A stretch of DNA of 63,629 bases, counting the filler, from Collodictyon triciliatum (taxonomy: Eukaryota): the NCBI GenBank assembly GCA_043381765.1. It is 17 parts of 17 records of this genome, joined end to end, with 100 filler letters (N's around TTAATTAATTAA, not from the genome) between each part and the next. Parts side by side here need not be neighbours in the genome. Positions count along the whole stretch, not along the records: positions 54,420 to 58,255 come from JBHJMP010006808.1; 16 more parts are not named here. One strand, written 5' to 3'. The number at the start of each line of letters is the position of its first letter. Within the stretch, counting starts at the first letter, position 1. The translations under genes and the position numbers were made by a program. A model generated the notes under the pieces. The model did not search any database, was not told where the DNA came from, and saw only the letters and a program-made list of their open reading frames with translations. Of this stretch, positions 1 through 63,629 are shown piece by piece.

Positions 1-22
1 AGAAAGAAAATGATACAAATAG

Positions 23-127
23 GGCCAAAAAGAAGACAAGGTTTTGTTCGAATGCTCTCAACAAGACTTGAGCCTGCTTTATGACAAGCTGGAAATCCTC
101 CAGCAGCAACTCGATAAGCTAGCTTAG
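23..127 (+). CDS. COMMD10: COMM domain protein 10, last exon (partial)
   Basis: AG at 21-22, then GQKEDKVLFECSQQDLSLLYDKLEILQQQLDKLA*. Resembles the COMMD10 C-terminus ([29 protein letters not shown]). Confidence 0.75.
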   Translation, partial: GQKEDKVLFECSQQDLSLLYDKLEILQQQLDKLA

Positions 128-813
128 ACAAGCTTTGATACAGATGACCGACCCCATTATTGAAGCTTAAATAACAATTGGAGTGACTTCGAATGATTCT
201 AACCCAATAAAATCCTTAAAGAAAAAAACAGATAATCTTTTCGTTTGTATGCAACGATGTTTTTTTTTTCAATACATATATATATATATATTTCATTTTA
301 TGATGACTGGCATTGATAAAAATATTGAGGGATATAACAATCACATGTGAACAATTAGGCATACACAACAGAACGAAAAGCATCTTGGAAAAAAAATAAT
401 TCATGAGCGAAATATCCTTTGGAGCTCTGTGCGGGTGTGAATCCCCACCACGCTAGAAAAAGATAATCGAATGTGTTCATACCTTTTGTAGATAAAGAGG
501 GAGTTTTATCCTTTTATTGATTCTGGAATTTATATGATAAATTCCTAAAGTAATTCCATGAATTATTACGACAACCAACATATATTAAAATATCACACAT
601 ATATATATATGACAAAGCTAATTACTGCAAAAGCATATGTATAACAGCGCGCTTTCACCACAGCGCCGTCATTGGTCCAACACAACGATCGACCATGCAT
701 AGCAGCCTGGCCGCGAACTCACCTGCTTTGGAGGAGCCAGCAAAACACGGCAAAAATCGTCCAGCTCAAGTCTGACTTATTCGAGTCTTCATCGCACCAT
801 AAGCCCGGCCGCC

Positions 814-3550
<2,737 letters not shown>

Positions 3551-3854
3551 CGCCCACCGCGCTGGAAATAAAAACGCGCGCATAATCTTTTTAGAGCCTC
3601 AATCTGATAGACCCGCTCCACCCTTTTTCCATTTGCGGAATTCATATGGCCACCGAAGCCCACAGGCCATAGAACAATCAGCCCAGATTCTGCAGTCTTC
3701 TGCTGTCGATCATGAATCAGCCTCTAGATGCGGATGTTGGGGTGTGGATATACGAGCCATACAAATGCTTCAAGAAGCACTCATACCCGGCACGTGGTTT
3801 CTGTGCGAAGGATCAAAGTTTTCTTGTCCGCAACACCTTCTCCTGCTGCTTGCT

Positions 3855-3954
3855 NNNNNNNNNNNNNNNNNNNNNNNNNNNNNNNNNNNNNNNNNNNNTT
3901 AATTAATTAANNNNNNNNNNNNNNNNNNNNNNNNNNNNNNNNNNNNNNNNNNNN
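3855..3954. other. Artificial contig spacer (44 N + TTAATTAATTAA + 44 N), first of about 16
   Basis: The same 100-nt block, with stops in all six frames, recurs roughly every 3.94 kb (7809, 11728, 14877, 18823, 22768, 26713, 30658, 34602, 38546, 42490, 46433, 50379, 54320, 58256, 62196). Confidence 0.98.
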
Positions 3955-4335
3955 AAGGTGATGAAGCAGAGACACGGGTGCATGGTGTGGAAGGCAGATG
4001 GGAACAAGGGATAAAGTGCAAATATATGGCAATTGGTGTGCTGATTGATGTGGATTAATGAGAATATGTGCAGATCGATTTGGATAGAGTAGAAATGATG
4101 AGAAATTCTCAGAATTATGCAAATAAATGTGAATTGATTTGAGTTGGTGGGAAATGGCACGCATTGATATATGTAATACTGTGCAAGAAAATATACAGTA
4201 TATACATAAAAAATTAAAATCGCAGATAATAAATTAATAGTATGACATATCATCTATGATTGATACTGACTTTTTTAATTTTCATGTTACTTTTGTTGCA
4301 TCAAGAATGTTTATTTATGTTCATAGCGTATAAGG

Positions 4336-6692
4336 TTGATTATGTTATTTGGAATACGAGGGAATTTAATTACAACGACGCTGGTATATTTTTAGTGAAT
4401 AAGTTGGCCTCAAGACCTCTCATGCTAATGGATTTGTAGAATCTTATATGTCAAAAGAAATACTAGACCCGTGTGATTTATTTTTCATATTATTTTAAAA
4501 TCAAATCTTATGCACAATTGTTATAGTTCGATGAAATCTGGCCATGGATGATGTTGAAGTCTAGAGTCTAGGTATTGTAGGAATGTATGTGATGAGATTA
4601 TTATTGATACTTACTAGGCGCATAGGAGGGAATCTTAAATTCAGTTCCTGCTCCGACCTGACATGTAGCCCAATCCAACTTGTGTCACTACTTTGCAGCG
4701 AAGGTACAACTGTATTATTGGGCTGTAGAAGAAAAGGTAATGCATCAAATACAAAACCTCCGTCTTTTTGGACAAATTGAAAGGAAGAAAAAGAAAAAAA
4801 AGGTAATAGAAAGGCAACTTTGTTAAAACGAAATAAAGTACAATATCGCTATGCAGATGTTATTTATTAAAATATATCGAACTTTAGGACGGTGTAGGTA
4901 GGTTCAATATAGGGATGCGCTTACGATAAATTGAAAAAAAAATTATCGATGAGTTTTATGTTCAACTTTATGTAACCAGTTCATTTTTTGTATGGCATAA
5001 CCTCGCTGCACTTTGAATCGAATAAAGGAAAAAAAATATTACCAGTTCATCCATTATTATTATTATTGCTATGATTTGTGTGTATCAGCAACACCATCAT
5101 TAATGCGTAAATAATGTGATTTTTTTAAATAAAAAGAGTGTATGGGCCGCATTATCATTGTTAGCTCTTAAGTAGCGTCCATGTAAACGATGGCTAGCGA
5201 ACCAAAGCCAACACCCCCTCGGTCCTGCACAAAAGTTGAAAGGAAGAATAAAAAAAAATCATTGTTAGCTCTTGAAGACCGCGATTACGCTTGCAGTGTG
5301 CAGTGGCTTATTGATATCTCAAAATCTTATTATGCATCATTTGTCAATGAATTATTAAGAAGAGTCGAATGGTTGAGTAAATCAAGTGGCTCATCATTAT
5401 TATTTGAGACGAAATGAATATAATATAAAAAGAATATATTCATGGTTCGTGAAATATATTATTTGTAAATTCATATTTAGAATTTGATTATGTTAAAAAA
5501 ATCCAGTATGATGAAAGTGATTAACTAGTTTTTGTGCCGGAAATATGGTTTATACTGCACTATCTATTACATATTGGTCTTTGTGATTGATGGCTTACAT
5601 AAAAATGATTAGGCAAATTTTACTAGAAAGAAACTTTTTGAATTTTATTTTTATTGGAACTTAGTTATCTTTGATATATTTGTTTACTTTTTAAAGGGTT
5701 AAGTTTGATTATTTGGGATATAGTTTATTTATTTATTTTAAAGCATCAGAGCGATATAAAATTATTACTGATGGTGACCATAACACGATTTAAAATAGTT
5801 ACAAATATACTTTGACATACGTTAAACTTATGAGCAGGTTTTTTGGCATGCTTAAAATACTTTTGAGAGTTTATCTTCCTTCATATAGCATTACGTTGAT
5901 AGATTAGGGTTTATACGTATTTGCAGTGTGGATAAATTTTGGTGAATTTTTTAATTTTAGTATTTGGCCCAAAATATATGTATGCTTGAGTGCGTATGGC
6001 TCGATAGTATTATGAGGCAAGTTAATATCTTATTGCTATTAAGAATGGGCATTTTATGTTTAGTTATGGAAAAAATATAATTATATTTTATGTCTATGTT
6101 AAAATGTTGCATGTTTTTTTTATGTTTTTTTACTTGAAAACATAATTTGGTATTTTTGTCTAATTTATCTTTCGATTAATTTGTGTTTCATCATGCTATT
6201 TATTTGTTTAATTATTGATGTATGATTAAAAGGTTAAAAATTACTTGGTTTGCTAGACATATTTTTGTTCTTGAGTCAATTTATTTTCCATTGGCCATAT
6301 TCTAATGCACATATCCAAACATAACGAATACATTGATAATTGAATGATGATGGACATGATTAAACTTTAAGAAAGATTTGTAATCGCCTAAGGCATAAAT
6401 ATAATCGTAGGTTAAAGTCGACTATATTGAGTGTGAAAATGGAAGTCGTGTACAGTGCTGCTTGAAAATACCGAACTATTTGACGAAAACACACTTACCC
6501 CAGGTAACCTACCTCAATTTATTTGAGCTTGATTATGAGCCGTCGTGCTTAAATAATTCCATATTTTAAAAGAGTTGTGCAGAATAAAATTATTTAGCAG
6601 ATTACAATCTTAAAACAAATAAAAATGTCTTTTATCACAAGATTTTATTATTAGGATATGTCAATAATTGCTCACGGATGCAGCCGACTTGA
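4336..6692 (+). CDS. Possible multi-exon hypothetical protein
   Basis: Several AG/GT-bounded open segments (VDYVIWNTREFNYNDA, VQWLIDISKSYYASFVNELLRRVEW, VKVDYIECENGSRVQCCLKIPNYLTKTHLPQ, DMSIIAHGCSRLE). No family recognised. Confidence 0.3.
4985..5036 (+). mobile_element. Retroposon tail family B, truncated copy with TSD
   Basis: TATGGCATAACCTCGCTGCACTTTGAATCGAATAAAGG-A8, flanked by ACCAGTTCAT at 4975-4984 and 5041-5050. Confidence 0.7.
5170..5257 (+). mobile_element. LINE tail family A, 5'-truncated copy with 16-bp TSD
   Basis: Ends AAAGGAAGAAT-A9. ATCATTGTTAGCTCTT at 5154-5169 and 5258-5273. Body matches 31079-31130. Confidence 0.85.
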
Positions 6693-6869
6693 GGTATGCT
6701 TCACGGATGAATGTGCATATCTGCTACATAATATGTAAGATTAGCAGTGGGTGGCAGTTTGTAACATCGCTAGTTACCGTGTATAATGCCTTCTCTGGTG
6801 TCAAATATTGATAAATGCTACAATAGTATAATTATCATTTTTGAATATAGGATGGTGATAAGGTTTATT

Positions 6870-6910
6870 TTTTTTTATTCTTCCTTTCAATTTTGTGCAG
6901 GATGGTGGAG
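6870..6910 (-). mobile_element. LINE tail family A copy (runs into a gap)
   Basis: T-run then ATTCTTCCTTTCAATTTTGTGCAGGATGG, the reverse complement of the family A tail. Confidence 0.7.
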
Positions 6911-7426
6911 NNNNNNNNNNNNNNNNNNNNNNNNNNNNNNNNNNNNNNNNNNNNNNNNNNNNNNNNNNNNNNNNNNNNNNNNNNNNNNNNNNNNNNNNNN
7001 NNNNNNNNNNNNNNNNNNNNNNNNNNNNNNNNNNNNNNNNNNNNNNNNNNNNNNNNNNNNNNNNNNNNNNNNNNNNNNNNNNNNNNNNNNNNNNNNNNNN
7101 NNNNNNNNNNNNNNNNNNNNNNNNNNNNNNNNNNNNNNNNNNNNNNNNNNNNNNNNNNNNNNNNNNNNNNNNNNNNNNNNNNNNNNNNNNNNNNNNNNNN
7201 NNNNNNNNNNNNNNNNNNNNNNNNNNNNNNNNNNNNNNNNNNNNNNNNNNNNNNNNNNNNNNNNNNNNNNNNNNNNNNNNNNNNNNNNNNNNNNNNNNNN
7301 NNNNNNNNNNNNNNNNNNNNNNNNNNNNNNNCGTTGATCTGATCTATAACTCACAACGCGAATGAGTGTGGTGATCGCACTGAGAGACATAATTGAGAGG
7401 AACATAAAAAAATCACAGTAATTAAG

Positions 7427-7744
7427 ATGAAGTCTGTTTTGCTGAGAAACAATAAACACTGAGAAAAAAAAAGGCACATTTTCCAGAAAATAATATCAAT
7501 ACACTGACTTTCTCTCCTTCTTCCAACCCGCCACATTCTAAAGAAAAAAAAAAAACACGCAAGCGATCGGAAAGAGCGATCCTGAGAAGGACGAGACCGC
7601 CAACTAGGAGACCGAAAAGGTCACTTAACCACATCCCATGCAACACAGGTTATGCACCGAGACACACCGACGACCGAGACACCAGCTGCCACCGACCCGT
7701 GAGTACAACAAACTACTAATAAGATGGAGTGAGCTCTTTGAAAC

Positions 7745-7808
<64 letters not shown>
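7427..7808 (+). mobile_element. Repeat family C with (AAT)n tail, copy 1
   Basis: Colinear with 11910-12317 (e.g. CCGACCCGTGAGTACAACAAACTACTAATAAGA in both). Ends in about 20 AAT units. Confidence 0.7.
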
Positions 7809-8128
7809 NNNNNNNNNNNNNNNNNNNNNNNNNNNNNNNNNNNNNNNNNNNNTTAATTAATTAANNNNNNNNNNNNNNNNNNNNNNNNNNNNNNNNNNNN
7901 NNNNNNNNAAAAAAAGAGAGAATAAAAGAGAGAATAAAAGAGAGAATAAAAGAGAGAATAAAAGAGAGAATAAAAGAGAGAATAAAAGAGAGAATAAAAG
8001 AGAGAATAAAAATAAAAAACAAGGGAAAGAAAATCAAGGACATGTGGGCCTTACAATAAAATAATATTTCAGTATATATCAAATGTTATCAAACGATGAA
8101 AAGATATGAACTCAAACTTGCAAATTAC

Positions 8129-11100
8129 CCATTCATGTGTTGGAAAAAAAGAATTTGTTGGTTTTGATTCATCTAAGTATAATTTCATACATTAGGAACC
8201 AATCAACATCGAGCTAGATATTTATTACTATCACATGTCTGATGTGAACAAGAGAATTATATTATTATATTCAGTATGATACATACCTAAGGTTGGCGAT
8301 GAATTTAATGCAGAGAGCTGTGATGGTTTCAGAATTTGGGTTCGTCGTAGTTGAATAGACTTTTGTCTCGGTGAAGCACTTTGAGAGACATTTGAAGAAA
8401 AACCGCTAAGATTTAGTTGACTTGGCAACATTCTCTTGTGAATCGTCGGCTCAACAGAATGCGATTCGACTCTTGGTAGTAATTCAGAGGGGACTTGCGC
8501 GAGTTGTACAAACATGTTGGCATGCAAGAGAACAGATTGTACAACATATGGATTCCCTAATAGCCCATAATTGTGAATTATATAAAGAATTACATTAAAT
8601 ACCATTTTTTTAACAAACCTGAAGATTGGTATACAAGAATATTATCTACCATTTCCAAAAAGAAGGATATATATGTGTAATTGCTTTCATTCGCATATAG
8701 GAATTTGGTATTTGCGAATATTTTCATAAGTGCAAATATTTTTGAAGTCGCTGTCAGAGATACTTTTTTCAAATATGGAGATATGTTTGACAAAACAGTC
8801 AAAAGACATGGATGCAAAGGCTTAAATACTTTCGGTGACTCTGTAAAAACCTTGTATATCGTCTATGTTTTTTGTATTTTTTTTTATTTTATCGAATAGG
8901 TGAAAAAGAAAAGGGCTTGATTATACTGTACTAGTTAACCAAATTTGAATAATATATATATATATATTTTACCAGAATAACCGAATCCGCATAACTTCCA
9001 TAAAATACAGGCAGGGCGGGATGTTTCGATACTTCAAAAGATTCGTTTAGCTGAACCGAAAAAAGCCGATATCCACTCAAATGCATGATTGTGTAGAAAG
9101 TCACGGACAGAAATCCATACATGTCTAATATTTCAAGAGAATAAATAAACTATTTGCTTTTACTATTAATCGGCTCATTTTTTTATAAGATTTACCTCAA
9201 CTTGAGTAAAATATGTAAATTCAATTCTAACCTGACCTTGTGCGGTATTCATTGATGAGATAAATAATCGGATATACAATTTTGCATATATTTTCTCGAG
9301 CAAGCAAGAATGTAAGGAAGTCCTGAATAATTGATTTCATGAGCTGATTCTTGGAAAAAAACCAAAAACCAAAAACCAAAAACCAAAAACCAAAAACCAA
9401 AAACCAAAAACCAAAAACCAAAAACCAAAAACCAAAAACCAAAAACCAAAAACCAAAAACCAAAAACCAAAAACCAAAAACCAAAAACCAAAAACCAAAA
9501 ACCACGCACACAATACGTACAATCCAAAAAAACAAACAAACATAATACCACAAAAAGGGGACGAGGAGAAAACACAATTACAAAGAAAAGGCATATATGC
9601 GTGATTACGCACAGAATGAGAAATGAATTCAAGGAAGAAACTACCTCATTCAATTCAACAAACTTCCAAAAGAAAAACACCAGCTCTTGATAACAGGTGA
9701 CCCCTTTCGTCGAGTTTGGAAGATAAGTTGACGCTGCGGTGATAGGTGATTCCAGAGAGCGAACAATACTGTGATAAATTCTTGAAAATTGGGTTAAGTC
9801 GTCCATATTCTGCAGCATTGCATGAAACAAATTGAAGGCGACCTCCTATTTTCGTTTTATTAATGGAAAAACGAATACGATCTAAATAAATTATACTCGC
9901 ATTCAAAAACCATCATATGAAGTGGCGTTTAATAAATGTATGCCAAGGCAGTATACGATACAAAAAAATTTACTTCAAAAACAGAAAATCGAGATGCAAA
10001 GATGTATTCATTTAAATGACAAATAAATGTGATGCGATTACATACTCCATCTTCAAAATAGTAAAATTGCTGCACGCATCTGCTAGCCAAAAACAAATTA
10101 ATTTTTTTTATTAAAAAAAAGGCGTATTAATATCTTTTATAAAATGAAAACACTCTTACTCTGGAAGAAGCCTTCTTTCTGGAACATTATAATCAAGCAG
10201 TATGTTCAGTAATTGAAGGGAAGCGTGCAATAATGGCTCATGCTGGTCAACAGTTACATAGCTAGAGTACCTTAGGAGGCATGAAAATGGTTCGTTTATC
10301 ACATTACATATCTATAGAAAAATGATAGAAAATGAAATTCATACGGAATACCCCAACCAACAGGGTCGTAGTGAAGAATGACATTTATGAGTGATCCAAT
10401 GATAGGACCAGTAAATTCGATTATTTGAGAGGAAAAATAAAAGATCCACGGGCTACAGATTGTCGACGAATCTGGGGTTTTAAGAATTATTAGAAATACT
10501 CGGTTTCATTTTTTTTTTCAAAGAGAGAGGTGAAGCGTAATTACTATCACCACAGCCAAGTACTCTAGATCAGATAAGTTCGACTATATTCATTTAATAC
10601 CTATTTTTTCGTAGATCTTATCTGACATACACACCACTAGGGCACGCAAGACTAATTGTCTGTTTGTAAAATATATACCCTCGTCATTTGCCATATCTGT
10701 GTTTACCGAATTAAACCTGAAGATCAAGAGTTTGTTATAAACTGCACATGATACACAAAAGAGCAAAGTTTCGATAAGTAGATGATAGAGTGACTTTACC
10801 ATATTATATTTTTAATGACGCTATTTTCCCATGATATTGTAAAATTTGGTAAAAATAATAGACGTGCCAACGATTTCAAAAGTTTTGCCCCTAATGGGAT
10901 GCATTCTGGAAGCATGGAGGCAGATATATTCAAATCACTAGTTTCATCTATTTTAAATTGAACATGAATAAGGTCGCATACCTACATGGCGATGCATATA
11001 TATATATATTCAACAGAAATACACGGCGTTGATGTCTCAGAAATACTGTACCGAGTATGTTGAGCATTTTATTTGACGTATTCCAGAATATCTGAAGATA

Positions 11101-11308
11101 TGTTCATTAGCGTGATGGTTTCTAAACGATACAGCTTTTTGTATGAAATAAAATCACAAGTGCAAACCTTTTCGGATATATTCTCTTCAGGAATCTCATG
11201 TAAAAACGGCATGAATCTTATCAGTAACAATAGACAAGATTTAAGGTAGGTCATATCACCTCTACTTGATATTACGCCATCAGCACATATAATAATGGCA
11301 TCTGAGAC
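8129..11308 (-). CDS. HID1: HID1/Ecm30 family Golgi protein, multi-exon, both ends off-contig
   Basis: Exon peptides SCLLLLIRFMPFLHE, TYLPNSTKGVTCYQELVFFFWKF, HLSGYRLFSVQLN, HPCLLTVLSNISPYLKKVS, FFLEMVDNILVYQSSGNPYVV and FFPTHEW, in HID1 order. Confidence 0.88.
9355..9503. repeat. (AAAAACC)n intronic microsatellite
   Basis: About 21 perfect 7-mers inside a HID1 intron. Confidence 0.95.
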
Positions 11309-11374
11309 CTGAGTGGAGTGGTATTAATTCACCGCGCACAAGATTACAAGCTATCAAAAATCATTTTTCACGTC

Positions 11375-11727
11375 AATAATACCAATAATACCAATAATAC
11401 CAATAATACCAATAATACCAATAATAAATACCAATAATACCAATAATACCAATAATACCAATAATACCAATAATACCAATAATACCAATAATACCAATAA
11501 TACCAATAACAATAATAATAACAATAATAATAACAATAATAATAACAATAATAATAACAATAATAATAACAATAATAATAATAATAACAATAATAATAAT
11601 AACAATAATAATAATAACAATAATAATAACAATAATAATAACAATAATAATAACAATAATAATAACAATAATAATAACAATAATAATAACAATAATAATA
11701 ACAATAATAATAACAATAATAATAATA
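11375..11727. repeat. Compound (AATAATACC)n / (AATAATAAC)n microsatellite
   Basis: Read directly; the contig ends in it. Confidence 0.95.
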
Positions 11728-11909
11728 NNNNNNNNNNNNNNNNNNNNNNNNNNNNNNNNNNNNNNNNNNNNTTAATTAATTAANNNNNNNNNNNNNNNNN
11801 NNNNNNNNNNNNNNNNNNNNNNNNNNNAAAAAGGGAACGAAAAAGTGGGGAAAAAAATTAAAAAAGCAAAAATTGAAGGAAGAAAAAAAAAAAAAAAAAA
11901 AAACAATAA

Positions 11910-12317
11910 TGAAGAAAAAGTCAGATTCGCTGAGAAACAAGCACTGGCAGAGAAAGAAGGACACATTCCCCAGAAAATAATATTATTGCTCTGGCGTTCT
12001 CTCCTTCTTCTCTCAACCCGCCACATTCTGAAGCCGAAATGAAAAAGCAAGCAAGTAAGCAAGGAAGTGAGTGATCGAAAAGAGGGATCCTGAGAAGGAA
12101 GAGACCGACGCCGCAGCCCTGCGCCAATTAACGCAAAACGAGTGTGGCGACGTAGCCGACCCAGAGAGCAAAAAGGTCACTTTACCGCATCCCTTTACAA
12201 CACAGGCTATGCACCGAGACACACTGACGATCAAGAAGCCAGCTGCCACCGACCCGTGAGTACAACAAACTACTAATAAGACGGAGCGAGCTATTTGAAA
12301 CAAATAATAATAATAAA
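11910..12317 (+). mobile_element. Repeat family C, copy 2
   Basis: Colinear with 7427-7746, with an extra segment near 12120-12160. Ends TTTGAAAC-A(AAT)4. Confidence 0.7.
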
Positions 12318-12781
12318 GGGAGAAAAAAAAAAAAAACAAAGATGGATCAAGCTCCTATGGTGGAGCATGGTAGAAGCGAAATGATATCTTTTGCACATGG
12401 AGCATAAGCCTGCAACACGCTGTGAGCACAACTCCGTGGCACGGACGACTCCAACGCACCTAGCCTGCTATCACAGTGAGATCTCAAAAGATACAATATT
12501 GCAACCCATAGAACAATACAACAAATACTTTTTTATTCTTTGATATTAAGATTATGTGTAAAATGAAGAATAAAGTAAAGTCATACATTCCCCTCAATGA
12601 AGTGGGGTAAAACAGTTGCGTATAAAAACAGCGAATAAGTTTTATGTCTTTTGAAACGGTTGACGTATTTTATTTACGGCTTTTATGATAATAAATGATA
12701 TTTTAAAAAGTTTGAATATTGAATGACATATTAGTATAAATGGAAAAAACGATATAGTTCGATTTGACGGAGCAAGAAGGC

Positions 12782-13289
12782 AAGCAAAAGGGTAATTTCA
12801 TCACGTCCAGTCGGCATGAGCGACGATCCAGTTTCCAAATATTTGTGTAAAAAATAAGAAAAGTGGCTGCAAAATGAGGATCAAGATGAAGCTAAAAGAA
12901 AAAAGGAAAAAAAAAAAAAACAACATTAGTGAGGGAGAGAAAAAGCGGTCTTTCAAAAGTCAACAGGCAAAGTGAGGCGCCTGAAGAAAGGGAAGGCAGA
13001 CTTTCAAAGATGCGGGTTTACGAAAGACAAAGACGGTAATGGGAGATGCTCCATCAAAGAGATGGAAGGCTCCACGACCAAGCGATTCGCGCAAGGAATC
13101 GAAGAGAGCAAGAGACTCCTGAAGAAAGACTGAAAGGCCTCAAGTTCAAGCCATCAACTCACGGCCAGCAAGATAAGTATGATTATAGTGCTCGGTATCA
13201 GTTTCTCTGATTCATTAAACTGTTTCATTTTCTTTTTTTCCTTTTTCTTTTCCTTTCTCATCCCGTTAAAGCACGGGTACCCTTACTAG
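12782..13289 (+). mobile_element. Non-autonomous Helitron-like element, copy 1 (5' end undefined)
   Basis: 3' hairpin CCCGT-TAAAGC-ACGGG (13262-13277), then CTAG at 13286-13289 followed by T. Homologous to 41191-41689. Confidence 0.65.
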
Positions 13290-13639
13290 TATAACGTAAA
13301 TGCAAATATCGAAGCGTGACAAACTCGATTTCGCCGACCAGTAATGCAAACGCGACTACTTTCACAGAAAAGACAATATGAAGTGATTTATTATTACTAA
13401 CCATTTTGGTTTGTGCCATGACCATGCGGTATTGTTAAAGCGGTTGGCGCATCGGAGCACTCCACTTTGTTATCACACATCGATATAATAACCTCAGCGA
13501 CACACTCAATCGCACTCTAAACAAGATTTATTTGCAGCCGACCAGATACAATCTATTTTTATTTGTTTTTTTTTTATTTAAGGCTGGGTGGTGAGTTGGA
13601 GCCATTGGGGTGCACTGCGGCATGACAACCTTGCGAGAA

Positions 13640-14617
13640 TTAGATGGAGTCATCAGATTTTCCACCGGGTCCCAAGCGATAGATGATGGTACTGGGTGTG
13701 GAAGAGGGTTACTTGGACATGACAAGTTGAAAAAACAGAGACACAACATGATTTCACTACGAACGTGGCTATTGTTACCTCAAAAAGATGAAGGCCACTT
13801 GCAGGATAAGAGAGATTCCGGGCCAATCACTCTTGGGGTCTTTCAGGAGGCATCATAAATAACCAGAATTTTTAAAATGCCGCGACCGATTGTTCGGATG
13901 AGGATGTGTCATTAGCTTTGCTTGAAAACCACTCAAAAAAAATGAAGTAAAAGATTTTACTAGGTGATGTAATACACAGGACGAATGCAACTTACTCTCC
14001 CCAGTCCACCGGACAACATAGATCCAAATGGCCGCTATAGTTACATGTGTGCGGAGCAGTAATTAGAAGGGTTGATGCCACAAAATCAGATGTTGTCTCG
14101 CAAAATAACATACCGATCAGTGAGCCCAGAAGGATAAGGAATGAGAAAAATAGCCAGATTTTGGCCTTGATGGCCACGTTTGTACCGGTAAACATGATGG
14201 GGTCGGCGTTGATAGCATCAACAGGAACTATGTTCACCCTGTCAGCAGAGAAATACAATTAAATGAAAGTCTTTGACAGGCAACTTTAAAATTCGAGATT
14301 ATTCGTTCGTCGTTTCATTTTAAGTGGTTTTGCGGTATATGAGTAGGAAAATAAGGCTAAACATGAAGAAAGCTATGGTGGCGACGATTCCTGGAAAGTA
14401 GAACCCGGCAGTGATATCCACGGTATCATTCGTGAATGTGGCGTATGACTAAGTGGGGCAGTGTTTGTAATCAGTTAAGAGGTCGTCAACAAGACTTCCT
14501 TTGGCACAGGAGAATAGAGAAAAGAGTGAGAATGAACGCATGTTTGGTATAAATTAAATAAAGTATTAGCAGCTTTCGTACAGCTCCATCAATCCAGATC
14601 CACCAGCCGATGCCAAA
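13640..14617 (-). CDS. TMEM50: TMEM50/Vps68 (UPF0220) membrane protein, 5' partial
   Basis: FGIGWWIWIDGA, YFPGIVATIAFFM, AKIWLFFSFLILLGSLI, AAIWI, WPGISLILQVAFIFLSTIIYRLG...*. Confidence 0.85.
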
Positions 14618-16489
14618 CTGCAGTCGAAAGACAACAAGGTTCAAGAAATGTAAGTGGTGGCTTACACGCAATATGCATTTTATTAATTTTATGGAGTCTT
14701 TGCCCCAGATTTTGGTTATAAGAATAGAATTTACAGAGGCAGAGTTTGTGTGGAAGCAAAGAAAAAACAAAAAACAAAAAACGAAAAATAAAACGAAAAA
14801 TAAAACGAAAAATAAAACGAAAAATAAAACGAAAAATAAAACGAAAAATAAAACGAAAAATAAAACGAAAAATAAANNNNNNNNNNNNNNNNNNNNNNNN
14901 NNNNNNNNNNNNNNNNNNNNTTAATTAATTAANNNNNNNNNNNNNNNNNNNNNNNNNNNNNNNNNNNNNNNNNNNNAATAAAAGAATAAAAGAATAAAAG
15001 AATAAAAGAATAAAAGAATAAAAGAATAAAAGAATAAAAGAATAAAAGAATAAAAGAATAAAAGAACAAAAGAACGAAAGAACTAAAGAACTAAAGAACA
15101 AAATAATAAAAAAGCGCACCAAAATAATAATAATTTTGGGTGTTTTTAGTATTCAAAGAACCCATTTTTATAGGCAATTTCTGATGTTTTCTTTACATAC
15201 CTTCTAACATTATATTAAGCGTTATCAAAAAAAAAAAAAGAGACAAAGAAGAAACAAAAAAAACAATATACACAAAGTATACCACTCATACTTAAATATG
15301 CTGAAGCGATACAGGAGAGGGAGAGCACAGGTGGTTTAACCCAACAAAGCCGAGTCAGAAAGAGTTAAAAAAAAGCTTTTAAAAAAGAGCCAGCTCAGCA
15401 AATTCGACACGGCACATATCCCAACCAACAGACGAAGACTTTCACGGGAAAGCAACCCTGTCTGATAGAAAGGCCTTCTATAAAGGTGCGCCCGGTGATC
15501 ACAGTCCCAGGAACAAGCAAACACCAAACACAGCCAGCGGCGGTGCAAGCATGAGAAACGTTTGTCGATCCATAGCAGGAAATGATCTATATCCTTTTAT
15601 GGACCAGACGATTTGCCCAACCACCACGCACTGAGTATACTTCTCTTTGGGCGCAGCACCTGCGATTCTGCAAGCGTGATTCCCCAAGCAGCGTGCGATT
15701 TGATTGGGTTTGCAGCAAACCTCATCTAGGACGGGCTTCGCTTCTTGGTGCCAATTGATATGACAAGGTTTGATGCAGAGCAAAGAGACTCCAAACCCAC
15801 TCCATTCGGCATCGCTGCCCGTCTGTTCTAGGCTACTCAGGCAACTATCAATGTGCCGATAGTTTTTTTTTTTTTCGGATCAACTCGAATATTCTGAGAT
15901 ATACATCAGGGGTTTAATTCAGTTAGTGCATGTGAATATTCGGAATATTCTTTTCAGTAAATGATGAAAGCATCATTTATCCGAGTTAGCGATGCAGCGA
16001 ATGAGGGTGACAGCGACAGTACGACTCACTTAAATGAGTTTTTATTCCTTTTTGAAATGAGATACTGTATTACTACACGATTATGCAGAATCTAGTGAGC
16101 TTTGGTGTGCAGAGAAAAGATTAGACGAAATTACACCCCTTTTCGTCATATATCTACTTTCATCCATTTGTTCAACAGACCTAATCATGGCAGAAATAGA
16201 TTTTGTTGGGAAAGGTACTAGTTTCTCTCATAAATGACTCCTATCCAGACATAAAAGAGAGGAGTGTCTTTATTTTCATTATGAAGTATTGGCCACACGA
16301 ACAAAAGTGTCAACACTGAGTACTAAATAAAAAACATAAACAGCGTGGCTGCAAAGATTTTTGAAAGTAAACTACAATGGGATATACACGCGTTTTTATT
16401 TTGGATCGGTCGTAATAACATTTATATCGACTGGCTCGGGAGCACCTTACTGAGTGTAAAAATTTTCGTTTTATTTCCAACAGAAATAT

Positions 16490-18639
16490 TCACTGCTTAT
16501 CAAAAGCTTCGTATGTGGTACGGGAGTACCATCGGAATTGAAGAAATATCTGTGACAAGGTTGTTTTCATCAGTAGTCAAGTGTAAACATTTAGAGGTCT
16601 ATTACATAACCTTACATGATAAATAAATAATAAATAATAAATAAATAATAAATAAATAATAAATAAATAATAAATAAATAATAAATAATAAATAAATAAA
16701 TAATAAATAAATAATAAATTTGGATGCGGTCACAGAGGCAGGATACAATAAAGTCTAGGAATAAAGTTCCGGTGCTGTGTAACAAGTCTTCATCAGTATG
16801 TTATATCTCGACACGAAAAAGTATCAACGTGTCGCTTTTTTTTTTGTATACTACACAATATGACAAGATGTTTACCTCCCAAACAACCAAGGTATTTGTT
16901 TGATGACATAATCTTCATTAAGATCCCTCAGTAGTATCGACGCAGAGTATGTGACATTTCCGGCAATACAAAACATAAACATGTTTAGAGACAGCCCCTA
17001 TAATGATTTCATGTGACGATCGTCTCTCTTGTTGCTTTTTCAAGTACGAAAATCGATGGATATTATTTTACCTCGGTTGATTTCAGTATATGCTAAGGAT
17101 TTTATTAAGCCATTTTAGGGAATTTTAGAAGATAATGCACAAAAAAAATTTTCTTTTTCGATAATGTAAAGTACGCAGTTAACTCGGGATTTTGTAGTGA
17201 TTAATGAAGAAATTACATTCCTATATATTTGTGGGAGTCTCGCCGCTGTATAAAAGAACGCAGATATATAACCAATAATAATTCCTATATCTTCAACATC
17301 GTCATCATTTGAGCCGCCGCTGGAGAGTAGAGAGCGTAGCTATATATTATCAAAAGTATTCGGATTTAGAGGGATCTTTGGCTCTATGCTTTTTTATAAC
17401 CCGAGCAAATAATTTGAAATTTAATTATCTGAAGTGAGTTAAATTATAAAAAAAGAAAGAAGAAAATGATGAAAAAAAAAAAGGATGGGTATATATATAT
17501 AGAGAGAAAGTAATCGTATAATTTACCAGGAAGGAGTTCTCTTCTGAATATTTCTCCAAATCGCTAGGACGGTCATGCAGAAATAGATAACTGCTGTTGC
17601 ACCAAACTAGAAACGAAAACATTACGATAGGAATGTAATTAATACTATCTTTTGTCCCGATCTGGATTTCCTCTCCGCTTTCTTCCTCTAAATAATCCTG
17701 ATAAATCCTTTTGGAATTCTTCCAACGATAGTAATATACTTGGAGCAAAAGCGCAGATGTCGTGATAGTATACCAAATGGCGATGAAAAGCTATATATAT
17801 CAAATGTTACCTTCAATCAGTATAGCTGAAAATAGATAATAAATTTTGTAGTTAAAATATACCTGAGTGGGGAGGACATCTGTCAGAAGGCAGCCGACAA
17901 GATTCGTGACATCCCCAAATTCCCACATATATAGAAACGGTATACTGATCGATTCTCCTGACTGGTTCCTGTAGTTGTCTCGAATCTGTCTGTTCAGTTG
18001 AAATGATCCATAACTTAAACTTAGTATAACTTGCCTTGGTGTTGGCGATAAATAATTTTATGTAAGTATTCATTTAAAAATCTAACAGAGTGGGCCCCCT
18101 TTTGAAGATTAAGTGGGGTTACAGCTTCAATTTGCTGCAAGTTTTATTCATGACAATAGATTTGATGGAAAAATAATATCATATCGAACATCAGTGAGTA
18201 AGGCGTATCAATTCTTTGATAATCATTTTCTTACGGCCATCCCACAACGACCCAAAAGATTAAAGATATAAGTCCGACTATGAAGCTTGTTATGTCTCTG
18301 GAATTGTAGACCTAGGAATGTAGTTTTGTAAATGCTCGGTCAAAGAATTGATGATAAAACAAAAATTTGGACACATTTTAATTTTTGATAGTTTAAATTA
18401 TGTCGCATTAATTTAATGGTTAAGCTTCAGGCGTGAATGAAAAACATCGAAGATATGGGCAGTAAATAGAAATACCAGTTTGATAACACAAGTAATAAAA
18501 TGAGTTGGTGGCGGTTTCCATAATTTCAAAACAAAAAGAACACTGCAACATATTTTTTTTCGAAAGCAAGGCCACATATACTCACACAGTCACCGAAGGC
18601 GTTGTACATCCACTCAATGTTTCCGTTATCGCACCCCAT
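16490..18639 (-). CDS. PQLC2: PQ-loop lysosomal/vacuolar cationic amino acid transporter (PQLC2/LAAT1/Ypq-like), multi-exon
   Basis: MGCDNGNIEWMYNAFGDC; first PQ loop GWPQIRDNYKNQSGESISIPFL..GDVTNLVGC; second loop ARLPQIYRN..GLSLNMFMFCIAGNVTY; IPWLFGSTGTLFLDFIIFLQFRWY. Confidence 0.85.
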
Positions 18640-18723
18640 GGAGTTATCTAGTATACCATTTACAAGATTTTTTTTCCAAATTCTAGGATAACTGAAATCA
18701 AAACAAAGCTATGGGGAGCAACA

Positions 18724-18822
<99 letters not shown>

Positions 18823-19825
18823 NNNNNNNNNNNNNNNNNNNNNNNNNNNNNNNNNNNNNNNNNNNNTTAATTAATTAANNNNNNNNNNNNNNNNNNNNNN
18901 NNNNNNNNNNNNNNNNNNNNNNCATTTAATTTATTTTTATTTTTAAATCACAACTTGTCATAATTAAATCGGGTTACTGAAAAGATTTATCATCTTTTCC
19001 ATTTTTGGTGATGTAGAAAAAGAAAAATGAAATTTTGATTATATACTTGTCAAACTCACGTAGCATATTTTTAACCCAAAGATTAAAATCCAATTTTTAA
19101 ATACTATTAAATTTTAGATAGATTTACTGGTGCAAATTAGTGTATTTTTCAGTTCTTTATTTGACATAAATTTCAACCTAGAGTTGAACTATAGAATCTA
19201 TTTATTTTAACTAAAATTATGGACATGATATATACTGAAAATGAGGATTAAAAAAGACAAAACAAAAATTTATCAGCATTATTAAAAATTGAAATAAAAT
19301 ATGAATTTATTATCTCGAATATCAACACAATTTTCTAATAAGTTTTATGATACTTATGTGCAAAATTATAAAATCTATCGAAATTTACATCTTAAAAAAG
19401 TTGTAAAAAGAGAAATATTCTTACAAACCACACTTCACAATTATCATTTATAAAATATTTTGGTCAAATGGTATTATACCATGCAACTAAATTATGTTTG
19501 TAAAATTGTGCCTTGGCTTTTTTTCTAAAATCTCATATATCATATCACATCATGCTATATGAATTTTTCTGTAACACTTAGAAAATAGTGATAAAACTTT
19601 GAATTATAATTGAATTTCTGTTCAAAATTAGTCGATCAAAAATTCAAAATAACGGAAATCCAATTATAAATCAATGATAATCAAATAGAAGTCACAATAT
19701 TCGAATAAATTTAGAAAACAGAAGGCCGAAAATTACAAGAAAATATTGGATGAATTAAGAGAGTTGAAATATGCTGATTATTGAAGAATCTGATGAATTA
19801 TAATACGTCAATAGGCTCTATACCA

Positions 19826-22767
19826 ATGAGGAAAAGTCCAAAACTTCAGCAAATAATACTGGGTAAGCCCTTCTTATTTCTGAATCATTCTCTTTTCTTT
19901 TTATAATATATTCGTCTATTAGTTGCCACCATACTTGTATATATTTCATCGAGCTATGCACAAGTTTCTTCGATTTACACAACCGGAACGGGTCATACAA
20001 GTACTGTTCACAGTGTCGCTGTTACTCCTGATGGTTCAAAAATTGTTTCTGGAAGTACTGATAAAGCAATAAAAATTTGGGATAATTCTAATAGAACAAC
20101 GATTTGTACATTGAACGGTCATGCTGGTAGTGTTTACAGTGTTGCTGTTACTCCCGATGGTTCAAAAATTGTTTCAGGAAGTTATGATAGTACAATCAAA
20201 ATCTGGAATCTTTCTGATGGAACTTTGATTCGCACATTGACTGGTCATACTGAGTATCTTAACAGTGTTGCAATTTCTCCTGATGGCTCAAAAATTGTTT
20301 CTGGAAGTGGCGATAATACAATCAAAATTTGGAATCTTTCTGATGGAGCCTTGATTCGCACATTAACCGGTCATACCCGAAATGTTCGCAGTGTTGCTGT
20401 TACTCCCGATGGTTCAAAAATTGTTTCAGGAAGTTGGGATAACAAGATTAAAATTTGGAATCTTTCAGATGGAGCTTTGATTCGCACATTGACCGGTCAT
20501 AATTCTTATGTTCAAAGTGTTACTGTCACTCCTGATGGATCAAAAATTGTGTCTGGAAGCGAGGATTATACAATAAAAATTTGGAATCTTTCTGATGGAG
20601 CTTTGATTCGCAACTTGACTGGTCATACTAATTCTGTTCGTAGTGTCACTATCACTCCTGATGGTTCAAGAATTGTCTCTGGAAGTGAAGATAGAACAAT
20701 AAAAATTTGGAATCTTTCTGATGGAGCTTTGATTCGCACATTGACTGGCCATACTTCCACAGTTTGTGGAATTAATTTAACTCCTGATGGCTCAAACATT
20801 GTTTCTGGGAGCCAAGACCGAACTGTAAGACTTTGGAATTTTCATGATGGAAGTACTGTTTACACAAGAGGTTCCAAAGTTACAAGTATCATTTCTTCTC
20901 AGTCTAAGTCAACTTTTATTTCAGGGCACTCAGATAATATTATAAGAATTTGGAATCTGTCAAATGGCAATTTAATCAGGTCATTTATTGGACATACAGA
21001 TGAAGTTAACGCACTGACTTTAACAGCAGATGGCTCCACAATAATCTCTGGATGTTCAGATAAAACCATCCAGTTATGGAATGTTGATGATGGGTCTTTG
21101 ATTCAATCATTTGAAATACATTCTGAATCAGTTAACTCAGTTTCTTTAACTGCAGACGGAACAAAAATTATATCTGGAAGTAGCGATAAAACAATCAAAA
21201 TTACAAACATATCTGATGGAACATTAATTAGAGCGTTAATCGGACACACGGGAATAGTAACAAGTCTTGCTTTAACTCCAGACAGCTCAAAAATTGTTTC
21301 TGGAAGTGCTGACAAAACCATCAAAGTTTGGAATTTTTTTGACGGAACATTAGTTCAAGAAATAAAAGTTCACTCTGATGCGGTAAATTCTGTTGCTATA
21401 ACATCAGATGGAACAAAAATTGTTTCTGCAAGCAGCGATAAAACAATCAAAATAACAAGCATTTTAGATGGAACTCTAATTCGCACACTCAATGGACACA
21501 CAGGAATCGTTAAGACAGCTATTATTTCTCCAGATGGCTCTAAAATTATTTCTGGAGGCAGTGATAATACAATAAGAATATGGAATTTTTCAACTGGAGT
21601 CACAATAAATATAATGAACGAGCACATTCTTGGAATTAACGGAATATCAATTGTTTCTGATGGCAAGAAATTTTTGTCAGGAAGCGATGATACAACAATC
21701 AAATTGTGGAGCTTTCCTGATTTCAGCTTGATTCTGACCGTTTCAGGCCACACAAGTTCAGTTAATAGCGTTTCTTTGAGCCCAGATAAAACAAAAATTG
21801 TATCAGGAAGTAGTGACAAAACAATAAGAATTTGGAATTATGCTGATGGTTCTCAAGCACTTTCGATAAATGCCCATACAAGTGCTGTAAATAGTGTTGT
21901 TGTTTCGGCTGATGGAACAAAAATAGTCTCAGGAAGCAGCGACCAGACAATTAAAATGTGGAATTTCTCGGATGGTTTATTGTTGAGAACATTTAGCGGA
22001 CATACTTCAGCTGTTCGAAGCGTAGCAATAACAACAGATAGTTCCGTTATAGTATCAGGAAGCGATGATACAAATATAAATATTTGGAGAGTTTCAGATG
22101 GAATTTTAACTCGTACCTTATTAGGTCATTCTAAAAGTGTGAATTCTGTTTTCATCATTCCAGATAATAGCAAAATAATATCAGGCAGTTCTGATTTTTC
22201 AATAAAAGTATGGAATCTATCAGATGGAGCATTAATAGGAACCATAATTGGTCACGGAAATGCTGTCAGGTGTGTTATTACTTCTCCAGATGGAGCACGA
22301 ATTATCTCTGGAAGCAGCGATAACACAATCAAAATTTGGAACATATCAGATGGCATGTTAATTCGAACAATGACAGGACACTCAAGCTCAGTAAATAGCA
22401 TTTCAATATCACCGGATGGCACAAAATTGTATTCTGGAAGCAGCGATAAATCGGTCAAAATATGGACAATATCAGACGGAAGAGAAATTCGAACACTTCT
22501 GAGTCACACCGATTCCGTTAATATTGTTTTCGCTACTACTGATTCAAAAATAATTTCAGCAAGCACTGATAGATTTATCAAAGTCTGGAGTCCATGCCAA
22601 GGAGGATACTTTTTCAACCAGCAATCAAACACATGCGAAAAATGTCTGTCTGGCTCTTACAATAACGGAAACGAGCTCACCTCTTGTTTATTATGTCCAA
22701 CTGGAACTTATAATCCATCAACTGGTTCCACAAGCCTTAGAGACTGTCTTCTGTGTGAGGAAGGAAC
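19826..22767 (+). CDS. Signal-peptide WD40 protein: 21 WD repeats plus Cys-rich CxxC-GTYNP repeats, 3' partial
   Basis: ATG at 19826; GT-AG intron 19863-19922 gives MRKSPKLQQIILVATILVYISSSYA-QVSS. Then 21 GH...W[N/D/S/T/R] repeats from 19991, and CQGGYF..CEKCLSGSYN..CLLCPTGTYNPSTGS from 22595. Confidence 0.9.
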
Positions 22768-22943
22768 NNNNNNNNNNNNNNNNNNNNNNNNNNNNNNNNN
22801 NNNNNNNNNNNTTAATTAATTAANNNNNNNNNNNNNNNNNNNNNNNNNNNNNNNNNNNNNNNNNNNNTCTTTTTTCTCTTTTTTCTCTTTTTTCTCTTTT
22901 TTCTCTTTTTTCTCTTTTTTTTTCTTTTTTTTTTTCTTTTTCA

Positions 22944-22976
<33 letters not shown>

Positions 22977-23195
22977 CTCTTTTTTCTCTTTTTTCTCTTT
23001 TTTCACTTTTTTTCTTTTTTTTCTCTTTTTCTCTTTTTCTCTTTTTCTCTTTTTCTCTTTTTCTCTTTTTTCCCTTTTTTCTCTTTTTCTTTCTTTTTTC
23101 TCTTTTTTCCCTTTTTCTTTCTTTTCTTTTTCTTTTTCTTTTTCTTTTTCTTTTTCTTTTTCTTTTTCTTTTTGACAAATCTTATATTCATTCAG

Positions 23196-25376
23196 CAAAC
23201 CGCAGAGCAACAAATCGAAAGACCACTCCAAGGGAGATATGACTTTGCTTGGGAGGTTTATCGCACTCGCTTTGGAAATGCAAAGTTTGTGATGGCACCC
23301 ATGGTTTGTCTTCTACTATGTACCCTTTTTTCCACAAGTGTTCGAATATATTTCTAATCTACTATTTTTCTGTGATTGTCTTTATATTTAAATCCATATT
23401 TCTCATAATCCAAAATAAATTATCGCAGGTCGACCAATCAGAGTTAGCGTTTCGTATTCTTGTGCGCGGTTATACACCGGACGTATTGTGCTACACGCCC
23501 ATGCTGCATAGGTAAGTTAGTATTACAAAGTGAAATTTGTCATCTCTTCACCATCCTGCACAAAATTGAAAGGAAGAAAAAAAATATGGCAAATGGTTTA
23601 ATTGATAAATCTTAACTTAGCTATCACTTTTCGACCAACGAAAAGTATCGACAAGAGCATTTCACCACAACACCAGATGACCACCCCTTGATTGCTCAGG
23701 TATCAAAAATAAATCAATGTGTTGTATTCTTTGTGAAACCTTGCATATAGGTGATGTAATTTTAGTTAGTTGTGAAAGTTTCACAAAATATAATGAAGAA
23801 ATCCCCCGCTCTGTAGTTTTGTGCAAATGACCCTGATACATTGGTCAGCGCATCCAAGTTTCTAGAGAGTAAAGTTGATGCCATTGATTTGAATCTTGGA
23901 TGCCCTCAAGGAATTGCTAGACGCGGTCATTATGGCGCATTTCTGATGGAAGAGCCTGACCTTGTCTACAACATAGGTTTTTTTCTTTCTTTTTTATTGT
24001 TTTCATACGTCTTTAAAAATCTTCGATATGGAATATACTTCCCTTTTTTTTCTTGTTGTTGATATTGAGATTTTTAATCTTCCTTTCAATTTTGCGCAGG
24101 ATGGTGCTGTTGTTGAGATATATAATCAGTAAATTTTCCTTTTAGTGTCCAACCTAGTGAAGCATTCCTCTGTTCCTGTTACATGCAAGTGTAGAATTTT
24201 TGATGATTGGGAGAAAACCAAGAAGTGGGTCCAAATGCTCGAAAGTACAGGAATTGTGGTATGATTCACTTCGTAATTTTCTGTGAAAAAAAAAAGCAGC
24301 AATTAAAATCGGCCCTCTATTAGGTGACTTAATGTCTGGTTTTGTATTAGTGTCTTGCAGTTCATGGGCGTACGCGCGACCAAAAGCCAAACACAAAGTA
24401 CAGAGCGGACTGGGGCACTATCAAAAGAGTCAGGTACTGTTGCAATCAAATATCATGTTCTATATGTAAATACATCCACTCTATAACCCAAACACCTACA
24501 GAGAACTACTGAGAATTCCTGTCATTGCAAATGGCAATATTCGGCATCTTAAGGATATTGAAGACTGCATGGAATTCACTGGTGCGGTTGGGGTTATGTC
24601 TGCGGGTATTAATACGAGCGAATTATTTTTGGATTCCTATCCTTTGAATCGAATAAAGGGAAAAAAATTTTGGATTCCTATCGATCGACTCTACATTAAA
24701 TTCGTAATTCGTAATGATAAACTGATTAATTGATTCAGAAGAGGATTGATTGGTGTGGATTATTGAATATCCATCTTATTGAAATATATTTTAATACTAG
24801 AAACCTTGCTGGAAAACCCTGCCCTCTTCACTGGGCGAGATATTCATCCGTGCGAAATGTCTCTCGAATATCTCCGAATCTGCCAGAAGCATCCGACACC
24901 TGTGCGAATGATACGTTCCCATATATTTCAGATGCTTCATCCGAGGTGATTCTACATTCAAAAAAATTGTGCATTTCTGTGAATAGGATGATGGTATGCT
25001 ATAGTCCCAAATGAAATTGACTCACTTTTGAGACCCACACATAACCCACACCAGGCTATCAGTCCATACGGATTTGAGAGAGAAGCTTCAGGATGCACAA
25101 AATGTGCAGGACCACATCGATGTTGTCACCGAACTATACGACAGAGATTTGGTTTGGAAATTTTCACAACAAGCATGATAACTGTATGAATTACTTTTTC
25201 TGTAGAGGATATAAGCTATCGCTTTTATTTCATGGAATGAATGAGAGGAAAAAACATTCATCCAGAAAGGAATTTCCCCACCTCAACCGCCCCCGAAGAA
25301 CGAATCACCAAGTGCACCCACCGACTCTGCATCACAAGAGGACATTTCTCTGGAAGGATTCGATATCTTCGCATAA
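23196..25376 (+). CDS. DUS1: tRNA-dihydrouridine(16/17) synthase, multi-exon, 5' partial
   Basis: [95 protein letters not shown]. Confidence 0.95.
23547..23584 (+). mobile_element. LINE tail family A copy in a DUS1 intron
   Basis: CCATCCTGCACAAAATTGAAAGGAAG-A8. Confidence 0.75.
24071..24115 (-). mobile_element. LINE tail family A copy in a DUS1 intron
   Basis: TCTTCCTTTCAATTTTGCGCAGGATGG. Confidence 0.7.
24642..24667 (+). mobile_element. Retroposon tail family B, 26-bp copy with 15-bp TSD in a DUS1 intron
   Basis: CTTTGAATCGAATAAAGGG-A7 between two TTTTGGATTCCTATC (24627-24641, 24668-24682). Confidence 0.85.
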
Positions 25377-25407
25377 ATCGAACATAAGGAATAAGGACTC
25401 GCCCCGT

Positions 25408-25450
25408 TGTATGGCATAACCTAGCTACACTTTGAATCGAATAAAGGGAA
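25408..25450 (+). mobile_element. Retroposon tail family B copy just after the DUS1 stop codon
   Basis: TGTATGGCATAACCTAGCTACACTTTGAATCGAATAAAGGG, matching 4989-5030. Confidence 0.7.
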
Positions 25451-25566
25451 TAGAGAAAAGGGAGAAGGAAGAAGAAAAAAAACCTAATTTGTGGCGCCTT
25501 AACTCGTTCGCCCTTTATTCAATTGTGGAATCTATTATATTTCTACATTTTTACCTAATATGCATT

Positions 25567-26596
25567 TTAAAATTTCCATATTGTACAAAATACGACACAA
25601 TTAGTACCTATTTTTAACACTTGTAATACATCGTATGAATTGCTTTGAAAGGAGCCTGATTGGCTCTGGAAAAACCCCTCTTTTGCCATATTCACAAGCC
25701 CATTCAGACGGACGTTTCTGGCGGTGCCAACTGCTCTATATATGTTTTCCCCATCAGTTGTGGTTTCCCCTGCGCCACACACAGATGCTGTTGACATGAA
25801 GCGAGGCTCAAACGCGAATGCTGTGTTACCGTTCGACATATCATGCCTATAAAACAAGCAGACGCAAGTCATGGGAGTAATAGTGTAGAGATACATCAGA
25901 TGTTGGATCGGAGCTTGTTGAAGACACAGCCCAGGCCATGGACACTATTTGTTGTGGGTTGATTCTCAAAGTCCTATCATTTCTTTTTCTTCTTTTTTTT
26001 TTTTTTCATTTTCCTTTCGCTCGGTCTGGTTCATCCCGCTCTCCTGTTGATCATCAAGCGAGACTGGACACAAATCAGCCCGTTTTAATGCCCGTTTTGT
26101 TGCGGTTGTTTGGGTTTTATACCGTGAAAGCTGCACGCATACGCTTGTTTTCTTAAACCGCTCCGGGGGTTTTTTTTTTTGGAGGGGGCTTACAGAGCCC
26201 GTTTGATGAGGCTCTGTTTTTAGGTAAAGAGAGTCGCAAGGCCCTTGGTTGCTGTGAACACATGGCTAGAGCCCAATTCTTCTCCTTTTCTTCTCTCCAT
26301 TCAGCACGTCCTTTTGCCTTTTCCACAGGCGATAAACGTGGCCTCTTTGGCTAGTTCTAGATTCTGTCTCCTTACCATGACCATGGTCTGATAATCATTA
26401 TACAGAAAACAGAAGTCACGGGCGATGGAGCCTCCGCAATCTAACTCGCAGGATTCCCAAGGAAAACAAAAGCAGGATTCTAGGGTATCTCTCACATACT
26501 TTTCTAACGTTTAGTACAAGACTCCAAGAAAATCAAAAGACTGAATCCACACATATGGGCGATCACTTGACTCTAAAATGCATCTTTCATTTCTTT
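25567..26596 (-). CDS. Hypothetical multi-exon gene, 3' part
   Basis: GC-richer AG/GT-bounded segments, including an open frame HDMSNGNTAFAFEPRF...; family not recognised. Confidence 0.3.
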
Positions 26597-27108
26597 CTGT
26601 TATGCAGTCAAACGAAAAAACAAACAAACAAACAAACAAACAAACAAACAAACAAACAAACAAACAAACAAACAAACAAACAAACAAACAAACAAACAAA
26701 CAAACAAACAAANNNNNNNNNNNNNNNNNNNNNNNNNNNNNNNNNNNNNNNNNNNNTTAATTAATTAANNNNNNNNNNNNNNNNNNNNNNNNNNNNNNNN
26801 NNNNNNNNNNNNTTCTTTTTCTTTTTCTTTTTCTTTTTCTTTTTCTTTTTCTTTTTCTTTTTCTTTTTCTTTTTCTTTTTCTTTTTCTTTTTCTTTTCTT
26901 TTTCTTTTCTTTCTCTTTTTCTTTCTCTTTTTCTTTTTTTTTTGTTGGTGTTGTTTTTTGTTGTCTTTGGTTTTTTTTGTTTGTATTTGTATATACATTT
27001 TTATTTTCGTTACACCAATTTAATTTCTCTTACACTTATGTCCTTCTTTATGGTTACTCATTCGTTGGTGGACAAATAAAATTTAATGATTTTCTACGTC
27101 GCACATAG

Positions 27109-29249
27109 TTTACGAGTGGTTTGGAAAGAAAGGCGGGGACCGACCAACATCCGATGAAGTAATGAAGGGAGAATTAAAAAATCAACTACAAGCAATTTTT
27201 TTATGCAATTCTATCGAAAGTAATGTATCTGAGACAGGAAAATCTTCCACTAATACATAGTAATATGCAGCTACTACTTCAGTTTTTAAGAATGTGCAAA
27301 AGCTTAAGTAAAGTGCTCCCAGAGGTGTCTGTATTTTGCAAATTTGTAGACGAGCTTGCTTTCCAGGAGGACCATCTATCCTTCTTTTTGTAAGAATCTC
27401 GAGCTGGTTTACATATGACTCAAAATGTTCAAGACTTACTTTTTCTGTCCTTCATATATATTCGCATTAACGACCGAAACACTCAGGCAAGTTAGAAGAG
27501 CCCTTGTATCGTTGGGATGCAATATTATTGGAAATGAACTCGAGGCAGTTTTTTCTTTCCTCTCCATATCATAAAACAAAAGTATGGAATTTATCATTAA
27601 TTTCTTTGTAAAGGTCATATCGACGCCGCTGGACACATGCATCAAAGTTGTAGATATGATTCTGCCAGATGCACCCAAGGCGAAGAAAGACACCATTTTA
27701 AAAGAGGTTTCAAATAGGTTATATATAAGAAAGAGATATTAGCATTGTATTATACACATTGAAATCTCTCCTGCTCGCGCATAATCATTCAGGTCAAAGG
27801 GACGGCAATGTTTTTTGATAGGACTGTGGATGTTGCTCATTTTTTGGAGATTATTCTCAACAGTAGGTTTTCACAAGGATTATGCATTTTCTACTTGAGC
27901 TTCTAGCTGTTCTCTGATTATTCCTACATCCATCAGTGTACGATAATGAAAGATTAGCGGTCATTCAAAACATCGAGCGGGCTTTAGAATTCTTGAATAC
28001 CAGTCTGGGGTAAATTTATTATGCTTATGTTTAAGACCATTCATATGTGGTCCGTATGTACTCCAAAATACCGAATTCAATGGCCAATTGCGGTAGGGCT
28101 CGACAAGTAAACTTCAATGATTTCTACACATTTTGCAAAGTTTTGAATTATCGTGGCACAAGAAGACAGGTTTGAATCCGATTTATTACCTATCAGGCTA
28201 CACAATCTATGCCTTTGTGAAGTGGACGCCGAACGTCATATTAGACCGGTTGCTTTTAAACAATCGTAGGTGTTGGACATGTTCAGAGACCTGGTTGTAA
28301 CCAAAGACGGGAAATTGGACCTTTTCTCAATCATGTATATTTGTGAGAAATACAGCCTTTTTAGTTCCTGTTCAACACATTCAGACCCCATCGTTAGCCA
28401 ATGGGGAAAGTTTGCCAGGGTTGAAAATGTAAATATTTTGAGGGAAACATCACCTTCCATTCGGTTCTTTCATATCTCGTGTGCGCCCTTTATGTGTTGG
28501 CCAAATGAATAGCATTGGGTAATCGTCAGTATTATCTTCCTTTAAACTGCTTTTATTTATTTTCAAACAGATTCACCAATCCAATTACGGCAGCACTTTA
28601 CTTTATGGTATGTGGATGAAAGTGCAGGTCTTCCTGGAAGAGTTCGTAACAGGTCAGAGTAATTTGACAATCAGCAACACCTTTATACATATGATTGAAT
28701 CACTCACATCTTTCCTTCAATATTCAGTCTATTTGTTTCCTTACCCTTCCGTGGCTGGCATTATAACCTCGTTGAGAGAGAGCATAGATAAGGTATTTTA
28801 TTCTTTGTGATGAAAGCATATTGTTTTATTATTATTGTTATTATGAAAAACAACTTTCTGTGCCTCTATGAACTTCGTTAACTCAGACTCCCAAAGTCAA
28901 ATAAAAATGAAGATATTCAGGTGCTCTGTTGGATAACATTTTGATGGTATTTGTAGGAGATATCGTACACTAAAGATACGCTCAGAATTGGTGGCTTAAT
29001 TCGGCACATAATGTTCCAAATGTATCATTATATGGTGACAATAGTTGGAAATGAGGTATCTTAAATCCAGTTGTATCTCAAGAGCTCCTTTTTTTTTTTA
29101 AAAAAAAAAAAAAGTAGGATTGCATGAAAATAACTTAAATCTTGTTTTTACTAACTTCCCAGCCATATCACATTGTACAAGAGGAATTGAATCTTCTACT
29201 TCGTTTGATTGACATCAGAATGCTTGGCATGAGATCTGCAAAGAAGTGA
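27109..29249 (+). CDS. Hypothetical multi-exon helical protein, 5' partial
   Basis: Chain of short AG/GT-bounded exons (LEEPLYRWDAILLEMNSR, VISTPLDTCIKVVDMILPD, VFLEEFVTG...LFPYPSVAGIITSLRESIDK) ending PYHIVQEELNLLLRLIDIRMLGMRSAKK*. Confidence 0.45.
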
Positions 29250-30757
29250 AACCCATGGGAGCTTTGGCACTCTTTCTCATCTCAGTCTCTTTTGAACACG
29301 TTTGACCGATGTGCTCAACCCATTTGTTTTTGATGTGTTAAAAGGAGAGCCCAATGACAAGAGAATATTCGAGTTCTGATTCTTCTAATACACAATAAAT
29401 CGAAATAAAAAGCAAAAATTAGTGCAAATCGCTCTCAACAGAATCTGTTAAAAAATGTTTTACGTGTCGAGAGGCGAGTTATTACAATATTTAACAACTT
29501 AAAAAGACTAGGTCAAAACGTATACGATAGAAAAGTAACGAATGGCCAATACTATGCATATTATTTCGAATGCAGACGTCAAGCTTGATAGAAACGCCGC
29601 GCAATACTCTCTAACATCGCCAACAAAAAGCTGTGTGTAGATTCAGCGTTTGCCACCCGAGCAATTATTCAGCAAACTTTCCCAATCACGCAATCAATCA
29701 AATGGACATATTTGACTTCCCTTCGCAACAAGTGTTGTCTCTGAACAAAGCCCTCCAATCCGCTATGCTCTCTGCTCTCTGTCACATACATATTTCAACG
29801 CCATCACACCACCTCGCCTCTTGAAGTTTGTAGTGATATAGAGAATTGAAAATGAAGAAAAAAAAATCGGACAACCCTCCTCGGTGTCAAAACAGTCCTT
29901 CATCAAAATGTTTGCAAGTGTTGTAACCAAATACAAGACTTTGTCACATATTCGATGCTTTAAAGATGACTATCAGTGTAAAAGCCAATAACCACCCAAT
30001 AATTAATAGTGTCCCATAAACAACAAAATCAGCTGGATTCTGCAAACCCAGGCTCTAAGTTCCCGAAGTAATACTTATCAAATACAACATTTATTTCAAT
30101 TGTAAAATTAATACAATTCACAAACTTAAACAAACGGAAACACAGGCTGATTAATGTATAATATTATAAATTCCAGAATTGATGAGTGTGGCCTCTGCCA
30201 CGAATCTCTACGAACATCGGCAGACGCAGAAGAACGCCAATCCGCAAAGCAACCCGGAGAAGTGTCATTGGAGAGCGAGTCGGGCAACTCAGTGCGGCAA
30301 AGAGGCCAGCGGCAAGAATCTCCGCAATGGCCTGAACAAGTTGACGAGTCATTTGCACGCTGCTGACACTTTCCCACAACTTGTTCAGAATGACCCAACC
30401 GCGGCACACAGCGCCGGCGTCTTTTCTTGGGCTGAGGGCTTTTCGCTTTTACTACGTCGCTTTCATCCTTTCGCTTGGGAGCGTCGAGCTCGTAGCAGGT
30501 GCGTGCAGCTTTGCAAAGAAGACGCAGAAGCAGGATAAGAAAAGAGGAGAGAAGAGAAAAAAGAAAAAGAAAAAGAAAAAGAAAAAGAAAAAGAAAAAGA
30601 AAAAGAAAAAGAAAAAGAAAAAGAAAAAGAAAAAGAAAAAGAAAAAGAAAAAGAAAANNNNNNNNNNNNNNNNNNNNNNNNNNNNNNNNNNNNNNNNNNN
30701 NTTAATTAATTAANNNNNNNNNNNNNNNNNNNNNNNNNNNNNNNNNNNNNNNNNNNN

Positions 30758-31170
30758 CTGGGCAGTGACGCGAGGCCATTTGCTATGGACTATGTGGATA
30801 GCACGCATATACTCACGCGAAGCAAGATTCAACAACCAGCCACCCATTCCTGATAATAGGCTGGATGACATCATACAAATTTCTTTCCTCAATAGCTTTC
30901 TTCGCCACCTGCACGTTCTCTACTACTCCGACCCCGTGAGAAGAGACATGTGGAAAGAGGTTGAGAAAGAGACTCAACTTCGCATTGTATCTCTCATGCA
31001 AGCACAAGACCCAGGATACAGGCCAAACCGCAGGATGCAATTCCTGATTACCGGCTACTTCTCCGCCACCCGGCCAACAGGTGGCGTCCATGCAAAACGA
31101 AGGCTGGCAAACCAAAGCCAGCATCTCCCATATCCAAGTCTTGCTTGCAGAAAATAAAAAGAATAATCAG
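30758..31170 (+). mobile_element. Non-LTR retrotransposon (L1/Tx1-like) ORF2 C-terminus and 3' tail; long form of family A
   Basis: Intronless, GC-richer frame with LLWTMWIAR..EARFNN, resembling the WxIWxxRN..F motif after the L1/Tx1 zinc finger. 31079-31130 matches the dispersed poly(A)-tailed family A copies. Confidence 0.6.
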
Positions 31171-32545
31171 GATAACAACCAAAAAAATAGCTTTAAAAAA
31201 GCAGCGGCCATGTCTAAACCTCGATTAATACTTATTCCAGAAATGGTAGTATTATTCGTATATAATATTCTATATATAATATACCATACCATATGTTGTG
31301 GTAATAATTTCCGTATTTGGCACCTAACAGCAAGTCTGGCACCCCATCTCGAGTTTGGCACCATCACCCGACCAGAGTAACACACCACCAAACCGATCGG
31401 CATCCATGAACCCGAATCATGCACAAGCAGCCACGATCAAGTCTTATCCAACAATGACTACAACGTGATGAACTGGAACAGCTCGAAAAGCAAACTTGTA
31501 CGCATCGTTGATGAATGAGCGCAGTTTCCGTGTCGCCCTCTGTTCCTACCACGCGTGAAGCTTTTCCCCCAGAACGCTAATACTCACTCGATTTCTGAGC
31601 TTTTCAAAATCATACCACTTTCTGAACCGAGACTAGAATACTATATTCTTGATCGTGCTGGCCCACCCCGAAGGAACACGCTTAAGCTTTTTGTGTTTTG
31701 TTTCTCCTTTCTATTTTCGTTTTTCTTATACCTCAGTTTGTTTTTTCGTAAAACTTTTTGATCACTACGTGGGTTGGAATGGGCATGTAATTAAATGCAG
31801 ACTTTAAAATAGTTTTTCTCTTAATATTTTGTTCTTTTAACTGATTTGTACCTCATTCATACGGTTTCTTCCCCATGAGTGGAGCTCTTTCTTTTCTTTT
31901 TCTTTTTCTTTTTCTTTTTCTTTTTCTTTTTCTTTTTCTTTTTCTTTTTCTTTTTCTTTTTCTTTTTCTTTTTCTTTTTCTTTTTCTTTTTTTCTTTTTC
32001 TTTTTTTCTTTTTCTTTTCTTTTCTTTCTCTTTTTCTTTTCATTCTCTTTTTCTTTTCTTTCTCTTTTTCTTTTCTTTTCTTTTCTTTTTACTTATTGGT
32101 TTGAGTATGGAGAAAGGGCATACGCTTTTAGATATCATCATACAAAGTGGACTCACTATACAGATTTATTTGACTTAATGAAAGGTAATATGGTTTGATC
32201 ACAAATCTGTTTTCTTCGCAGAAATTCCTAAGGAAAGTAAAGAGCAATAGTTCGAAACTTTTGGGCCGAGACGCCTGGGCTCCTGGTATTCTCAAGGTAC
32301 TTTTCTTATTTCCAATTAGGGGACTTAGTCAAGGGTCTTAAATAGCACAGTCAATATGTATGTTACTTTGTGGTATTATTTCCAGGAAATTTTGGCACTT
32401 TTTCTTCTTCTCTATCCCTTCTTAACAGAAAACTTGTGTTTACACCACTATTTATATTGAAAGAAATATACTTGTTTGGATATTATAGCGTCTTAAGAAA
32501 TCTCTACCAAGCACCGCACCATTTTTATCACAACCCCTTAGGTCT

Positions 32546-34601
32546 ATGGCGAGGATAGGCGGATTTCCCTTAAAAATACCCAACTGGTTGATTTTCACGC
32601 TTTTCTTCAGCTTAAGTGTCAATTTTGCCTTAACCTGGTCCGTTATGGAAACCACGTGCCAGTCCTCTCTTGAAACTGCAGCTTTTTTTGACATTCAAAC
32701 GAGCCTTAAGGTTCAGATCGACTTCGTCGAAGAAAAAGCCGGTCTCATTCATCATGATCAACTCATAATTTGGAAAAATGAGGAAGACTGGCAGAGAGTT
32801 GTTCATGGTGGTATTCTCACTTTGCAATACAACAGCTACATTATACTTTCGAATTCCAGCATTTTCTTGGATTGTCGTACAGAAGAACATGATGTCAACC
32901 TGTCAAAGCTACTTTGCATTTCCAAGAGACTCTACCTATCCAAGTTAATACCAAACTATTCCATTCTTCAAGGTAAAATACTGAGTATAATCCTCATGAT
33001 ACTGCGCTTTTCTACGTCTCTTTAGGTTAGATAAAATGGTTGAAATATTTTTACAAATAGATGAATATGGTAGAATCTCTGTTGTGAAAAAAATACAACG
33101 AAATAATAGAGGATTTTTTTGTGTCAATGGAAATTTTATTAAACATCAGGAAAATCAGACACCAACAGAGCAAGTGAGGATTAAATTATGAGATAAAAAT
33201 TGCATACATCAAATAAGATGGCATAAACGACCCTAGTGAATGATTTTGACCATCCATCAGATACAGGAAGTCTACAAGAGCTCCAGAATCATATATTCAA
33301 ATATCTCCTTTTCGAGATCCAAGAAAAAAGGTGAAGTGAAATACTCTTATGGAAAATGCTATTTTATATTCAGAGAACTCTTTCCTGATTGTAAATCAAT
33401 CTTGTAGGTATAGATACAGCCCTGATGGAAAAAGGAGTAAACCAGTCGGTCGGTTTCATTGAAACCCCCCATCCTTTACAATATCCCTTAAATGCTACAG
33501 GAGTCACGGTTCAATCACCGGTCGATACAAAAAAGAAAGGAGACAATGCAATGAGCATTGAAAAGTACTCTCGTATAAAAAAATTTCGTGGACGAAATAA
33601 GGTATTCGACAGAAGCTTAGATAACTTATCTGAGATTTTTCTGGAAAAAGAGGATTTTGAAAGGAAAAAGAAGAGCTAGTTGTTATTTTACATAAAAAAA
33701 TTCTCATAATTTTGAAACGTATGATATAGTAATAAATATGCCCTTCACCTCTTGAAATACTAAATGGATAAATCGTCAGACTGCTGAACCGTTCCCCAGG
33801 AAAATTTTCGATTCTTTTTACCATTGGTTCAAGAAAAATAAGCCCCTGTTTGACATTACCTCCATGAGGCGCAGAACATCATGCATGAAAAAAATCAATA
33901 AATGCAAAGGTATGGATTTCAAAAGATAAAGCCTCAAATCATTTATATAATTGAAATAATTTTGCAACAAAATAGTTATGTTTTTTTTCCTTTATTCGAT
34001 TCAAAGTGTAGCGAGGTTGTGTCAAGCAAAATAGTTATGTTAAAAGTATTTTTCAAAAAAAGGAACAAAACTGATGGACGGCGCACAGTTGGTTCAAAGA
34101 AACGACGCCAAGTAATACAGCTTACAAAATATTAGTTAATTTGCTATTGAATGACGAAAATTATACTCATATTTATTTTCTTGGATACAATTAAAGGAAA
34201 AGGAATGAGAGCTATCAAAACACTCCTCGTTTTACAGAGTCAAATACATACGGAAATACCGAGAGTCTTCAAAACACACCGCTTGGTGAGCAAACTAACA
34301 CGTATTCAGAGACTGGGAGTCGCCAGAACACTCCACTCGTGACAGAGTCAAATACATACGGAAATACCGAGAGTCTTCAAAACACACCTCTTGGTGAGCA
34401 AACTAATACGTATTCAGAGACCGAGAGCCGTCAGAACACTCCACATGTGACCGAGTCAAATACGTATGGAAATACCGAGAGTCTCCAAAACACACCGCTT
34501 GGTGAGCAAACTAACACGTATTCAGAGACCGAGAGCCGTCAGAACACTCCACTTGTGACCGAGTCAAATACGTATGGAAATACCGAGAGTCTTCAAAACA
34601 C
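32546..34601 (+). CDS. Hypothetical protein with N-terminal hydrophobic segment and Thr/Ser/Asn/Glu-rich tandem repeats, 3' partial
   Basis: MARIGGFPLKIPNWLIFTLFFSLSVNFA..., several GT-AG-bounded exons and an in-frame repeat exon from about 34200. Linking these segments into one gene is inferred. Confidence 0.45.
34204..34601 (+). repeat. Coding tandem repeat, 108-bp unit made of two 54-bp subunits
   Basis: (TESNTYGNTESLQNTPLG EQTNTYSETESRQNTPxV) about 3.5 times, up to the contig end. Confidence 0.9.
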
Positions 34602-34832
34602 NNNNNNNNNNNNNNNNNNNNNNNNNNNNNNNNNNNNNNNNNNNNTTAATTAATTAANNNNNNNNNNNNNNNNNNNNNNNNNNNNNNNNNNNNNNNNNNN
34701 NATACCATTCCCAAAACCAAAAAAAAAAAAAAATGCTGTGGAAAAAAAAGCTAAGACATTAGTCGCAGCGAAACTGGTTTTCTTTCAATCAACTTTTAGT
34801 CCCGTAACCTTGTAGCGAGCAATGGAGTTCAA

Positions 34833-34889
<57 letters not shown>

Positions 34890-35054
34890 GGGGGGGGGGG
34901 GGGTTATGGCACCGAAAAGATTTGCATCGGACTAGTTGTGTGGTGGGATGGAAACGGTCGATGGAATAAGATATTGTCCACACGGAGTTATTCAGACTTG
35001 AATGAATCGGGGTGCAGAAAAACGGAAGAAGGACTCAGGAATACTCCTTTTTTT

Positions 35055-35115
35055 TCTTTTTTTATTCTTCCTTTCAATTTTGTGCAGGATGGCGGAGATG
35101 TTGGCTTTGGTTCGC
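35055..35115 (-). mobile_element. LINE tail family A copy with degenerate 14-bp TSD
   Basis: Flanks ACTCAGGAATACTC (35033-35046) and ACTTAGGAAGACTC (35116-35129). Confidence 0.8.
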
Positions 35116-35159
35116 ACTTAGGAAGACTCTTTATTCATGTCTTTGGTATCGACGAAGTT

Positions 35160-38100
35160 TCATGTGATATGGTGGAGGTTCACTTGAACTTTGGTGCGCC
35201 GGCCTTTTAACAGATATACTGCTAATCCGGCCAACGCGCCCGCAACAATCACACTTGCCACCGCGATACCAGCAACTGTCGCTGGCGATAGTTCTTTTTC
35301 TCTGCTAGACTTTTTATATTCTGTTTGAATTTTCGTGAAAAATGGAGCTTCCCCTGCGTCATTTGCTGCTTTGATTTCATATCCGTATGTAACATCACTT
35401 CTGCACGATTAAATATACGCCAGTCGAGGTTAAGTTTATTTGTATGAAAATATGAAAAGCGGAGAAATGTTTTTACTCAAAAAAAAAATCATAGTAATGA
35501 AACCCTTACTTTACGCTAGAATCAAGATACTCCGTTGAGAGTACGACCAAGTCTCCAGTGTCAAATCGAGGAGACCGCCGAACGATGTAGTAAAGAGGGC
35601 CAGCATTTCCTTGGGGAATGTCCATGGAATTATACAGATATTGGGTTCGGTTAAGGGGGGAGATCATTTGTTTATTCTTCCTTTCAATTTTTTGCAGGAC
35701 GGTGGGGATGTTGGCTTTGGTTCGCTAGCCAAAGGTTAAGGGGGGGGGGGGAAGATATGTATTCCTTTAAATGTTTACAAGATTGGGATTTATGTAGCGG
35801 CTTTCGTAAATATAACATCTCATGTGATAGTGAATTTTGGCATGAATTGCTTTATACCTCTGTTGAAGGGCTCATTCCAAGATACTTTAACCTCAGTTCC
35901 TGATAACCTTTCAATCCTTGGAGGGAGAACGATATGACCAGGCAAAGCTACGACCGAATTAAATTGGGCTATTAATGACTAATTAGCATAACATGAAAGA
36001 CATATCTCTGCCCTATTCTGTGGTGGATGTAAATTACGTTTTTGTTTACTATGATTGCAAAACCTAAGGATAAGCTCTGGACATATGGTATGCATACTTA
36101 CGAGATTCATCCCAATCTGGGTAATACAAGTCGTAATAGCATCGCATTCTAGCATGCTTTTTCATATAATAACCATTATACCCGATAAAGGAGAGCAGAG
36201 CAGAGGAAAAGAAAAGAAGAGAAAAGAAAAACTGGAAAGGAAAGGAAAGGAAAAGAGAAAAAAGAGAAAAAAGAAAAAAAGAGAAAAGAAGGCAAAGGCA
36301 AATTCATCTGTGTCATGACTTGATGGCGTATGGAGGCATAATTACTTGTTGAAGAGAAAACTCTTGTTTAAAGCAAATTCCTTCTGGCTGTGAGTATCCC
36401 ATGATATTTTCTACTGGGGTGTTAACCCATGGTTCGCTCACACAATCAGAGCACGATATATCTGACACCTATTTCCCAATGAGACAAAATGACATTTATA
36501 ATTCATAATACCAAAATTCAAAATACACAAGCATTCTATACTAGGAGATTTTAGAACATCCAACGATGTAAAATTCAATCACATTACCCCTCTGGGACAT
36601 GGTTCAGGATCACTGCAGAAAAAATTCATGGGAGTTGGTCTCGTATCAGCACATAGGTCACCCTTAAGCATGGTACCTTCTGCGCCATCAGGGTATTGAG
36701 GCTCAGAACAAGGATCATCGCACCCTTAAATAATATTTCTTTTTAGCTTAATTCGTCTAAAAACTTATTAGTTTGATAAGTTGTTTTACTTTATGTATGG
36801 GTATCAGTAGAAAATAAAATAAAAATAAGTGCATATCTGGATACCACCTTCAGATAGCTCACTAACTCCCCGGAATGTATGCCATAAACCAAACGAATGT
36901 CCAGCCTTAAATACGCCATAATTTATGAAGGAATTTTTACTTTTTCCAATTGGTTATTGCCGGTATGATATTTAGTGCATGTATCAAACCTCATGTGGGG
37001 CAGTTGTACCGTGATACACTGAATCAGGCCCATCCCCCCATACCGATTTTTCCAAGAGAAAACCTCCTGAGAAAGAACTATCGAAGTCGATTGTCCATGG
37101 AAAAACAGAAATTCCCAACAGATATGAATCTATATTATTTGGGTTACATGAATTTTGTTGTAGTCGTGTGTGTCATGTTTGATTGTTTTAGTAATAGTAA
37201 AAAAAAAAAAAAAAAGCTAGGAAACATATCTTACTTTCCATACCACCAACATAGATGTAAAGATGAGTGGAAAAGTTAGAACTCGCGTATTGTCGGATTT
37301 CAATGATATCAGCGAAACCTATAATGGCATTGGGCCGTGTATGTAAGTAAAGAATTTTTGTGCAAATTTAATCATATGCCCTAAAATGAAGTTGTACTTC
37401 TTTGAAAAAGAGGACGCTTGCTATCAAAACATTTTCCCAGGGAAGGATCCTCGCAGCAGTCACCACCGTCAAAATTTTTGGGAGCCACATTGCAGACATC
37501 CTGGCAAATCCCATCCCCTATCATAGACTTTATTGGACATAAGTATACATAGGATGACTGACGTTAAGAGATGATACAAAACACTTCATTTTGCTCATTT
37601 AAGACCACGAATGTTAAAAATGGATAATTGCTGGTAGTATGTACAATTAGATACTTATTCACGACATAGATTAACTTTACTTGTTCACAAGTGCTATAAT
37701 CATAGCAGATGCAATAACAATCATCGATTCCTTCCATGGTATATACTATATTTTCATAAGTGCACAGAGGGTTGCATGATTCGGGATTTGGGCAGAGCCA
37801 ATCCCCGCCATCAAATCCATTATGCAAAGTAAGACATTCTATGTTGGGTATTCCTACATAACAAGATGGCAGTTTTTATAATAGATCAAACTAATTTACA
37901 ACAGTCCTCACATCTACTGATAATATCATATCGTTTTGTGATTTGAAAGAAACCATCTCCTAAGTTTTCGATCCTACAGTCATATGGTGTTATTTCCCCA
38001 TACCACAAATAAGTGGAATTTATCACAACATCTTCAAAAACAAAATCTATGGATGATCCTTCAAAATATGAATTCAAGACTTCTTTTTGGAATTCGGTCT

Positions 38101-38160
38101 TTTCTGCATTGGAGAATGGTTCACTGTAGTCATCTTTTCCTATCGAATAAACTTTAACCC
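35160..38160 (-). CDS. Pappalysin-like M43 metalloprotease with LNR modules, FN3-like domain and C-terminal TM helix, 5' partial
   Basis: Spliced HE|AGHSFGLWHTFRGVSE, GDLCADTRPTP, Met-turn NIMGY, LNR-like IGDGICQDVCNVAPKNFDGGDCC, FN3-like VSWNEPFNRGNAGPLYY..YGYEIKAANDAG, TM VAGIAVASVIVAGALAGLAVYLL-KGRR. Confidence 0.85.
35670..35731 (-). mobile_element. LINE tail family A copy in a protease intron
   Basis: Flanked by GGTTAAGGGGGG at 35649-35660 and 35734-35745. Confidence 0.8.
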
Positions 38161-39131
38161 CTGTAATAAATATATACATATTAGTCTTTACCAAAAATGT
38201 TCTCTTATGACCAGTAAAAAGGATCTTTTATAATCTAAAATAATTCTTTATTTTTCAATTTGTACGATATGGAGAGGCAGATTGAAGAAATTATGAAACA
38301 GAAAGGCTTTCATATTTTTATAACATCCAGAAAACAAACATCAAAGTATAATTTTTTTTTCTCCATCGCGCACATATTGAAAGGAGGAACAATAGCGCAA
38401 CACATACATACATACATCCATACATACATACATACATACATCCATACATACATACATCCATACATACATACATACATACATACATACATACATACATACA
38501 TACATACATACATACATACATACATACATACATACATACATACATNNNNNNNNNNNNNNNNNNNNNNNNNNNNNNNNNNNNNNNNNNNNTTAATTAATTA
38601 ANNNNNNNNNNNNNNNNNNNNNNNNNNNNNNNNNNNNNNNNNNNNTTTTTCCGCACCAGTATTGAGAGCAAGTGTATTAGAGTTCAAAAAGACCTGCCTT
38701 TTCTATCTGCGAAATTATCCAAAACATAATTTGTTTCTAAAGGTAAATGTGTTCTGGAAATATAACATGGCAATAATATAGTTACTTGAAATTTTGAGTA
38801 ATTTGCAGGCGTTATTTTTCAGTTATGTTATTGAGGCTCGATAACACGGATAGTATTAATGTAACATAAATTCACATTAATGGCTTTAGGATGATTTTAT
38901 CATTCAAGTTCAAAGAAAAAGCGAAAAAACTGGGTTAATATCGATGTGGATTAGTGGAATTTCCTTATTTGTTTTATGACTGGTGACGGATCCTACGTTG
39001 ACAAACTACCGAAGCACGTTCTTTATTTCTACTAGCTTTGAAATTTGAATAGATTCTGGAGAAGAATAAATTAAGCCGTCTTCCAAATCTAATGGTCTGG
39101 TTCATACTACTTGCTTGAGTTGCACAGAATA

Positions 39132-40264
39132 TCACGCTGGGCAGAATTCGGTTACACTCTTCGAATGTCCATTAACCCAAAACATAGGAGTATCGTAGCT
39201 ATATTTCGATGGCTTCTCAAACATTGTGGAGGTGATATGTTCATCACACATAGCTTGTTTCTTATCATACTGGAAGTTAACTATAGAGGGCCTACGTCCA
39301 GTAGGTGTAAAAACCAGGTGTTCATCATTAATTTTGGCCCAAGGACAGGTCTTGTAACAAGATGTGTCAACGGTCAGTATAGCCATGAAAAAATCCACGC
39401 AGTAGTCTAACTCAAATCCTTTCATTCCACTTAAATAAGCTTCGTGAAAATATCTTTGAACGCTCAGTACTTTGTGCTCATTAATTTCCACTTCTTTACA
39501 AGCTTCAGCTAGGAACTCCTTGAGCTTTCCAGCGTACGCGAGGTATATCCCAGAATAAATGTAACGGGGTCTAATATATGAATATTATAGTCAACGCCAA
39601 ACGTGAATATTCTACTATTATTGACTATAAGCAAACCCGTTCTTGAAGCAAGTGTTGTACGATCCAACCTGGTCGTATGCTCTAACGCAACCATTAGTGG
39701 TTTCCTGGATGGAGGTATTATAATTCTTTCTCATGTCATCTGGCCAGCAATTGTACTCGACAGACATCATCATGTCCACTTTTTTGTCCTTGAATTTCCT
39801 GACTATATCATTGAAATCTTCATTCAGCACAACATCCATAGAGTCACAAAAAATGATGATTGTTCCATTTTCATAACTTTTTATCTCGTCTCTCACGTCA
39901 ACAGTTTGTCTGCATTGCGGTTCCAACGGGTTCCATAACCTATTATATGTAACAATGCTCCATAGCAGTTCGACGATTTTGCAATGTCACAAACTCTGTG
40001 CTTATCAGAATTCCACACTAAAATCACTACTGCATTGTGTAACCTTAGAGCATTCAAATATTTTTTTGACGGTTGTTCATGAATACTTTTAGTGGATCTC
40101 TCACTGACGACATGTCGCACAGATGGCAATAGAAAATCCCTGTGCTTTACAGCTACCCGACCCCTCCTGGCATGCGCAGGCGTCAAATTTGCCTCATCCA
40201 AATACACGAATATTCCAATTGCAAGTATGAGTCCTAGAATTAAAATAACTAATCCCTTTGTCAT
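39132..40264 (-). pseudogene. PLOD-type (procollagen galactosyl/glucosyltransferase-like) type II membrane glycosyltransferase, frameshifted
   Basis: N-terminal anchor, IIIFCDSMDV, MMMSVEYNCWPD, RYIYSGIYLAYA, LDYCVDFF, WVNGHSK. One intron near 39562-39636 and a 1-nt frameshift near 39897 (KLLT* versus DVRDEIK). Confidence 0.65.
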
Positions 40265-40964
40265 ATACAGCGACCTCTGATGCACAGATTCTGATCAGCC
40301 TAACCTATTGGAGTTATTGAGAATACATATAATATATGCATTTTGTATTGGAAATCATAAACATTTTCCTTCTTACACTTTGATTTTTATTTTTCGAGGA
40401 GCCCAAGGATCTAATTATTAAGTGCAGTAAAAGACACCTACACTTCGAAGCCCATATTGGTTTCACTTATGAATTCTTGCCTTATTGGTATAAAAGCAGT
40501 TTAACCTTTTTTTTTCTCCCGTCAAATTATTAAACGGTTTGGATGTGCACGAAAATGAATTATGAGCTTTATGATTTTTTTGGGCCGTTATTTGAATTCG
40601 TTGTCAGGACGTGGTATAATGCCTAACAGTATGTCCTCTTAAAATTACTCCTAGGGCAAGCCTCTGTCACAAGTAAATGGTAGCACGATGGAGCTAAAAA
40701 AAATTTAATTTCCAAAATTTTCATGTGCAATTCATTTTTTAAGCTATAGAATAATGCAATTGATGTGTTACTCCTTTCCGCCAATTTTAAGCTTCATTGA
40801 CATAAAATGTCAAACGTGAGTTGTGTGAATAATGTGTCAATAATTTTTACGCTTGGGTGGTACAAAAAAATGCCCACTTGCTTTTTTAAGCCTCAGAATA
40901 CCGTACAAAACATTCAGTGAGCATACAAAACATACAAAGCGCACAAAGCATACATAGTATCTCA

Positions 40965-41052
40965 CCCGAAAAAATGAGATTGCGGGTTGTGAGAGAAGTC
41001 GATCTTCGCCCGAAAAAATGAGAATGCGCGTTGTGAGGAAAGTCGTCTTTCG
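40965..41052. repeat. 44-bp imperfect tandem duplication
   Basis: CCCGAAAAAATGAGATTGCGGGTTGTGAGAGAAGTCGATCTTCG / CCCGAAAAAATGAGAATGCGCGTTGTGAGGAAAGTCGTCTTTCG. Confidence 0.85.
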
Positions 41053-41190
41053 GTGGTTTACAAGTTGAACCATGATGGTAATTTACCTTTTTGCACATTT
41101 CATTTCGTCAAAGAGGAATTAGTTAAAGGCAGCAAGAGCACCTATTTTTTATTTGTTTTTGTTTTTTCAATATTCATTTCATCAAAACAT

Positions 41191-41689
41191 AAGCAAGAGT
41201 ATTTTGATCGTCTGAAGTAGAATGGGTGACGACGATGCTGGTTCCCAAAATTAAATAAAATAAAGATTAAAAAAAAAATAAGGCTGTTAAATGACGAGTA
41301 CGATGAACGGGAAGAAAGCGAGAGAGAAAAAGGGCTCTTGCAAAACTGAAGAGGCAAAATGGGTTGCGTGAAGAAAGGGAAATCAAAAAGAGAAAATAAC
41401 GAAATAGAAAAGCAAAGGGTGAAAAAATCAAAAAAATGGAGTTTAAGATGTACTGAAGTTTTTTTTTAAAAAATGTGTCCATGTAACATCTCCTGATAAG
41501 ATATGCTACGGGATTATGCCATGGGATTATGACGCCATAAATCAAGGGTTTTCTATATCACTGGGTGGGACGGTTTGTGTTTGTATCATATATGATTTTT
41601 CTTTTTTTCCTTTTTCCTTTTTTCCTTTTTCTTAATTCTTTTGTTTCTTTTTTTCTTTCGCCGGTTCGAAGCACGGGTACCTCAGTTAG
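41191..41689 (+). mobile_element. Non-autonomous Helitron-like element, degenerate copy 2
   Basis: Colinear blocks with 12782-13289. AAGCACGGGTACC followed by TTAG at the same spacing as CTAG in copy 1. Confidence 0.55.
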
Positions 41690-43572
41690 CCTATAGAATA
41701 AATTTGGCATTGAAGCCCCCACCATAATGTCAGAGATGTAATATAAATTCTGATTGCACATCTCAAGGCTCTGCGTAGGTGTCAGATAACCTGCACTATT
41801 GCATCGCGAATATTACGGATTCCAATGAGATGAAGTAATTCTATTCGTGAGAAAAAATCGGCATCAAAATAGTCCTGTCAAGTTACCTTTGAAATGAAAT
41901 TTACTGTGGAAAATAAGTCAGGCGGGCGTCTCTCCTGGTTGATGTGGAGTGTGGGAGCAGGGTATGGACATGTTGCCTGAACATCTCGCGACTCAACACC
42001 ACCTCATACTTACATCGCGGTCAGAGCAGCGGACATTGTTCATATGTTTGTCATTATATTTTTAAATCCTTAGTTATTGAGCCCGTCTCAACAATCTTTC
42101 ATTCAACCATCAGGCAAGCAGTTCCAAAGTAGGTGATGTAAGGGAGATAGAAAAAGAAAAACAGGGATAAAGGGAAAAAAAAAAGGGAAAAGAGAGGTCC
42201 TTGAGGCTTGATAAGAGACGCATGGATTTCTTTTGGGGACGCATGATAGTGTCCCACGAGCATGAGAAAAAGGGACGGATGATATTGATTGGATGGAGGA
42301 GGGGGAATACTGCTTTGATGGCAAAAGGTGTCGAAAAAGATGGTGAAAAAAGAAGTGGGGTTCGTTTGATAAGCACCAGGTCGAGTGCAAAGAGGACTTC
42401 TCTGCATGGTTGACTCACCTCCTTCCAGACCGTATTAGGGTCTTTTCAGTAGGGGTTGTCGAAGGGATTTCTCCCTCTTGCTTGTAAAANNNNNNNNNNN
42501 NNNNNNNNNNNNNNNNNNNNNNNNNNNNNNNNNTTAATTAATTAANNNNNNNNNNNNNNNNNNNNNNNNNNNNNNNNNNNNNNNNNNNNCCTTTATAAAG
42601 AGAACATGATTGAACAACCAATGTATCAATTATTTCTTTACTTTATCAATTTTATATACGAAATATGTGAAAAATTTAACCAAATGATTGACATGTGTTT
42701 TCCTTGATGACATGTTTTATTCATAATTGTGATAAACATTTAATTACTGATATACATAACATATAACTGTCTTATAATATTTCATTCTTTTTAAATCGTG
42801 CAAATTGTTTGAATAATAATTAATTCCATATTTTTACTTATAAGTGTGATATATTTTGATTTAAAAGTGCATATAATTGATTGAAAAAGTCTGTTGTGAA
42901 ATCATCAGCTATTGTGTTATCACAATTGATTTATCACTTAGACAAAACAAACCTATTCTTCTCAAACTGATCCATTTATTATCCTATCATTTAAACTTAA
43001 ACTTGATTTTTTGATTTATTATTATGTCCCAATTATAATGAGGCTACTTAGCATGAGTCCCATACTTTAATATTGTTTTCCGTATGTCGTATGTTGATTG
43101 ATTTGTTTTGATGGCATGTTTCATCCAATAATTGATTAGTGATTTTCCTTTAAGTATCAAATCAAAATCTACTTATAACTGGTACAATAAATGACCTTGC
43201 TGAAAATATTACCGAAGACTAATGAATTTTTATCATTTAATTTTTGAGTTGAAATCGATTTAACCTGATATGATGACTATGTTTTGCATTTTTAATATAT
43301 ATGAATTAACTGATGAAGTCACTATACCATCAAATAAAATTGTCATATTTATCAATGGATATGAATAAGAGTATTCGTATTTTGAGAGATTTTATTACAT
43401 GAGTATTATTGAAGTTATATGAAGATAATCTATCTATGTATTTTTGAATGAATCAATGATAATTGAGTAGAATGATTCAATATTAGATGTTAAATAAAAT
43501 GGGTTGATTCGATATTACACCATTTCATAAAATTTTGTATAAATCTTTAAACACTCATCACATTAGTTTAGA

Positions 43573-46432
43573 ATGAGATTGAATTCAAGGTCGTTTGCAG
43601 CTCTGTTGCTGTTGGGTGAGTTTTAAATTATTTGTTTAATTTTATTGACTTCAAATTACAGATTTTAATTGATATATTTTTAGGATTGATGCTCCACTGC
43701 CAATTGTGTCCTGTTGAAGGGCAAGATGATTCGATACGCACATTGACTGGTCATACTAATAGCATTACCAGTGTTGCTGTTACTCCTGATGGCTCAAAAA
43801 TCATTTCTGGGAGTGATGATAATACAGTCAAAATTTGGAATCTTTCTGATGGAGCTTTGATTCGCACGTTGACTGGTCATACTGATTNNNNNNNNNNNNN
43901 NNNNNNNNNNNNNNNNNNNNNNNNNNNNNNNNNNNNNNNNNNNNNNNNNNNNNNNNNNNNNNNNNNNNNNNNNNNNNNNNNNNNNNNNNNNNNNNNNNNN
44001 NNNNNNNNNNNNNNNNNNNNNNNNNNNNNNNNNNNNNNNNNNNNNNNNNNNNNNNNNNNNNNNNNNNNNNNNNNNNNNNNNNNNNNNNNNNNNNNNNNNN
44101 NNNNNNNNNNNNNNNNNNNNNNNNNNNNNNNNNNNNNNNNNNNNNNNNNNNNNNNNNNNNNNNNNNNNNNNNNNNNNNNNNNNNNNNNNNNNNNNNNNNN
44201 NNNNNNNNNNNNNNNNNNNNNNNNNNNNNNNNNNNNNNNNNNNNNNNNNNNNNNNNNNNNNNNNNNNNNNNNNNNNNNNNNNNNNNNNNNNNNNNNNNNN
44301 NAAATTGTTTCTGGAAGTGATGATAATACAATCAAAATCTGGAATCTTTCTGATGGAGCTTTGATTCGCACATTGACTGGTCATACTCATTCGGTTCTCA
44401 GTGTTGCTGTTAATCCTGATGGGTCAAAAATCGTTTCTGGAAGTGATCATAATACAATCAAAATCTGGAATCTTTCAGATGGTGCTTTGATACGCACATT
44501 GACTGGTCATACTGATTCGGTTTACAGTGTTGCTGTCACCCCTGATGGTTCTAAAATTGTTTCAGGAAGTTTCGATAATACAATCAAAATCTGGAACCTT
44601 TCTGATGGAGCTTTGATTCGCACATTGACTGGTCATACTCATTCGGTTCTCAGTGTTGCTGTTACTCCTGATGGCTCAAAAATTGTTTCTGGTGGTGGTT
44701 ATGAAGGTGGAACAATCAAAATCTGGAATCTTTCTGACGGAGCTTTGATTCGCACATTGACTGGTCATACTGATTCGGTTTACAGTGTTGCTGTTACTCC
44801 TGATGGCTCAAAAATTGTTTCCGGTGGAAGCTATGATTATACAATCAAAATTTGGAATGTTCCTGAATTACAATGCATTCTTGGTCAGTTTTATGATTTA
44901 GAATCAAAATCTTGTCAGCCATGCCCATCTGGAAGCTACAGTTTTGGAGGGACTTCATCTTGCATTATGTGCCCTACTGGTACATACAATCCATCAACTG
45001 GCCAGTCTGCCTGCCTTTCATGTGCAACTGGTACATACAACCCATCAAATGGTTCCTCTAGTGTTGATTCCTGTCTTTCATGCGCAGCTGGCACATACAA
45101 TCCATCTACGGGTTCCTCTAGTGTTGGTGCTTGTCTTTCATGTGCAGCTGGCACATACAATCCATTTATTGGTCAATTAACCTGTTTTTCATGTGCAGCT
45201 GGCACATACAATCCATTTATTGGTCAATCTGCTTGTCTTTCATGTGCAGCTGGCACATACAATCCATTTATTGGTCAATCTGCTTGTCTTTCATGTGCAG
45301 CTGGCACATACAACCCATCAACTGGTTCCTCTAGTGTTGATTCCTGTCTTTCATGCGCAGCTGGTACATACAATCCATCTACGGGTTCCTCTAGTGTTGA
45401 TGCTTGCCTATCATGTGCCATTGGCACATACAATCCATTTATTGGTCAATTAACCTGTCTTTCATGCGCAGCTGGCACATACAATCCATCTACGGGTTCC
45501 TCTAGTGTTGATGCTTGCCTATCATGTGCCATTGGCACATACAATCCATTTATTGGTCAATCTGCTTGTCTTTCATGTGCAGCTGGCACATACAACCCAT
45601 CAACTGGTTCCTCTAGTGTTGGTGCTTGTCTTTCATGCGCAGCTGGTACATACAATCCATTTATTGGTCAATCTGCTTGTCTTTCATGTGCAGCTGGCAC
45701 ATACAACCCATCAACTGGTTCCTCTAGTGTTGGTGCTTGCCTTTCATGTGCAGCTGGCACATACAATCCATTTATTGGTCAATCTGCTTGTCTTTTATGT
45801 GCAGCTGGTACATTTAACCCGTCAATTGGCTCTGTAAGTATTAATGCTTGTCTTTCATGTACAGCTGGTACGTATAATCCATATAGTGGTCAGTTTTCTT
45901 GTCTTTCCTGTACGACTGGCACATACAACCCATCAAATGGTTCCTCTAGTATTAGTTCTTGTATTTCATGTGCACCTGGAACCTATAGCTCATCAACTGG
46001 CCAAATAGCTTGTACTTCCTGTCCGAGTGGAACATATAATCCATTCACTGGCTCTTCAAATCCTAGCTCCTGTATAGCTTGTGATGCTGGCACTTATAAC
46101 CCTATAAATGGTTCTACTTCTATTGAAAATTGCCTGCCATGTGGACCAGGGACGTTCAATTACAAAAAAGGACAGGCTTTATGTGATCCATGTGAGCCAG
46201 GAACTTACACCAGCGATGAAGGAAGGAAGAACTGCCTAGATTGTCCACCTGGACAATACAACAGCAAATACGGTCAATCTGAATGCAGTATGTGTCCTTT
46301 TGGAACATATAATCCTATTAGAAAGAGCACTAACTCGTCGTCCTGTATTCAATGCGAAGTAGGTACATACAATAGTGTCGATGGAAAATCAACTTGTTTT
46401 GATTGTCCTGCGGGATTTTATATGGATGAGAG
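43573..46432 (+). CDS. Signal-peptide WD40 protein with a long Cys-rich repeat stalk (paralog of 19826), internal gap, 3' partial
   Basis: ATG at 43573; intron 43616-43683 gives MRLNSRSFAALLLLGLMLHCQLCPVEG-QDD. Near-identical WD repeats to about 44860, then at least 27 CxxC-xxGTYNP units (GCC2_GCC3/ephrin-receptor-like). Confidence 0.9.
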
Positions 46433-46533
46433 NNNNNNNNNNNNNNNNNNNNNNNNNNNNNNNNNNNNNNNNNNNNTTAATTAATTAANNNNNNNNNNNN
46501 NNNNNNNNNNNNNNNNNNNNNNNNNNNNNNNNT

Positions 46534-46613
<80 letters not shown>

Positions 46614-46704
46614 TCCTTCTTTCTTTCCTTCTTTCCTTCCTTCTTTCCTTGGAAAGCCACAGTTTATCTCGCTTTCGTTGCTAATATTTTTATGCTGTAT
46701 GTAG

Positions 46705-49046
46705 GCCTGGCAATCTATGTTACCCTGGCGTGCTTCATTGAGAAGGGAATCGCATCCAGTCGTCTGTCAGAGACTCTTGGAATGTCGTTACACACTATCA
46801 ACATAATCTCGTCTCTGGTTTTTCCAAATGTAGCTGTCTGGGTTCTTCGTCCCAATCCATGTAAGTTTGAAGTGTATCTGTGTATTTAACTTTTTTTTTT
46901 TCCCTTCTGAACTATCATACACATTCCTGAATCCACTCGTAAGGTGATGAGTCTCAGCTTTTCAAGAATTGTCATTCTTTTTAGTTTCGGGCTCGATTCT
47001 CACCTCCTATTCCATCATCTTGTTTCTAAAACTCACCTCATATGGATTGGTCAATATGGAGTGCCGCATTCTGAAAAAGAATGCTCCAAGAGGTTACGAT
47101 ATTCTCTGACTTTTATCTCTCATGTATCGATTTAAAGAAAAAAAATCCATTTTTCCTATGTACCGCTCAGCGACTACAATATTGGTGGTTTTGTGAATAA
47201 ATTATCTCAATATATTCACCCATAAGTACACTTATAGATTCCAAAAAGGAGGAAAAGCCTTCGCTGGTTGTTTATCCAGAGAATTTGAATCTTAAAGGTA
47301 TATCTTGCCATCTTACTTGCATGTTAAACAGAATTACATGTTTCCAAGCGCGTTATATCTGGTACTTTTTTTTCAAAAAATAGAGCTTTACTTTGAACTT
47401 TTCTCTTCTTGTCTTGACATCGTGAATAGATATCTTCTACTTTATGATGGCCCCCACCCTTTCATACGACCTCAACTTTCCTCGAAACGAAAAGATTCGA
47501 TGGAAAGATTTGCTGAAGAAAATCGGAGAGCTGGTAAGTTCCTTAGAAGTAAGAACGTTTTACTTGCTGTCTCCATTGCTCATAAACCTATCTAAATAGT
47601 TCGTCGTCATCGCTATCCAGACGGTCATTGTCGAGCAAGTAATAATTCATTTATATATGTTTATTGCTGGTCGGAAAAAAAGTAATTAATTTGTCATCCT
47701 CTTTGGTCTGGTATTACTAATTTTCTATATGAAAATAAAATAGTATATGGTGCCGACTGTACGTCATGCTATCGAACCCATCAATGCGAGAGAGGCCGAT
47801 CGTATGCTGGAGCGTCTATTAAAGTTGGCGGTATGTATAATCCAATTTAATGTTTTGGATCATTTACTGTTTTAGGGCACCAATGGGTTAGTTCATTTTA
47901 ACGTAACCACCTTTTGAACATTAAAAAAAAATATGGATATATCCAATAGATTCCAAACTTGTACGTCTGGTTGCTCATGTTTTATGGTAACTTTATTTTT
48001 TTTTTTTTTTTTTTTTGCATATCTCCACAGTGCGTATCAAGCAAAAACAAATAAATATAAGGCGATTTTCGGGCATTTTTTCAAACTACTATCTTGTCTT
48101 TTATGTACGATGAAACCCTGATAGGCTACTTCCATCTTTACTTGAATATCTTCGCCGAAATTCTGAGATTTGCTGACAGAGATTTCTATCACGATTGGTG
48201 GTATGAATCATTTCATTCGTTACATTTATGCTAGATTTAATACATAAGGCATCATTGTGTATATTCAATATAATATTTGTTGGTGCTTCACTTTACCATC
48301 AGGAATTCAACACATGTTGACCAGTTTTGGCGCAACTGGAATATCCCTGTTCATATTTGGATGGTGAAACACATTTGGATTCCCTCTCAGCACTATAAGT
48401 TGAAGAAAACCTATATGGTTGTGGTGATATTTTTCATCTCAGCCGTCTTCCATGAGGTAATATCGCGTATGAAAATCGATACAGCCCCAGATTAAATCTT
48501 GCAGCTATATTAAAGTTTTTTTTTGAATCCACCAACTAGCTATTGGTCAGTGTCCCATTCCACACAGTTAACTTTTGGGCTTTCGGCGCCATGATGGCCC
48601 AAGTTCCCTTTTCCTTCATGACAAAGTTCCTGGAAAATCACACTGCAGGAAATATTGTCTTCTGGTTGAGGTAAATTTACGTAAGATAAGAAAAAAAAAA
48701 AAAAGAAGTGGTACTGTGAGAAAGAAGAAAAGAAAAAGAAAAGAGCAATTGGGGGTCCCTTTTTTATTTATTTTTTTTTATTTCTCTTCCTTTTGTCTTT
48801 GTGTATTTGATTCTCTTTGTATTTGACTTACTGTTTTGCTTTGCGAAATAGCATTATCCTAGGGCAGCCCTTCGCCATCCTTGCATGTAATGGATTAACT
48901 TGTAGTATATGTCGCATCATGTTCACAAGTCAATCGCTCTTGCGGAGTCGCGCCCACACTCACTCACTGCACATTCTTTGGCCTTGGTAGATGCCGTTGA
49001 CTACTACGGAAAGGCTGTGCCAGAGGCAGGAATGTCGCTTGACTAG
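46705..49046 (+). CDS. DGAT1: Diacylglycerol O-acyltransferase 1 (MBOAT), multi-exon, 5' partial
   Basis: FLKLTSY, YPENL, YFMMAPTLSY, ERLLKLAIPNLYVWLLMFY, LRFADRDFYHDWWN, FWRNWNIPVH, SAVFHELLVSVP, GNIVFWLSIILGQP. Confidence 0.95.
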
Positions 49047-49553
49047 AAAGCGCGTGCTTGGTGGAGATGTGAAGAAGAAAACGGGCGAAGCGCCTTCAAA
49101 GCAACAGGCGCCACGAAACGCTTGAAATATGACTCACTCGCCGGTCGTGTCGCCGCGTTATACTCCACTCCATCCCAGAATAAAATCACGCCTTATCTCC
49201 CCATCACTTTGGACACGCGCGTCTCTCTCCTACCAACCGCTTCATCTCGACAATTCTGTTATGGTTTTTGTCAGTTTAAGGAGTGCAGGATGGAGTCATT
49301 TGCGCAAAGACAGTAGGGATGAGGTGAATGGCATGTGTGATTCAAGTGGGGTGTGTGAGTCTCTACGCTCCCAGTCGTCGTGGCAGTCTTGACTTTGTTA
49401 TCGCGCTTGATATTATGAAGCACGTGCATTTATTGATGCATTGCACAAGTTCGTGAGACTGTCTATGTCATACCTGACAAATGCTAATTGGTGCCCGATT
49501 ATGCCCTTTTTTTTACATTACAAAGAGAAGCAAAAGATTGATGATGATAAACT

Positions 49554-49657
<104 letters not shown>

Positions 49658-49820
49658 CTCGTCGTGGCAAAATATAGTAATTTTTATTTCAAACTAGTTG
49701 AGATGCAATCAGGCTGACACGGATTCTTGCTTGACTTCGTTATCAACCGCGCTTTAGCCAGAAAGAAAAGAAGATGAAAACAAAGTATTCTTAATTGCTT
49801 GACATTTCCTGCTGCCAGTA

Positions 49821-50257
49821 TCATAGTCCTGATGTTCGCTTATCCCAAGCATCATCAACTTGCCGAGCATGAGCGCTATTTGGACGAGCTTTCCTTCCAC
49901 GCCTAGGTTGAAATGTAAGGTGATGCACTAGAAGCAATTTAGACTGAATCAAAATAAACGAGAATTTGCTTGAAGTCTATTTACGATGGCAAAGACCATA
50001 AGGTAATAACGTTTTTCTTTCGATAAATATTGTGTACTGGTTGGAACTGGGGAGTTGTTTTTTCTGGTTCGGTTTGGTTTGGATTGGGGGTTTTTTTTTT
50101 AAAAAAAAAACCTCATGGAGGGACAAAGATTAAGGTGTTGAAATGCAAACTAAAGAACGAGGTAAAACGTAAAAGATATCGCATATACCCATTGGGATCT
50201 TCAGCAGACTGCGTTTGCGGGCGTTCGGGGATATTTGGCTGGGGTGGGGGTTCGACA
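49821..50257 (-). CDS. Last two exons of a hypothetical protein
   Basis: In-phase splice gives VEPPPQPNIPERPQTQSAEDPNG|RGRKARPNSAHARQVDDAWDKRTSGL*. Confidence 0.4.
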
Positions 50258-50297
50258 CTGCATTTCACAAAGATTATGTCACACTACGCGCCCAGAG

Positions 50298-50378
<81 letters not shown>

Positions 50379-50699
50379 NNNNNNNNNNNNNNNNNNNNNN
50401 NNNNNNNNNNNNNNNNNNNNNNTTAATTAATTAANNNNNNNNNNNNNNNNNNNNNNNNNNNNNNNNNNNNNNNNNNNNCGCGCCGCCCACAAGGGACGTG
50501 ACGGTAGCAACTCTTTCCGAAAAAAAAAAAAAAAAAAAAAGAAAGAAAGAAAAAGGGAGAGGCAATGCTGGATAAAATTGCTTCGAGAATATTATTTTTG
50601 TCCTTTCTATTGATTAAAAAAAAAAAAATAGATTAAAGACCAGGGCAGGATAAGACCAAAACTACGGTTCGGAGAGGGGAAGAAGACATTTAATCATAC

Positions 50700-52390
50700 C
50701 TGCTCCATCATCACTTTGTCGTTGAGACCAAACTTGCATTCGGGCATGCCAGACAAAAAGCTCTTGATCATAATCTGACCAGAAACATCGCTGCGAAGAA
50801 CAGTACCTGCGGTAATTATTTTTTTAGGGGGGGGGGGGGGGGGGTGGTGAAAAAAGGAAAATTAATATATAGAGGAAGGTTTTTTTTTAAAAAAAAAAAA
50901 AAAAAAAAAAAGGGGATTATGAACATGAGAAGTTAACCATTACAGGAATGAATTTTTTGACTAAAAATATCATAGATAAAGAAAATGTCGAAATGTGAAA
51001 CGAATGAGGATTTTTTTCTATTCATTAAAATATGAAAATATAGAAATCACCCTTTGTTGAAAGCAGGAGATTGACGCTTTCGATGACGTCAATAAAGATT
51101 TCATTCTTCCTGTACTTAATGTCAGGTCTTCTCCAGCCAACAGCACCGGTGGCTTGCATGGTGATTTGAGATTGGTCCAACTACATTCATTGATTTTGTC
51201 ATGCAATAGACCGAATTCAACTGATCAAGTTGATAAATATTTAGCAAAGTGCTTACGGCGCTCTTCTCAGACAGGACACCCTCTTGCATGATATAAAGTT
51301 TCAGGGTGGCGATCTCCGTGTTTTGAGGATATCCATAATCCAAGATTTCTATTTCGCAATAGGGTTCATTAATTAATTAATATGAAATATAAAATAATGA
51401 GAAATGGGAATGAAAAATATGTACATTTCGCATAAATTAACAGGTTGTTGCTGCTTACCATCAAGAAGTTCATAGATCAAAACAAAGTTGTTTCGAACGG
51501 CATCCTCGTCAAAGACACCTCCGAAGTAAGCCTGTTACAGTGTAAATAATATTATGAGCATAATTGCCTCAGAAAAGGTTCAAGCGAATAGCAGTGATAT
51601 GTTTCTCCCTTGCACGAGCAGATAGCAGCTAAATGCGACATCACCTTGAATATGGAGAGCATTTTGAAGAGGAACTCAAAGACAAGACTAGCGCTGGCAT
51701 TTTGACGGGTGACAGCAACGATGTATAAGTCTTGATGTCTCACGTAGAGGTAAGAAGTTTGGCTGACCTACCGAACCAGAATAGAGGATGAACATGAAAA
51801 GTGCAATATTAGTTGCATAGCCTTATTGTGAATACGATACATATTGTTTTCCAAGTCTATAAAAATGACAGAAAAAAAAAGCACACAGTTTACGATAGAT
51901 ACAGCGGGGGAAAGAAAAATGAACGAGTCATTGAGCCCTTTTGGTTTTAGATTTGTGGTGTTTGTAGAGATTTACCGTGACGTGAACAATTGGGTTGTTT
52001 TCGGACTTTTGGTTCAAGATGTGCTGGCGGAAGTTGTCCACAACGCCACGCCTAGGAGGGGAGGAAAGTTTCATGTTTGTATTATTTTTTAATTTATATA
52101 ATAAGATTCAACAGTCAAGGTTTAGTTTACCTACCTGTGTTGTATATTTAGAGGTTTTATTTTTATTTTTAAGCATTTTTTGATCCTCGGCATACAAGCA
52201 GGTTTTTATTTTATTTTATTTTTGACCTCAACAAACGAGCAGTCCAAAAGGTTATGTCTATGAAAAAAAAAAATATAGAAATCAAGGTAGAAACGACAAA
52301 AGCTTACCCCAGGTCATCTCGATAGACACGCGAGATGAGAAGCTCTCCACGGTCGGTCTTTGCACTGAGGAAGAATATGGCGCTGATCAT
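50700..52390 (-). CDS. AP2M1: AP-2 complex mu subunit, 3' partial
   Basis: [104 protein letters not shown]. Confidence 0.93.
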
Positions 52391-53470
52391 TTCTGACGAA
52401 GGACAAGCTGTGATCGAGACTCGCAGTTAAATTAAGAATCAGACAATTGAAAGATAAGCTCAGAAGATAAGAATTAATCTGTAAGTAAAAAAAAAAAATA
52501 ACAAAAAAAAAGTAGTGTTTCCAAGAGGATTTCAGTCAGTGCCGCGTTTTTTTCCATTCCGTATTTCTTTTTTCTCTTTTTTTTTTTTTTTCTTCCTCTG
52601 GTGAGTAGAGCCAAGGGGTTTGTCCCAAGAGAAAGAGGCCTTTGGACAAGTGATCGACAAGGTTGACCCTCGGGCGGAGAGAGCGCCGCGTTGAAAAGTT
52701 GGCCAACACGTTTGCACGGGTTGATGTCCAGCATTTGAGAATATTCGAAAGTGGTTCGGCAACGCCTTCCCAGTCCGCGACCGACAGCCTCAAAGTCGCT
52801 CTGCGTCATGGCCGAAGCGCACGCCAGTCTGATCGTCCTCGCGACTTGTTTCTTTCTCTACGAGCTTTGGATTCATCTCCTTTGCTGCGAATTTGTGATT
52901 CATGTACGAACGGATCGAACGAATTCTTCCCATATTCTCACATATCATTTGGTAAGAAAAAATAATGCATTAATTATATGGAAATATGCCTTTTGTAGCT
53001 ATTTTTCTGCACACACAAAAGTGTGAAAAATCCAACCTAGTTTGAATGGGTGTTGACATTTCACCCATAACACATGCATCACAAGTCGGCCACCAGCTGT
53101 GGATTTCTGATGCCACCAAACGCTCGGGCACAGACTCACTTACAGGCTTATGACATGAATACTGTGCTGTACCATAAAAATCTGCAAAATAATCATTATA
53201 AAGTTGAAGCACATCCAATACACCCCATAATTATATATTCCACATTTGTAGTTGAAGGGATGAGTCCTGCCTGTGAAAAAATTCACTTTTTTTATGTTTG
53301 TAATGTTTTGTTTCCGTTCCCACACCCCCACCCGATTGGAATGCGCCTTTGGTTTTTATCAGGTTCATCGTATAAATATAAAGCCATTAGTTGTTCAAAG
53401 CCCTGATTTTTTTTATTCCTTCCGAATGTGTTCGAGATAGAGATAAAGGAAAAACGTATATCTCTGGTAC

Positions 53471-54007
53471 TTAAACATCAAGGAGGCTGATGGACAATTT
53501 CTCAGCCTGGGTACATATATATTTTTTGGCACAGCGATTTTAAAATCGAACGAAAATTGAACGAAAATTGAACGTGATATTCAGTAATATGGAATGCTTC
53601 ACCATGTGTCTATCCAAAAAAACAAACAAACAAACAAACAAACAAACAAACAAACAAACAAACAAACAAACAAACAAACAAACAAACAGATTCGTCAATT
53701 AAATCTTAGTATTTCGTTGCTTGGATACCTGTTCCTCAACAGATCTGATAACCTCTGCGTTGTCCATAAATCCAGAGAAAGTGTAAATCTATTGGGAGAA
53801 ATAGTGAAATTGTTGGGGCTAAACTAGTAAAAATTGGCGTATGCATCAATAGAAAAAAGAAAAAAAAGGCAACCTGAACATCACCATAGCACAGTTGCGT
53901 TTTTTCATTAATAAAAAAAAATGTGATTGCACTAAATCTATCATACAAACTTTTTCATCTTTGAGGCGGAATCGGATACCCGTAGGTAAAGCCCCCATAA
54001 GTGTCAA
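53471..54007 (-). CDS. C-terminal exons of a possible GRAM/PH-like domain protein
   Basis: Spliced LTLMGALPTGIRFRLKDEK|IYTFSGFMDNAEVIRSVEEQ|AEKLSISLLDV*; loosely GRAM-like. Confidence 0.35.
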
Positions 54008-54419
54008 CTACGTTTTTTTTTTTATGCTTTAAGTTATCATTTTTCGTGATCGATTCAACAAATACATATTTTTTTTTTAATAATACGCCACAATGGGAGT
54101 TTTTTGGGGTCTCTTGATAGGAATACACAATTGATTCAGAATAAACAAAGACGATTTTTACTCTGGCGAAAGAAACCGAAAGAAACCGAAAGAAACAAAA
54201 AAAAATCAAAAAAATCAAAAAAATCAAAAAAATCAAAAAAATCAAAAAAATCAAAAACAAAAACAAAAAGAAAAAGAAAAGAAAAGAAAAGAAAAGAAAA
54301 GAAAAGAAAAGAAAAGAAANNNNNNNNNNNNNNNNNNNNNNNNNNNNNNNNNNNNNNNNNNNNTTAATTAATTAANNNNNNNNNNNNNNNNNNNNNNNNN
54401 NNNNNNNNNNNNNNNNNNN

Positions 54420-54496
<77 letters not shown>

Positions 54497-54852
54497 GGCT
54501 GGTGCAGAGGCATCAAACAAACTGTGCTCGCCCCTATGTTCAACTCCAACCCATCTGGTTGGTTCCGTTTCGCTTTTCATTCTTTTCTTCTTTTTTGGGA
54601 CTGGTTTTGAATTGAACGCTCAAACCCAACGAACTGAATAGCGCTAATTCTGCTCGAGAAGGGGAAAAAAGAATCACTGTTGAAACGTTTCTTAAACGCG
54701 TTGAGACGGCGCACCTTTATAAATATACACTCCACCTCCCCAAGCGTTCAAACCTGGCTGGGTGCAGTCGATTGTTGTCTTTTACCTGTATGTGGAATAT
54801 TCATGAAAATCCAACGTTTTAGACATGGAACATATTTTATTGTAGTCTACAT

Positions 54853-54879
54853 TCTTTGAATCGAATAAAGGAAAAAAAA
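54853..54879 (+). mobile_element. Retroposon tail family B copy
   Basis: CTTTGAATCGAATAAAGG-A8. Confidence 0.65.
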
Positions 54880-55159
54880 TCGTAGTGCGAATTAATTTTG
54901 ATTATCATTTTATTATTATATGTATTAAGACCTTGTGTGTTTGTTTGCCACAAAGCACATATTTCGAGAGTCTCTGTGGATGCTTTATTTTACATGAATT
55001 GATTTTGTGCAGTTTTTTTATGTTTTTAATTGACTAATTGACTATAGTTTTATTAAAATTGAAAACTCGGTAGTTTTCTGAAGGAAAAAGTAAAACAAAG
55101 ACTTTCAGGTGAAGAAAATATAACGTCTTGAGTCCGAGAATTTAAATTCTGTAAAACCA

Positions 55160-56976
55160 TACTATCGAAATGTGAAAACATATCTAAGGTCGATTGTAAA
55201 GAATGCGGATGACTATAACAAAATCAACGATGCGGTTTTATTGTGTCATAATTTGGTTACCGACACTTATCTGTTTGCAAGATGTTACATATTGAAAGCA
55301 CAACAACACCCAACAATCGATGAAAAATTTTTGTACGCTTTAAAGGCAATAGGAGTAGTTTCACAAGATAGACCAGCAAGTTTAAAAAATCCAGAAATGA
55401 GAGATGACTTGATGACTTTTTATCTCAATGATTTTCTATTCCATTTGTCCCGAGAAGAACGCGTTCCGTTGGTTGGACTGTCTCATGTATTACCGTACTT
55501 GGCAAAGCAAATGTTAACAGCTTAATACAATAACACTAAGGAACATTTTGTAAAGAGTTTACTACGTTTCATGAATCAAACAGTTCCTAAAGGTGAGAAT
55601 ATTACGGAAGCAATTAAAAAGGCATAGTTACGGAAGTTAAAATAAAGTCATCTACAAGAAACTCGATTTACAGTAAATCCACAAAGGGTGGGCTAAAATG
55701 CATTTGAATCGTATCATTCCCAGCGATATTGTAAAAGGTATCGAATATGATACCAAAGTGAATCCAAATAAGTATATTCCATGTCTGATTTACATGAATC
55801 GCATTCTTGAGGACATTGGAACCACACTGTTTCAACCAATTTCTATAGAACTAACAATATGCCATGCCATATTACTCTAGATAATGCATGTTTGATAGAT
55901 ATATTATTATTATCTGGAAAAACATTATTAAAGAAGAATATATCAGGATGCAAAGAGACACTATGGTATAACTTCTTTGAAATGAAGAAGAGGGTCATTC
56001 ATCAAAGAGACTACAATTTCAAATACATGATACAAACAGACGGATTGGTGGTGTCATTATTGTTTGAAAAGAAAGGTATTTCAAATTCAAAATTCCAATT
56101 TTATCAAAAAAAATCAGGGATTTGTCTATGGATGTGTATTTTCCGAAGAGCAGTTTTCTTTATTAGCGACAAGAAATAGCTGGGGTGGACGCAGGCAATT
56201 TTAATTTTGTTTACATGGTGTGTGAGACAGGTAAGAAATTACGTTACACAGCACACCAAACAAGACATTATAGCAAATCTCTTAAAAATCACAAAATACT
56301 CTTGCGCGAGAATGAAAAAATGCAATGTTTCAGGGATATGCACAGTAACAGGTTTACAAAGTGTTGTTTCTTTTGTTGCCATGACTTTTGAAGAGAATCA
56401 GCAGTTTGAGACATCAAGAGTATCTTTAATCGATTTAGAGACAGAACTGAGTGAACATAATTCATGCACAGTCGATTACGAAAAATTTCGAAAATATGTA
56501 TCTATGAAATCAAGATACCAGATAGAATTATCCAGATTTTATGAACACGTAACTTTTCGAAATATGATATGGAGACGGTTTGTTAATACAAAAAGAAGTG
56601 AACAGTTGTTTATGGACTGAATCGAAAAGACATTTGACAAGGATGTTGTGCTGGTGTATGGGGACTGGAGCAGAAAATCTCCGATGAAACATTTTATGCC
56701 AACAATCGGAAGAGGATTACGAAAAGTACTATCCAATCATTTTGAACAAGTTAGTGTAGGTGAATTTAGAACCTCCAAGATGTGCTGAATCTGCGAAAAA
56801 GAACTGGAGTATATAACACTGAAAGGAAGTTGAAAAAAGGTATATAGATGTCTCATATGTAAAGAATGTAATCGCTCAGAAAGCAAAGTGTATTCTTGGC
56901 AAGGGACTTTAACAGCGCTAATAATATACTCAACAAAGTTCTTTTAGTCCTTCAAAAAAGGCATAAACCTTTTTAA
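55160..56976 (+). pseudogene. Fanzor1 (eukaryotic TnpB-derived RNA-guided nuclease), disrupted by stops and frameshifts
   Basis: Ordered motifs VKTYLRSI, MLTA*YNNTKEHF, YDTKVNPNKY..YMNRILE..LFQP, MIQTDGLVVSLL, RuvC-I GVDAG, LRYT, LVYGDWS..MPTIGRGLR, RuvC-II GEFRTSKMC*IC, zinc finger CKEC, RuvC-III RDFNSANNI. Confidence 0.88.
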
Positions 56977-56999
56977 AAAAAAAAAAAAAAAAAAGGCTG

Positions 57000-57135
57000 T
57001 TGGGTCTTTCCTCTGGTAGCCTTCACCACTACACTATCTTTGTTAAAAAGTGGTGAGACCTTGGATACTTGCGGACAAAGTTTGCCAGTCAAAAGATGGC
57101 ATACCCCTTCTGGTATAATAATGAATGTTCATTAG
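57000..57135 (+). ncRNA. Candidate Fanzor omega-RNA scaffold / element right end
   Basis: Directly 3' of the Fanzor ORF. Stems TCACCACT/AGTGGTGA (57023-57056), TGCCA(G)TC-AAAA-GATGGCA (57083-57101) and ATACC/GGTAT (57101-57116). Confidence 0.4.
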
Positions 57136-57435
57136 AACCGGTACAACACGAGAGGGTACCAACGAAGCGCCGGCCAGAGGGAATCTACAAATGGAGAGTG
57201 GGAAGGGCGCAAGAGTAAAGAAACGACTTTATTGCCAGCACAATTCGAAACGGGCGTGCTTTGCCATCAGGAACACCCCTTCGAAGCGCAGGAGCGAAAA
57301 GAACACCCACCAGACAGGATGAACCAACCGAACGACTGAAAGAAGGAAAGTAAGAAAATAGACTTGTAAACGATAAGGGAGAGGCTGCGGCCCCGAAAAC
57401 CCAGGTACTGGCCCTGTGTCATTCTCGTTCGTTGC

Positions 57436-58191
57436 TTAAATGCCGATCATAAACTTTTTGCGTGGCATGTACCCGGCGAAGGATACAGCACGGGTTTCTC
57501 CAAGATAATCTTCCACTTGGTAGTTGTGGGAGCCAGGAACTCCCAACGATGGAGGTGTACGATATTGTTCGTGGTTTCCGGTGGCCGGTCTCGAGTTCGG
57601 AGCTGACTGGTGTCGTGATTGTGGGCGGGAGGTTCTCTCGATTTGATGGACCTGCTCAGCCCTCTCTCGATACTGTTCTGCGATGCGCTCCCCTGGTGTC
57701 ATAGGGCGACTTCCACCTCGGCTACTCGGCTTATTTGGAGTCCTTGGAGCTGGGGTTCCACGCTGGGATTGGCGACTGGGTGGAATCGCTTGCTGTTCGT
57801 CCACAATACGCTGCACATATTCTCCATTCTGGTAGTCGCTATTGATGACACCATATGCATTTATCATCCCGGGAACGTGGCCCTATTTTGTTTAACGAAT
57901 TCTAAATATTAATATATTATCTATAACGATTAAATTCATTTGACAGTTGTTTTCAGAAGAGTAGAGTTTTTTCTTTTTCTTCTGTTTCTTTGTGATTCCA
58001 AAATGCCGAGATTGAAGCGTTCTTTAAAGTATTTTTTTTAAAAAAAAAAACCAACCTGATATCCCATTATTCGAGGACGCGAGGAATTATAGTTAACAAA
58101 TGCACCATCTCCTTGATAGCTCCCAACCGGTGGATGATGAAAATCAAACTGCTCAGCTTCATAATGGTTGACTCCGTATGATTGACGGGGT
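57436..58191 (-). CDS. FAM166/CIMIP2-like ciliary microtubule inner protein, 5' partial
   Basis: Spliced PRIMGYQ|GHVPGMINAYG and a second FAGYMP motif (GYxG[YH]xP repeats). Confidence 0.55.
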
Positions 58192-58356
58192 GCTATTTTT
58201 GAGACAAGATGTCATTTTCTTTTTTTTCTAGTATTGCTAGAATATGTAAATCCGANNNNNNNNNNNNNNNNNNNNNNNNNNNNNNNNNNNNNNNNNNNNT
58301 TAATTAATTAANNNNNNNNNNNNNNNNNNNNNNNNNNNNNNNNNNNNNNNNNNNNA

Positions 58357-58453
<97 letters not shown>

Positions 58454-58551
58454 GCGTATGTGTATGTGTATAACTCTCCTTATATGAAGATGCAATATTT
58501 CTTGACAATATTTACATACAATTATTATCGAGGCATCGATACACAAAACAG

Positions 58552-59519
58552 AGAGTGTGTCATTTAAATTAAACAATGTATTTGACCACCCAGCACCATT
58601 CAAAGGTAATTTATTATAGTTCGGTCTAAATTTTCAACGCTGAATCGTCACGAAATAAGCATATGATTTTTTTCTTTAATGTGGTATACCTATTGATATT
58701 TTGAATGTGAGTAATGCATCAATTATTCATTTAAGGTGATGCGTGCAAATGCGTCAGTCTTGAGCAAATAACTAACCCTTGCTTCATAGCATATTTCATG
58801 CCGGGGTCTCCCTATGAGTTTTCTATTTTCCCATCCAGTGGGATTCTTGAGCCGCAAGGCAGCAAAGAAGGTACTGTATTTACCATATCACTCACGCCAC
58901 ACGCTTACGGAAAACCTCTGGTCGGCGTATTAGTAATTCAGGTATAAACGCACCCACAAGATGATAAAATACAGTAATTTTTTTTATTTAAACAAATAAA
59001 ATAGAATCGTAAATAAGCTGAAGAAAATTCCAATAAAATTGAAGAAAATACTTATGAATACGATTAGACCGATGAAATGCAATGGAGTTATGAAATTCGA
59101 GGCACCCATCCACAGTATCAACCTCCGTCAGCACCGGCAGGTTTAAGAATAAACATTTCTGCGTGAGGATATATACCCACGCTTTTAAAATGAAACTACT
59201 GTCTGTTTTTATATTTATTTTCATGGAAGGCATCGACAGATATATGTATATATTATAAACCAAACAACATATGAAGGCCGCCGAATCGACAACCGGTTAT
59301 CACCTGATGTTGAAACCCAAATGGACCCCACGGCCTCTCAACGAAGAAACTTCTTGCAAGAAAACATAAAAAAGAAGCGAGCAAAATCCGGTTCGTGCAT
59401 ATTTTATTCGCTGTGTCTCTCGTATGTTTATATCTCATTAAGCAGCATTATAATACCTTCATATGACCACCCGATATTAAATGTCATAATATACGAACAG
59501 TTTACTTTCTCCAGGTTGA
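58552..59519 (+). CDS. CFAP47: Cilia- and flagella-associated protein 47, 3' exons
   Basis: SVSFKLNNVFDHPAPFK|AYFMPGSPYEFSIFPSSGILEPQGSKEGTVFTISLTPHAYGKPLVGVLVIQ|TDEMQWSYEIRGTHPQYQPP...RRNFLQENI. Exact stop inferred. Confidence 0.8.
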
Positions 59520-59974
59520 CCAATAGTCTCTTGACTAACTTTCTTTTCTTTTTCAACTTCTCTCATTGACACTGCATGCTATTTATAACTCCAATCAATT
59601 CAATTTACTCGTCACCATCGCCCGTGTAAAAGCATCTTCAGCGAGTGGTCGACCAAAGTTCAAGGTGTGAAATAGACATAAAGAGATACCTCGAATTCAA
59701 CTGCACCTCTTTTTTTTTCTCTCTCTCTTTCTCCTTTTGTTATCTTGTTTCTCGTCGACAATCTCGCTGCACAAGAATCTTGACAAAGGACTATCATCAT
59801 CATTTACTGCAGAAAACATAAATCCTTTCCTAGCAAAAGAAACTAATAATCTACACCAGCAACAGTCCAATACCTGTCTTTGCACAAAACAAAAACAAAA
59901 ACAAAAACAAAAACAAAAACAAAAACAAAAACAAAAACAAAAACAAAAACAAAAACAAAAACAAAAACAAAAAC

Positions 59975-60005
<31 letters not shown>

Positions 60006-60326
60006 CAAAAAGAACACAAAAACAAAACAAAAAAAAAGACAAAAACAAAACAAAAACTTATAGGATGAAAAGGAACCCATCCTTTTCGTACTAGGACATA
60101 GGCAAAAGACGTCAATCGTTGACACTTATCGAAAATGTATTCACTTTATGGTCGGATTATTTACAGCAACACATCGCAGCTCATACGCATGAAAAATCTC
60201 TCAACAGCATACGCGTGGCGTTTTTGCCCCTCTTACTTTTCCTCACCGTATATTTCACTCTCTTTCTATTTGAGGCAGACACGGTCCGATGGAAAAAGAG
60301 AACGAGGGAGCCAATTCAGAGGCACA

Positions 60327-61436
60327 TCAGATTCCTTTGTACAGAAGGTCGTAGCGGGGAATGCGCTTTGGGTCGATTGGCGACTGGACTATAAACTTGC
60401 CGTGCATTGCGCCGCGATAAATGGTCTCCACAAGGTCGATAAAGTCCTGCTTCCCCATGAAACTGCCGACAAACTTTGTGTGGTCTTGCGTCCTATTCGC
60501 TCCCCGGTATTAAGGGATATGGTTAGGATAGACGACTGATGTTGACTGTCTGTGTGGGCTGATTGGTGAATAAAAGGGTTTGACGGTTGATACATCAATA
60601 GCCACAATTGAAAGTTGGAGGAAATCGGTGAAGATGCAAGAGATACAAGCGACAAAGAGCAGCTCACCCGTAGTCTACTTTCATGTGCCGCCCTTCGTAG
60701 AAGAAAATGGTGGATGGAATCAATGCAATATCGAAGTAGCGTGTGTATATGGGAATCTGTGGCGTGATTATCAATAAATCGTCTACTGATTCGAATGGGG
60801 GGAGGGGAAAAAAAAACTGTCTCCAGTGTCTTTGGTTCACATCATATCACACTATATCATATCATACATCACACATAACACATCACACATAACACATCAC
60901 ACATAACACATCACACATCACACATCACACATCACACATCACACATCACACATCACACATCACACATCACACATCACACATCACACATCGCACATCACAC
61001 ATCACACATCACACATCACACATCACACATCACACATCACACATCACACATCACACATCACACATCACACATCACACATCACACATCACACATATCATTG
61101 TATAGTTTGAAATACAGTGAATTGTATCGTATCCTACGTGGTCAACATCAACTAAATAGATCACCGCCATGTTAGCCAGTTGCTGCTCCGTCTTTGAGAG
61201 CTATGTTTCGGATAAGTTTCAATACTGTCAGGTCGTCGCTGTAATTGAGTTGTGTCGAGAGCGAGGCCATGAAGACTGAAGAATAATAGGAGGGCAAAAC
61301 TAACAATATCATCCAAAACCACGCAGTTTTGATCAGCATCGCGGCCAAAGCGTAAAACAAGGACGCGTTTCTTGGTTGTTTGGATGGCTTCGTCGAGCTG
61401 CTTCTTTGTTGTTATGTGCTTCAGAAGAAAGCTCAT
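60327..61436 (-). CDS. TXNL4B: Thioredoxin-like protein 4B (Dim2/DLP), 4 exons, complete
   Basis: [98 protein letters not shown]; these residues are 4B-type rather than 4A-type. Confidence 0.93.
60865..61092. repeat. (CACAT)n intronic microsatellite
   Basis: About 45 units in TXNL4B intron 2. Confidence 0.95.
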
Positions 61437-62065
61437 TGTATATTCTCGTTGCGGTTGTTGCTATGGAGTTGTTTGCTTGGTGCTGGAGTCCTGGTGGAGG
61501 GCTGGATCTATACAAAGATCGTCACATGATCAGCACACAAGTCTGCAGTTTCTTCTTTTTTACTGTTTTTTTTTCTTTCTGTGTGTTTGAATTTTGATGG
61601 CGTGATTTATCAAAGGGATCGATGTGTCTGCAGCGATTGGTCAGCACACATGCACAGTGAATCTATTGCACATAAGGCGCGATACCGAACAACATACAAG
61701 CATTTTAGCTGCGCGATGGGATAATAATATGAAAGTATTAATGTCTGAGCATTATGTAAATTTTTTGCTGGGCTTTATGGCTTTCTTAGTCAAAAATATA
61801 CAAATACTATATTTTCCATAAATAAAAAACAAATAAGTCATGAAGAAACAAGCCAATCACACTCCATGTTTGGGCATTTTGCAAAGCATCTTACGGGTTG
61901 TCTGTTTGATCGCGCTCTATGGTGCTCTTCACTTTTTTTGCTTGGTGCCTCTTTCCTTCTCCCAATCTCCCTTTTGTTCCTTTACATATGTATTAAAATA
62001 GTTGTTAGAGACAACCGGTGGCAGATATATTTTATTTTTATTTTTATTATTATTATTATTATTAT

Positions 62066-62142
<77 letters not shown>

Positions 62143-62295
62143 TTACTATTACTATTACTACTACTACTACTACTATTACTATTACTACTACGACTNNNNN
62201 NNNNNNNNNNNNNNNNNNNNNNNNNNNNNNNNNNNNNNNTTAATTAATTAANNNNNNNNNNNNNNNNNNNNNNNNNNNNNNNNNNNNNNNNNNNN

Positions 62296-62391
<96 letters not shown>

Positions 62392-62439
62392 GCACAATTT
62401 TGCACATACTGTTCAATATATGAGCGAACAAACACGTAG

Positions 62440-62785
62440 GTCCTCAATAGACCAGAATTTCCTAATACCGATTTGAGAAAGGACGAACAAAGGAGCAATT
62501 ATGTCAAGAGTATGTGATTCTTTCAACCCTTGCATAGTTTTACATGTTCAACCTAAAGAGAACTACTGCTCGACTCCAAAAAGGCTTACTCATCAAATAC
62601 CGCATGAATTTTAGGAGAAGACTACGAAGACGACGATGAGGAAGAAAACGAAGCACTTCTTGAACAAAAAACCATTATTGATGGCGAAAAATGTGTTCCG
62701 TCCTCTGCTGAGCTCTTGATTGCTATCGCATCACACTTGGACGGCACCTCTCCGACGCCTGAGATGGCCCGGGACAGCGAGTTAA
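62440..62785 (+). CDS. Internal exons of a hypothetical protein
   Basis: VLNRPEFPNTDLRKDEQRSNYVK and EDYEDDDEEENEALLEQK...RDSEL, both AG/GT bounded. Confidence 0.35.
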
Positions 62786-63049
62786 GGTCAATTCCTAATC
62801 GTAACCGACGGTCTAAGGAAGAGAACCAGAACGTTAGCATCTATTCTAGACAAAAGAAGACAAACGTTGACAAAAGAATATAATCGAATGGAATAGAAAA
62901 TCTATCATTTGTAATCGATGTTGAAAAATAAAGATATTAATAAATCACCAGGACTCCAGAAAGGACCTTCCAGAACCAACCAATCAGGACAATTTTACCC
63001 GGGCTGAAGATGTTTGTCTAATTCTGATTATATGAAACAAAATTATTAC

Positions 63050-63100
63050 TTTTTATTCTTCCTTTCAATTTCGTGCAAGATGGCGGGGATGTTGTCTTTG
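63050..63100 (-). mobile_element. LINE tail family A copy
   Basis: TTTTATTCTTCCTTTCAATTTCGTGCAAGATGGCGGGGATGTTG. Confidence 0.75.
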
Positions 63101-63629
63101 AAAGAAACATGATATAAATTTGCTCTAGGATGAATCAAAATATCATACTAAATTATCAGATGGTATTTTAATCACACCTTCGTCGGATCTGAAGTAGCTT
63201 GTTTTTAGACTTTTTTTTTTTAAACTTTTTCATCGTAATAATGTTTATCATAGGAACGCAAAACTCCAGTACCGGATACGCGATATGAAGGATTTGTTGT
63301 CCCATATGTTGTGGATTATTCAGATCTTTTGAGAGTATAGTTTCATACATACTTTGCTATCTGACTCGTTACAAACCTCCATAGGCTCATAATTTTTTTT
63401 GAAAAAATCATTTTACAAATCTACATGAAACATATGATGTACTGTTACAAAACAAATCACGTCTAATTTCTGTCACAATGATACTATGCGTTTTATGTGT
63501 TTGGTTGTTTGGTTGTTTGGTTGTTTGGTTGTTTGGTTGTTTGGTTGTTTGGTTGTTTGGTTGTTTGGTTGTTTGGTTGTTTGGTTGTTTGGTTGTTTGG
63601 TTGCTTGGTTGTTTGGTTGGTTTTGTCTT

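What the first reader, a model, noticed from the sequence alone, without database searches (positions are those of the whole stretch)
19826..22767. Secreted WD40 protein with one homogenised, surface-hypervariable propeller: candidate diversifying receptor
Seen: a short upstream exon missed by the ORF track adds a signal-peptide-like leader. It is followed by exactly 21 WD repeats (3 x 7) and a Cys-rich stalk. The first 7 repeats are in exact 126-bp register (19991, 20117, 20243, 20369, 20495, 20621, 20747), and the central five are nearly identical in DNA. They vary mainly at GH-[TST/AGS/TEY/TRN/NSY/TNS/TST]-[V/L]-[H/Y/N/R/Q/R/C] and SGS-[T/Y/G/W/E/E/Q]-D-[K/S/N/N/Y/R/R]. The other 14 repeats are diverged with mostly Ser at those sites. 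Known: this pattern of high internal conservation with variable top-face residues is that of the intracellular fungal HNWD (HET-E/D/R) NLRs, and WD40 domains are typically intracellular. Inference: an extracellular ligand-recognition protein (prey, pathogen or self/non-self) whose outermost propeller is diversified by repeat shuffling.
Basis: partly seen in the sequence, partly recalled or inferred. Interest (0 to 1): 0.88.

Follow-up and report, generated by a model that had tools for sequence, protein, structure and literature searches.

The report
Surface protein with WD40 propeller head
An AT-rich eukaryote encodes at least two related proteins that seem to carry ordinary WD40 propellers, normally found inside cells, out to the cell surface on a cysteine-rich stalk, with the likely binding face of the outermost propeller differing from blade to blade.

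Summary
The observation largely holds. An ATG at 19826 and a 60-nt GT..AG intron join in frame to a 949-codon open frame that has no ATG of its own for 570 codons. The spliced N-terminus looks like a signal peptide. It is followed by 21 WD40 repeats (three 7-blade groups) and an Ephrin_rec_like cysteine-rich repeat, cut by a contig end.

A second gene on another contig (43573-46432) has the same leader, the same intron phase and a WD40 head, plus 13 Ephrin_rec_like stretches. This is therefore a family, not an assembly artefact.

In propeller 1, six codons hold 70% of the non-synonymous differences. They include the three canonical top-face hotspots and correspond by motif to the four codons under positive selection in fungal HET genes.

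The blades are not "nearly identical in DNA". They are 79-86% identical, with framework pS 0.30. Blades are no more alike within a gene than between the two genes, so recent homogenisation or shuffling is not shown.

Related stalk proteins carry other propellers (RCC1, Kelch, FG-GAP) at the N-terminus. Exported all-WD40 proteins appear to exist in bacteria.

Verdict: a new variant of known kinds. No RNA evidence was available, the C-terminus is missing and the organism is unidentified.

The parts
19826..19862 (+). Gene 1, exon 1: start codon, 12 codons and 1 base (phase 1). It encodes the charged n-region and the start of the hydrophobic core of the leader.
   Evidence: An alternative in-frame ATG lies at 19793, and an in-frame stop at 19775.
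19863..19922 (+). Gene 1 intron: 60 nt, GT..AG, inferred.
   Evidence: Splicing restores the frame, and unspliced read-through stops after 26 codons. There is no RNA evidence (one search listed no run).
19923..19960 (+). Rest of the predicted signal peptide. The proposed cleavage is before the Gln codon at 19961.
   Evidence: hydrophobic window 3.40; -3/-1 site Ser-x-Ala. This is a rule of thumb, not SignalP.
19991..20872 (+). Propeller 1: WD units 1-7 in exact 126-nt register. Units 2-6 have a near-consensus scaffold and six variable codons per unit (3, 4, 5, 7, 23, 25).
   Evidence: AlphaFold2 model with pLDDT 90.7. Foldseek matches 2ymu and 7bie.
20873..21745 (+). Propeller 2: unit 8 (39 codons, degenerate) and units 9-14.
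   Evidence: In the full-length model, pLDDT breaks at model residues 297-305 and dips at about 560-600. The 7+7+7 grouping is inferred from these dips; coordinates were not inspected.
21746..22612 (+). Propeller 3: units 15-21. Unit 21 is one residue short.
22604..22747 (+). First Ephrin_rec_like cysteine-rich repeat of the stalk. A second repeat begins and is cut at 22767 by the contig end.
   Evidence: PF07699, residues 8-55 of the 22583-22765 translation. There are 7 Cys in the last 60 residues against 4 in the 888 WD residues.
22768..22867 (.). Spacer between unrelated contigs (44 N, TTAATTAATTAA, 44 N). It is not part of the genome, and the gene's 3' end is missing.
43573..43615 (+). Gene 2 (paralogue on another contig), exon 1: start codon, 14 codons and 1 base (phase 1).
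   Evidence: An in-frame stop lies 3 codons upstream (read).
43616..43683 (+). Gene 2 intron: 68 nt, GT..AG, inferred. It has the same phase as in gene 1 and the same place inside the hydrophobic core.
43684..44879 (+). Gene 2: rest of the leader and the WD40 head. Units start at 43749, 44379, 44505, 44631 and 44763, plus partial units on either side of a 414-N gap (43888-44301). The last two units carry 2-residue insertions in the b-c turn.
44880..46432 (+). Gene 2 stalk: 13 Ephrin_rec_like stretches, cut by the contig end.
   Evidence: (PF07699, E 2.7e-95).

Best explanation
Genes 1 and 2 belong to a gene family of secretory-pathway proteins, most likely type-I cell-surface proteins. A signal peptide, whose coding sequence is split by a phase-1 intron, directs the protein into the ER. 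The mature protein starts about 10 residues before the first WD40 blade.

The head is one or more canonical 7-blade WD40 propellers of the 'highly repetitive' type: three propellers in gene 1, and an uncertain number of blades in gene 2 because of the gap. A stalk of Ephrin_rec_like disulfide-rich repeats holds the head away from the membrane.

In gene 1 the membrane-distal propeller keeps an almost invariant scaffold. Each blade presents different, mostly large or charged residues at the top-face hotspot positions, so the seven blades together form one asymmetric binding surface for an extracellular ligand. Propellers 2 and 3 have uniform small or polar residues at the same positions and act as spacers or low-specificity modules. 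Family members differ in top-face residues and in head size, which would give them different specificities.

Shown: the domain order, the open frames, the leader features, the fold prediction, where the variation lies, and purifying selection on the scaffold.
Inferred: splicing, secretion, the membrane anchor, binding, and any ligand.
For: GENE MODEL.
- The frame cannot start inside exon 2 (first Met at codon 570) and is closed upstream by a TAA at 19904.
- The GT..AG intron joins it in frame to an ATG exon.
- An independent paralogue has a leader exon and an intron of the same phase at the same place.

LEADER.
- Both leaders have a basic n-region, a hydrophobic core (Kyte-Doolittle 3.40 and 2.90 over 9 residues) and -3/-1 sites.

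EXTRACELLULAR CONTEXT.
- PF07699 follows in the same frame in both genes.
- In 5 of 5 stalk homologues scanned, a propeller (Kelch, RCC1 or FG-GAP) lies N-terminal to the stalk.
- Of the 12 homologues examined for hydrophobic segments, 4 (P0269, P0354, P0266, P0270) have both an N-terminal hydrophobic leader and a single span 21-86 residues from the C-terminus. P0247, which lacks its N-terminus, has the C-terminal span only. One (P0321) has a span followed by 658 cytoplasmic residues. Three have only an N-terminal hydrophobic segment (P0253, P0295) or none (P0309). Three (P0239, P0240, P0242) have several spans.

FOLD.
- Propeller 1 model: pLDDT 90.7, pTM 0.83.
- Best Foldseek matches: 2ymu (43% identity) and the 7-blade WRAP-T 7bie (48% identity, TM 0.98, rmsd 0.9).

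VARIATION.
- 86.8 of 124.8 non-synonymous differences among units 2-6 fall in 6 of 42 codons. In units 9-20 the same six codons hold 22%.
- Scaffold: pN 0.047, pS 0.30, dN/dS 0.13. Variable codons: pN 0.60.
- dN(variable)/dS(scaffold) is 3.2, bootstrap 1.7-7.6.
- Codons 5, 7 and 23 are R1-2, R1 and D-1 by the motif rule of PMC3419727.

NOT AN ASSEMBLY CHIMAERA.
- Two contigs carry different WD-to-stalk junctions in continuous frames.
Against: - No RNA evidence for either intron was available.
- No signal-peptide predictor was run; only rules of thumb were used.
- Both genes are cut by contig ends, so no membrane anchor, GPI signal or cytoplasmic domain has been seen.
- N-glycosylation sequons are not enriched: 14 observed against 14.6 +/- 3.1 in shuffles.
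- The WD blades have no blade-stabilising disulfides, unlike the CRINKLY4 ectodomain propeller. The WD part has 4 Cys in 888 residues.
- At the variable codons themselves, dN/dS is about 1.1 and saturated, so positive selection rests on the comparison with scaffold dS.
- The Cys-rich tail was not modelled (pLDDT about 25).
- No protein with this architecture was found elsewhere, so there is no comparative support for it as a conserved design.
Confidence: 0.6

Rival explanations
1. This would be a diversifying recognition receptor whose outer propeller is kept homogeneous and diversified by ongoing exchange or shuffling of repeat units, as in fungal HET-E/D/R, with positive selection on the top face driving polymorphism between individuals or cells.
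For: - By the shared motif (a variable residue on each side of the conserved Val and of the conserved Asp), our codons 5, 7, 23 and 25 correspond to the two pairs of positively selected codons reported for HET repeats. Those are their codons 7/9 and 25/27, flanking conserved codons 8 and 26 (PMC1805685, passages). This correspondence is my inference from the motif, not a residue-by-residue alignment.
- dN at the variable codons exceeds scaffold dS (3.2, bootstrap 1.7-7.6).
- Blades of propeller 1 are younger or more alike than those of propellers 2 and 3: scaffold pS 0.30 against 0.63 and 0.72.
- Blades of the two genes are as alike as blades within a gene, which family-wide exchange would also give.
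- There is a gap inside the gene 2 array, and contig ends fall in repeats.
Against: - Unit DNA identity is 79-86% and scaffold dS is about 0.38. This is not the near-identity (up to 100%) of HET repeats.
- There is no excess of within-gene over between-gene similarity (0.891 and 0.886 against 0.885).
- Only two family members are visible and no alleles, so no polymorphism has been seen.
- Differences between blades of one propeller are expected for any asymmetric binding site.
- The same pattern is general in highly repetitive WD40 proteins.
Confidence: 0.15
2. A surface coat, adhesion or matrix protein family. The WD40 head and the CxxC-rich stalk would be structural, as in the cysteine-rich surface-coat families of protists. 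Blade differences would then reflect neutral drift at unconstrained loop positions, not ligand specificity.
For: - dN/dS at the variable codons is about 1.1, which is compatible with neutrality.
- Gene 2 varies at only three of the six codons, and its blades alternate between two residue sets.
- The long repetitive stalk has 13 or more Ephrin_rec_like stretches.
- 2 of the 17 contig pieces in one window carry the family, which suggests many copies.
Against: - Variable positions in gene 1 are enriched in Tyr, Trp, Arg, Glu, His and Gln, typical hotspot residues, whereas propellers 2 and 3 carry Ser, Asn or Lys there.
- dN at these codons exceeds the scaffold dS.
Confidence: 0.15
3. The protein is not secreted. 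The leader exon would be a chance ORF or a membrane anchor of another kind, or the loci would be pseudogenes, and the protein (if made) would be cytosolic like most eukaryotic WD40 proteins.
For: - No RNA evidence and no predictor run.
- WD40 proteins of eukaryotes are, from general knowledge, mostly intracellular.
- Sequons are not enriched.
Against: - Two independent leaders share the same intron phase and position.
- There is no internal start codon for 570 codons.
- A disulfide-type extracellular domain lies in the same frame in both genes.
- Scaffold dN/dS of 0.13 over long intact frames argues against pseudogenes.
Confidence: 0.07
4. An assembly artefact or contaminant. This would be a chimaeric contig joining a WD40 gene to a Cys-rich gene, or DNA from another organism.
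For: - The contigs are short (3.8 kb), rich in repeats, and end inside repeats.
- The WD blades are most like bacterial ones.
Against: - Two contigs carry different junction sequences, each in an uninterrupted frame.
- The inferred introns are spliceosomal.
- GC content (0.37; third codon positions 0.24) is like the rest of the window.
- The best prokaryote genome match is only 58-60%.
Confidence: 0.03

Closest known systems
Highly repetitive (HR / 'WRAP') WD40 propellers of cyanobacteria and other bacteria, protists and fungi (PMC5587647 and PMC9218822, passages read; PDB 2ymu, 7bie)
   Same: - Canonical WD40 blades with very similar scaffolds, and diversity concentrated at the predicted hotspot sites.
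- Units 2-6 are 76-81% identical to each other in protein.
- They are up to 67% identical, over 210 residues without gaps, to a cyanobacterial kinase-WD40 protein.
- Model against 7bie: TM 0.98, rmsd 0.9.
- The consensus of 19 homologous WD40 proteins (those with names are cyanobacterial kinases), aligned with four segments of the window's own genes, has its undetermined positions at the same places.
   Different: - Those proteins are fused to kinase, NACHT/NB-ARC, TIR or similar intracellular modules (names).
- Here the propellers follow a eukaryotic signal-peptide-like leader and precede an Ephrin_rec_like stalk.
- 0 of 236 WD40 hits match the stalk.
Fungal HNWD NLRs (HET-E, HET-D, HET-R) (PMC1805685, passages read)
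   Same: - A conserved WD scaffold.
- Variation at positions that correspond, by the shared motif, to the positively selected codon pairs: the residues on each side of the conserved Val and of the conserved Asp.
   Different: - No HET or NACHT domain; only about 10 residues separate the predicted cleavage site from the first blade.
- Predicted extracellular rather than cytosolic.
- Unit DNA identity is 79-86% rather than up to 100%.
- There is no sign of gene-specific or recent concerted evolution.
Protist surface proteins with an N-terminal propeller head on an Ephrin_rec_like stalk. These are unnamed environmental and protist proteins, e.g. Kelch-headed P0253 of Carpediemonas membranifera and RCC1-headed P0269 and P0354.
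   Same: - Domain order: head, then stalk (5 of 5 scanned).
- In the RCC1-headed ones with an intact N-terminus (P0269, P0354, P0266): an N-terminal hydrophobic leader, a single C-terminal span and a short tail.
- Stalk repeats are 30-48% identical to gene 2.
   Different: - The head family differs. 0 of 263 stalk homologues have a WD40 region: 120 plus 143 new representatives, tested.
- The C-terminus of the window's genes is unknown.
Plant CRINKLY4 receptor kinases (bioRxiv 10.1101/2020.08.10.245050, passages read)
   Same: - An ectodomain made of a 7-blade propeller followed by a TNFR-like cysteine-rich domain, with a putative ligand groove on the propeller.
   Different: - The CRINKLY4 propeller has a disulfide in every blade, and its closest structural match reported there is BLIP-II. 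It is not shown there to belong to the sequence family PF00400.
- Its cysteine-rich domain is a single unit of about 90 residues.
- A kinase is present there and unknown here.
Bacterial exported all-WD40 proteins of about 1,545 residues (for example P0089 and P0093 of Gemmataceae; unnamed family)
   Same: - A Sec-type hydrophobic leader followed within about 10 residues by WD40 repeats that run through the protein.
- They cover 87-95% of gene 1.
- By a crude hydrophobicity rule, 42 of 218 WD40 hits that start with Met have such a leader.
   Different: - Only 25-31% identical over the long alignments.
- Bacterial, with no cysteine-rich stalk.
- Export is inferred from sequence only.

Membership tests
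WD40 repeat beta-propeller (Pfam PF00400) | Profile match above the curated threshold, in tandem copies | tested here: met
   E 4.6e-202, 646.5 bits against a cutoff of 27, 20 stretches. 21 units by register.
WD40 repeat beta-propeller (Pfam PF00400) | GH and WD-type motifs, and the Asp-His-Ser/Thr-Trp tetrad residues in each blade | tested here: met
   His 2, Ser 20, Asp 24 and Trp 30 are invariant in units 1-7. The tetrad is as defined in PMC3419727.
WD40 repeat beta-propeller (Pfam PF00400) | A closed propeller of four-stranded blades | tested here: met
   (pLDDT 90.7; 7bie TM 0.98, WDR5 TM 0.81). This is a prediction, not an experiment.
Highly repetitive WD40 (Hu et al. 2017) | Internal repeat identity of at least 0.7 | tested here: inconclusive
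   Units 2-6 have mean identity 0.79 (0.76-0.81). All seven units of propeller 1 have mean 0.66, and units 9-20 have 0.48. The paper's exact way of computing the value was not read.
Highly repetitive WD40 (Hu et al. 2017) | Diversity concentrated at predicted hotspot sites | tested here: met
Fungal HNWD / HET-E-type NLR | N-terminal HET domain and NACHT NTPase before the WD repeats | tested here: not met
   The first blade starts 23 residues into the exon-2 translation. Of 54 Pfam families matched, the 25 best that were shown are all WD40 or propeller families.
Fungal HNWD / HET-E-type NLR | Concerted evolution: repeats nearly identical in DNA within and between loci | tested here: not met
   79-86% DNA identity; scaffold pS 0.30.
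Fungal HNWD / HET-E-type NLR | Positive selection at the paired codons around the conserved Val and Asp | tested here: inconclusive
   The same positions are the variable ones. dN/dS there is about 1.1 and saturated. dN against scaffold dS is 3.2 (1.7-7.6). Only blades of two genes were compared; no alleles.
Propeller-headed Ephrin_rec_like-stalk surface proteins | Ephrin_rec_like (PF07699) repeats C-terminal to a propeller | tested here: met
   compared.
Propeller-headed Ephrin_rec_like-stalk surface proteins | N-terminal signal peptide | tested here: inconclusive
   Rule-of-thumb features are met in both genes. No SignalP run and no RNA evidence for the splice.
Propeller-headed Ephrin_rec_like-stalk surface proteins | C-terminal membrane span and short tail | not testable with these tools
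   Both genes are cut by contig ends, and no genome is held.
CRINKLY4 receptor kinase | A disulfide in every propeller blade; a transmembrane helix and a kinase | tested here: not met
   Only 4 Cys in 888 WD residues. The kinase and the transmembrane helix could not be tested.

The most novel reading that the evidence does not exclude
A eukaryote has built a family of cell-surface recognition receptors on a canonical WD40 propeller head. It would be an extracellular counterpart of the intracellular WD40 sensors of fungal and bacterial NLR-like proteins. The scaffold would be held constant across the family, while the codons that correspond by motif to those under positive selection in HET genes are diversified between blades and between family members to bind different external ligands (prey, microbes or conspecific cells). 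The blade type may ultimately have come from bacteria.
Probability: 0.25. Interest if true: 0.8.

Novelty: new variant of a known kind. Interest (0 to 1): 0.55.

Why it matters
WD40 propellers are among the commonest intracellular scaffolds of eukaryotes. A secreted, stalk-mounted one would widen the known uses of the fold. It would also give an outside-the-cell parallel to the WD40 sensor domains of NLR-like immune proteins.

The finding also shows a modular design in which different propeller families (RCC1, Kelch, FG-GAP and here WD40) are mounted on the same Ephrin_rec_like stalk. The plant CRINKLY4 ectodomain has the same domain order, a propeller followed by a cysteine-rich domain.

Because the scaffold is nearly constant and the contact residues are few and predictable, binding specificities should be easy to test by swapping hotspot residues.

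Tried and rejected
- WHOLE GENOME: none is held for this window. Family size, the C-termini and the organism could not be determined.
- RNA RUNS: none was listed, so the introns are untested.
- EARLIER FINDINGS of this scan: nothing by place, words or sequence.
- RFAM AND tRNA SCANS of the window: nothing.
- ESM ATLAS with gene 2: only WD40 clusters, scores 0.83 or lower, no combined architecture.
- WORD-INDEXED PROTEIN SEARCHES with the whole protein and with the head-stalk junction were swamped by WD40-only proteins.
- STALK SEARCHES found no WD40-headed relative. None of the 120 listed of 667 hits at E <= 1e-10 (lengths 389-1241 only) and none of the 143 new representatives among the best 150 has a WD40 region. 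Lower-ranked hits and other lengths were not examined.
- METAGENOME SCAN: the 80 loci kept matched the WD part. The two I opened among those whose match ran furthest past residue 200 (L040, L075) were WD-only.
- N-GLYCOSYLATION SEQUONS as a mark of secretion: not enriched.
- RECENT TRANSFER FROM BACTERIA: the best prokaryote genome match is 58-60%. The best protein match is 67%. Named cyanobacteria give 42-67% and named fungi 44-54%. This suggests kinship of blade type only.
- CILIATE-TYPE GENETIC CODES: gene 1 uses CAA/CAG for all 12 Gln codons and has no in-frame TAA or TAG.
- LITERATURE: 'secreted WD40' gave 0 papers. 'WD40' + 'ectodomain' + 'GCC2' gave 0. 'Ephrin_rec_like' + 'WD40' gave 1 irrelevant paper. 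'ephrin receptor-like' + 'beta-propeller' + 'protist' listed nothing relevant among the 12 shown. Supplements were not seen.
- A script error (division by zero) was repaired.
Full report
WHAT THE WINDOW IS

The 63,629-base window is not one locus. Sixteen spacers (44 N, TTAATTAATTAA, 44 N) divide it into 17 pieces. Most are about 3.84 kb (range 3,049-3,854 nt), and the last is cut by the window end. The finding lies on the piece 18923-22767, so the sequence from 22868 onward is unrelated and the gene is cut at a contig end. No whole genome is held and no RNA run was listed.

The DNA is 23-42% G+C. Other pieces carry exons of eukaryotic genes: Dus, DIM1, a PQ-loop protein and a PLOD-type glycosyltransferase. 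I could not identify the organism. I treat it as an AT-rich eukaryote with short spliceosomal introns that uses the standard genetic code: there is no in-frame TAA or TAG in 949 codons, and all 12 Gln codons are CAA or CAG.

THE GENE MODEL

The long frame opens after a TAA at 19904, and its first in-frame Met is at codon 570 (21614). It therefore cannot be translated without an upstream exon. The ATG at 19826 is followed by 12 codons and one base, then GT at 19863. An AG ends at 19922, and joining 19862 to 19923 keeps the frame. Unspliced, the exon-1 frame stops after 26 codons. An in-frame ATG at 19793 is a second possible start.

The spliced N-terminus has 3 K/R in the first 8 residues. It has a 9-residue window of Kyte-Doolittle 3.40 at residues 10-18, and a Ser-x-Ala site before Gln 26 (19961). 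These are rules of thumb; no signal-peptide predictor was available.

A SECOND GENE GIVES THE STRONGEST SUPPORT

On the piece 42590-46432 there is a paralogue:
- An ATG at 43573, three codons after an in-frame stop.
- 14 codons and one base, then a 68-nt GT..AG intron (43616-43683) of the same phase 1. As in gene 1, it lies inside the hydrophobic core.
- Near-consensus WD units, interrupted by a 414-N gap.
- A stalk with 13 Ephrin_rec_like stretches (E 2.7e-95), cut by the contig end.

Its leader has 2 K/R in the first 8 residues, a hydrophobic window of 2.90, and -3/-1 sites at residues 20 and 27. Two contigs with different head-to-stalk junctions in continuous frames rule out an assembly chimaera. 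Two of 17 random small pieces carrying the family suggests many copies, although small contigs are enriched in repeats.

DOMAINS OF GENE 1

Pfam WD40 PF00400 matches at E 4.6e-202 with 20 stretches. By register there are 21 units:
- units 1-7 from 19991, in exact 126-nt steps (period 126, no indels);
- a degenerate 39-codon unit 8;
- units 9-20, again in exact 126-nt steps from 20990;
- a slightly short unit 21.

The last 61 residues match Ephrin_rec_like PF07699 (E 1.2e-11, 44.7 bits, cutoff 23.1).

AlphaFold2 on 19961-20989, with an alignment of 23 sequences, gave pLDDT 90.7 and pTM 0.83. Units 1-7 form the propeller, the first 9 residues are disordered, and unit 8 is set apart after a low-confidence linker. 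Foldseek's best matches are the highly repetitive Nostoc propeller 2ymu (43% identity) and the 7-blade WRAP-T designs (7bie: 48% identity, TM 0.98, rmsd 0.9), followed by WDR5, LIS1 and G-beta.

The full-length model (pLDDT 84.4, pTM 0.44) has 83 strands. It has a break at model residues 297-305 and a dip over unit 14, consistent with 7+7+7 blades. The Cys-rich tail was not modelled. I had no access to coordinates, so the grouping and the face assignment rest on strand positions and on the published topology.

WHERE THE BLADES DIFFER

Among units 2-6 (10 pairs), 86.8 of 124.8 non-synonymous differences (70%) fall in six of 42 codons: 3, 4, 5, 7, 23 and 25. In units 9-20 the same six codons hold 22%.

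In the model these codons lie in the loop before strand a, in the second residue of strand a, and in the b-c turn. By the motif rule of Wu et al. (PMC3419727, passages), codon 7 is R1, codon 5 is R1-2 and codon 23 is D-1, the three general top-face hotspots.

In the HET family the strongly selected codons come as two pairs, each flanking a conserved residue (PMC1805685, passages). Our codons 5 and 7 flank the conserved Val, and codons 23 and 25 flank the conserved Asp, so by motif they are the corresponding positions. This is my inference; I did not align the two repeat consensus sequences.

In propeller 1 these positions carry Tyr, Trp, Arg, Glu, His, Gln and Asn. In units 9-20 the residue before the Asp is Ser in 9 of 12, R1 is Asn in 8 of 12, and the residue after the Asp is Lys in 6 of 12.

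IS PROPELLER 1 'HOMOGENISED'?

Only in a relative sense.
- Units 2-6 are 76-81% identical in protein and 79-86% in DNA (89% over the 36 scaffold codons). They are not nearly identical.
- Scaffold codons have pN 0.047 and pS 0.30 (dN/dS 0.13), so the scaffold is kept by purifying selection over appreciable time.
- Scaffold pS is 0.63 and 0.72 in propellers 2 and 3, so the blades of propeller 1 are younger or have been exchanged more recently.
- At the six variable codons pN is 0.60 and pS 0.57, giving a ratio of about 1.1, which is saturated.
- Against scaffold dS, the variable-codon dN gives 3.2 (bootstrap over codons 1.7-7.6; pN above pS in 99.98% of resamples). This fits either positive selection or selection against homogenisation at these sites.
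- The comparison is between blades of one surface, which are expected to differ. It is not a comparison between alleles.
- Scaffold DNA identity is 0.891 within gene 1, 0.886 within gene 2 and 0.885 between them. All three complete gene 2 units are nearest to unit 2 of gene 1. There is therefore no gene-specific concerted evolution. The star-like pattern fits either an old amplification under constraint or family-wide exchange, and the data cannot separate these.

RELATIVES OF THE WD40 PART

- The best hits are bacterial and fungal multi-WD40 proteins with kinase, NACHT/NB-ARC, TIR or no other domain.
- Units 2-6 are up to 67% identical over 210 gap-free residues to a Brasilonema kinase-WD40 protein. 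Named cyanobacteria give 42-67%, fungi 44-54% and other prokaryotes 34-54%.
- The best match in prokaryote species genomes is 58-60%.
- The consensus of an alignment of 19 homologous WD40 proteins (those with names are cyanobacterial kinases) with four segments of the window's own genes has its undetermined positions at the same places as ours.
- Hu et al. describe this as a general property of highly repetitive WD40 proteins of prokaryotes, protists and fungi (PMC5587647, passages). Pereira and Lupas discuss a possible immune role for the bacterial ones (PMC9218822, passages).
- None of the 236 WD40 hits matches the stalk.
- By a crude rule, 42 of the 218 that start with Met have a hydrophobic N-terminal leader. 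These include a group of proteins of about 1,545 residues (two are named Gemmataceae) in which WD repeats start about 10 residues after the leader and run through the protein. Exported canonical WD40 propellers therefore probably exist in bacteria.

RELATIVES OF THE STALK

- The stalk of gene 2 finds 667 proteins at E <= 1e-10 (lengths 389-1241). None of the 120 listed carries PF00400, and identity is 48% or lower.
- Many carry another propeller instead. In 5 of 5 scanned, the head (Kelch, RCC1 or FG-GAP) is N-terminal to the Ephrin_rec_like repeats.
- Twelve were examined for hydrophobic segments. Four (P0269, P0354, P0266, P0270) have an N-terminal hydrophobic leader and a single span 21-86 residues before the C-terminus. 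P0247 lacks its N-terminus and shows only the C-terminal span. One (P0321, with NHL in its Pfam list) has a span followed by 658 residues with kinase and TIR families. Two have only an N-terminal hydrophobic segment, one has none, and three have several spans.
- A full HMMER scan of 1.84 billion representatives with the first stalk repeat of gene 1 gave 4,874 hits. Of the best 150, the 143 that were new, together with the 120 above, contain no WD40 region: 0 of 263.
- The 80 metagenome loci that were kept match the WD part. The two I opened, among those whose match ran furthest past it, were WD-only.
- I found no paper describing the architecture.
- The nearest described analogue by design is the CRINKLY4 ectodomain: a 7-blade propeller with one disulfide per blade followed by a TNFR-like cysteine-rich domain (bioRxiv 10.1101/2020.08.10.245050, passages).

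READING

Most likely (0.6) these are secretory-pathway proteins, probably type-I surface proteins. A WD40 head is held on an Ephrin_rec_like stalk, and the membrane-distal propeller of gene 1 offers one asymmetric top-face binding site.

A structural or coat role (0.15), a non-secreted protein (0.07) and an artefact (0.03) are the other rivals.

What is new is the combination in a eukaryote. It is not the variable-hotspot pattern, not the propeller-on-stalk design, and probably not the export of WD40 propellers as such.

The weakest points are the lack of RNA evidence, the lack of a proper signal-peptide prediction, the missing C-termini, and the fact that only two family members could be compared.

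Noticed in passing
window 1-63629: The window is 17 unrelated contig pieces, mostly about 3.84 kb, joined by 16 spacers of 44 N + TTAATTAATTAA + 44 N. Neighbouring 'context' across a spacer means nothing.
   Followed up: yes
window 20990-22501: In units 9-20 the top-face positions are uniform: Asn at R1 in 8 of 12, Ser before the Asp in 9 of 12, and Lys after it in 6 of 12. A repeated identical site on every blade is what propeller lectins show (recalled, not tested). It could equally be the ancestral state.
   Followed up: partly
P0003, P0007, P0063, P0064, P0068, P0072, P0076, P0079, P0089, P0093: A group of bacterial proteins of about 1,545 residues (two are named Gemmataceae). They have a Sec-type leader followed at once by WD40 repeats along the whole length. 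They look like exported multi-propeller WD40 proteins, and I know of no description of them.
   Followed up: partly
window 44631-44894: The last two WD units of gene 2 carry 2-residue insertions in the b-c turn, a change in top-face loop length. Gene 2's units alternate between two hotspot sets: units at 44379 and 44631 share one set, and units at 44505 and 44763 share the other. Their first 66 nt are 92% and 88% identical.
   Followed up: partly
window 43888-44301: A 414-N gap lies inside the WD array of gene 2. The span from the start of the interrupted unit (43875) to the end of the partial unit after the gap (44378) is 504 nt, exactly four units. If the gap size is real, the head would have 9 units rather than 7.
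   Followed up: no
It would lengthen the n-region of the leader.
   Followed up: partly
window 39621-39986 (-), 61164-61460 (-), 23817-24059 and 24470-24730 (+), 17803-18057 (-): Exons of a PLOD-type glycosyltransferase (E 6e-10), DIM1 (8e-12), a dihydrouridine synthase (3e-14 and 4e-8) and a PQ-loop protein (7e-9) on other pieces. They confirm an intron-rich eukaryote. The PLOD-type domain hints at, but does not show, an animal or a close relative.
   Followed up: partly
window 35163-35408 (-): An open frame ends in a hydrophobic span followed by a short basic tail. It has a sub-threshold match (E 0.007) to the membrane-anchor end of Giardia VSP. It may be the C-terminus of another surface protein.
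   Followed up: no
window 22868-23173 and several other piece ends: Contig ends are microsatellites or low-complexity runs, for example (TCTTTTTTC)n, and Asn- or Thr-coding runs at 11328-11727 and 61749-62195. These probably explain why the assembly broke there.
   Followed up: no

Follow-up and report, generated by a model that had tools for sequence, protein, structure and literature searches.

The window analyzed here, a stretch of 63,629 nucleotides (filler included) from Collodictyon triciliatum, consists of 17 linker-joined scaffolds of a 75-Mb draft assembly (G000, 14,576 contigs). Contig G000:C6805 occupies positions 42590-46432 and carries a gene, here called the C6805 gene, that comprises in order a putative signal peptide, a gapped WD40 array, and a cysteine-rich stalk within which the contig ends. 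A second member of the same family, the first paralog, lies on contig C6799. The features of the two genes, in window coordinates, are as follows.

C6805 gene
43573..43615, + strand: exon 1, with the ATG and the first 14 codons of a hydrophobic leader (predicted signal peptide); in the spliced model the frame is open into the WD40 array
43616..43683, + strand: intron of 68 nt, GT-AG, phase 1, in the sequence-predicted spliced model
43684..43721, + strand: remainder of the leader, with a VEG-type cleavage motif, assigned by eye, at its end; many paralogs have this leader end ahead of their blade 1
43722..43887, + strand: WD40 blade 1 and the start of blade 2
43888..44301, no strand: gap in the array, 414 N, in register with exactly four 126-bp units
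44302..44342, + strand: end of the post-gap blade, right loop SDDN; contains an exact match of 71 nt to locus L035, the longest to any other array
44343..44468, + strand: blade; left cassette HSVL (44386-44403), right loop SDHN
44469..44594, + strand: blade; left cassette DSVY (44512-44529), right loop SFDN
44595..44726, + strand: blade with the second HSVL cassette and a two-codon insertion (GGYEGG)
44727..44855, + strand: last blade, with the second DSVY cassette and a one-codon insertion (GSYDY); similar loops occur in L037 and L049
44856..46432, + strand: short exit and cysteine-rich stalk, PF07699 Ephrin_rec_like, open at the contig end

First paralog
19826..19960, + strand: exon 1 (19826-19862), intron (19863-19922), and rest of the leader, of a different leader class that is common to 4 fetched loci
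19961..20840, + strand: seven blades from the shared homogenized pool
20841..22767, + strand: two older, diverged propellers and the start of a cysteine-rich stalk, open at the contig end

The gap that the earlier note had reported within the C6805 array is flanked by tryptophan codons exactly 4.0 units apart, which gives 9 blades if the gap length is right. Pfam analysis revealed 13 stretches of Ephrin_rec_like sequence in the stalk (E 8.7e-93), which also has tandem repeats of its own (51/60-bp). The closest stalk (90-94% identical) belongs to L054, on contig C4786, a locus that continues into an FG-GAP-like propeller and has no membrane module on its contig. A search for the contig that continues the C6805 gene returned only its own contig and four paralogs. 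The leader class of the gene was common to 40 scored loci. Contig C3452 was considered as an allele and rejected: it was 98% identical over the 186-nt leader, yet 89% identical over 1.17 kb upstream, and identity to the C6805 gene reached 96-100% only over exon 1, the intron, and the leader. C3452 is a paralog, possibly with a converted leader.

The WD40 units of the two window genes had been described as carrying the same DNA blocks behind unrelated leaders, and both parts of this description were confirmed. A 54-mer quoted in the earlier note occurs exactly at 44334 and with 1-3 mismatches in four other copies in the C6805 gene; the first paralog has no exact copy, and five of its blades match with 1, 5, 4, 3, and 2 mismatches at 20198, 20324, 20450, 20576, and 20702, respectively. 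The best local match between the leaders at the DNA level (40 nt, 77.5%, E 6e-4) fell in AT-rich upstream DNA. Both leaders are hydrophobic and are split by a phase-1 GT-AG intron, after 43 coding bases in the C6805 gene and 37 in the first paralog.

Within the C6805 array, left halves of the HSVL and DSVY types were said to alternate while the right halves vary independently. Each 18-nt left cassette does occur exactly twice in the window, and the four right loops (SDHN, SFDN, GGYEGG with two added codons, and GSYDY with one) are all present; the alternation is established only for the last four blades because blade 2, ahead of the gap, starts with D where strict alternation requires H. The suggestion that these left halves were drawn from a shared pool did not hold. 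Neither cassette was found in any of the 60 other loci fetched. The alternation therefore arose within this gene, and it reflects a two-unit duplication or conversion there. One right-loop insertion (YEGG) is common to one other locus, L034 (G000:C5121): positions 44700-44726 are identical over 27 nt to its blade 4, the left half of which is unlike that of the partner blade in the C6805 gene. In our reading of the C6805 mosaic, the two-unit duplication or conversion came first, and right loops were then imported or mutated.

Family size and architecture

The earlier suggestion of a large family was borne out. The 126-bp unit gave 290 matches in the 40 of 214 candidates that were scored, and a 19-mer taken from it occurred 140 times versus 0 for a reversed control. 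WD40 units of this family were present in 72 of the 78 fetched loci; the two window genes bring the count to at least 74 contigs. A membrane module lay on the same fetched stretch in 17 of the 78 loci and gave 96 matches on 92 contigs of the genome; we estimate a repertoire of roughly 75-90 loci. Full members possess a leader, a WD40 array, a stalk of widely varying length, DUF7630, and a helical membrane module. An FG-GAP-like propeller lies further down in six loci, some members have no membrane module on their contig, and two loci found by way of that module (L128 and L129) carry diverged arrays.

Closed, gap-free arrays were obtained for 38 of 61 loci, among which 18 have 7 blades, one has 14, and three have 21. 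Seven others score 20 blades, six of them of the first-paralog type, in which one degenerate blade is probably missed by the profile. The remaining nine have 3, 4, 6, 8, 15, 18, or 19 blades. The peaks at 7 and its multiples are read as a folding constraint, against which the nine other counts stand. No such family was described in the open-access literature searched, the phrase "extracellular WD40" being absent from the 20 papers listed for it, and the available part of PMC9218822 contains nothing on secreted WD40 arrays.

We modeled the membrane module of paralog L032 as nine long helices with a pLDDT of 89.5, using a 76-sequence alignment; a model built from 10 close sequences only had a pLDDT of 48.6. 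Foldseek yielded no match at E 0.001 or better, whether to a seven-helix GPCR fold or to any other; the model has nine long helices. The best VIA-align score (Z 8.0) was to a designed helical bundle. Without a clear fold match, these searches argue for neither likeness nor novelty. A single-sequence search with the module found nothing among 3498 candidates; a profile search returned 10,787 representatives at E up to 0.001, widespread in eukaryotes, and eight of the 10 top relatives looked up were Rigifila ramosa proteins. The same module, along with ephrin-receptor-like stalks, is present in unstudied eukaryotic DUF7630 / TRP-like multi-pass proteins (PF24633, PF06011), the best named relatives of which are also from R. 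ramosa. PF06011 gave no match in four family members scanned at E 0.01-0.1 and matched four of 32 relatives, one of them above the cut-off, and Atlas features gave 0.95 for a cluster in which PF06011 makes up 13%. None of the 150 listed module hits carried a comparable WD40 array (one weak single match), and WD40 and stalk occurred together in none of the 120 best hits to the WD-stalk junction.

Probable exchange of WD40 units among loci

For comparisons between units, 503 candidates were cut from 61 loci. Filtering (42 codons; a linker with at least 12 of 15 residues like that of the C6805 gene) retained 282 of them, from 60 loci. The 221 that were dropped are old, first, or indel-bearing blades, and two of the four whole blades of the C6805 gene are within the 282. 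Because loci were found by likeness to the unit and 221 of the 503 candidates were filtered out, the sample favors uniformity.

On a tree of these units, monophyly was observed in 0 of 54 multi-unit genes, in agreement with the intermixing across genes proposed earlier. Gene-label changes numbered 210, compared to a minimum of 59 and to 248 for shuffled labels; DNA identity was 83.1% within genes and 80.8% between them; and the nearest neighbor came from the same gene for 62 of 276 units versus about 4 by shuffle. The gene signal kept by the tree and the slightly higher identity within genes are what one would expect from birth-and-death expansion without exchange between loci, in which a young array was amplified and the genes were then duplicated, the units appearing intermixed only through their roughly equal age and the saturation of the variable codons. 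Also in its favor, the first paralog and L061 have two adjacent units in common, in the same position, which is plain inheritance.

Since intermixing on the tree could by itself result from recent duplication, heads were compared with backbones. Divergence at four-fold sites in the same 36 gene pairs was 0.226 for units and 0.526 for membrane modules (23% versus 53%), units being the less diverged in 34 of the 36 pairs with a correlation of 0.07. Between deep subfamilies the membrane modules were saturated (0.57-0.71), whereas units differed by only 0.09-0.35. Leaders and backbones were discordant as well: L032, L033, and L084 have leaders with 85-91% likeness and membrane modules with a four-fold divergence of 0.64-0.70 (L068 was left out of this leader comparison, its values of 0.0-0.43 being alignment artefacts), and the leader class of the C6805 gene stands on the first-paralog body type in L036, L038, and L044. 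Rare insertion loops, DWGDQ and YPD/WPD among them, are each seen at several loci, at different array positions and next to unlike left halves. These observations argue against birth-and-death without exchange, which we regard as unlikely. They support concerted evolution between loci, as the earlier note had it, with recombination as the presumed cause. Although L054 is the closest stalk paralog of the C6805 gene, the two genes do not share a first blade, and 16-25 of 126 bases distinguish their units, which is near the family median of 20-23.

Recombination may also act inside the units. Linkage (r2) fell with distance in the unit (Spearman -0.154, with 0 of 2000 permutations as low), including among sites at least 11 nt apart (-0.093) and beyond 20 nt (-0.06, P 0.022). 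The same left cassette was joined to a different right cassette in 22 of 23 within-gene pairs and 14 of 15 between-gene pairs. Between genes, identical left cassettes numbered 15 against a codon-shuffle null with a mean of 3.3 and a maximum of 13; identical right cassettes numbered 126, within the range of their null (mean 76, maximum 135). A PHI-like test was significant in three of four long arrays (P 0.033, 0.055, 0.0075, and <0.0005), but the pooled version showed no signal in any of six settings (P 0.76-1.0), nor did ten one-unit-per-gene draws, a result that favors birth-and-death. The claim of recombination inside repeats thus draws support from the linkage decay and from three long arrays and none from the pooled test. 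A confinement of exchange to half-repeat boundaries did not hold; linkage falls smoothly with distance.

Much of the mosaic, including the alternation in the C6805 gene, could have been generated by a short-read assembly that joined near-identical unit paths across loci. The gap in the C6805 array with its count of 9 blades and the existence of arrays of 1, 3, and 4 blades fit such an artefact, and Illumina assemblies of Podospora HNWD arrays are described as omitting or creating repeats in the available portion of PMC12222747. A search of sequencing runs gave one match, with a small share (0.12 of the words), and no RNA run. Its reads, recruited at 85% likeness, assembled into four short contigs, none of which bridged the C6805 array: two 151-nt pieces were identical to the stalk (depth 2), and two partial WD40 pieces had 10 and 5 differences. 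Several findings oppose this explanation, which we consider quite unlikely. All 282 units are distinct in DNA. Exact matches of the C6805 gene extend to no more than 71 nt with any other array and 67 nt inside its own, and in nine arrays the assembly has resolved exact internal repeats of at least 91 nt. With ~45 nt between them, the left and right cassettes fit into a single read. Blade counts have their maxima at 7 and 20-21, and heads and backbones are discordant over kilobases of stalk that is unique in part. The blade number and order of the C6805 gene are uncertain, and the family-level results depend little on them.

Hypervariable codons and the predicted binding face

Counted from the W, codons 17, 18, 20, 36, and 38 each encode 14-19 residues among the 282 units. 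For these five codons pN was 0.62, compared to a pN of 0.087 and a pS of 0.295 for the other 37. The pN/pS values, which stem from pairwise counting on recombining sequences and not from a likelihood test, were 1.7-2.4 at codons 18, 20, 36, and 38 (and 17), and the ratio was 2.6 in 15 independent close pairs whose proteins are identical outside these five codons. Diversity at the first two bases of the variable codons was 0.4-0.7, compared to 0.14-0.23 at the four-fold third positions closest to them (V19, V22, S33, G34, and T39).

Third positions of some variable codons were also diverse (0.47-0.62), as might be expected of unconstrained surface codons or of a local mutator in the absence of diversifying selection. 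Against that account, non-synonymous diversity exceeds the synonymous diversity of these units by a factor of 2.1 to 2.6, the invariant V19 and D37 lie between the variable codons, and all four bases occur without a one-base signature; we consider it highly improbable. A mutator of the diversity-generating-retroelement kind was rejected, as the variable codons showed no adenine-only pattern. Selection rather than targeted mutation would drive change at these codons, and most of their diversity looks like point change under selection, a source that the earlier note did not name.

The earlier proposal of combinatorial binding surfaces agrees with the 267 different four-codon combinations found in the 282 units, the binding face being assigned by register. 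Codons 18, 20, 36, and 38, the four strongest, are spaced 2-16-2, as are codons 7, 9, 25, and 27 of the Podospora units, which were mapped to the d-a loop and b-c turn of the propeller top face (PMC1805685, available portion). By this correspondence, the variable codons of the present family would likewise lie on the top face.

The NWD/HNWD receptors of Podospora anserina (HET-D, HET-E, HET-R) are built from 126-bp WD40 units of high internal identity, according to the available portions of PMC1805685 and PMC12222747; the C6805-family units have the same period and a high mean identity within genes. In both systems, units evolve in concert within as well as between loci, two codon pairs spaced 2-16-2 around a conserved V and D are under diversifying selection, and one genome holds many combinations. 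In contrast to the fungal receptors, there is no NACHT or HET domain here, Pfam showing only WD40 and Ephrin_rec_like in the C6805 gene. The array comes directly after a signal-peptide-like leader, with a cysteine-rich stalk and membrane module behind it, and it is therefore predicted to reside outside the cell. Loci number over 70 here versus 10 in the fungus, and insertions in the b-c loop are common here. At about 81-83% identity, the units are also less alike than those of Podospora and group less strongly by gene, whereas the Podospora repeats cluster "essentially by gene of origin" (PMC12222747, available portion). The family is a predicted extracellular variant of the fungal HNWD diversification system and is not an NLR.

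The genome also contains 44 NACHT matches, on other contigs. At eight of 20 NACHT loci, WD40 blades of a different, longer unit were seen within 1.5 kb, and 14 such units vary at codons equivalent to the variable codons of the surface unit. A unit pool common to the NACHT genes and the surface family was rejected within the 1.5 kb seen, with only a 24-nt match at one of the 20 loci. Because the NACHT units share almost no DNA with the surface unit, homogenization is family-specific, as expected if it needs sequence homology.

Putative role at the cell surface

Cysteine repeat modular proteins (CRMPs) of apicomplexans and ciliates have a signal peptide, a cysteine-rich ectodomain with ephrin-receptor-like modules and, in the apicomplexan proteins, nine membrane helices with the N-terminus outside and the C-terminus inside (PMC9670195, PMC9815656). 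They are proposed to be contact sensors that trigger exocytosis on contact and are encoded by 2-4 genes with MAR, Kringle, or lectin heads; the available portions of these two papers describe no WD40 head and no hypervariable family. The putative signal peptide of our spliced model and the PF07699 ectodomain are CRMP-like, as is the nine-helix module, which is seen in paralog L032, the C6805 gene being cut at the contig end. A profile search for homology to named CRMPs, limited to targets of 3057-5000 residues, gave 12 hits, none named CRMP; one was an unnamed Tetrahymena transmembrane protein with 5% of the query matched. A contact-sensor role like that proposed for CRMPs, the plan of which is similar, is most likely.

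We judge it fairly probable that the C6805 gene is a member of a shuffled, selected repertoire of putative cell-surface contact sensors. A predicted signal peptide would place one or more seven-bladed WD40 propellers outside the cell, carried by a long disulfide-bonded stalk, and the nine-helix membrane module would anchor the full-length members; this secretion and topology are deduced from sequence. Ectopic recombination, in the form of short conversion tracts, unequal crossing-over within arrays, and 5' head swaps between backbones, would keep the blade scaffold uniform across loci while moving the variable loops, and selection would drive amino-acid change at five codons of the propeller top face. 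Each gene would thus present a different predicted binding surface. Such surfaces would most likely recognize molecules on other cells, whether prey, parasites, or conspecifics; the stalk would serve as a spacer with the variable face distal, and the membrane module would relay contact inward.

A bolder version of this reading is possible but doubtful: an antibody-like combinatorial repertoire of surface receptors in which blades are still being reshuffled among the 75-90 loci, perhaps vegetatively, with heads coupled to a CRMP-like contact-response module that would serve the recognition of prey, parasites, or kin. The separate pool of variable blades in NACHT receptors would make this a two-tier recognition, outside and inside the cell, from one fold.

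Variant surface proteins of other protists form large families with long cysteine-rich rods. The present family has both attributes, and its members without a membrane module on their contig could be decoys, so that the variation might instead serve a changing coat that escapes recognition by predators, parasites, or viruses. The variation, however, affects only the face that usually binds, the remaining exposed parts of the blade being conserved; the conserved nine-helix module exceeds the need of an anchor; and variation at the equivalent codons is also seen in the NACHT genes of this genome. A coat or decoy function therefore appears improbable to us.

Little is understood of how free-living protists distinguish prey, parasites, and kin, and few receptor families are available for study. 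A repertoire of contact sensors would offer cloneable heads with five variable residues per blade on a rigid scaffold, making ligand specificity directly testable. WD40 propellers are normally intracellular. The combination of repeat shuffling and selection described for intracellular fungal NLRs would here have moved to the cell surface, on a larger scale.

Among solved structures, the best match of the array was to a bacterial WRAP WD40 propeller (PDB 2YMU, E 2e-163), which also has near-identical blades. The bacterial proteins lack the leader, stalk, and membrane module of the present family, whereas the units described here are common to dozens of loci. The nine-helix membrane module, widespread and lacking a clear match among solved structures, is a candidate general platform for exchangeable propeller heads; its relatives often bear other propellers, of the RCC1, FG-GAP, and PQQ types.

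A second WD40 pool in NACHT genes

The draft genome of C. triciliatum (G000) contained 44 NACHT matches, and the NACHT genes revealed a homogenised pool of WD40 units separate from that of the surface family, the paralogs with a leader, 126-bp WD40 units, and a stalk. This pool was found at eight of the 20 fetched NACHT loci.

G000 contigs C2771, C1971, C3215, C2561, C2673, C4067, and C2371: NACHT-WD40 genes, loci L094, L098, L099, L101, L104, L107, L108, and L109

The unit in these genes carried a GPNGE-type loop and was longer than the surface unit, and the NACHT-gene units varied at codons equivalent to those of the surface units (codons 17, 18, 20, 36, and 38). The two pools had almost no DNA in common in the parts of the loci that were examined.

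Array, stalk, and linker variation in the surface family

At locus L074 (C2488), at least 41 WD40 blades occupied a single frame that was still open at the contig end. At L115 (C2001) and L116 (C11643) a single blade, with similar junctions at the two loci, lay between leader and stalk; these genes possibly represent arrays that collapsed via recombination between the first and last blade. A stop or frame change interrupted the reading frame within the array or stalk at five loci (L037, L047, L049, L062, and L084), consistent with either pseudogenes or assembly errors.

Stalk length varied several-fold across paralogs. In the WD40 gene beginning at window position 43573 (+), units of 51 bp and 60 bp were interspersed in tandem along the stalk at 44977-45980 (+), forming a mosaic with periods of 51, 60, 111, 171, and 333. 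Seven members (L047, L050, L063, L076, L080, L120, and L122) possessed a long Ser/Gln/Lys low-complexity linker 3' of the array, and in L048 such a linker followed the stalk instead. Four of the eight linker members (L047, L063, L076, and L122) exhibited an FG-GAP-like propeller further on.

The leader region of the gene at 43573 was compared with that of one paralog, whose contig stops where the WD40 array begins.

G000:C3452:1-1159 (minus strand): L110, compared with window 42590-43739

Identity was 81-93% upstream and 96-100% across exon 1, the intron, and the leader; judged from these sequences, the shared exon 1-intron-leader stretch may be a recent conversion tract.

Other features of the window

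A long reading frame at 55124-57010 (+), interrupted by stops and one frame change, contained acidic-residue and zinc-finger motifs that we take to resemble those of Fanzor/TnpB-type transposon nucleases; Pfam searches with three pieces of this frame returned no matches. The remaining features were as follows, with Pfam giving nothing convincing for the coding repeat.

6911-7331: second internal gap
9252-9845 (-): one exon from a gene of the HID1/dymeclin family (PF12722, E 2e-7)
34207-34601 (+): coding tandem repeat, 54/108 bp, reaching the contig end
39135-40294 (-): intron-bearing gene for a PLOD-type glycosyltransferase (PF25342, E 6e-10)

Microsatellites were present at the start or end of most of the 17 window pieces, as in a fragmented short-read assembly.

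Follow-up and report, generated by a model that had tools for sequence, protein, structure and literature searches.

Broken Fanzor1 nuclease genes probably carried by a non-autonomous Helitron, apparently of the canonical type, in Collodictyon triciliatum

Fanzor1 genes in Helitrons are already known. Associations of Fanzor with non-autonomous Helitrons are recorded in PMC10530073, the passages concerned leaving the Helitron group unnamed, and the closest described examples, CRe-1, CRe-2 and CRe-3 of Chlamydomonas reinhardtii (PMC3627910, PMC10530073), are presented there as Helitron2 elements with asymmetric inverted repeats, TTTT targets, variable target-site duplications (TSDs) and introns. 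No cleavage in vitro is reported for a Chlamydomonas Helitron2 Fanzor (PMC10530073), the TSDs of the CRe Helitrons have speculatively been ascribed to Fanzor itself (PMC10288648), and why Fanzors ride copy-and-paste Helitrons, which are expected to leave behind no empty donor site for re-invasion, is posed as an open question in PMC13565253. As described for Helraiser (PMC4778049), a Helitron whose hairpin is lost or bypassed can form new 3′ ends and carry cargo, and insertion takes place between A and T without a TSD. A Fanzor in a canonical (HLE1) Helitron was not found in the literature searched, although Repbase or the association table of PMC10530073 may list one.

The window analysed here is a stretch of 63,629 nt from the C. 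triciliatum assembly, in which gaps (e.g. 54320-54419 and 58256-58355) are N runs with a TTAATTAATTAA linker that join contigs, so that contigs adjacent here may lie apart in the genome. In our judgement one of its contigs, 3.8 kb in length, probably carries a dead, 5′-truncated copy of a non-autonomous Helitron, apparently of the canonical (HLE1) type, that captured a Fanzor1 gene. Elsewhere in the window, two long ORFs encode a WD40 repeat protein with 20 repeats (20111-22819) and a protein with WD40 and 16 ephrin-receptor-like repeats (43632-46484). The HSP90 encoded in this genome is without a close named relative, its named matches being 66-78% identical; the term protist used in the preliminary description is plausible.

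The Fanzor1 gene lies on the plus strand at 55109-57040 (end approximate), with about 640 codons interrupted by at least eight stops and about six frame changes; residues 1-166, 182-256 and 249-595 of P0001, an intact relative introduced below, match it in tblastn. Three-frame translation reproduced at their exact positions the six stops listed in a preliminary description of this DNA (55523, 55625, 55643, 56618, 56786 and 56831), with further stops at 55121 and 55674 and frame changes near 55640, 55848, 56114, 56177, 56323 and 56884. The start codon at 55109 now reads GTG. The RuvC acidic residues were likewise found exactly where claimed, all on the plus strand: the RuvC-I Asp of GVDAG at 56188 (D-A-G motif, 56188-56196), the RuvC-II Glu of GEFRTS just upstream of the zinc finger (56762-56764), and the RuvC-III Asp of RDFNS (56905-56907). 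The TDG motif (56036-56044, plus strand), assigned to the WED domain of Fanzor1 in PMC10711439, is also present, as are GDWS at 56660 and two CxxC pairs. The preliminary description placed the gene at 55160-56976; the broken gene is real, but it starts at 55109 and belongs to a repeat that extends from 54927 to 57113. DPG, cited there as a Fanzor1 motif, reads DAG in the window copy.

Translated with X at stops, the segment 56372-56899 matches three PDB sequences at E≤1, all of them Fanzor1: PpFz1 (9cf0, E 3.5e-10), SpuFz1 (8gkh, E 1.4e-6) and GtFz1 (9cer, E 1.3e-5). Alignment to family HMMs, put forward earlier as a check, gave in Pfam a weak match to PF07282 (E 0.047, below the cut-off). NCBIfam gave no match for three proteins, and for these reasons the assignment is based on structure sequences and relatives and not on family cut-offs. 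With a decayed family copy as query, 52 of 6383 candidate proteins matched at E≤1e-10. The best of these, P0001, is an intact protein of 648 aa from a metagenome contig and is 67% identical to the family consensus, the next proteins and the ORFs of virus contigs being 41-46% identical to it. A profile of 21 intact relatives finds SpuFz1 at E 6e-65, PpFz1 at E 4e-63 and GtFz1 at E 4e-47. The predicted P0001 model (mean pLDDT 77) superposes on SpuFz1 with a TM score of 0.73-0.75, far above Fanzor2 or TnpB, and its matches to these three Fanzor1 structures have E values from 1e-25 to 1e-22; in the fold search seven Fanzor1 chains come first (E≤3e-22), followed by Fanzor2 (1.6e-4) and TnpB (1.7e-4). 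The Fanzor1 signature D-X(125-275)-[TS][TS]-XX-C4 finger-X(5-50)-RD, with its shifted RuvC-II Glu, is present in the consensus (TDG at residue 311, D at 362, E at 553, C4 at 560-588, RD at 601) and still readable in the window copy. The stops and frame changes, the structure matches and the profile and fold of the relatives together uphold the earlier reading of the gene as a dead Fanzor1, which in this copy can no longer yield the protein.

The RuvC-I motif is DAG in 78 of 82 family copies and DPG in none, while the Pro of DPG is invariant in all 21 intact relatives and present in the sister protein P0001. We read DAG as a change probably derived inside the Fanzor1 clade; if it is, Fanzor1 descent stands, and a working canonical site is not implied. 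A 33-residue insertion before the RuvC-II half is common only to the family and P0001 among the 21 relatives, and the two pair with an SH-aLRT of 100 within a clade mixed with virus-contig proteins, in a tree of 42 rows built by quick search only, for which 6 of 17 viral loci yielded usable ORFs. The suggested uncharacterised lineage holds only narrowly, for a small subclade that appears to lie inside the ordinary virus-associated Fanzor1 radiation. Scans of JGI metagenomes for the DNA context of P0001 returned one distant match (36%), and a first viral scan with a decayed family copy as query gave no match.

In the 75-Mb assembly the family has at least 151 matches (150 of 670 candidates scored), and 29 other loci align to the window copy at 82-86%, from about 54927 to 57090-57130. 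A consensus was computed by script from 34 near-full copies; homopolymer slips aside, its frame is open, with an ORF of 643 aa in which D/E/D is kept, and 82 copies are 90.9-94.0% identical to it. The expectation that intact relatives might exist in this genome was not borne out: all 88 matches to P0001, used as query so that any intact copy should rank first, are broken or partial (of 1130 candidates, 68 were scored), no intact copy occurred among the 150 candidates scored with the family query, and no stretch free of stops in the 99 segments aligned is longer than 311 codons. Decay was neutral, with a pN/pS of 0.86. Low-frequency variants are synonymous in 24.3% of cases against 24.3% expected, and shared, high-frequency variants in 14 of 96 against 24% expected, with no excess of synonymous changes. 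Subfamilies were not detected: of 6596 variant pairs, 2 show linkage at p<0.001. Copies of the Fanzor1 family spread to well above 100 genomic sites and then decayed.

Per-site divergence in the Fanzor cassette is strongly overdispersed (variance 0.0068 against 0.0009 binomial, 82 copies), and 116 variants occur in at least 14 copies each, mostly non-synonymous and without linkage beyond about 15 bp. CpG contexts are just mildly raised, and the overdispersion may stem from mutation hotspots or very fine gene conversion. Runs X1 and X13 contain all four modules of the element described below, as 569 and 543 divergent contigs, and runs X2 and X3 contain scattered module pieces; these occurrences bear neither on transcription nor on intact copies.

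Full-length copies are about 3.5 kb long and consist of four modules in the order A-(B)-C-F, B being optional. The window copy comprises the Fanzor cassette, module F (54927-57113 on the plus strand, by the 29-locus alignment), without the upstream 1.3-2.1 kb of Helitron-derived modules present in fuller copies. The alignment of copy flanks that had been proposed earlier defined the 3′ end; the probable Helitron carrier was not recognised in the preliminary description. About 200 nt past the RuvC-III Asp homology ends sharply in a hairpin, after which come CTAG and T, and the flanks of the copies diverge immediately beyond. In the window the Helitron terminator-like subterminal hairpin is decayed (57084-57100, plus strand) and the terminus reads CTGG then T (57110-57114, plus strand). 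Of 97 distinct ends, 57 finish in CTAG and 67 in CTRR, as in the 3′ hairpin and CTRR end of HLE1; T follows in 90, and the next 11 bases are AT-rich. The right flank (57119-58256) gave neither a Pfam match nor a local repeat match.

The terminal hairpin loop occurs in two orientations; a script count over 81 copies gave GAAA in 64, TTTC in 14 and other loops in 3, with one of the 64 misassigned, so that TTTC stands in about 15, and such inversion is a flip typical of DNA hairpins. Loci L019 and L073, and likewise L015, L100 and L078, have 80-600 nt of flank after CTAG in common at 89-98% identity, through either read-through transduction or segmental duplication. A motif of 27-33 nt that ends in AATAAAGG and an A run lies at 54847-54880, some 50 nt upstream of where the window copy is truncated, and also at 5011-5037, 24639-24668, 33981-34011 and many other loci; by its appearance it is the end of a different, abundant repeat.

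The preliminary description correctly stated that the contig of the window copy has no transposase. On contig C6377 (L083, G000:C6377:627-4208) a RepHel gene has an open frame of 1194 codons up to the contig end, with STPR, PF14214 and PIF1 domains and a match to Helraiser 7lcc at E 3.5e-42; STPR is given as almost confined to HLE1 in PMC11417382. The contig ends inside the gene, and a complete autonomous partner with both ends was not seen among the contigs. The readable parts of this ORF contain no stop, related Helitrons on C1887, C1290 and C3197 being decayed, and it is possibly a younger or domesticated copy. In 16 of 20 B segments, module B is homologous to this RepHel gene over its 5′ region and initial codons (best match 79% over 216 nt, E 1e-46), the other four covering only other parts of B. 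On C1887, a Helitron that bears a helicase and shares 92% identity with C6377 has as its end a C-like stretch, hairpin, and CTAG followed by T. Module B, this end and the C6377 domains each relate the family to an HLE1-type RepHel element.

Fanzor-less elements combine A and B with only the initial 150-170 nt of C and finish in the same way. One such non-autonomous Helitron lies on another contig of the window (11884-13289, plus strand), with a remnant of the RepHel N-terminus in its module B (12926-13129) and a hairpin at 13262-13277, then CTAG followed by T. At 7379-7750 (plus strand) lies module A of another member, broken off by an assembly gap, and a lone fragment of module B, the RepHel start, at 41282-41381. 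Starts of C run on into the Fanzor type in 61 of 75 cases, and a search seeded with a Fanzor-less copy returned 27 Fanzor-bearing loci among 29 non-self loci. In the main type the sequence departs from the Helitron where its hairpin begins, at the very first base, and goes on through the remainder of C into F. In further chimeras the Helitron hairpin is retained and joined to the start or middle of F, and on two contigs a Helitron end with CTAG and T is followed by the 3′ half of Fanzor at a site between A and T. Both end types finish with TAC, five bases and CTAG, which suggests, on sequence grounds, that the cassette replaced the Helitron's terminal hairpin and was not appended to it. Module C had no match in phages or viral loci.

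Evidence from the 5′ end is less favourable. Homology fades into an AT-rich stretch ahead of a TTTG microsatellite, a repeat that resembles other Helitron 5′ regions; the best-aligned ends, 16 of 53, read A followed by TTTGCA, but they were selected by that motif, so that the reading is circular. A perfect AT-rich palindrome of about 40 nt upstream of module A in L246 (G000:C1643), also present in L033 and L089, is possibly a small foldback element. The canonical 5′-TC was not found at family 5′ ends (best reading, A before TT), nor was an empty insertion site for the family, and one deletion derivative (L010) has a 13/14 near-repeat at both ends, the sole such copy; all three count against a Helitron. 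One nested insertion fits a site between A and T on its 3′ side. TSDs were sought in four ways: none of 25 copies scored ≥8, none of 20 did in a second scoring (4 of 24 left out for misplaced anchors), and permutation gave p 0.40 for 18 5′-complete copies (6 of 24 left out, one end set by hand) and p 0.11 for 18 5′-truncated copies. A TSD was accordingly rejected as a family trait.

The near-repeat of L010 and the unconfirmed 5′-TC would fit an unclassified Fanzor1 element with TSDs, or an eroded Mariner-type element with terminal inverted repeats (TIRs), in which the hairpin and CTAG were coincidental, and the nearest virus-contig relatives are indeed TIR/TA elements. We nevertheless hold this very unlikely: full-length copies include the RepHel-derived module B and the Helitron subterminal module C as integral parts, the TSD signal is absent in both sets of 18 copies, no TIR pair was seen by eye at the ends of the 24 5′-complete copies, and a PF01359 search, run without a positive control, was blank.

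Module A is reached by 21 of 36 informative copies. The other 15 lack most or all of it (one starts in B, six in C and eight in F), which is unusual for HLE1 unless through later deletion and counts against that assignment. A fixed 3′ end with a variable 5′ end, and the many copies that are truncated at the 5′ but intact at the 3′ end, a pattern described for CRe-1/2/3 (PMC3627910), might suggest a one-ended, Helitron2-like element of the CRe kind, or RNA copies spread by a LINE. This seems highly improbable, given that no TSDs were found on truncated copies, that there is no poly(A) tail, that the insertion context reads A and T rather than T and T, that the end is CTAG and that the RepHel is of HLE1 type; moreover, sampling was seeded from the 3′ end, so that apparent 5′ loss is inflated. 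The T-T or TTTT targets and variable TSDs of Helitron2 (HLE2) are not seen, the context upstream of the 5′ ends being A-rich, not T-rich.

For the Fanzor-capturing, apparently canonical Helitron that we favour, the following course of events can be proposed. A Fanzor1 element of the TIR type, like those in giant-virus contigs, would have entered the host, and about 2.7 kb, comprising the rest of C, the gene and a structured tail, would have taken the place of a Helitron's terminal hairpin, with a terminator hairpin now provided by the tail. A host RepHel may then have copied the chimera in trans, by rolling-circle transposition, into sites between A and T in one old burst. The copies decayed neutrally from an open-framed master. 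During the burst the nuclease was most likely a passenger, because DAG stands in 78 of 82 copies, shared variants carry no purifying signal and a chimera with only the 3′ half also moved; the open consensus ORF with D/E/D, and the predominance of Fanzor-bearing over Fanzor-less copies, count against this.

The tail itself (56994-57113, plus strand) overlaps the ORF end and is a putative omegaRNA scaffold of three or four stems. Its fold in L060 has a z score of -4.53, equalled by 0 of 200 shuffles, and 92.7% of cells are paired, with covariation not beyond shuffles within the family. A loop-to-terminus pseudoknot of 5 bp is compatible with the sequence, again without covariation, and the tail has no Rfam match. 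Against a covariance model of virus-borne Fanzor tails, a poor model of four pairs, the best in-tail E value was 2.2, which is not significant. Among those viral tails (L160-L239), a manually designated stem that lies upstream of the right TIR covaries (24 cells changed on both sides, 0 of 500 shuffles), and this TIR-flanked set provides intact candidates for biochemistry. By analogy with the guide position model of PMC10432273, the host flank at 57114-57128 (plus strand) would be the guide if the system were active. Flanks with a near neighbour number 12 against 4 in shuffles, an excess due at least partly to the five loci with 80-600 nt of shared flank. RNA-guided target choice was considered from this likeness and rejected, the five loci reflecting duplication or transduction.

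On the same Helitron carrier, Fanzor could instead have been active in the burst, with the hairpin and CTAG as the end of its omegaRNA, the flank as guide and spread by homing. The open 643-aa consensus ORF, its three acidic residues, its 67% identity to intact P0001 and the predicted Fanzor1 fold of the latter (TM 0.73-0.75 to SpuFz1) would all suit such activity, as would a well-folded tail placed so that host flank becomes guide, the dominance of the Fanzor type (27/29 loci), and the absorption of transposon ends by Fanzor1 omegaRNAs described in PMC10711439. We regard it as unlikely, in that the master had changed DPG to DAG, the shared variants are without purifying signal (14/96 synonymous, 24% expected), the tail shows no covariation and no formal link to virus-borne tails, and the look-alike flanks come at least partly from long shared flanks. 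A bolder version, to which we also give rather little credence, is that a giant-virus-type Fanzor1 acquired, in a single step, a canonical Helitron end instead of its TIR end, with the terminator hairpin and CTAG serving also as the omegaRNA 3′ end of a homing nuclease. If that were true, a Fanzor-bearing Helitron outran its Fanzor-less parent through RNA-guided homing, and the logic of IS200/IS605, with its HUH transposase and TnpB, was rebuilt in a eukaryote with the capture junction still readable.

Set beside known systems, the family resembles SpuFz1 (8gkh), PpFz1 (9cf0) and GtFz1 (9cer) in sequence, fold, TDG, shifted RuvC-II Glu and C4 zinc finger, and differs from them in that all copies are broken, in DAG, in the 33-residue insertion and in belonging to no TIR element. 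Nearest outside the subclade are the TIR-flanked Fanzor1 elements of IMG/VR and giant-virus MAG contigs (L160-L164; 41-43% identical to the consensus), which have TIRs of about 24 bp with TA; of 80 virus-contig relatives, 76 had enough flank; a right TIR is present in 65 of these and a paired TIR in 45. We take these ends to be Mariner-like, and the TIRs and TA duplication of Tc1/Mariner-type elements are absent from the Helitron-Fanzor family. CMe-1A of Cyanidioschyzon merolae, as described in PMC3627910, is similar in its roughly 150 old copies, length of 3 kb, lack of TIRs and a 5′ part shared with a shorter non-autonomous element, but it is unclassified and some of its copies are intact, which none here is.

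With Helraiser and HLE1 as described in PMC4778049 the family shares the subterminal hairpin, CTAG followed by T, an apparent absence of TSDs, RepHel homology and new 3′ ends through hairpin loss or bypass; unlike Helraiser, its cargo is an RNA-guided nuclease with a structured tail, and its 5′-TC is unconfirmed. CRe-1/2/3 are likewise described as non-autonomous Helitrons with Fanzor1 at the 3′ end and many 5′-truncated copies with intact 3′ ends (PMC3627910, PMC10530073), from which the present family is set apart by its CTAG-T end, HLE1-type RepHel, lack of a general TSD, lack of frame-breaking introns and visible capture junction. Its interest is limited since the window copy is a fossil and the assembly holds no tool-ready enzyme. 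The Helitron-Fanzor family is nonetheless an independent case, seemingly in the canonical Helitron group, for which the parent element, the capture junction, several alternative chimeras and the intact sister protein P0001 are all in hand.
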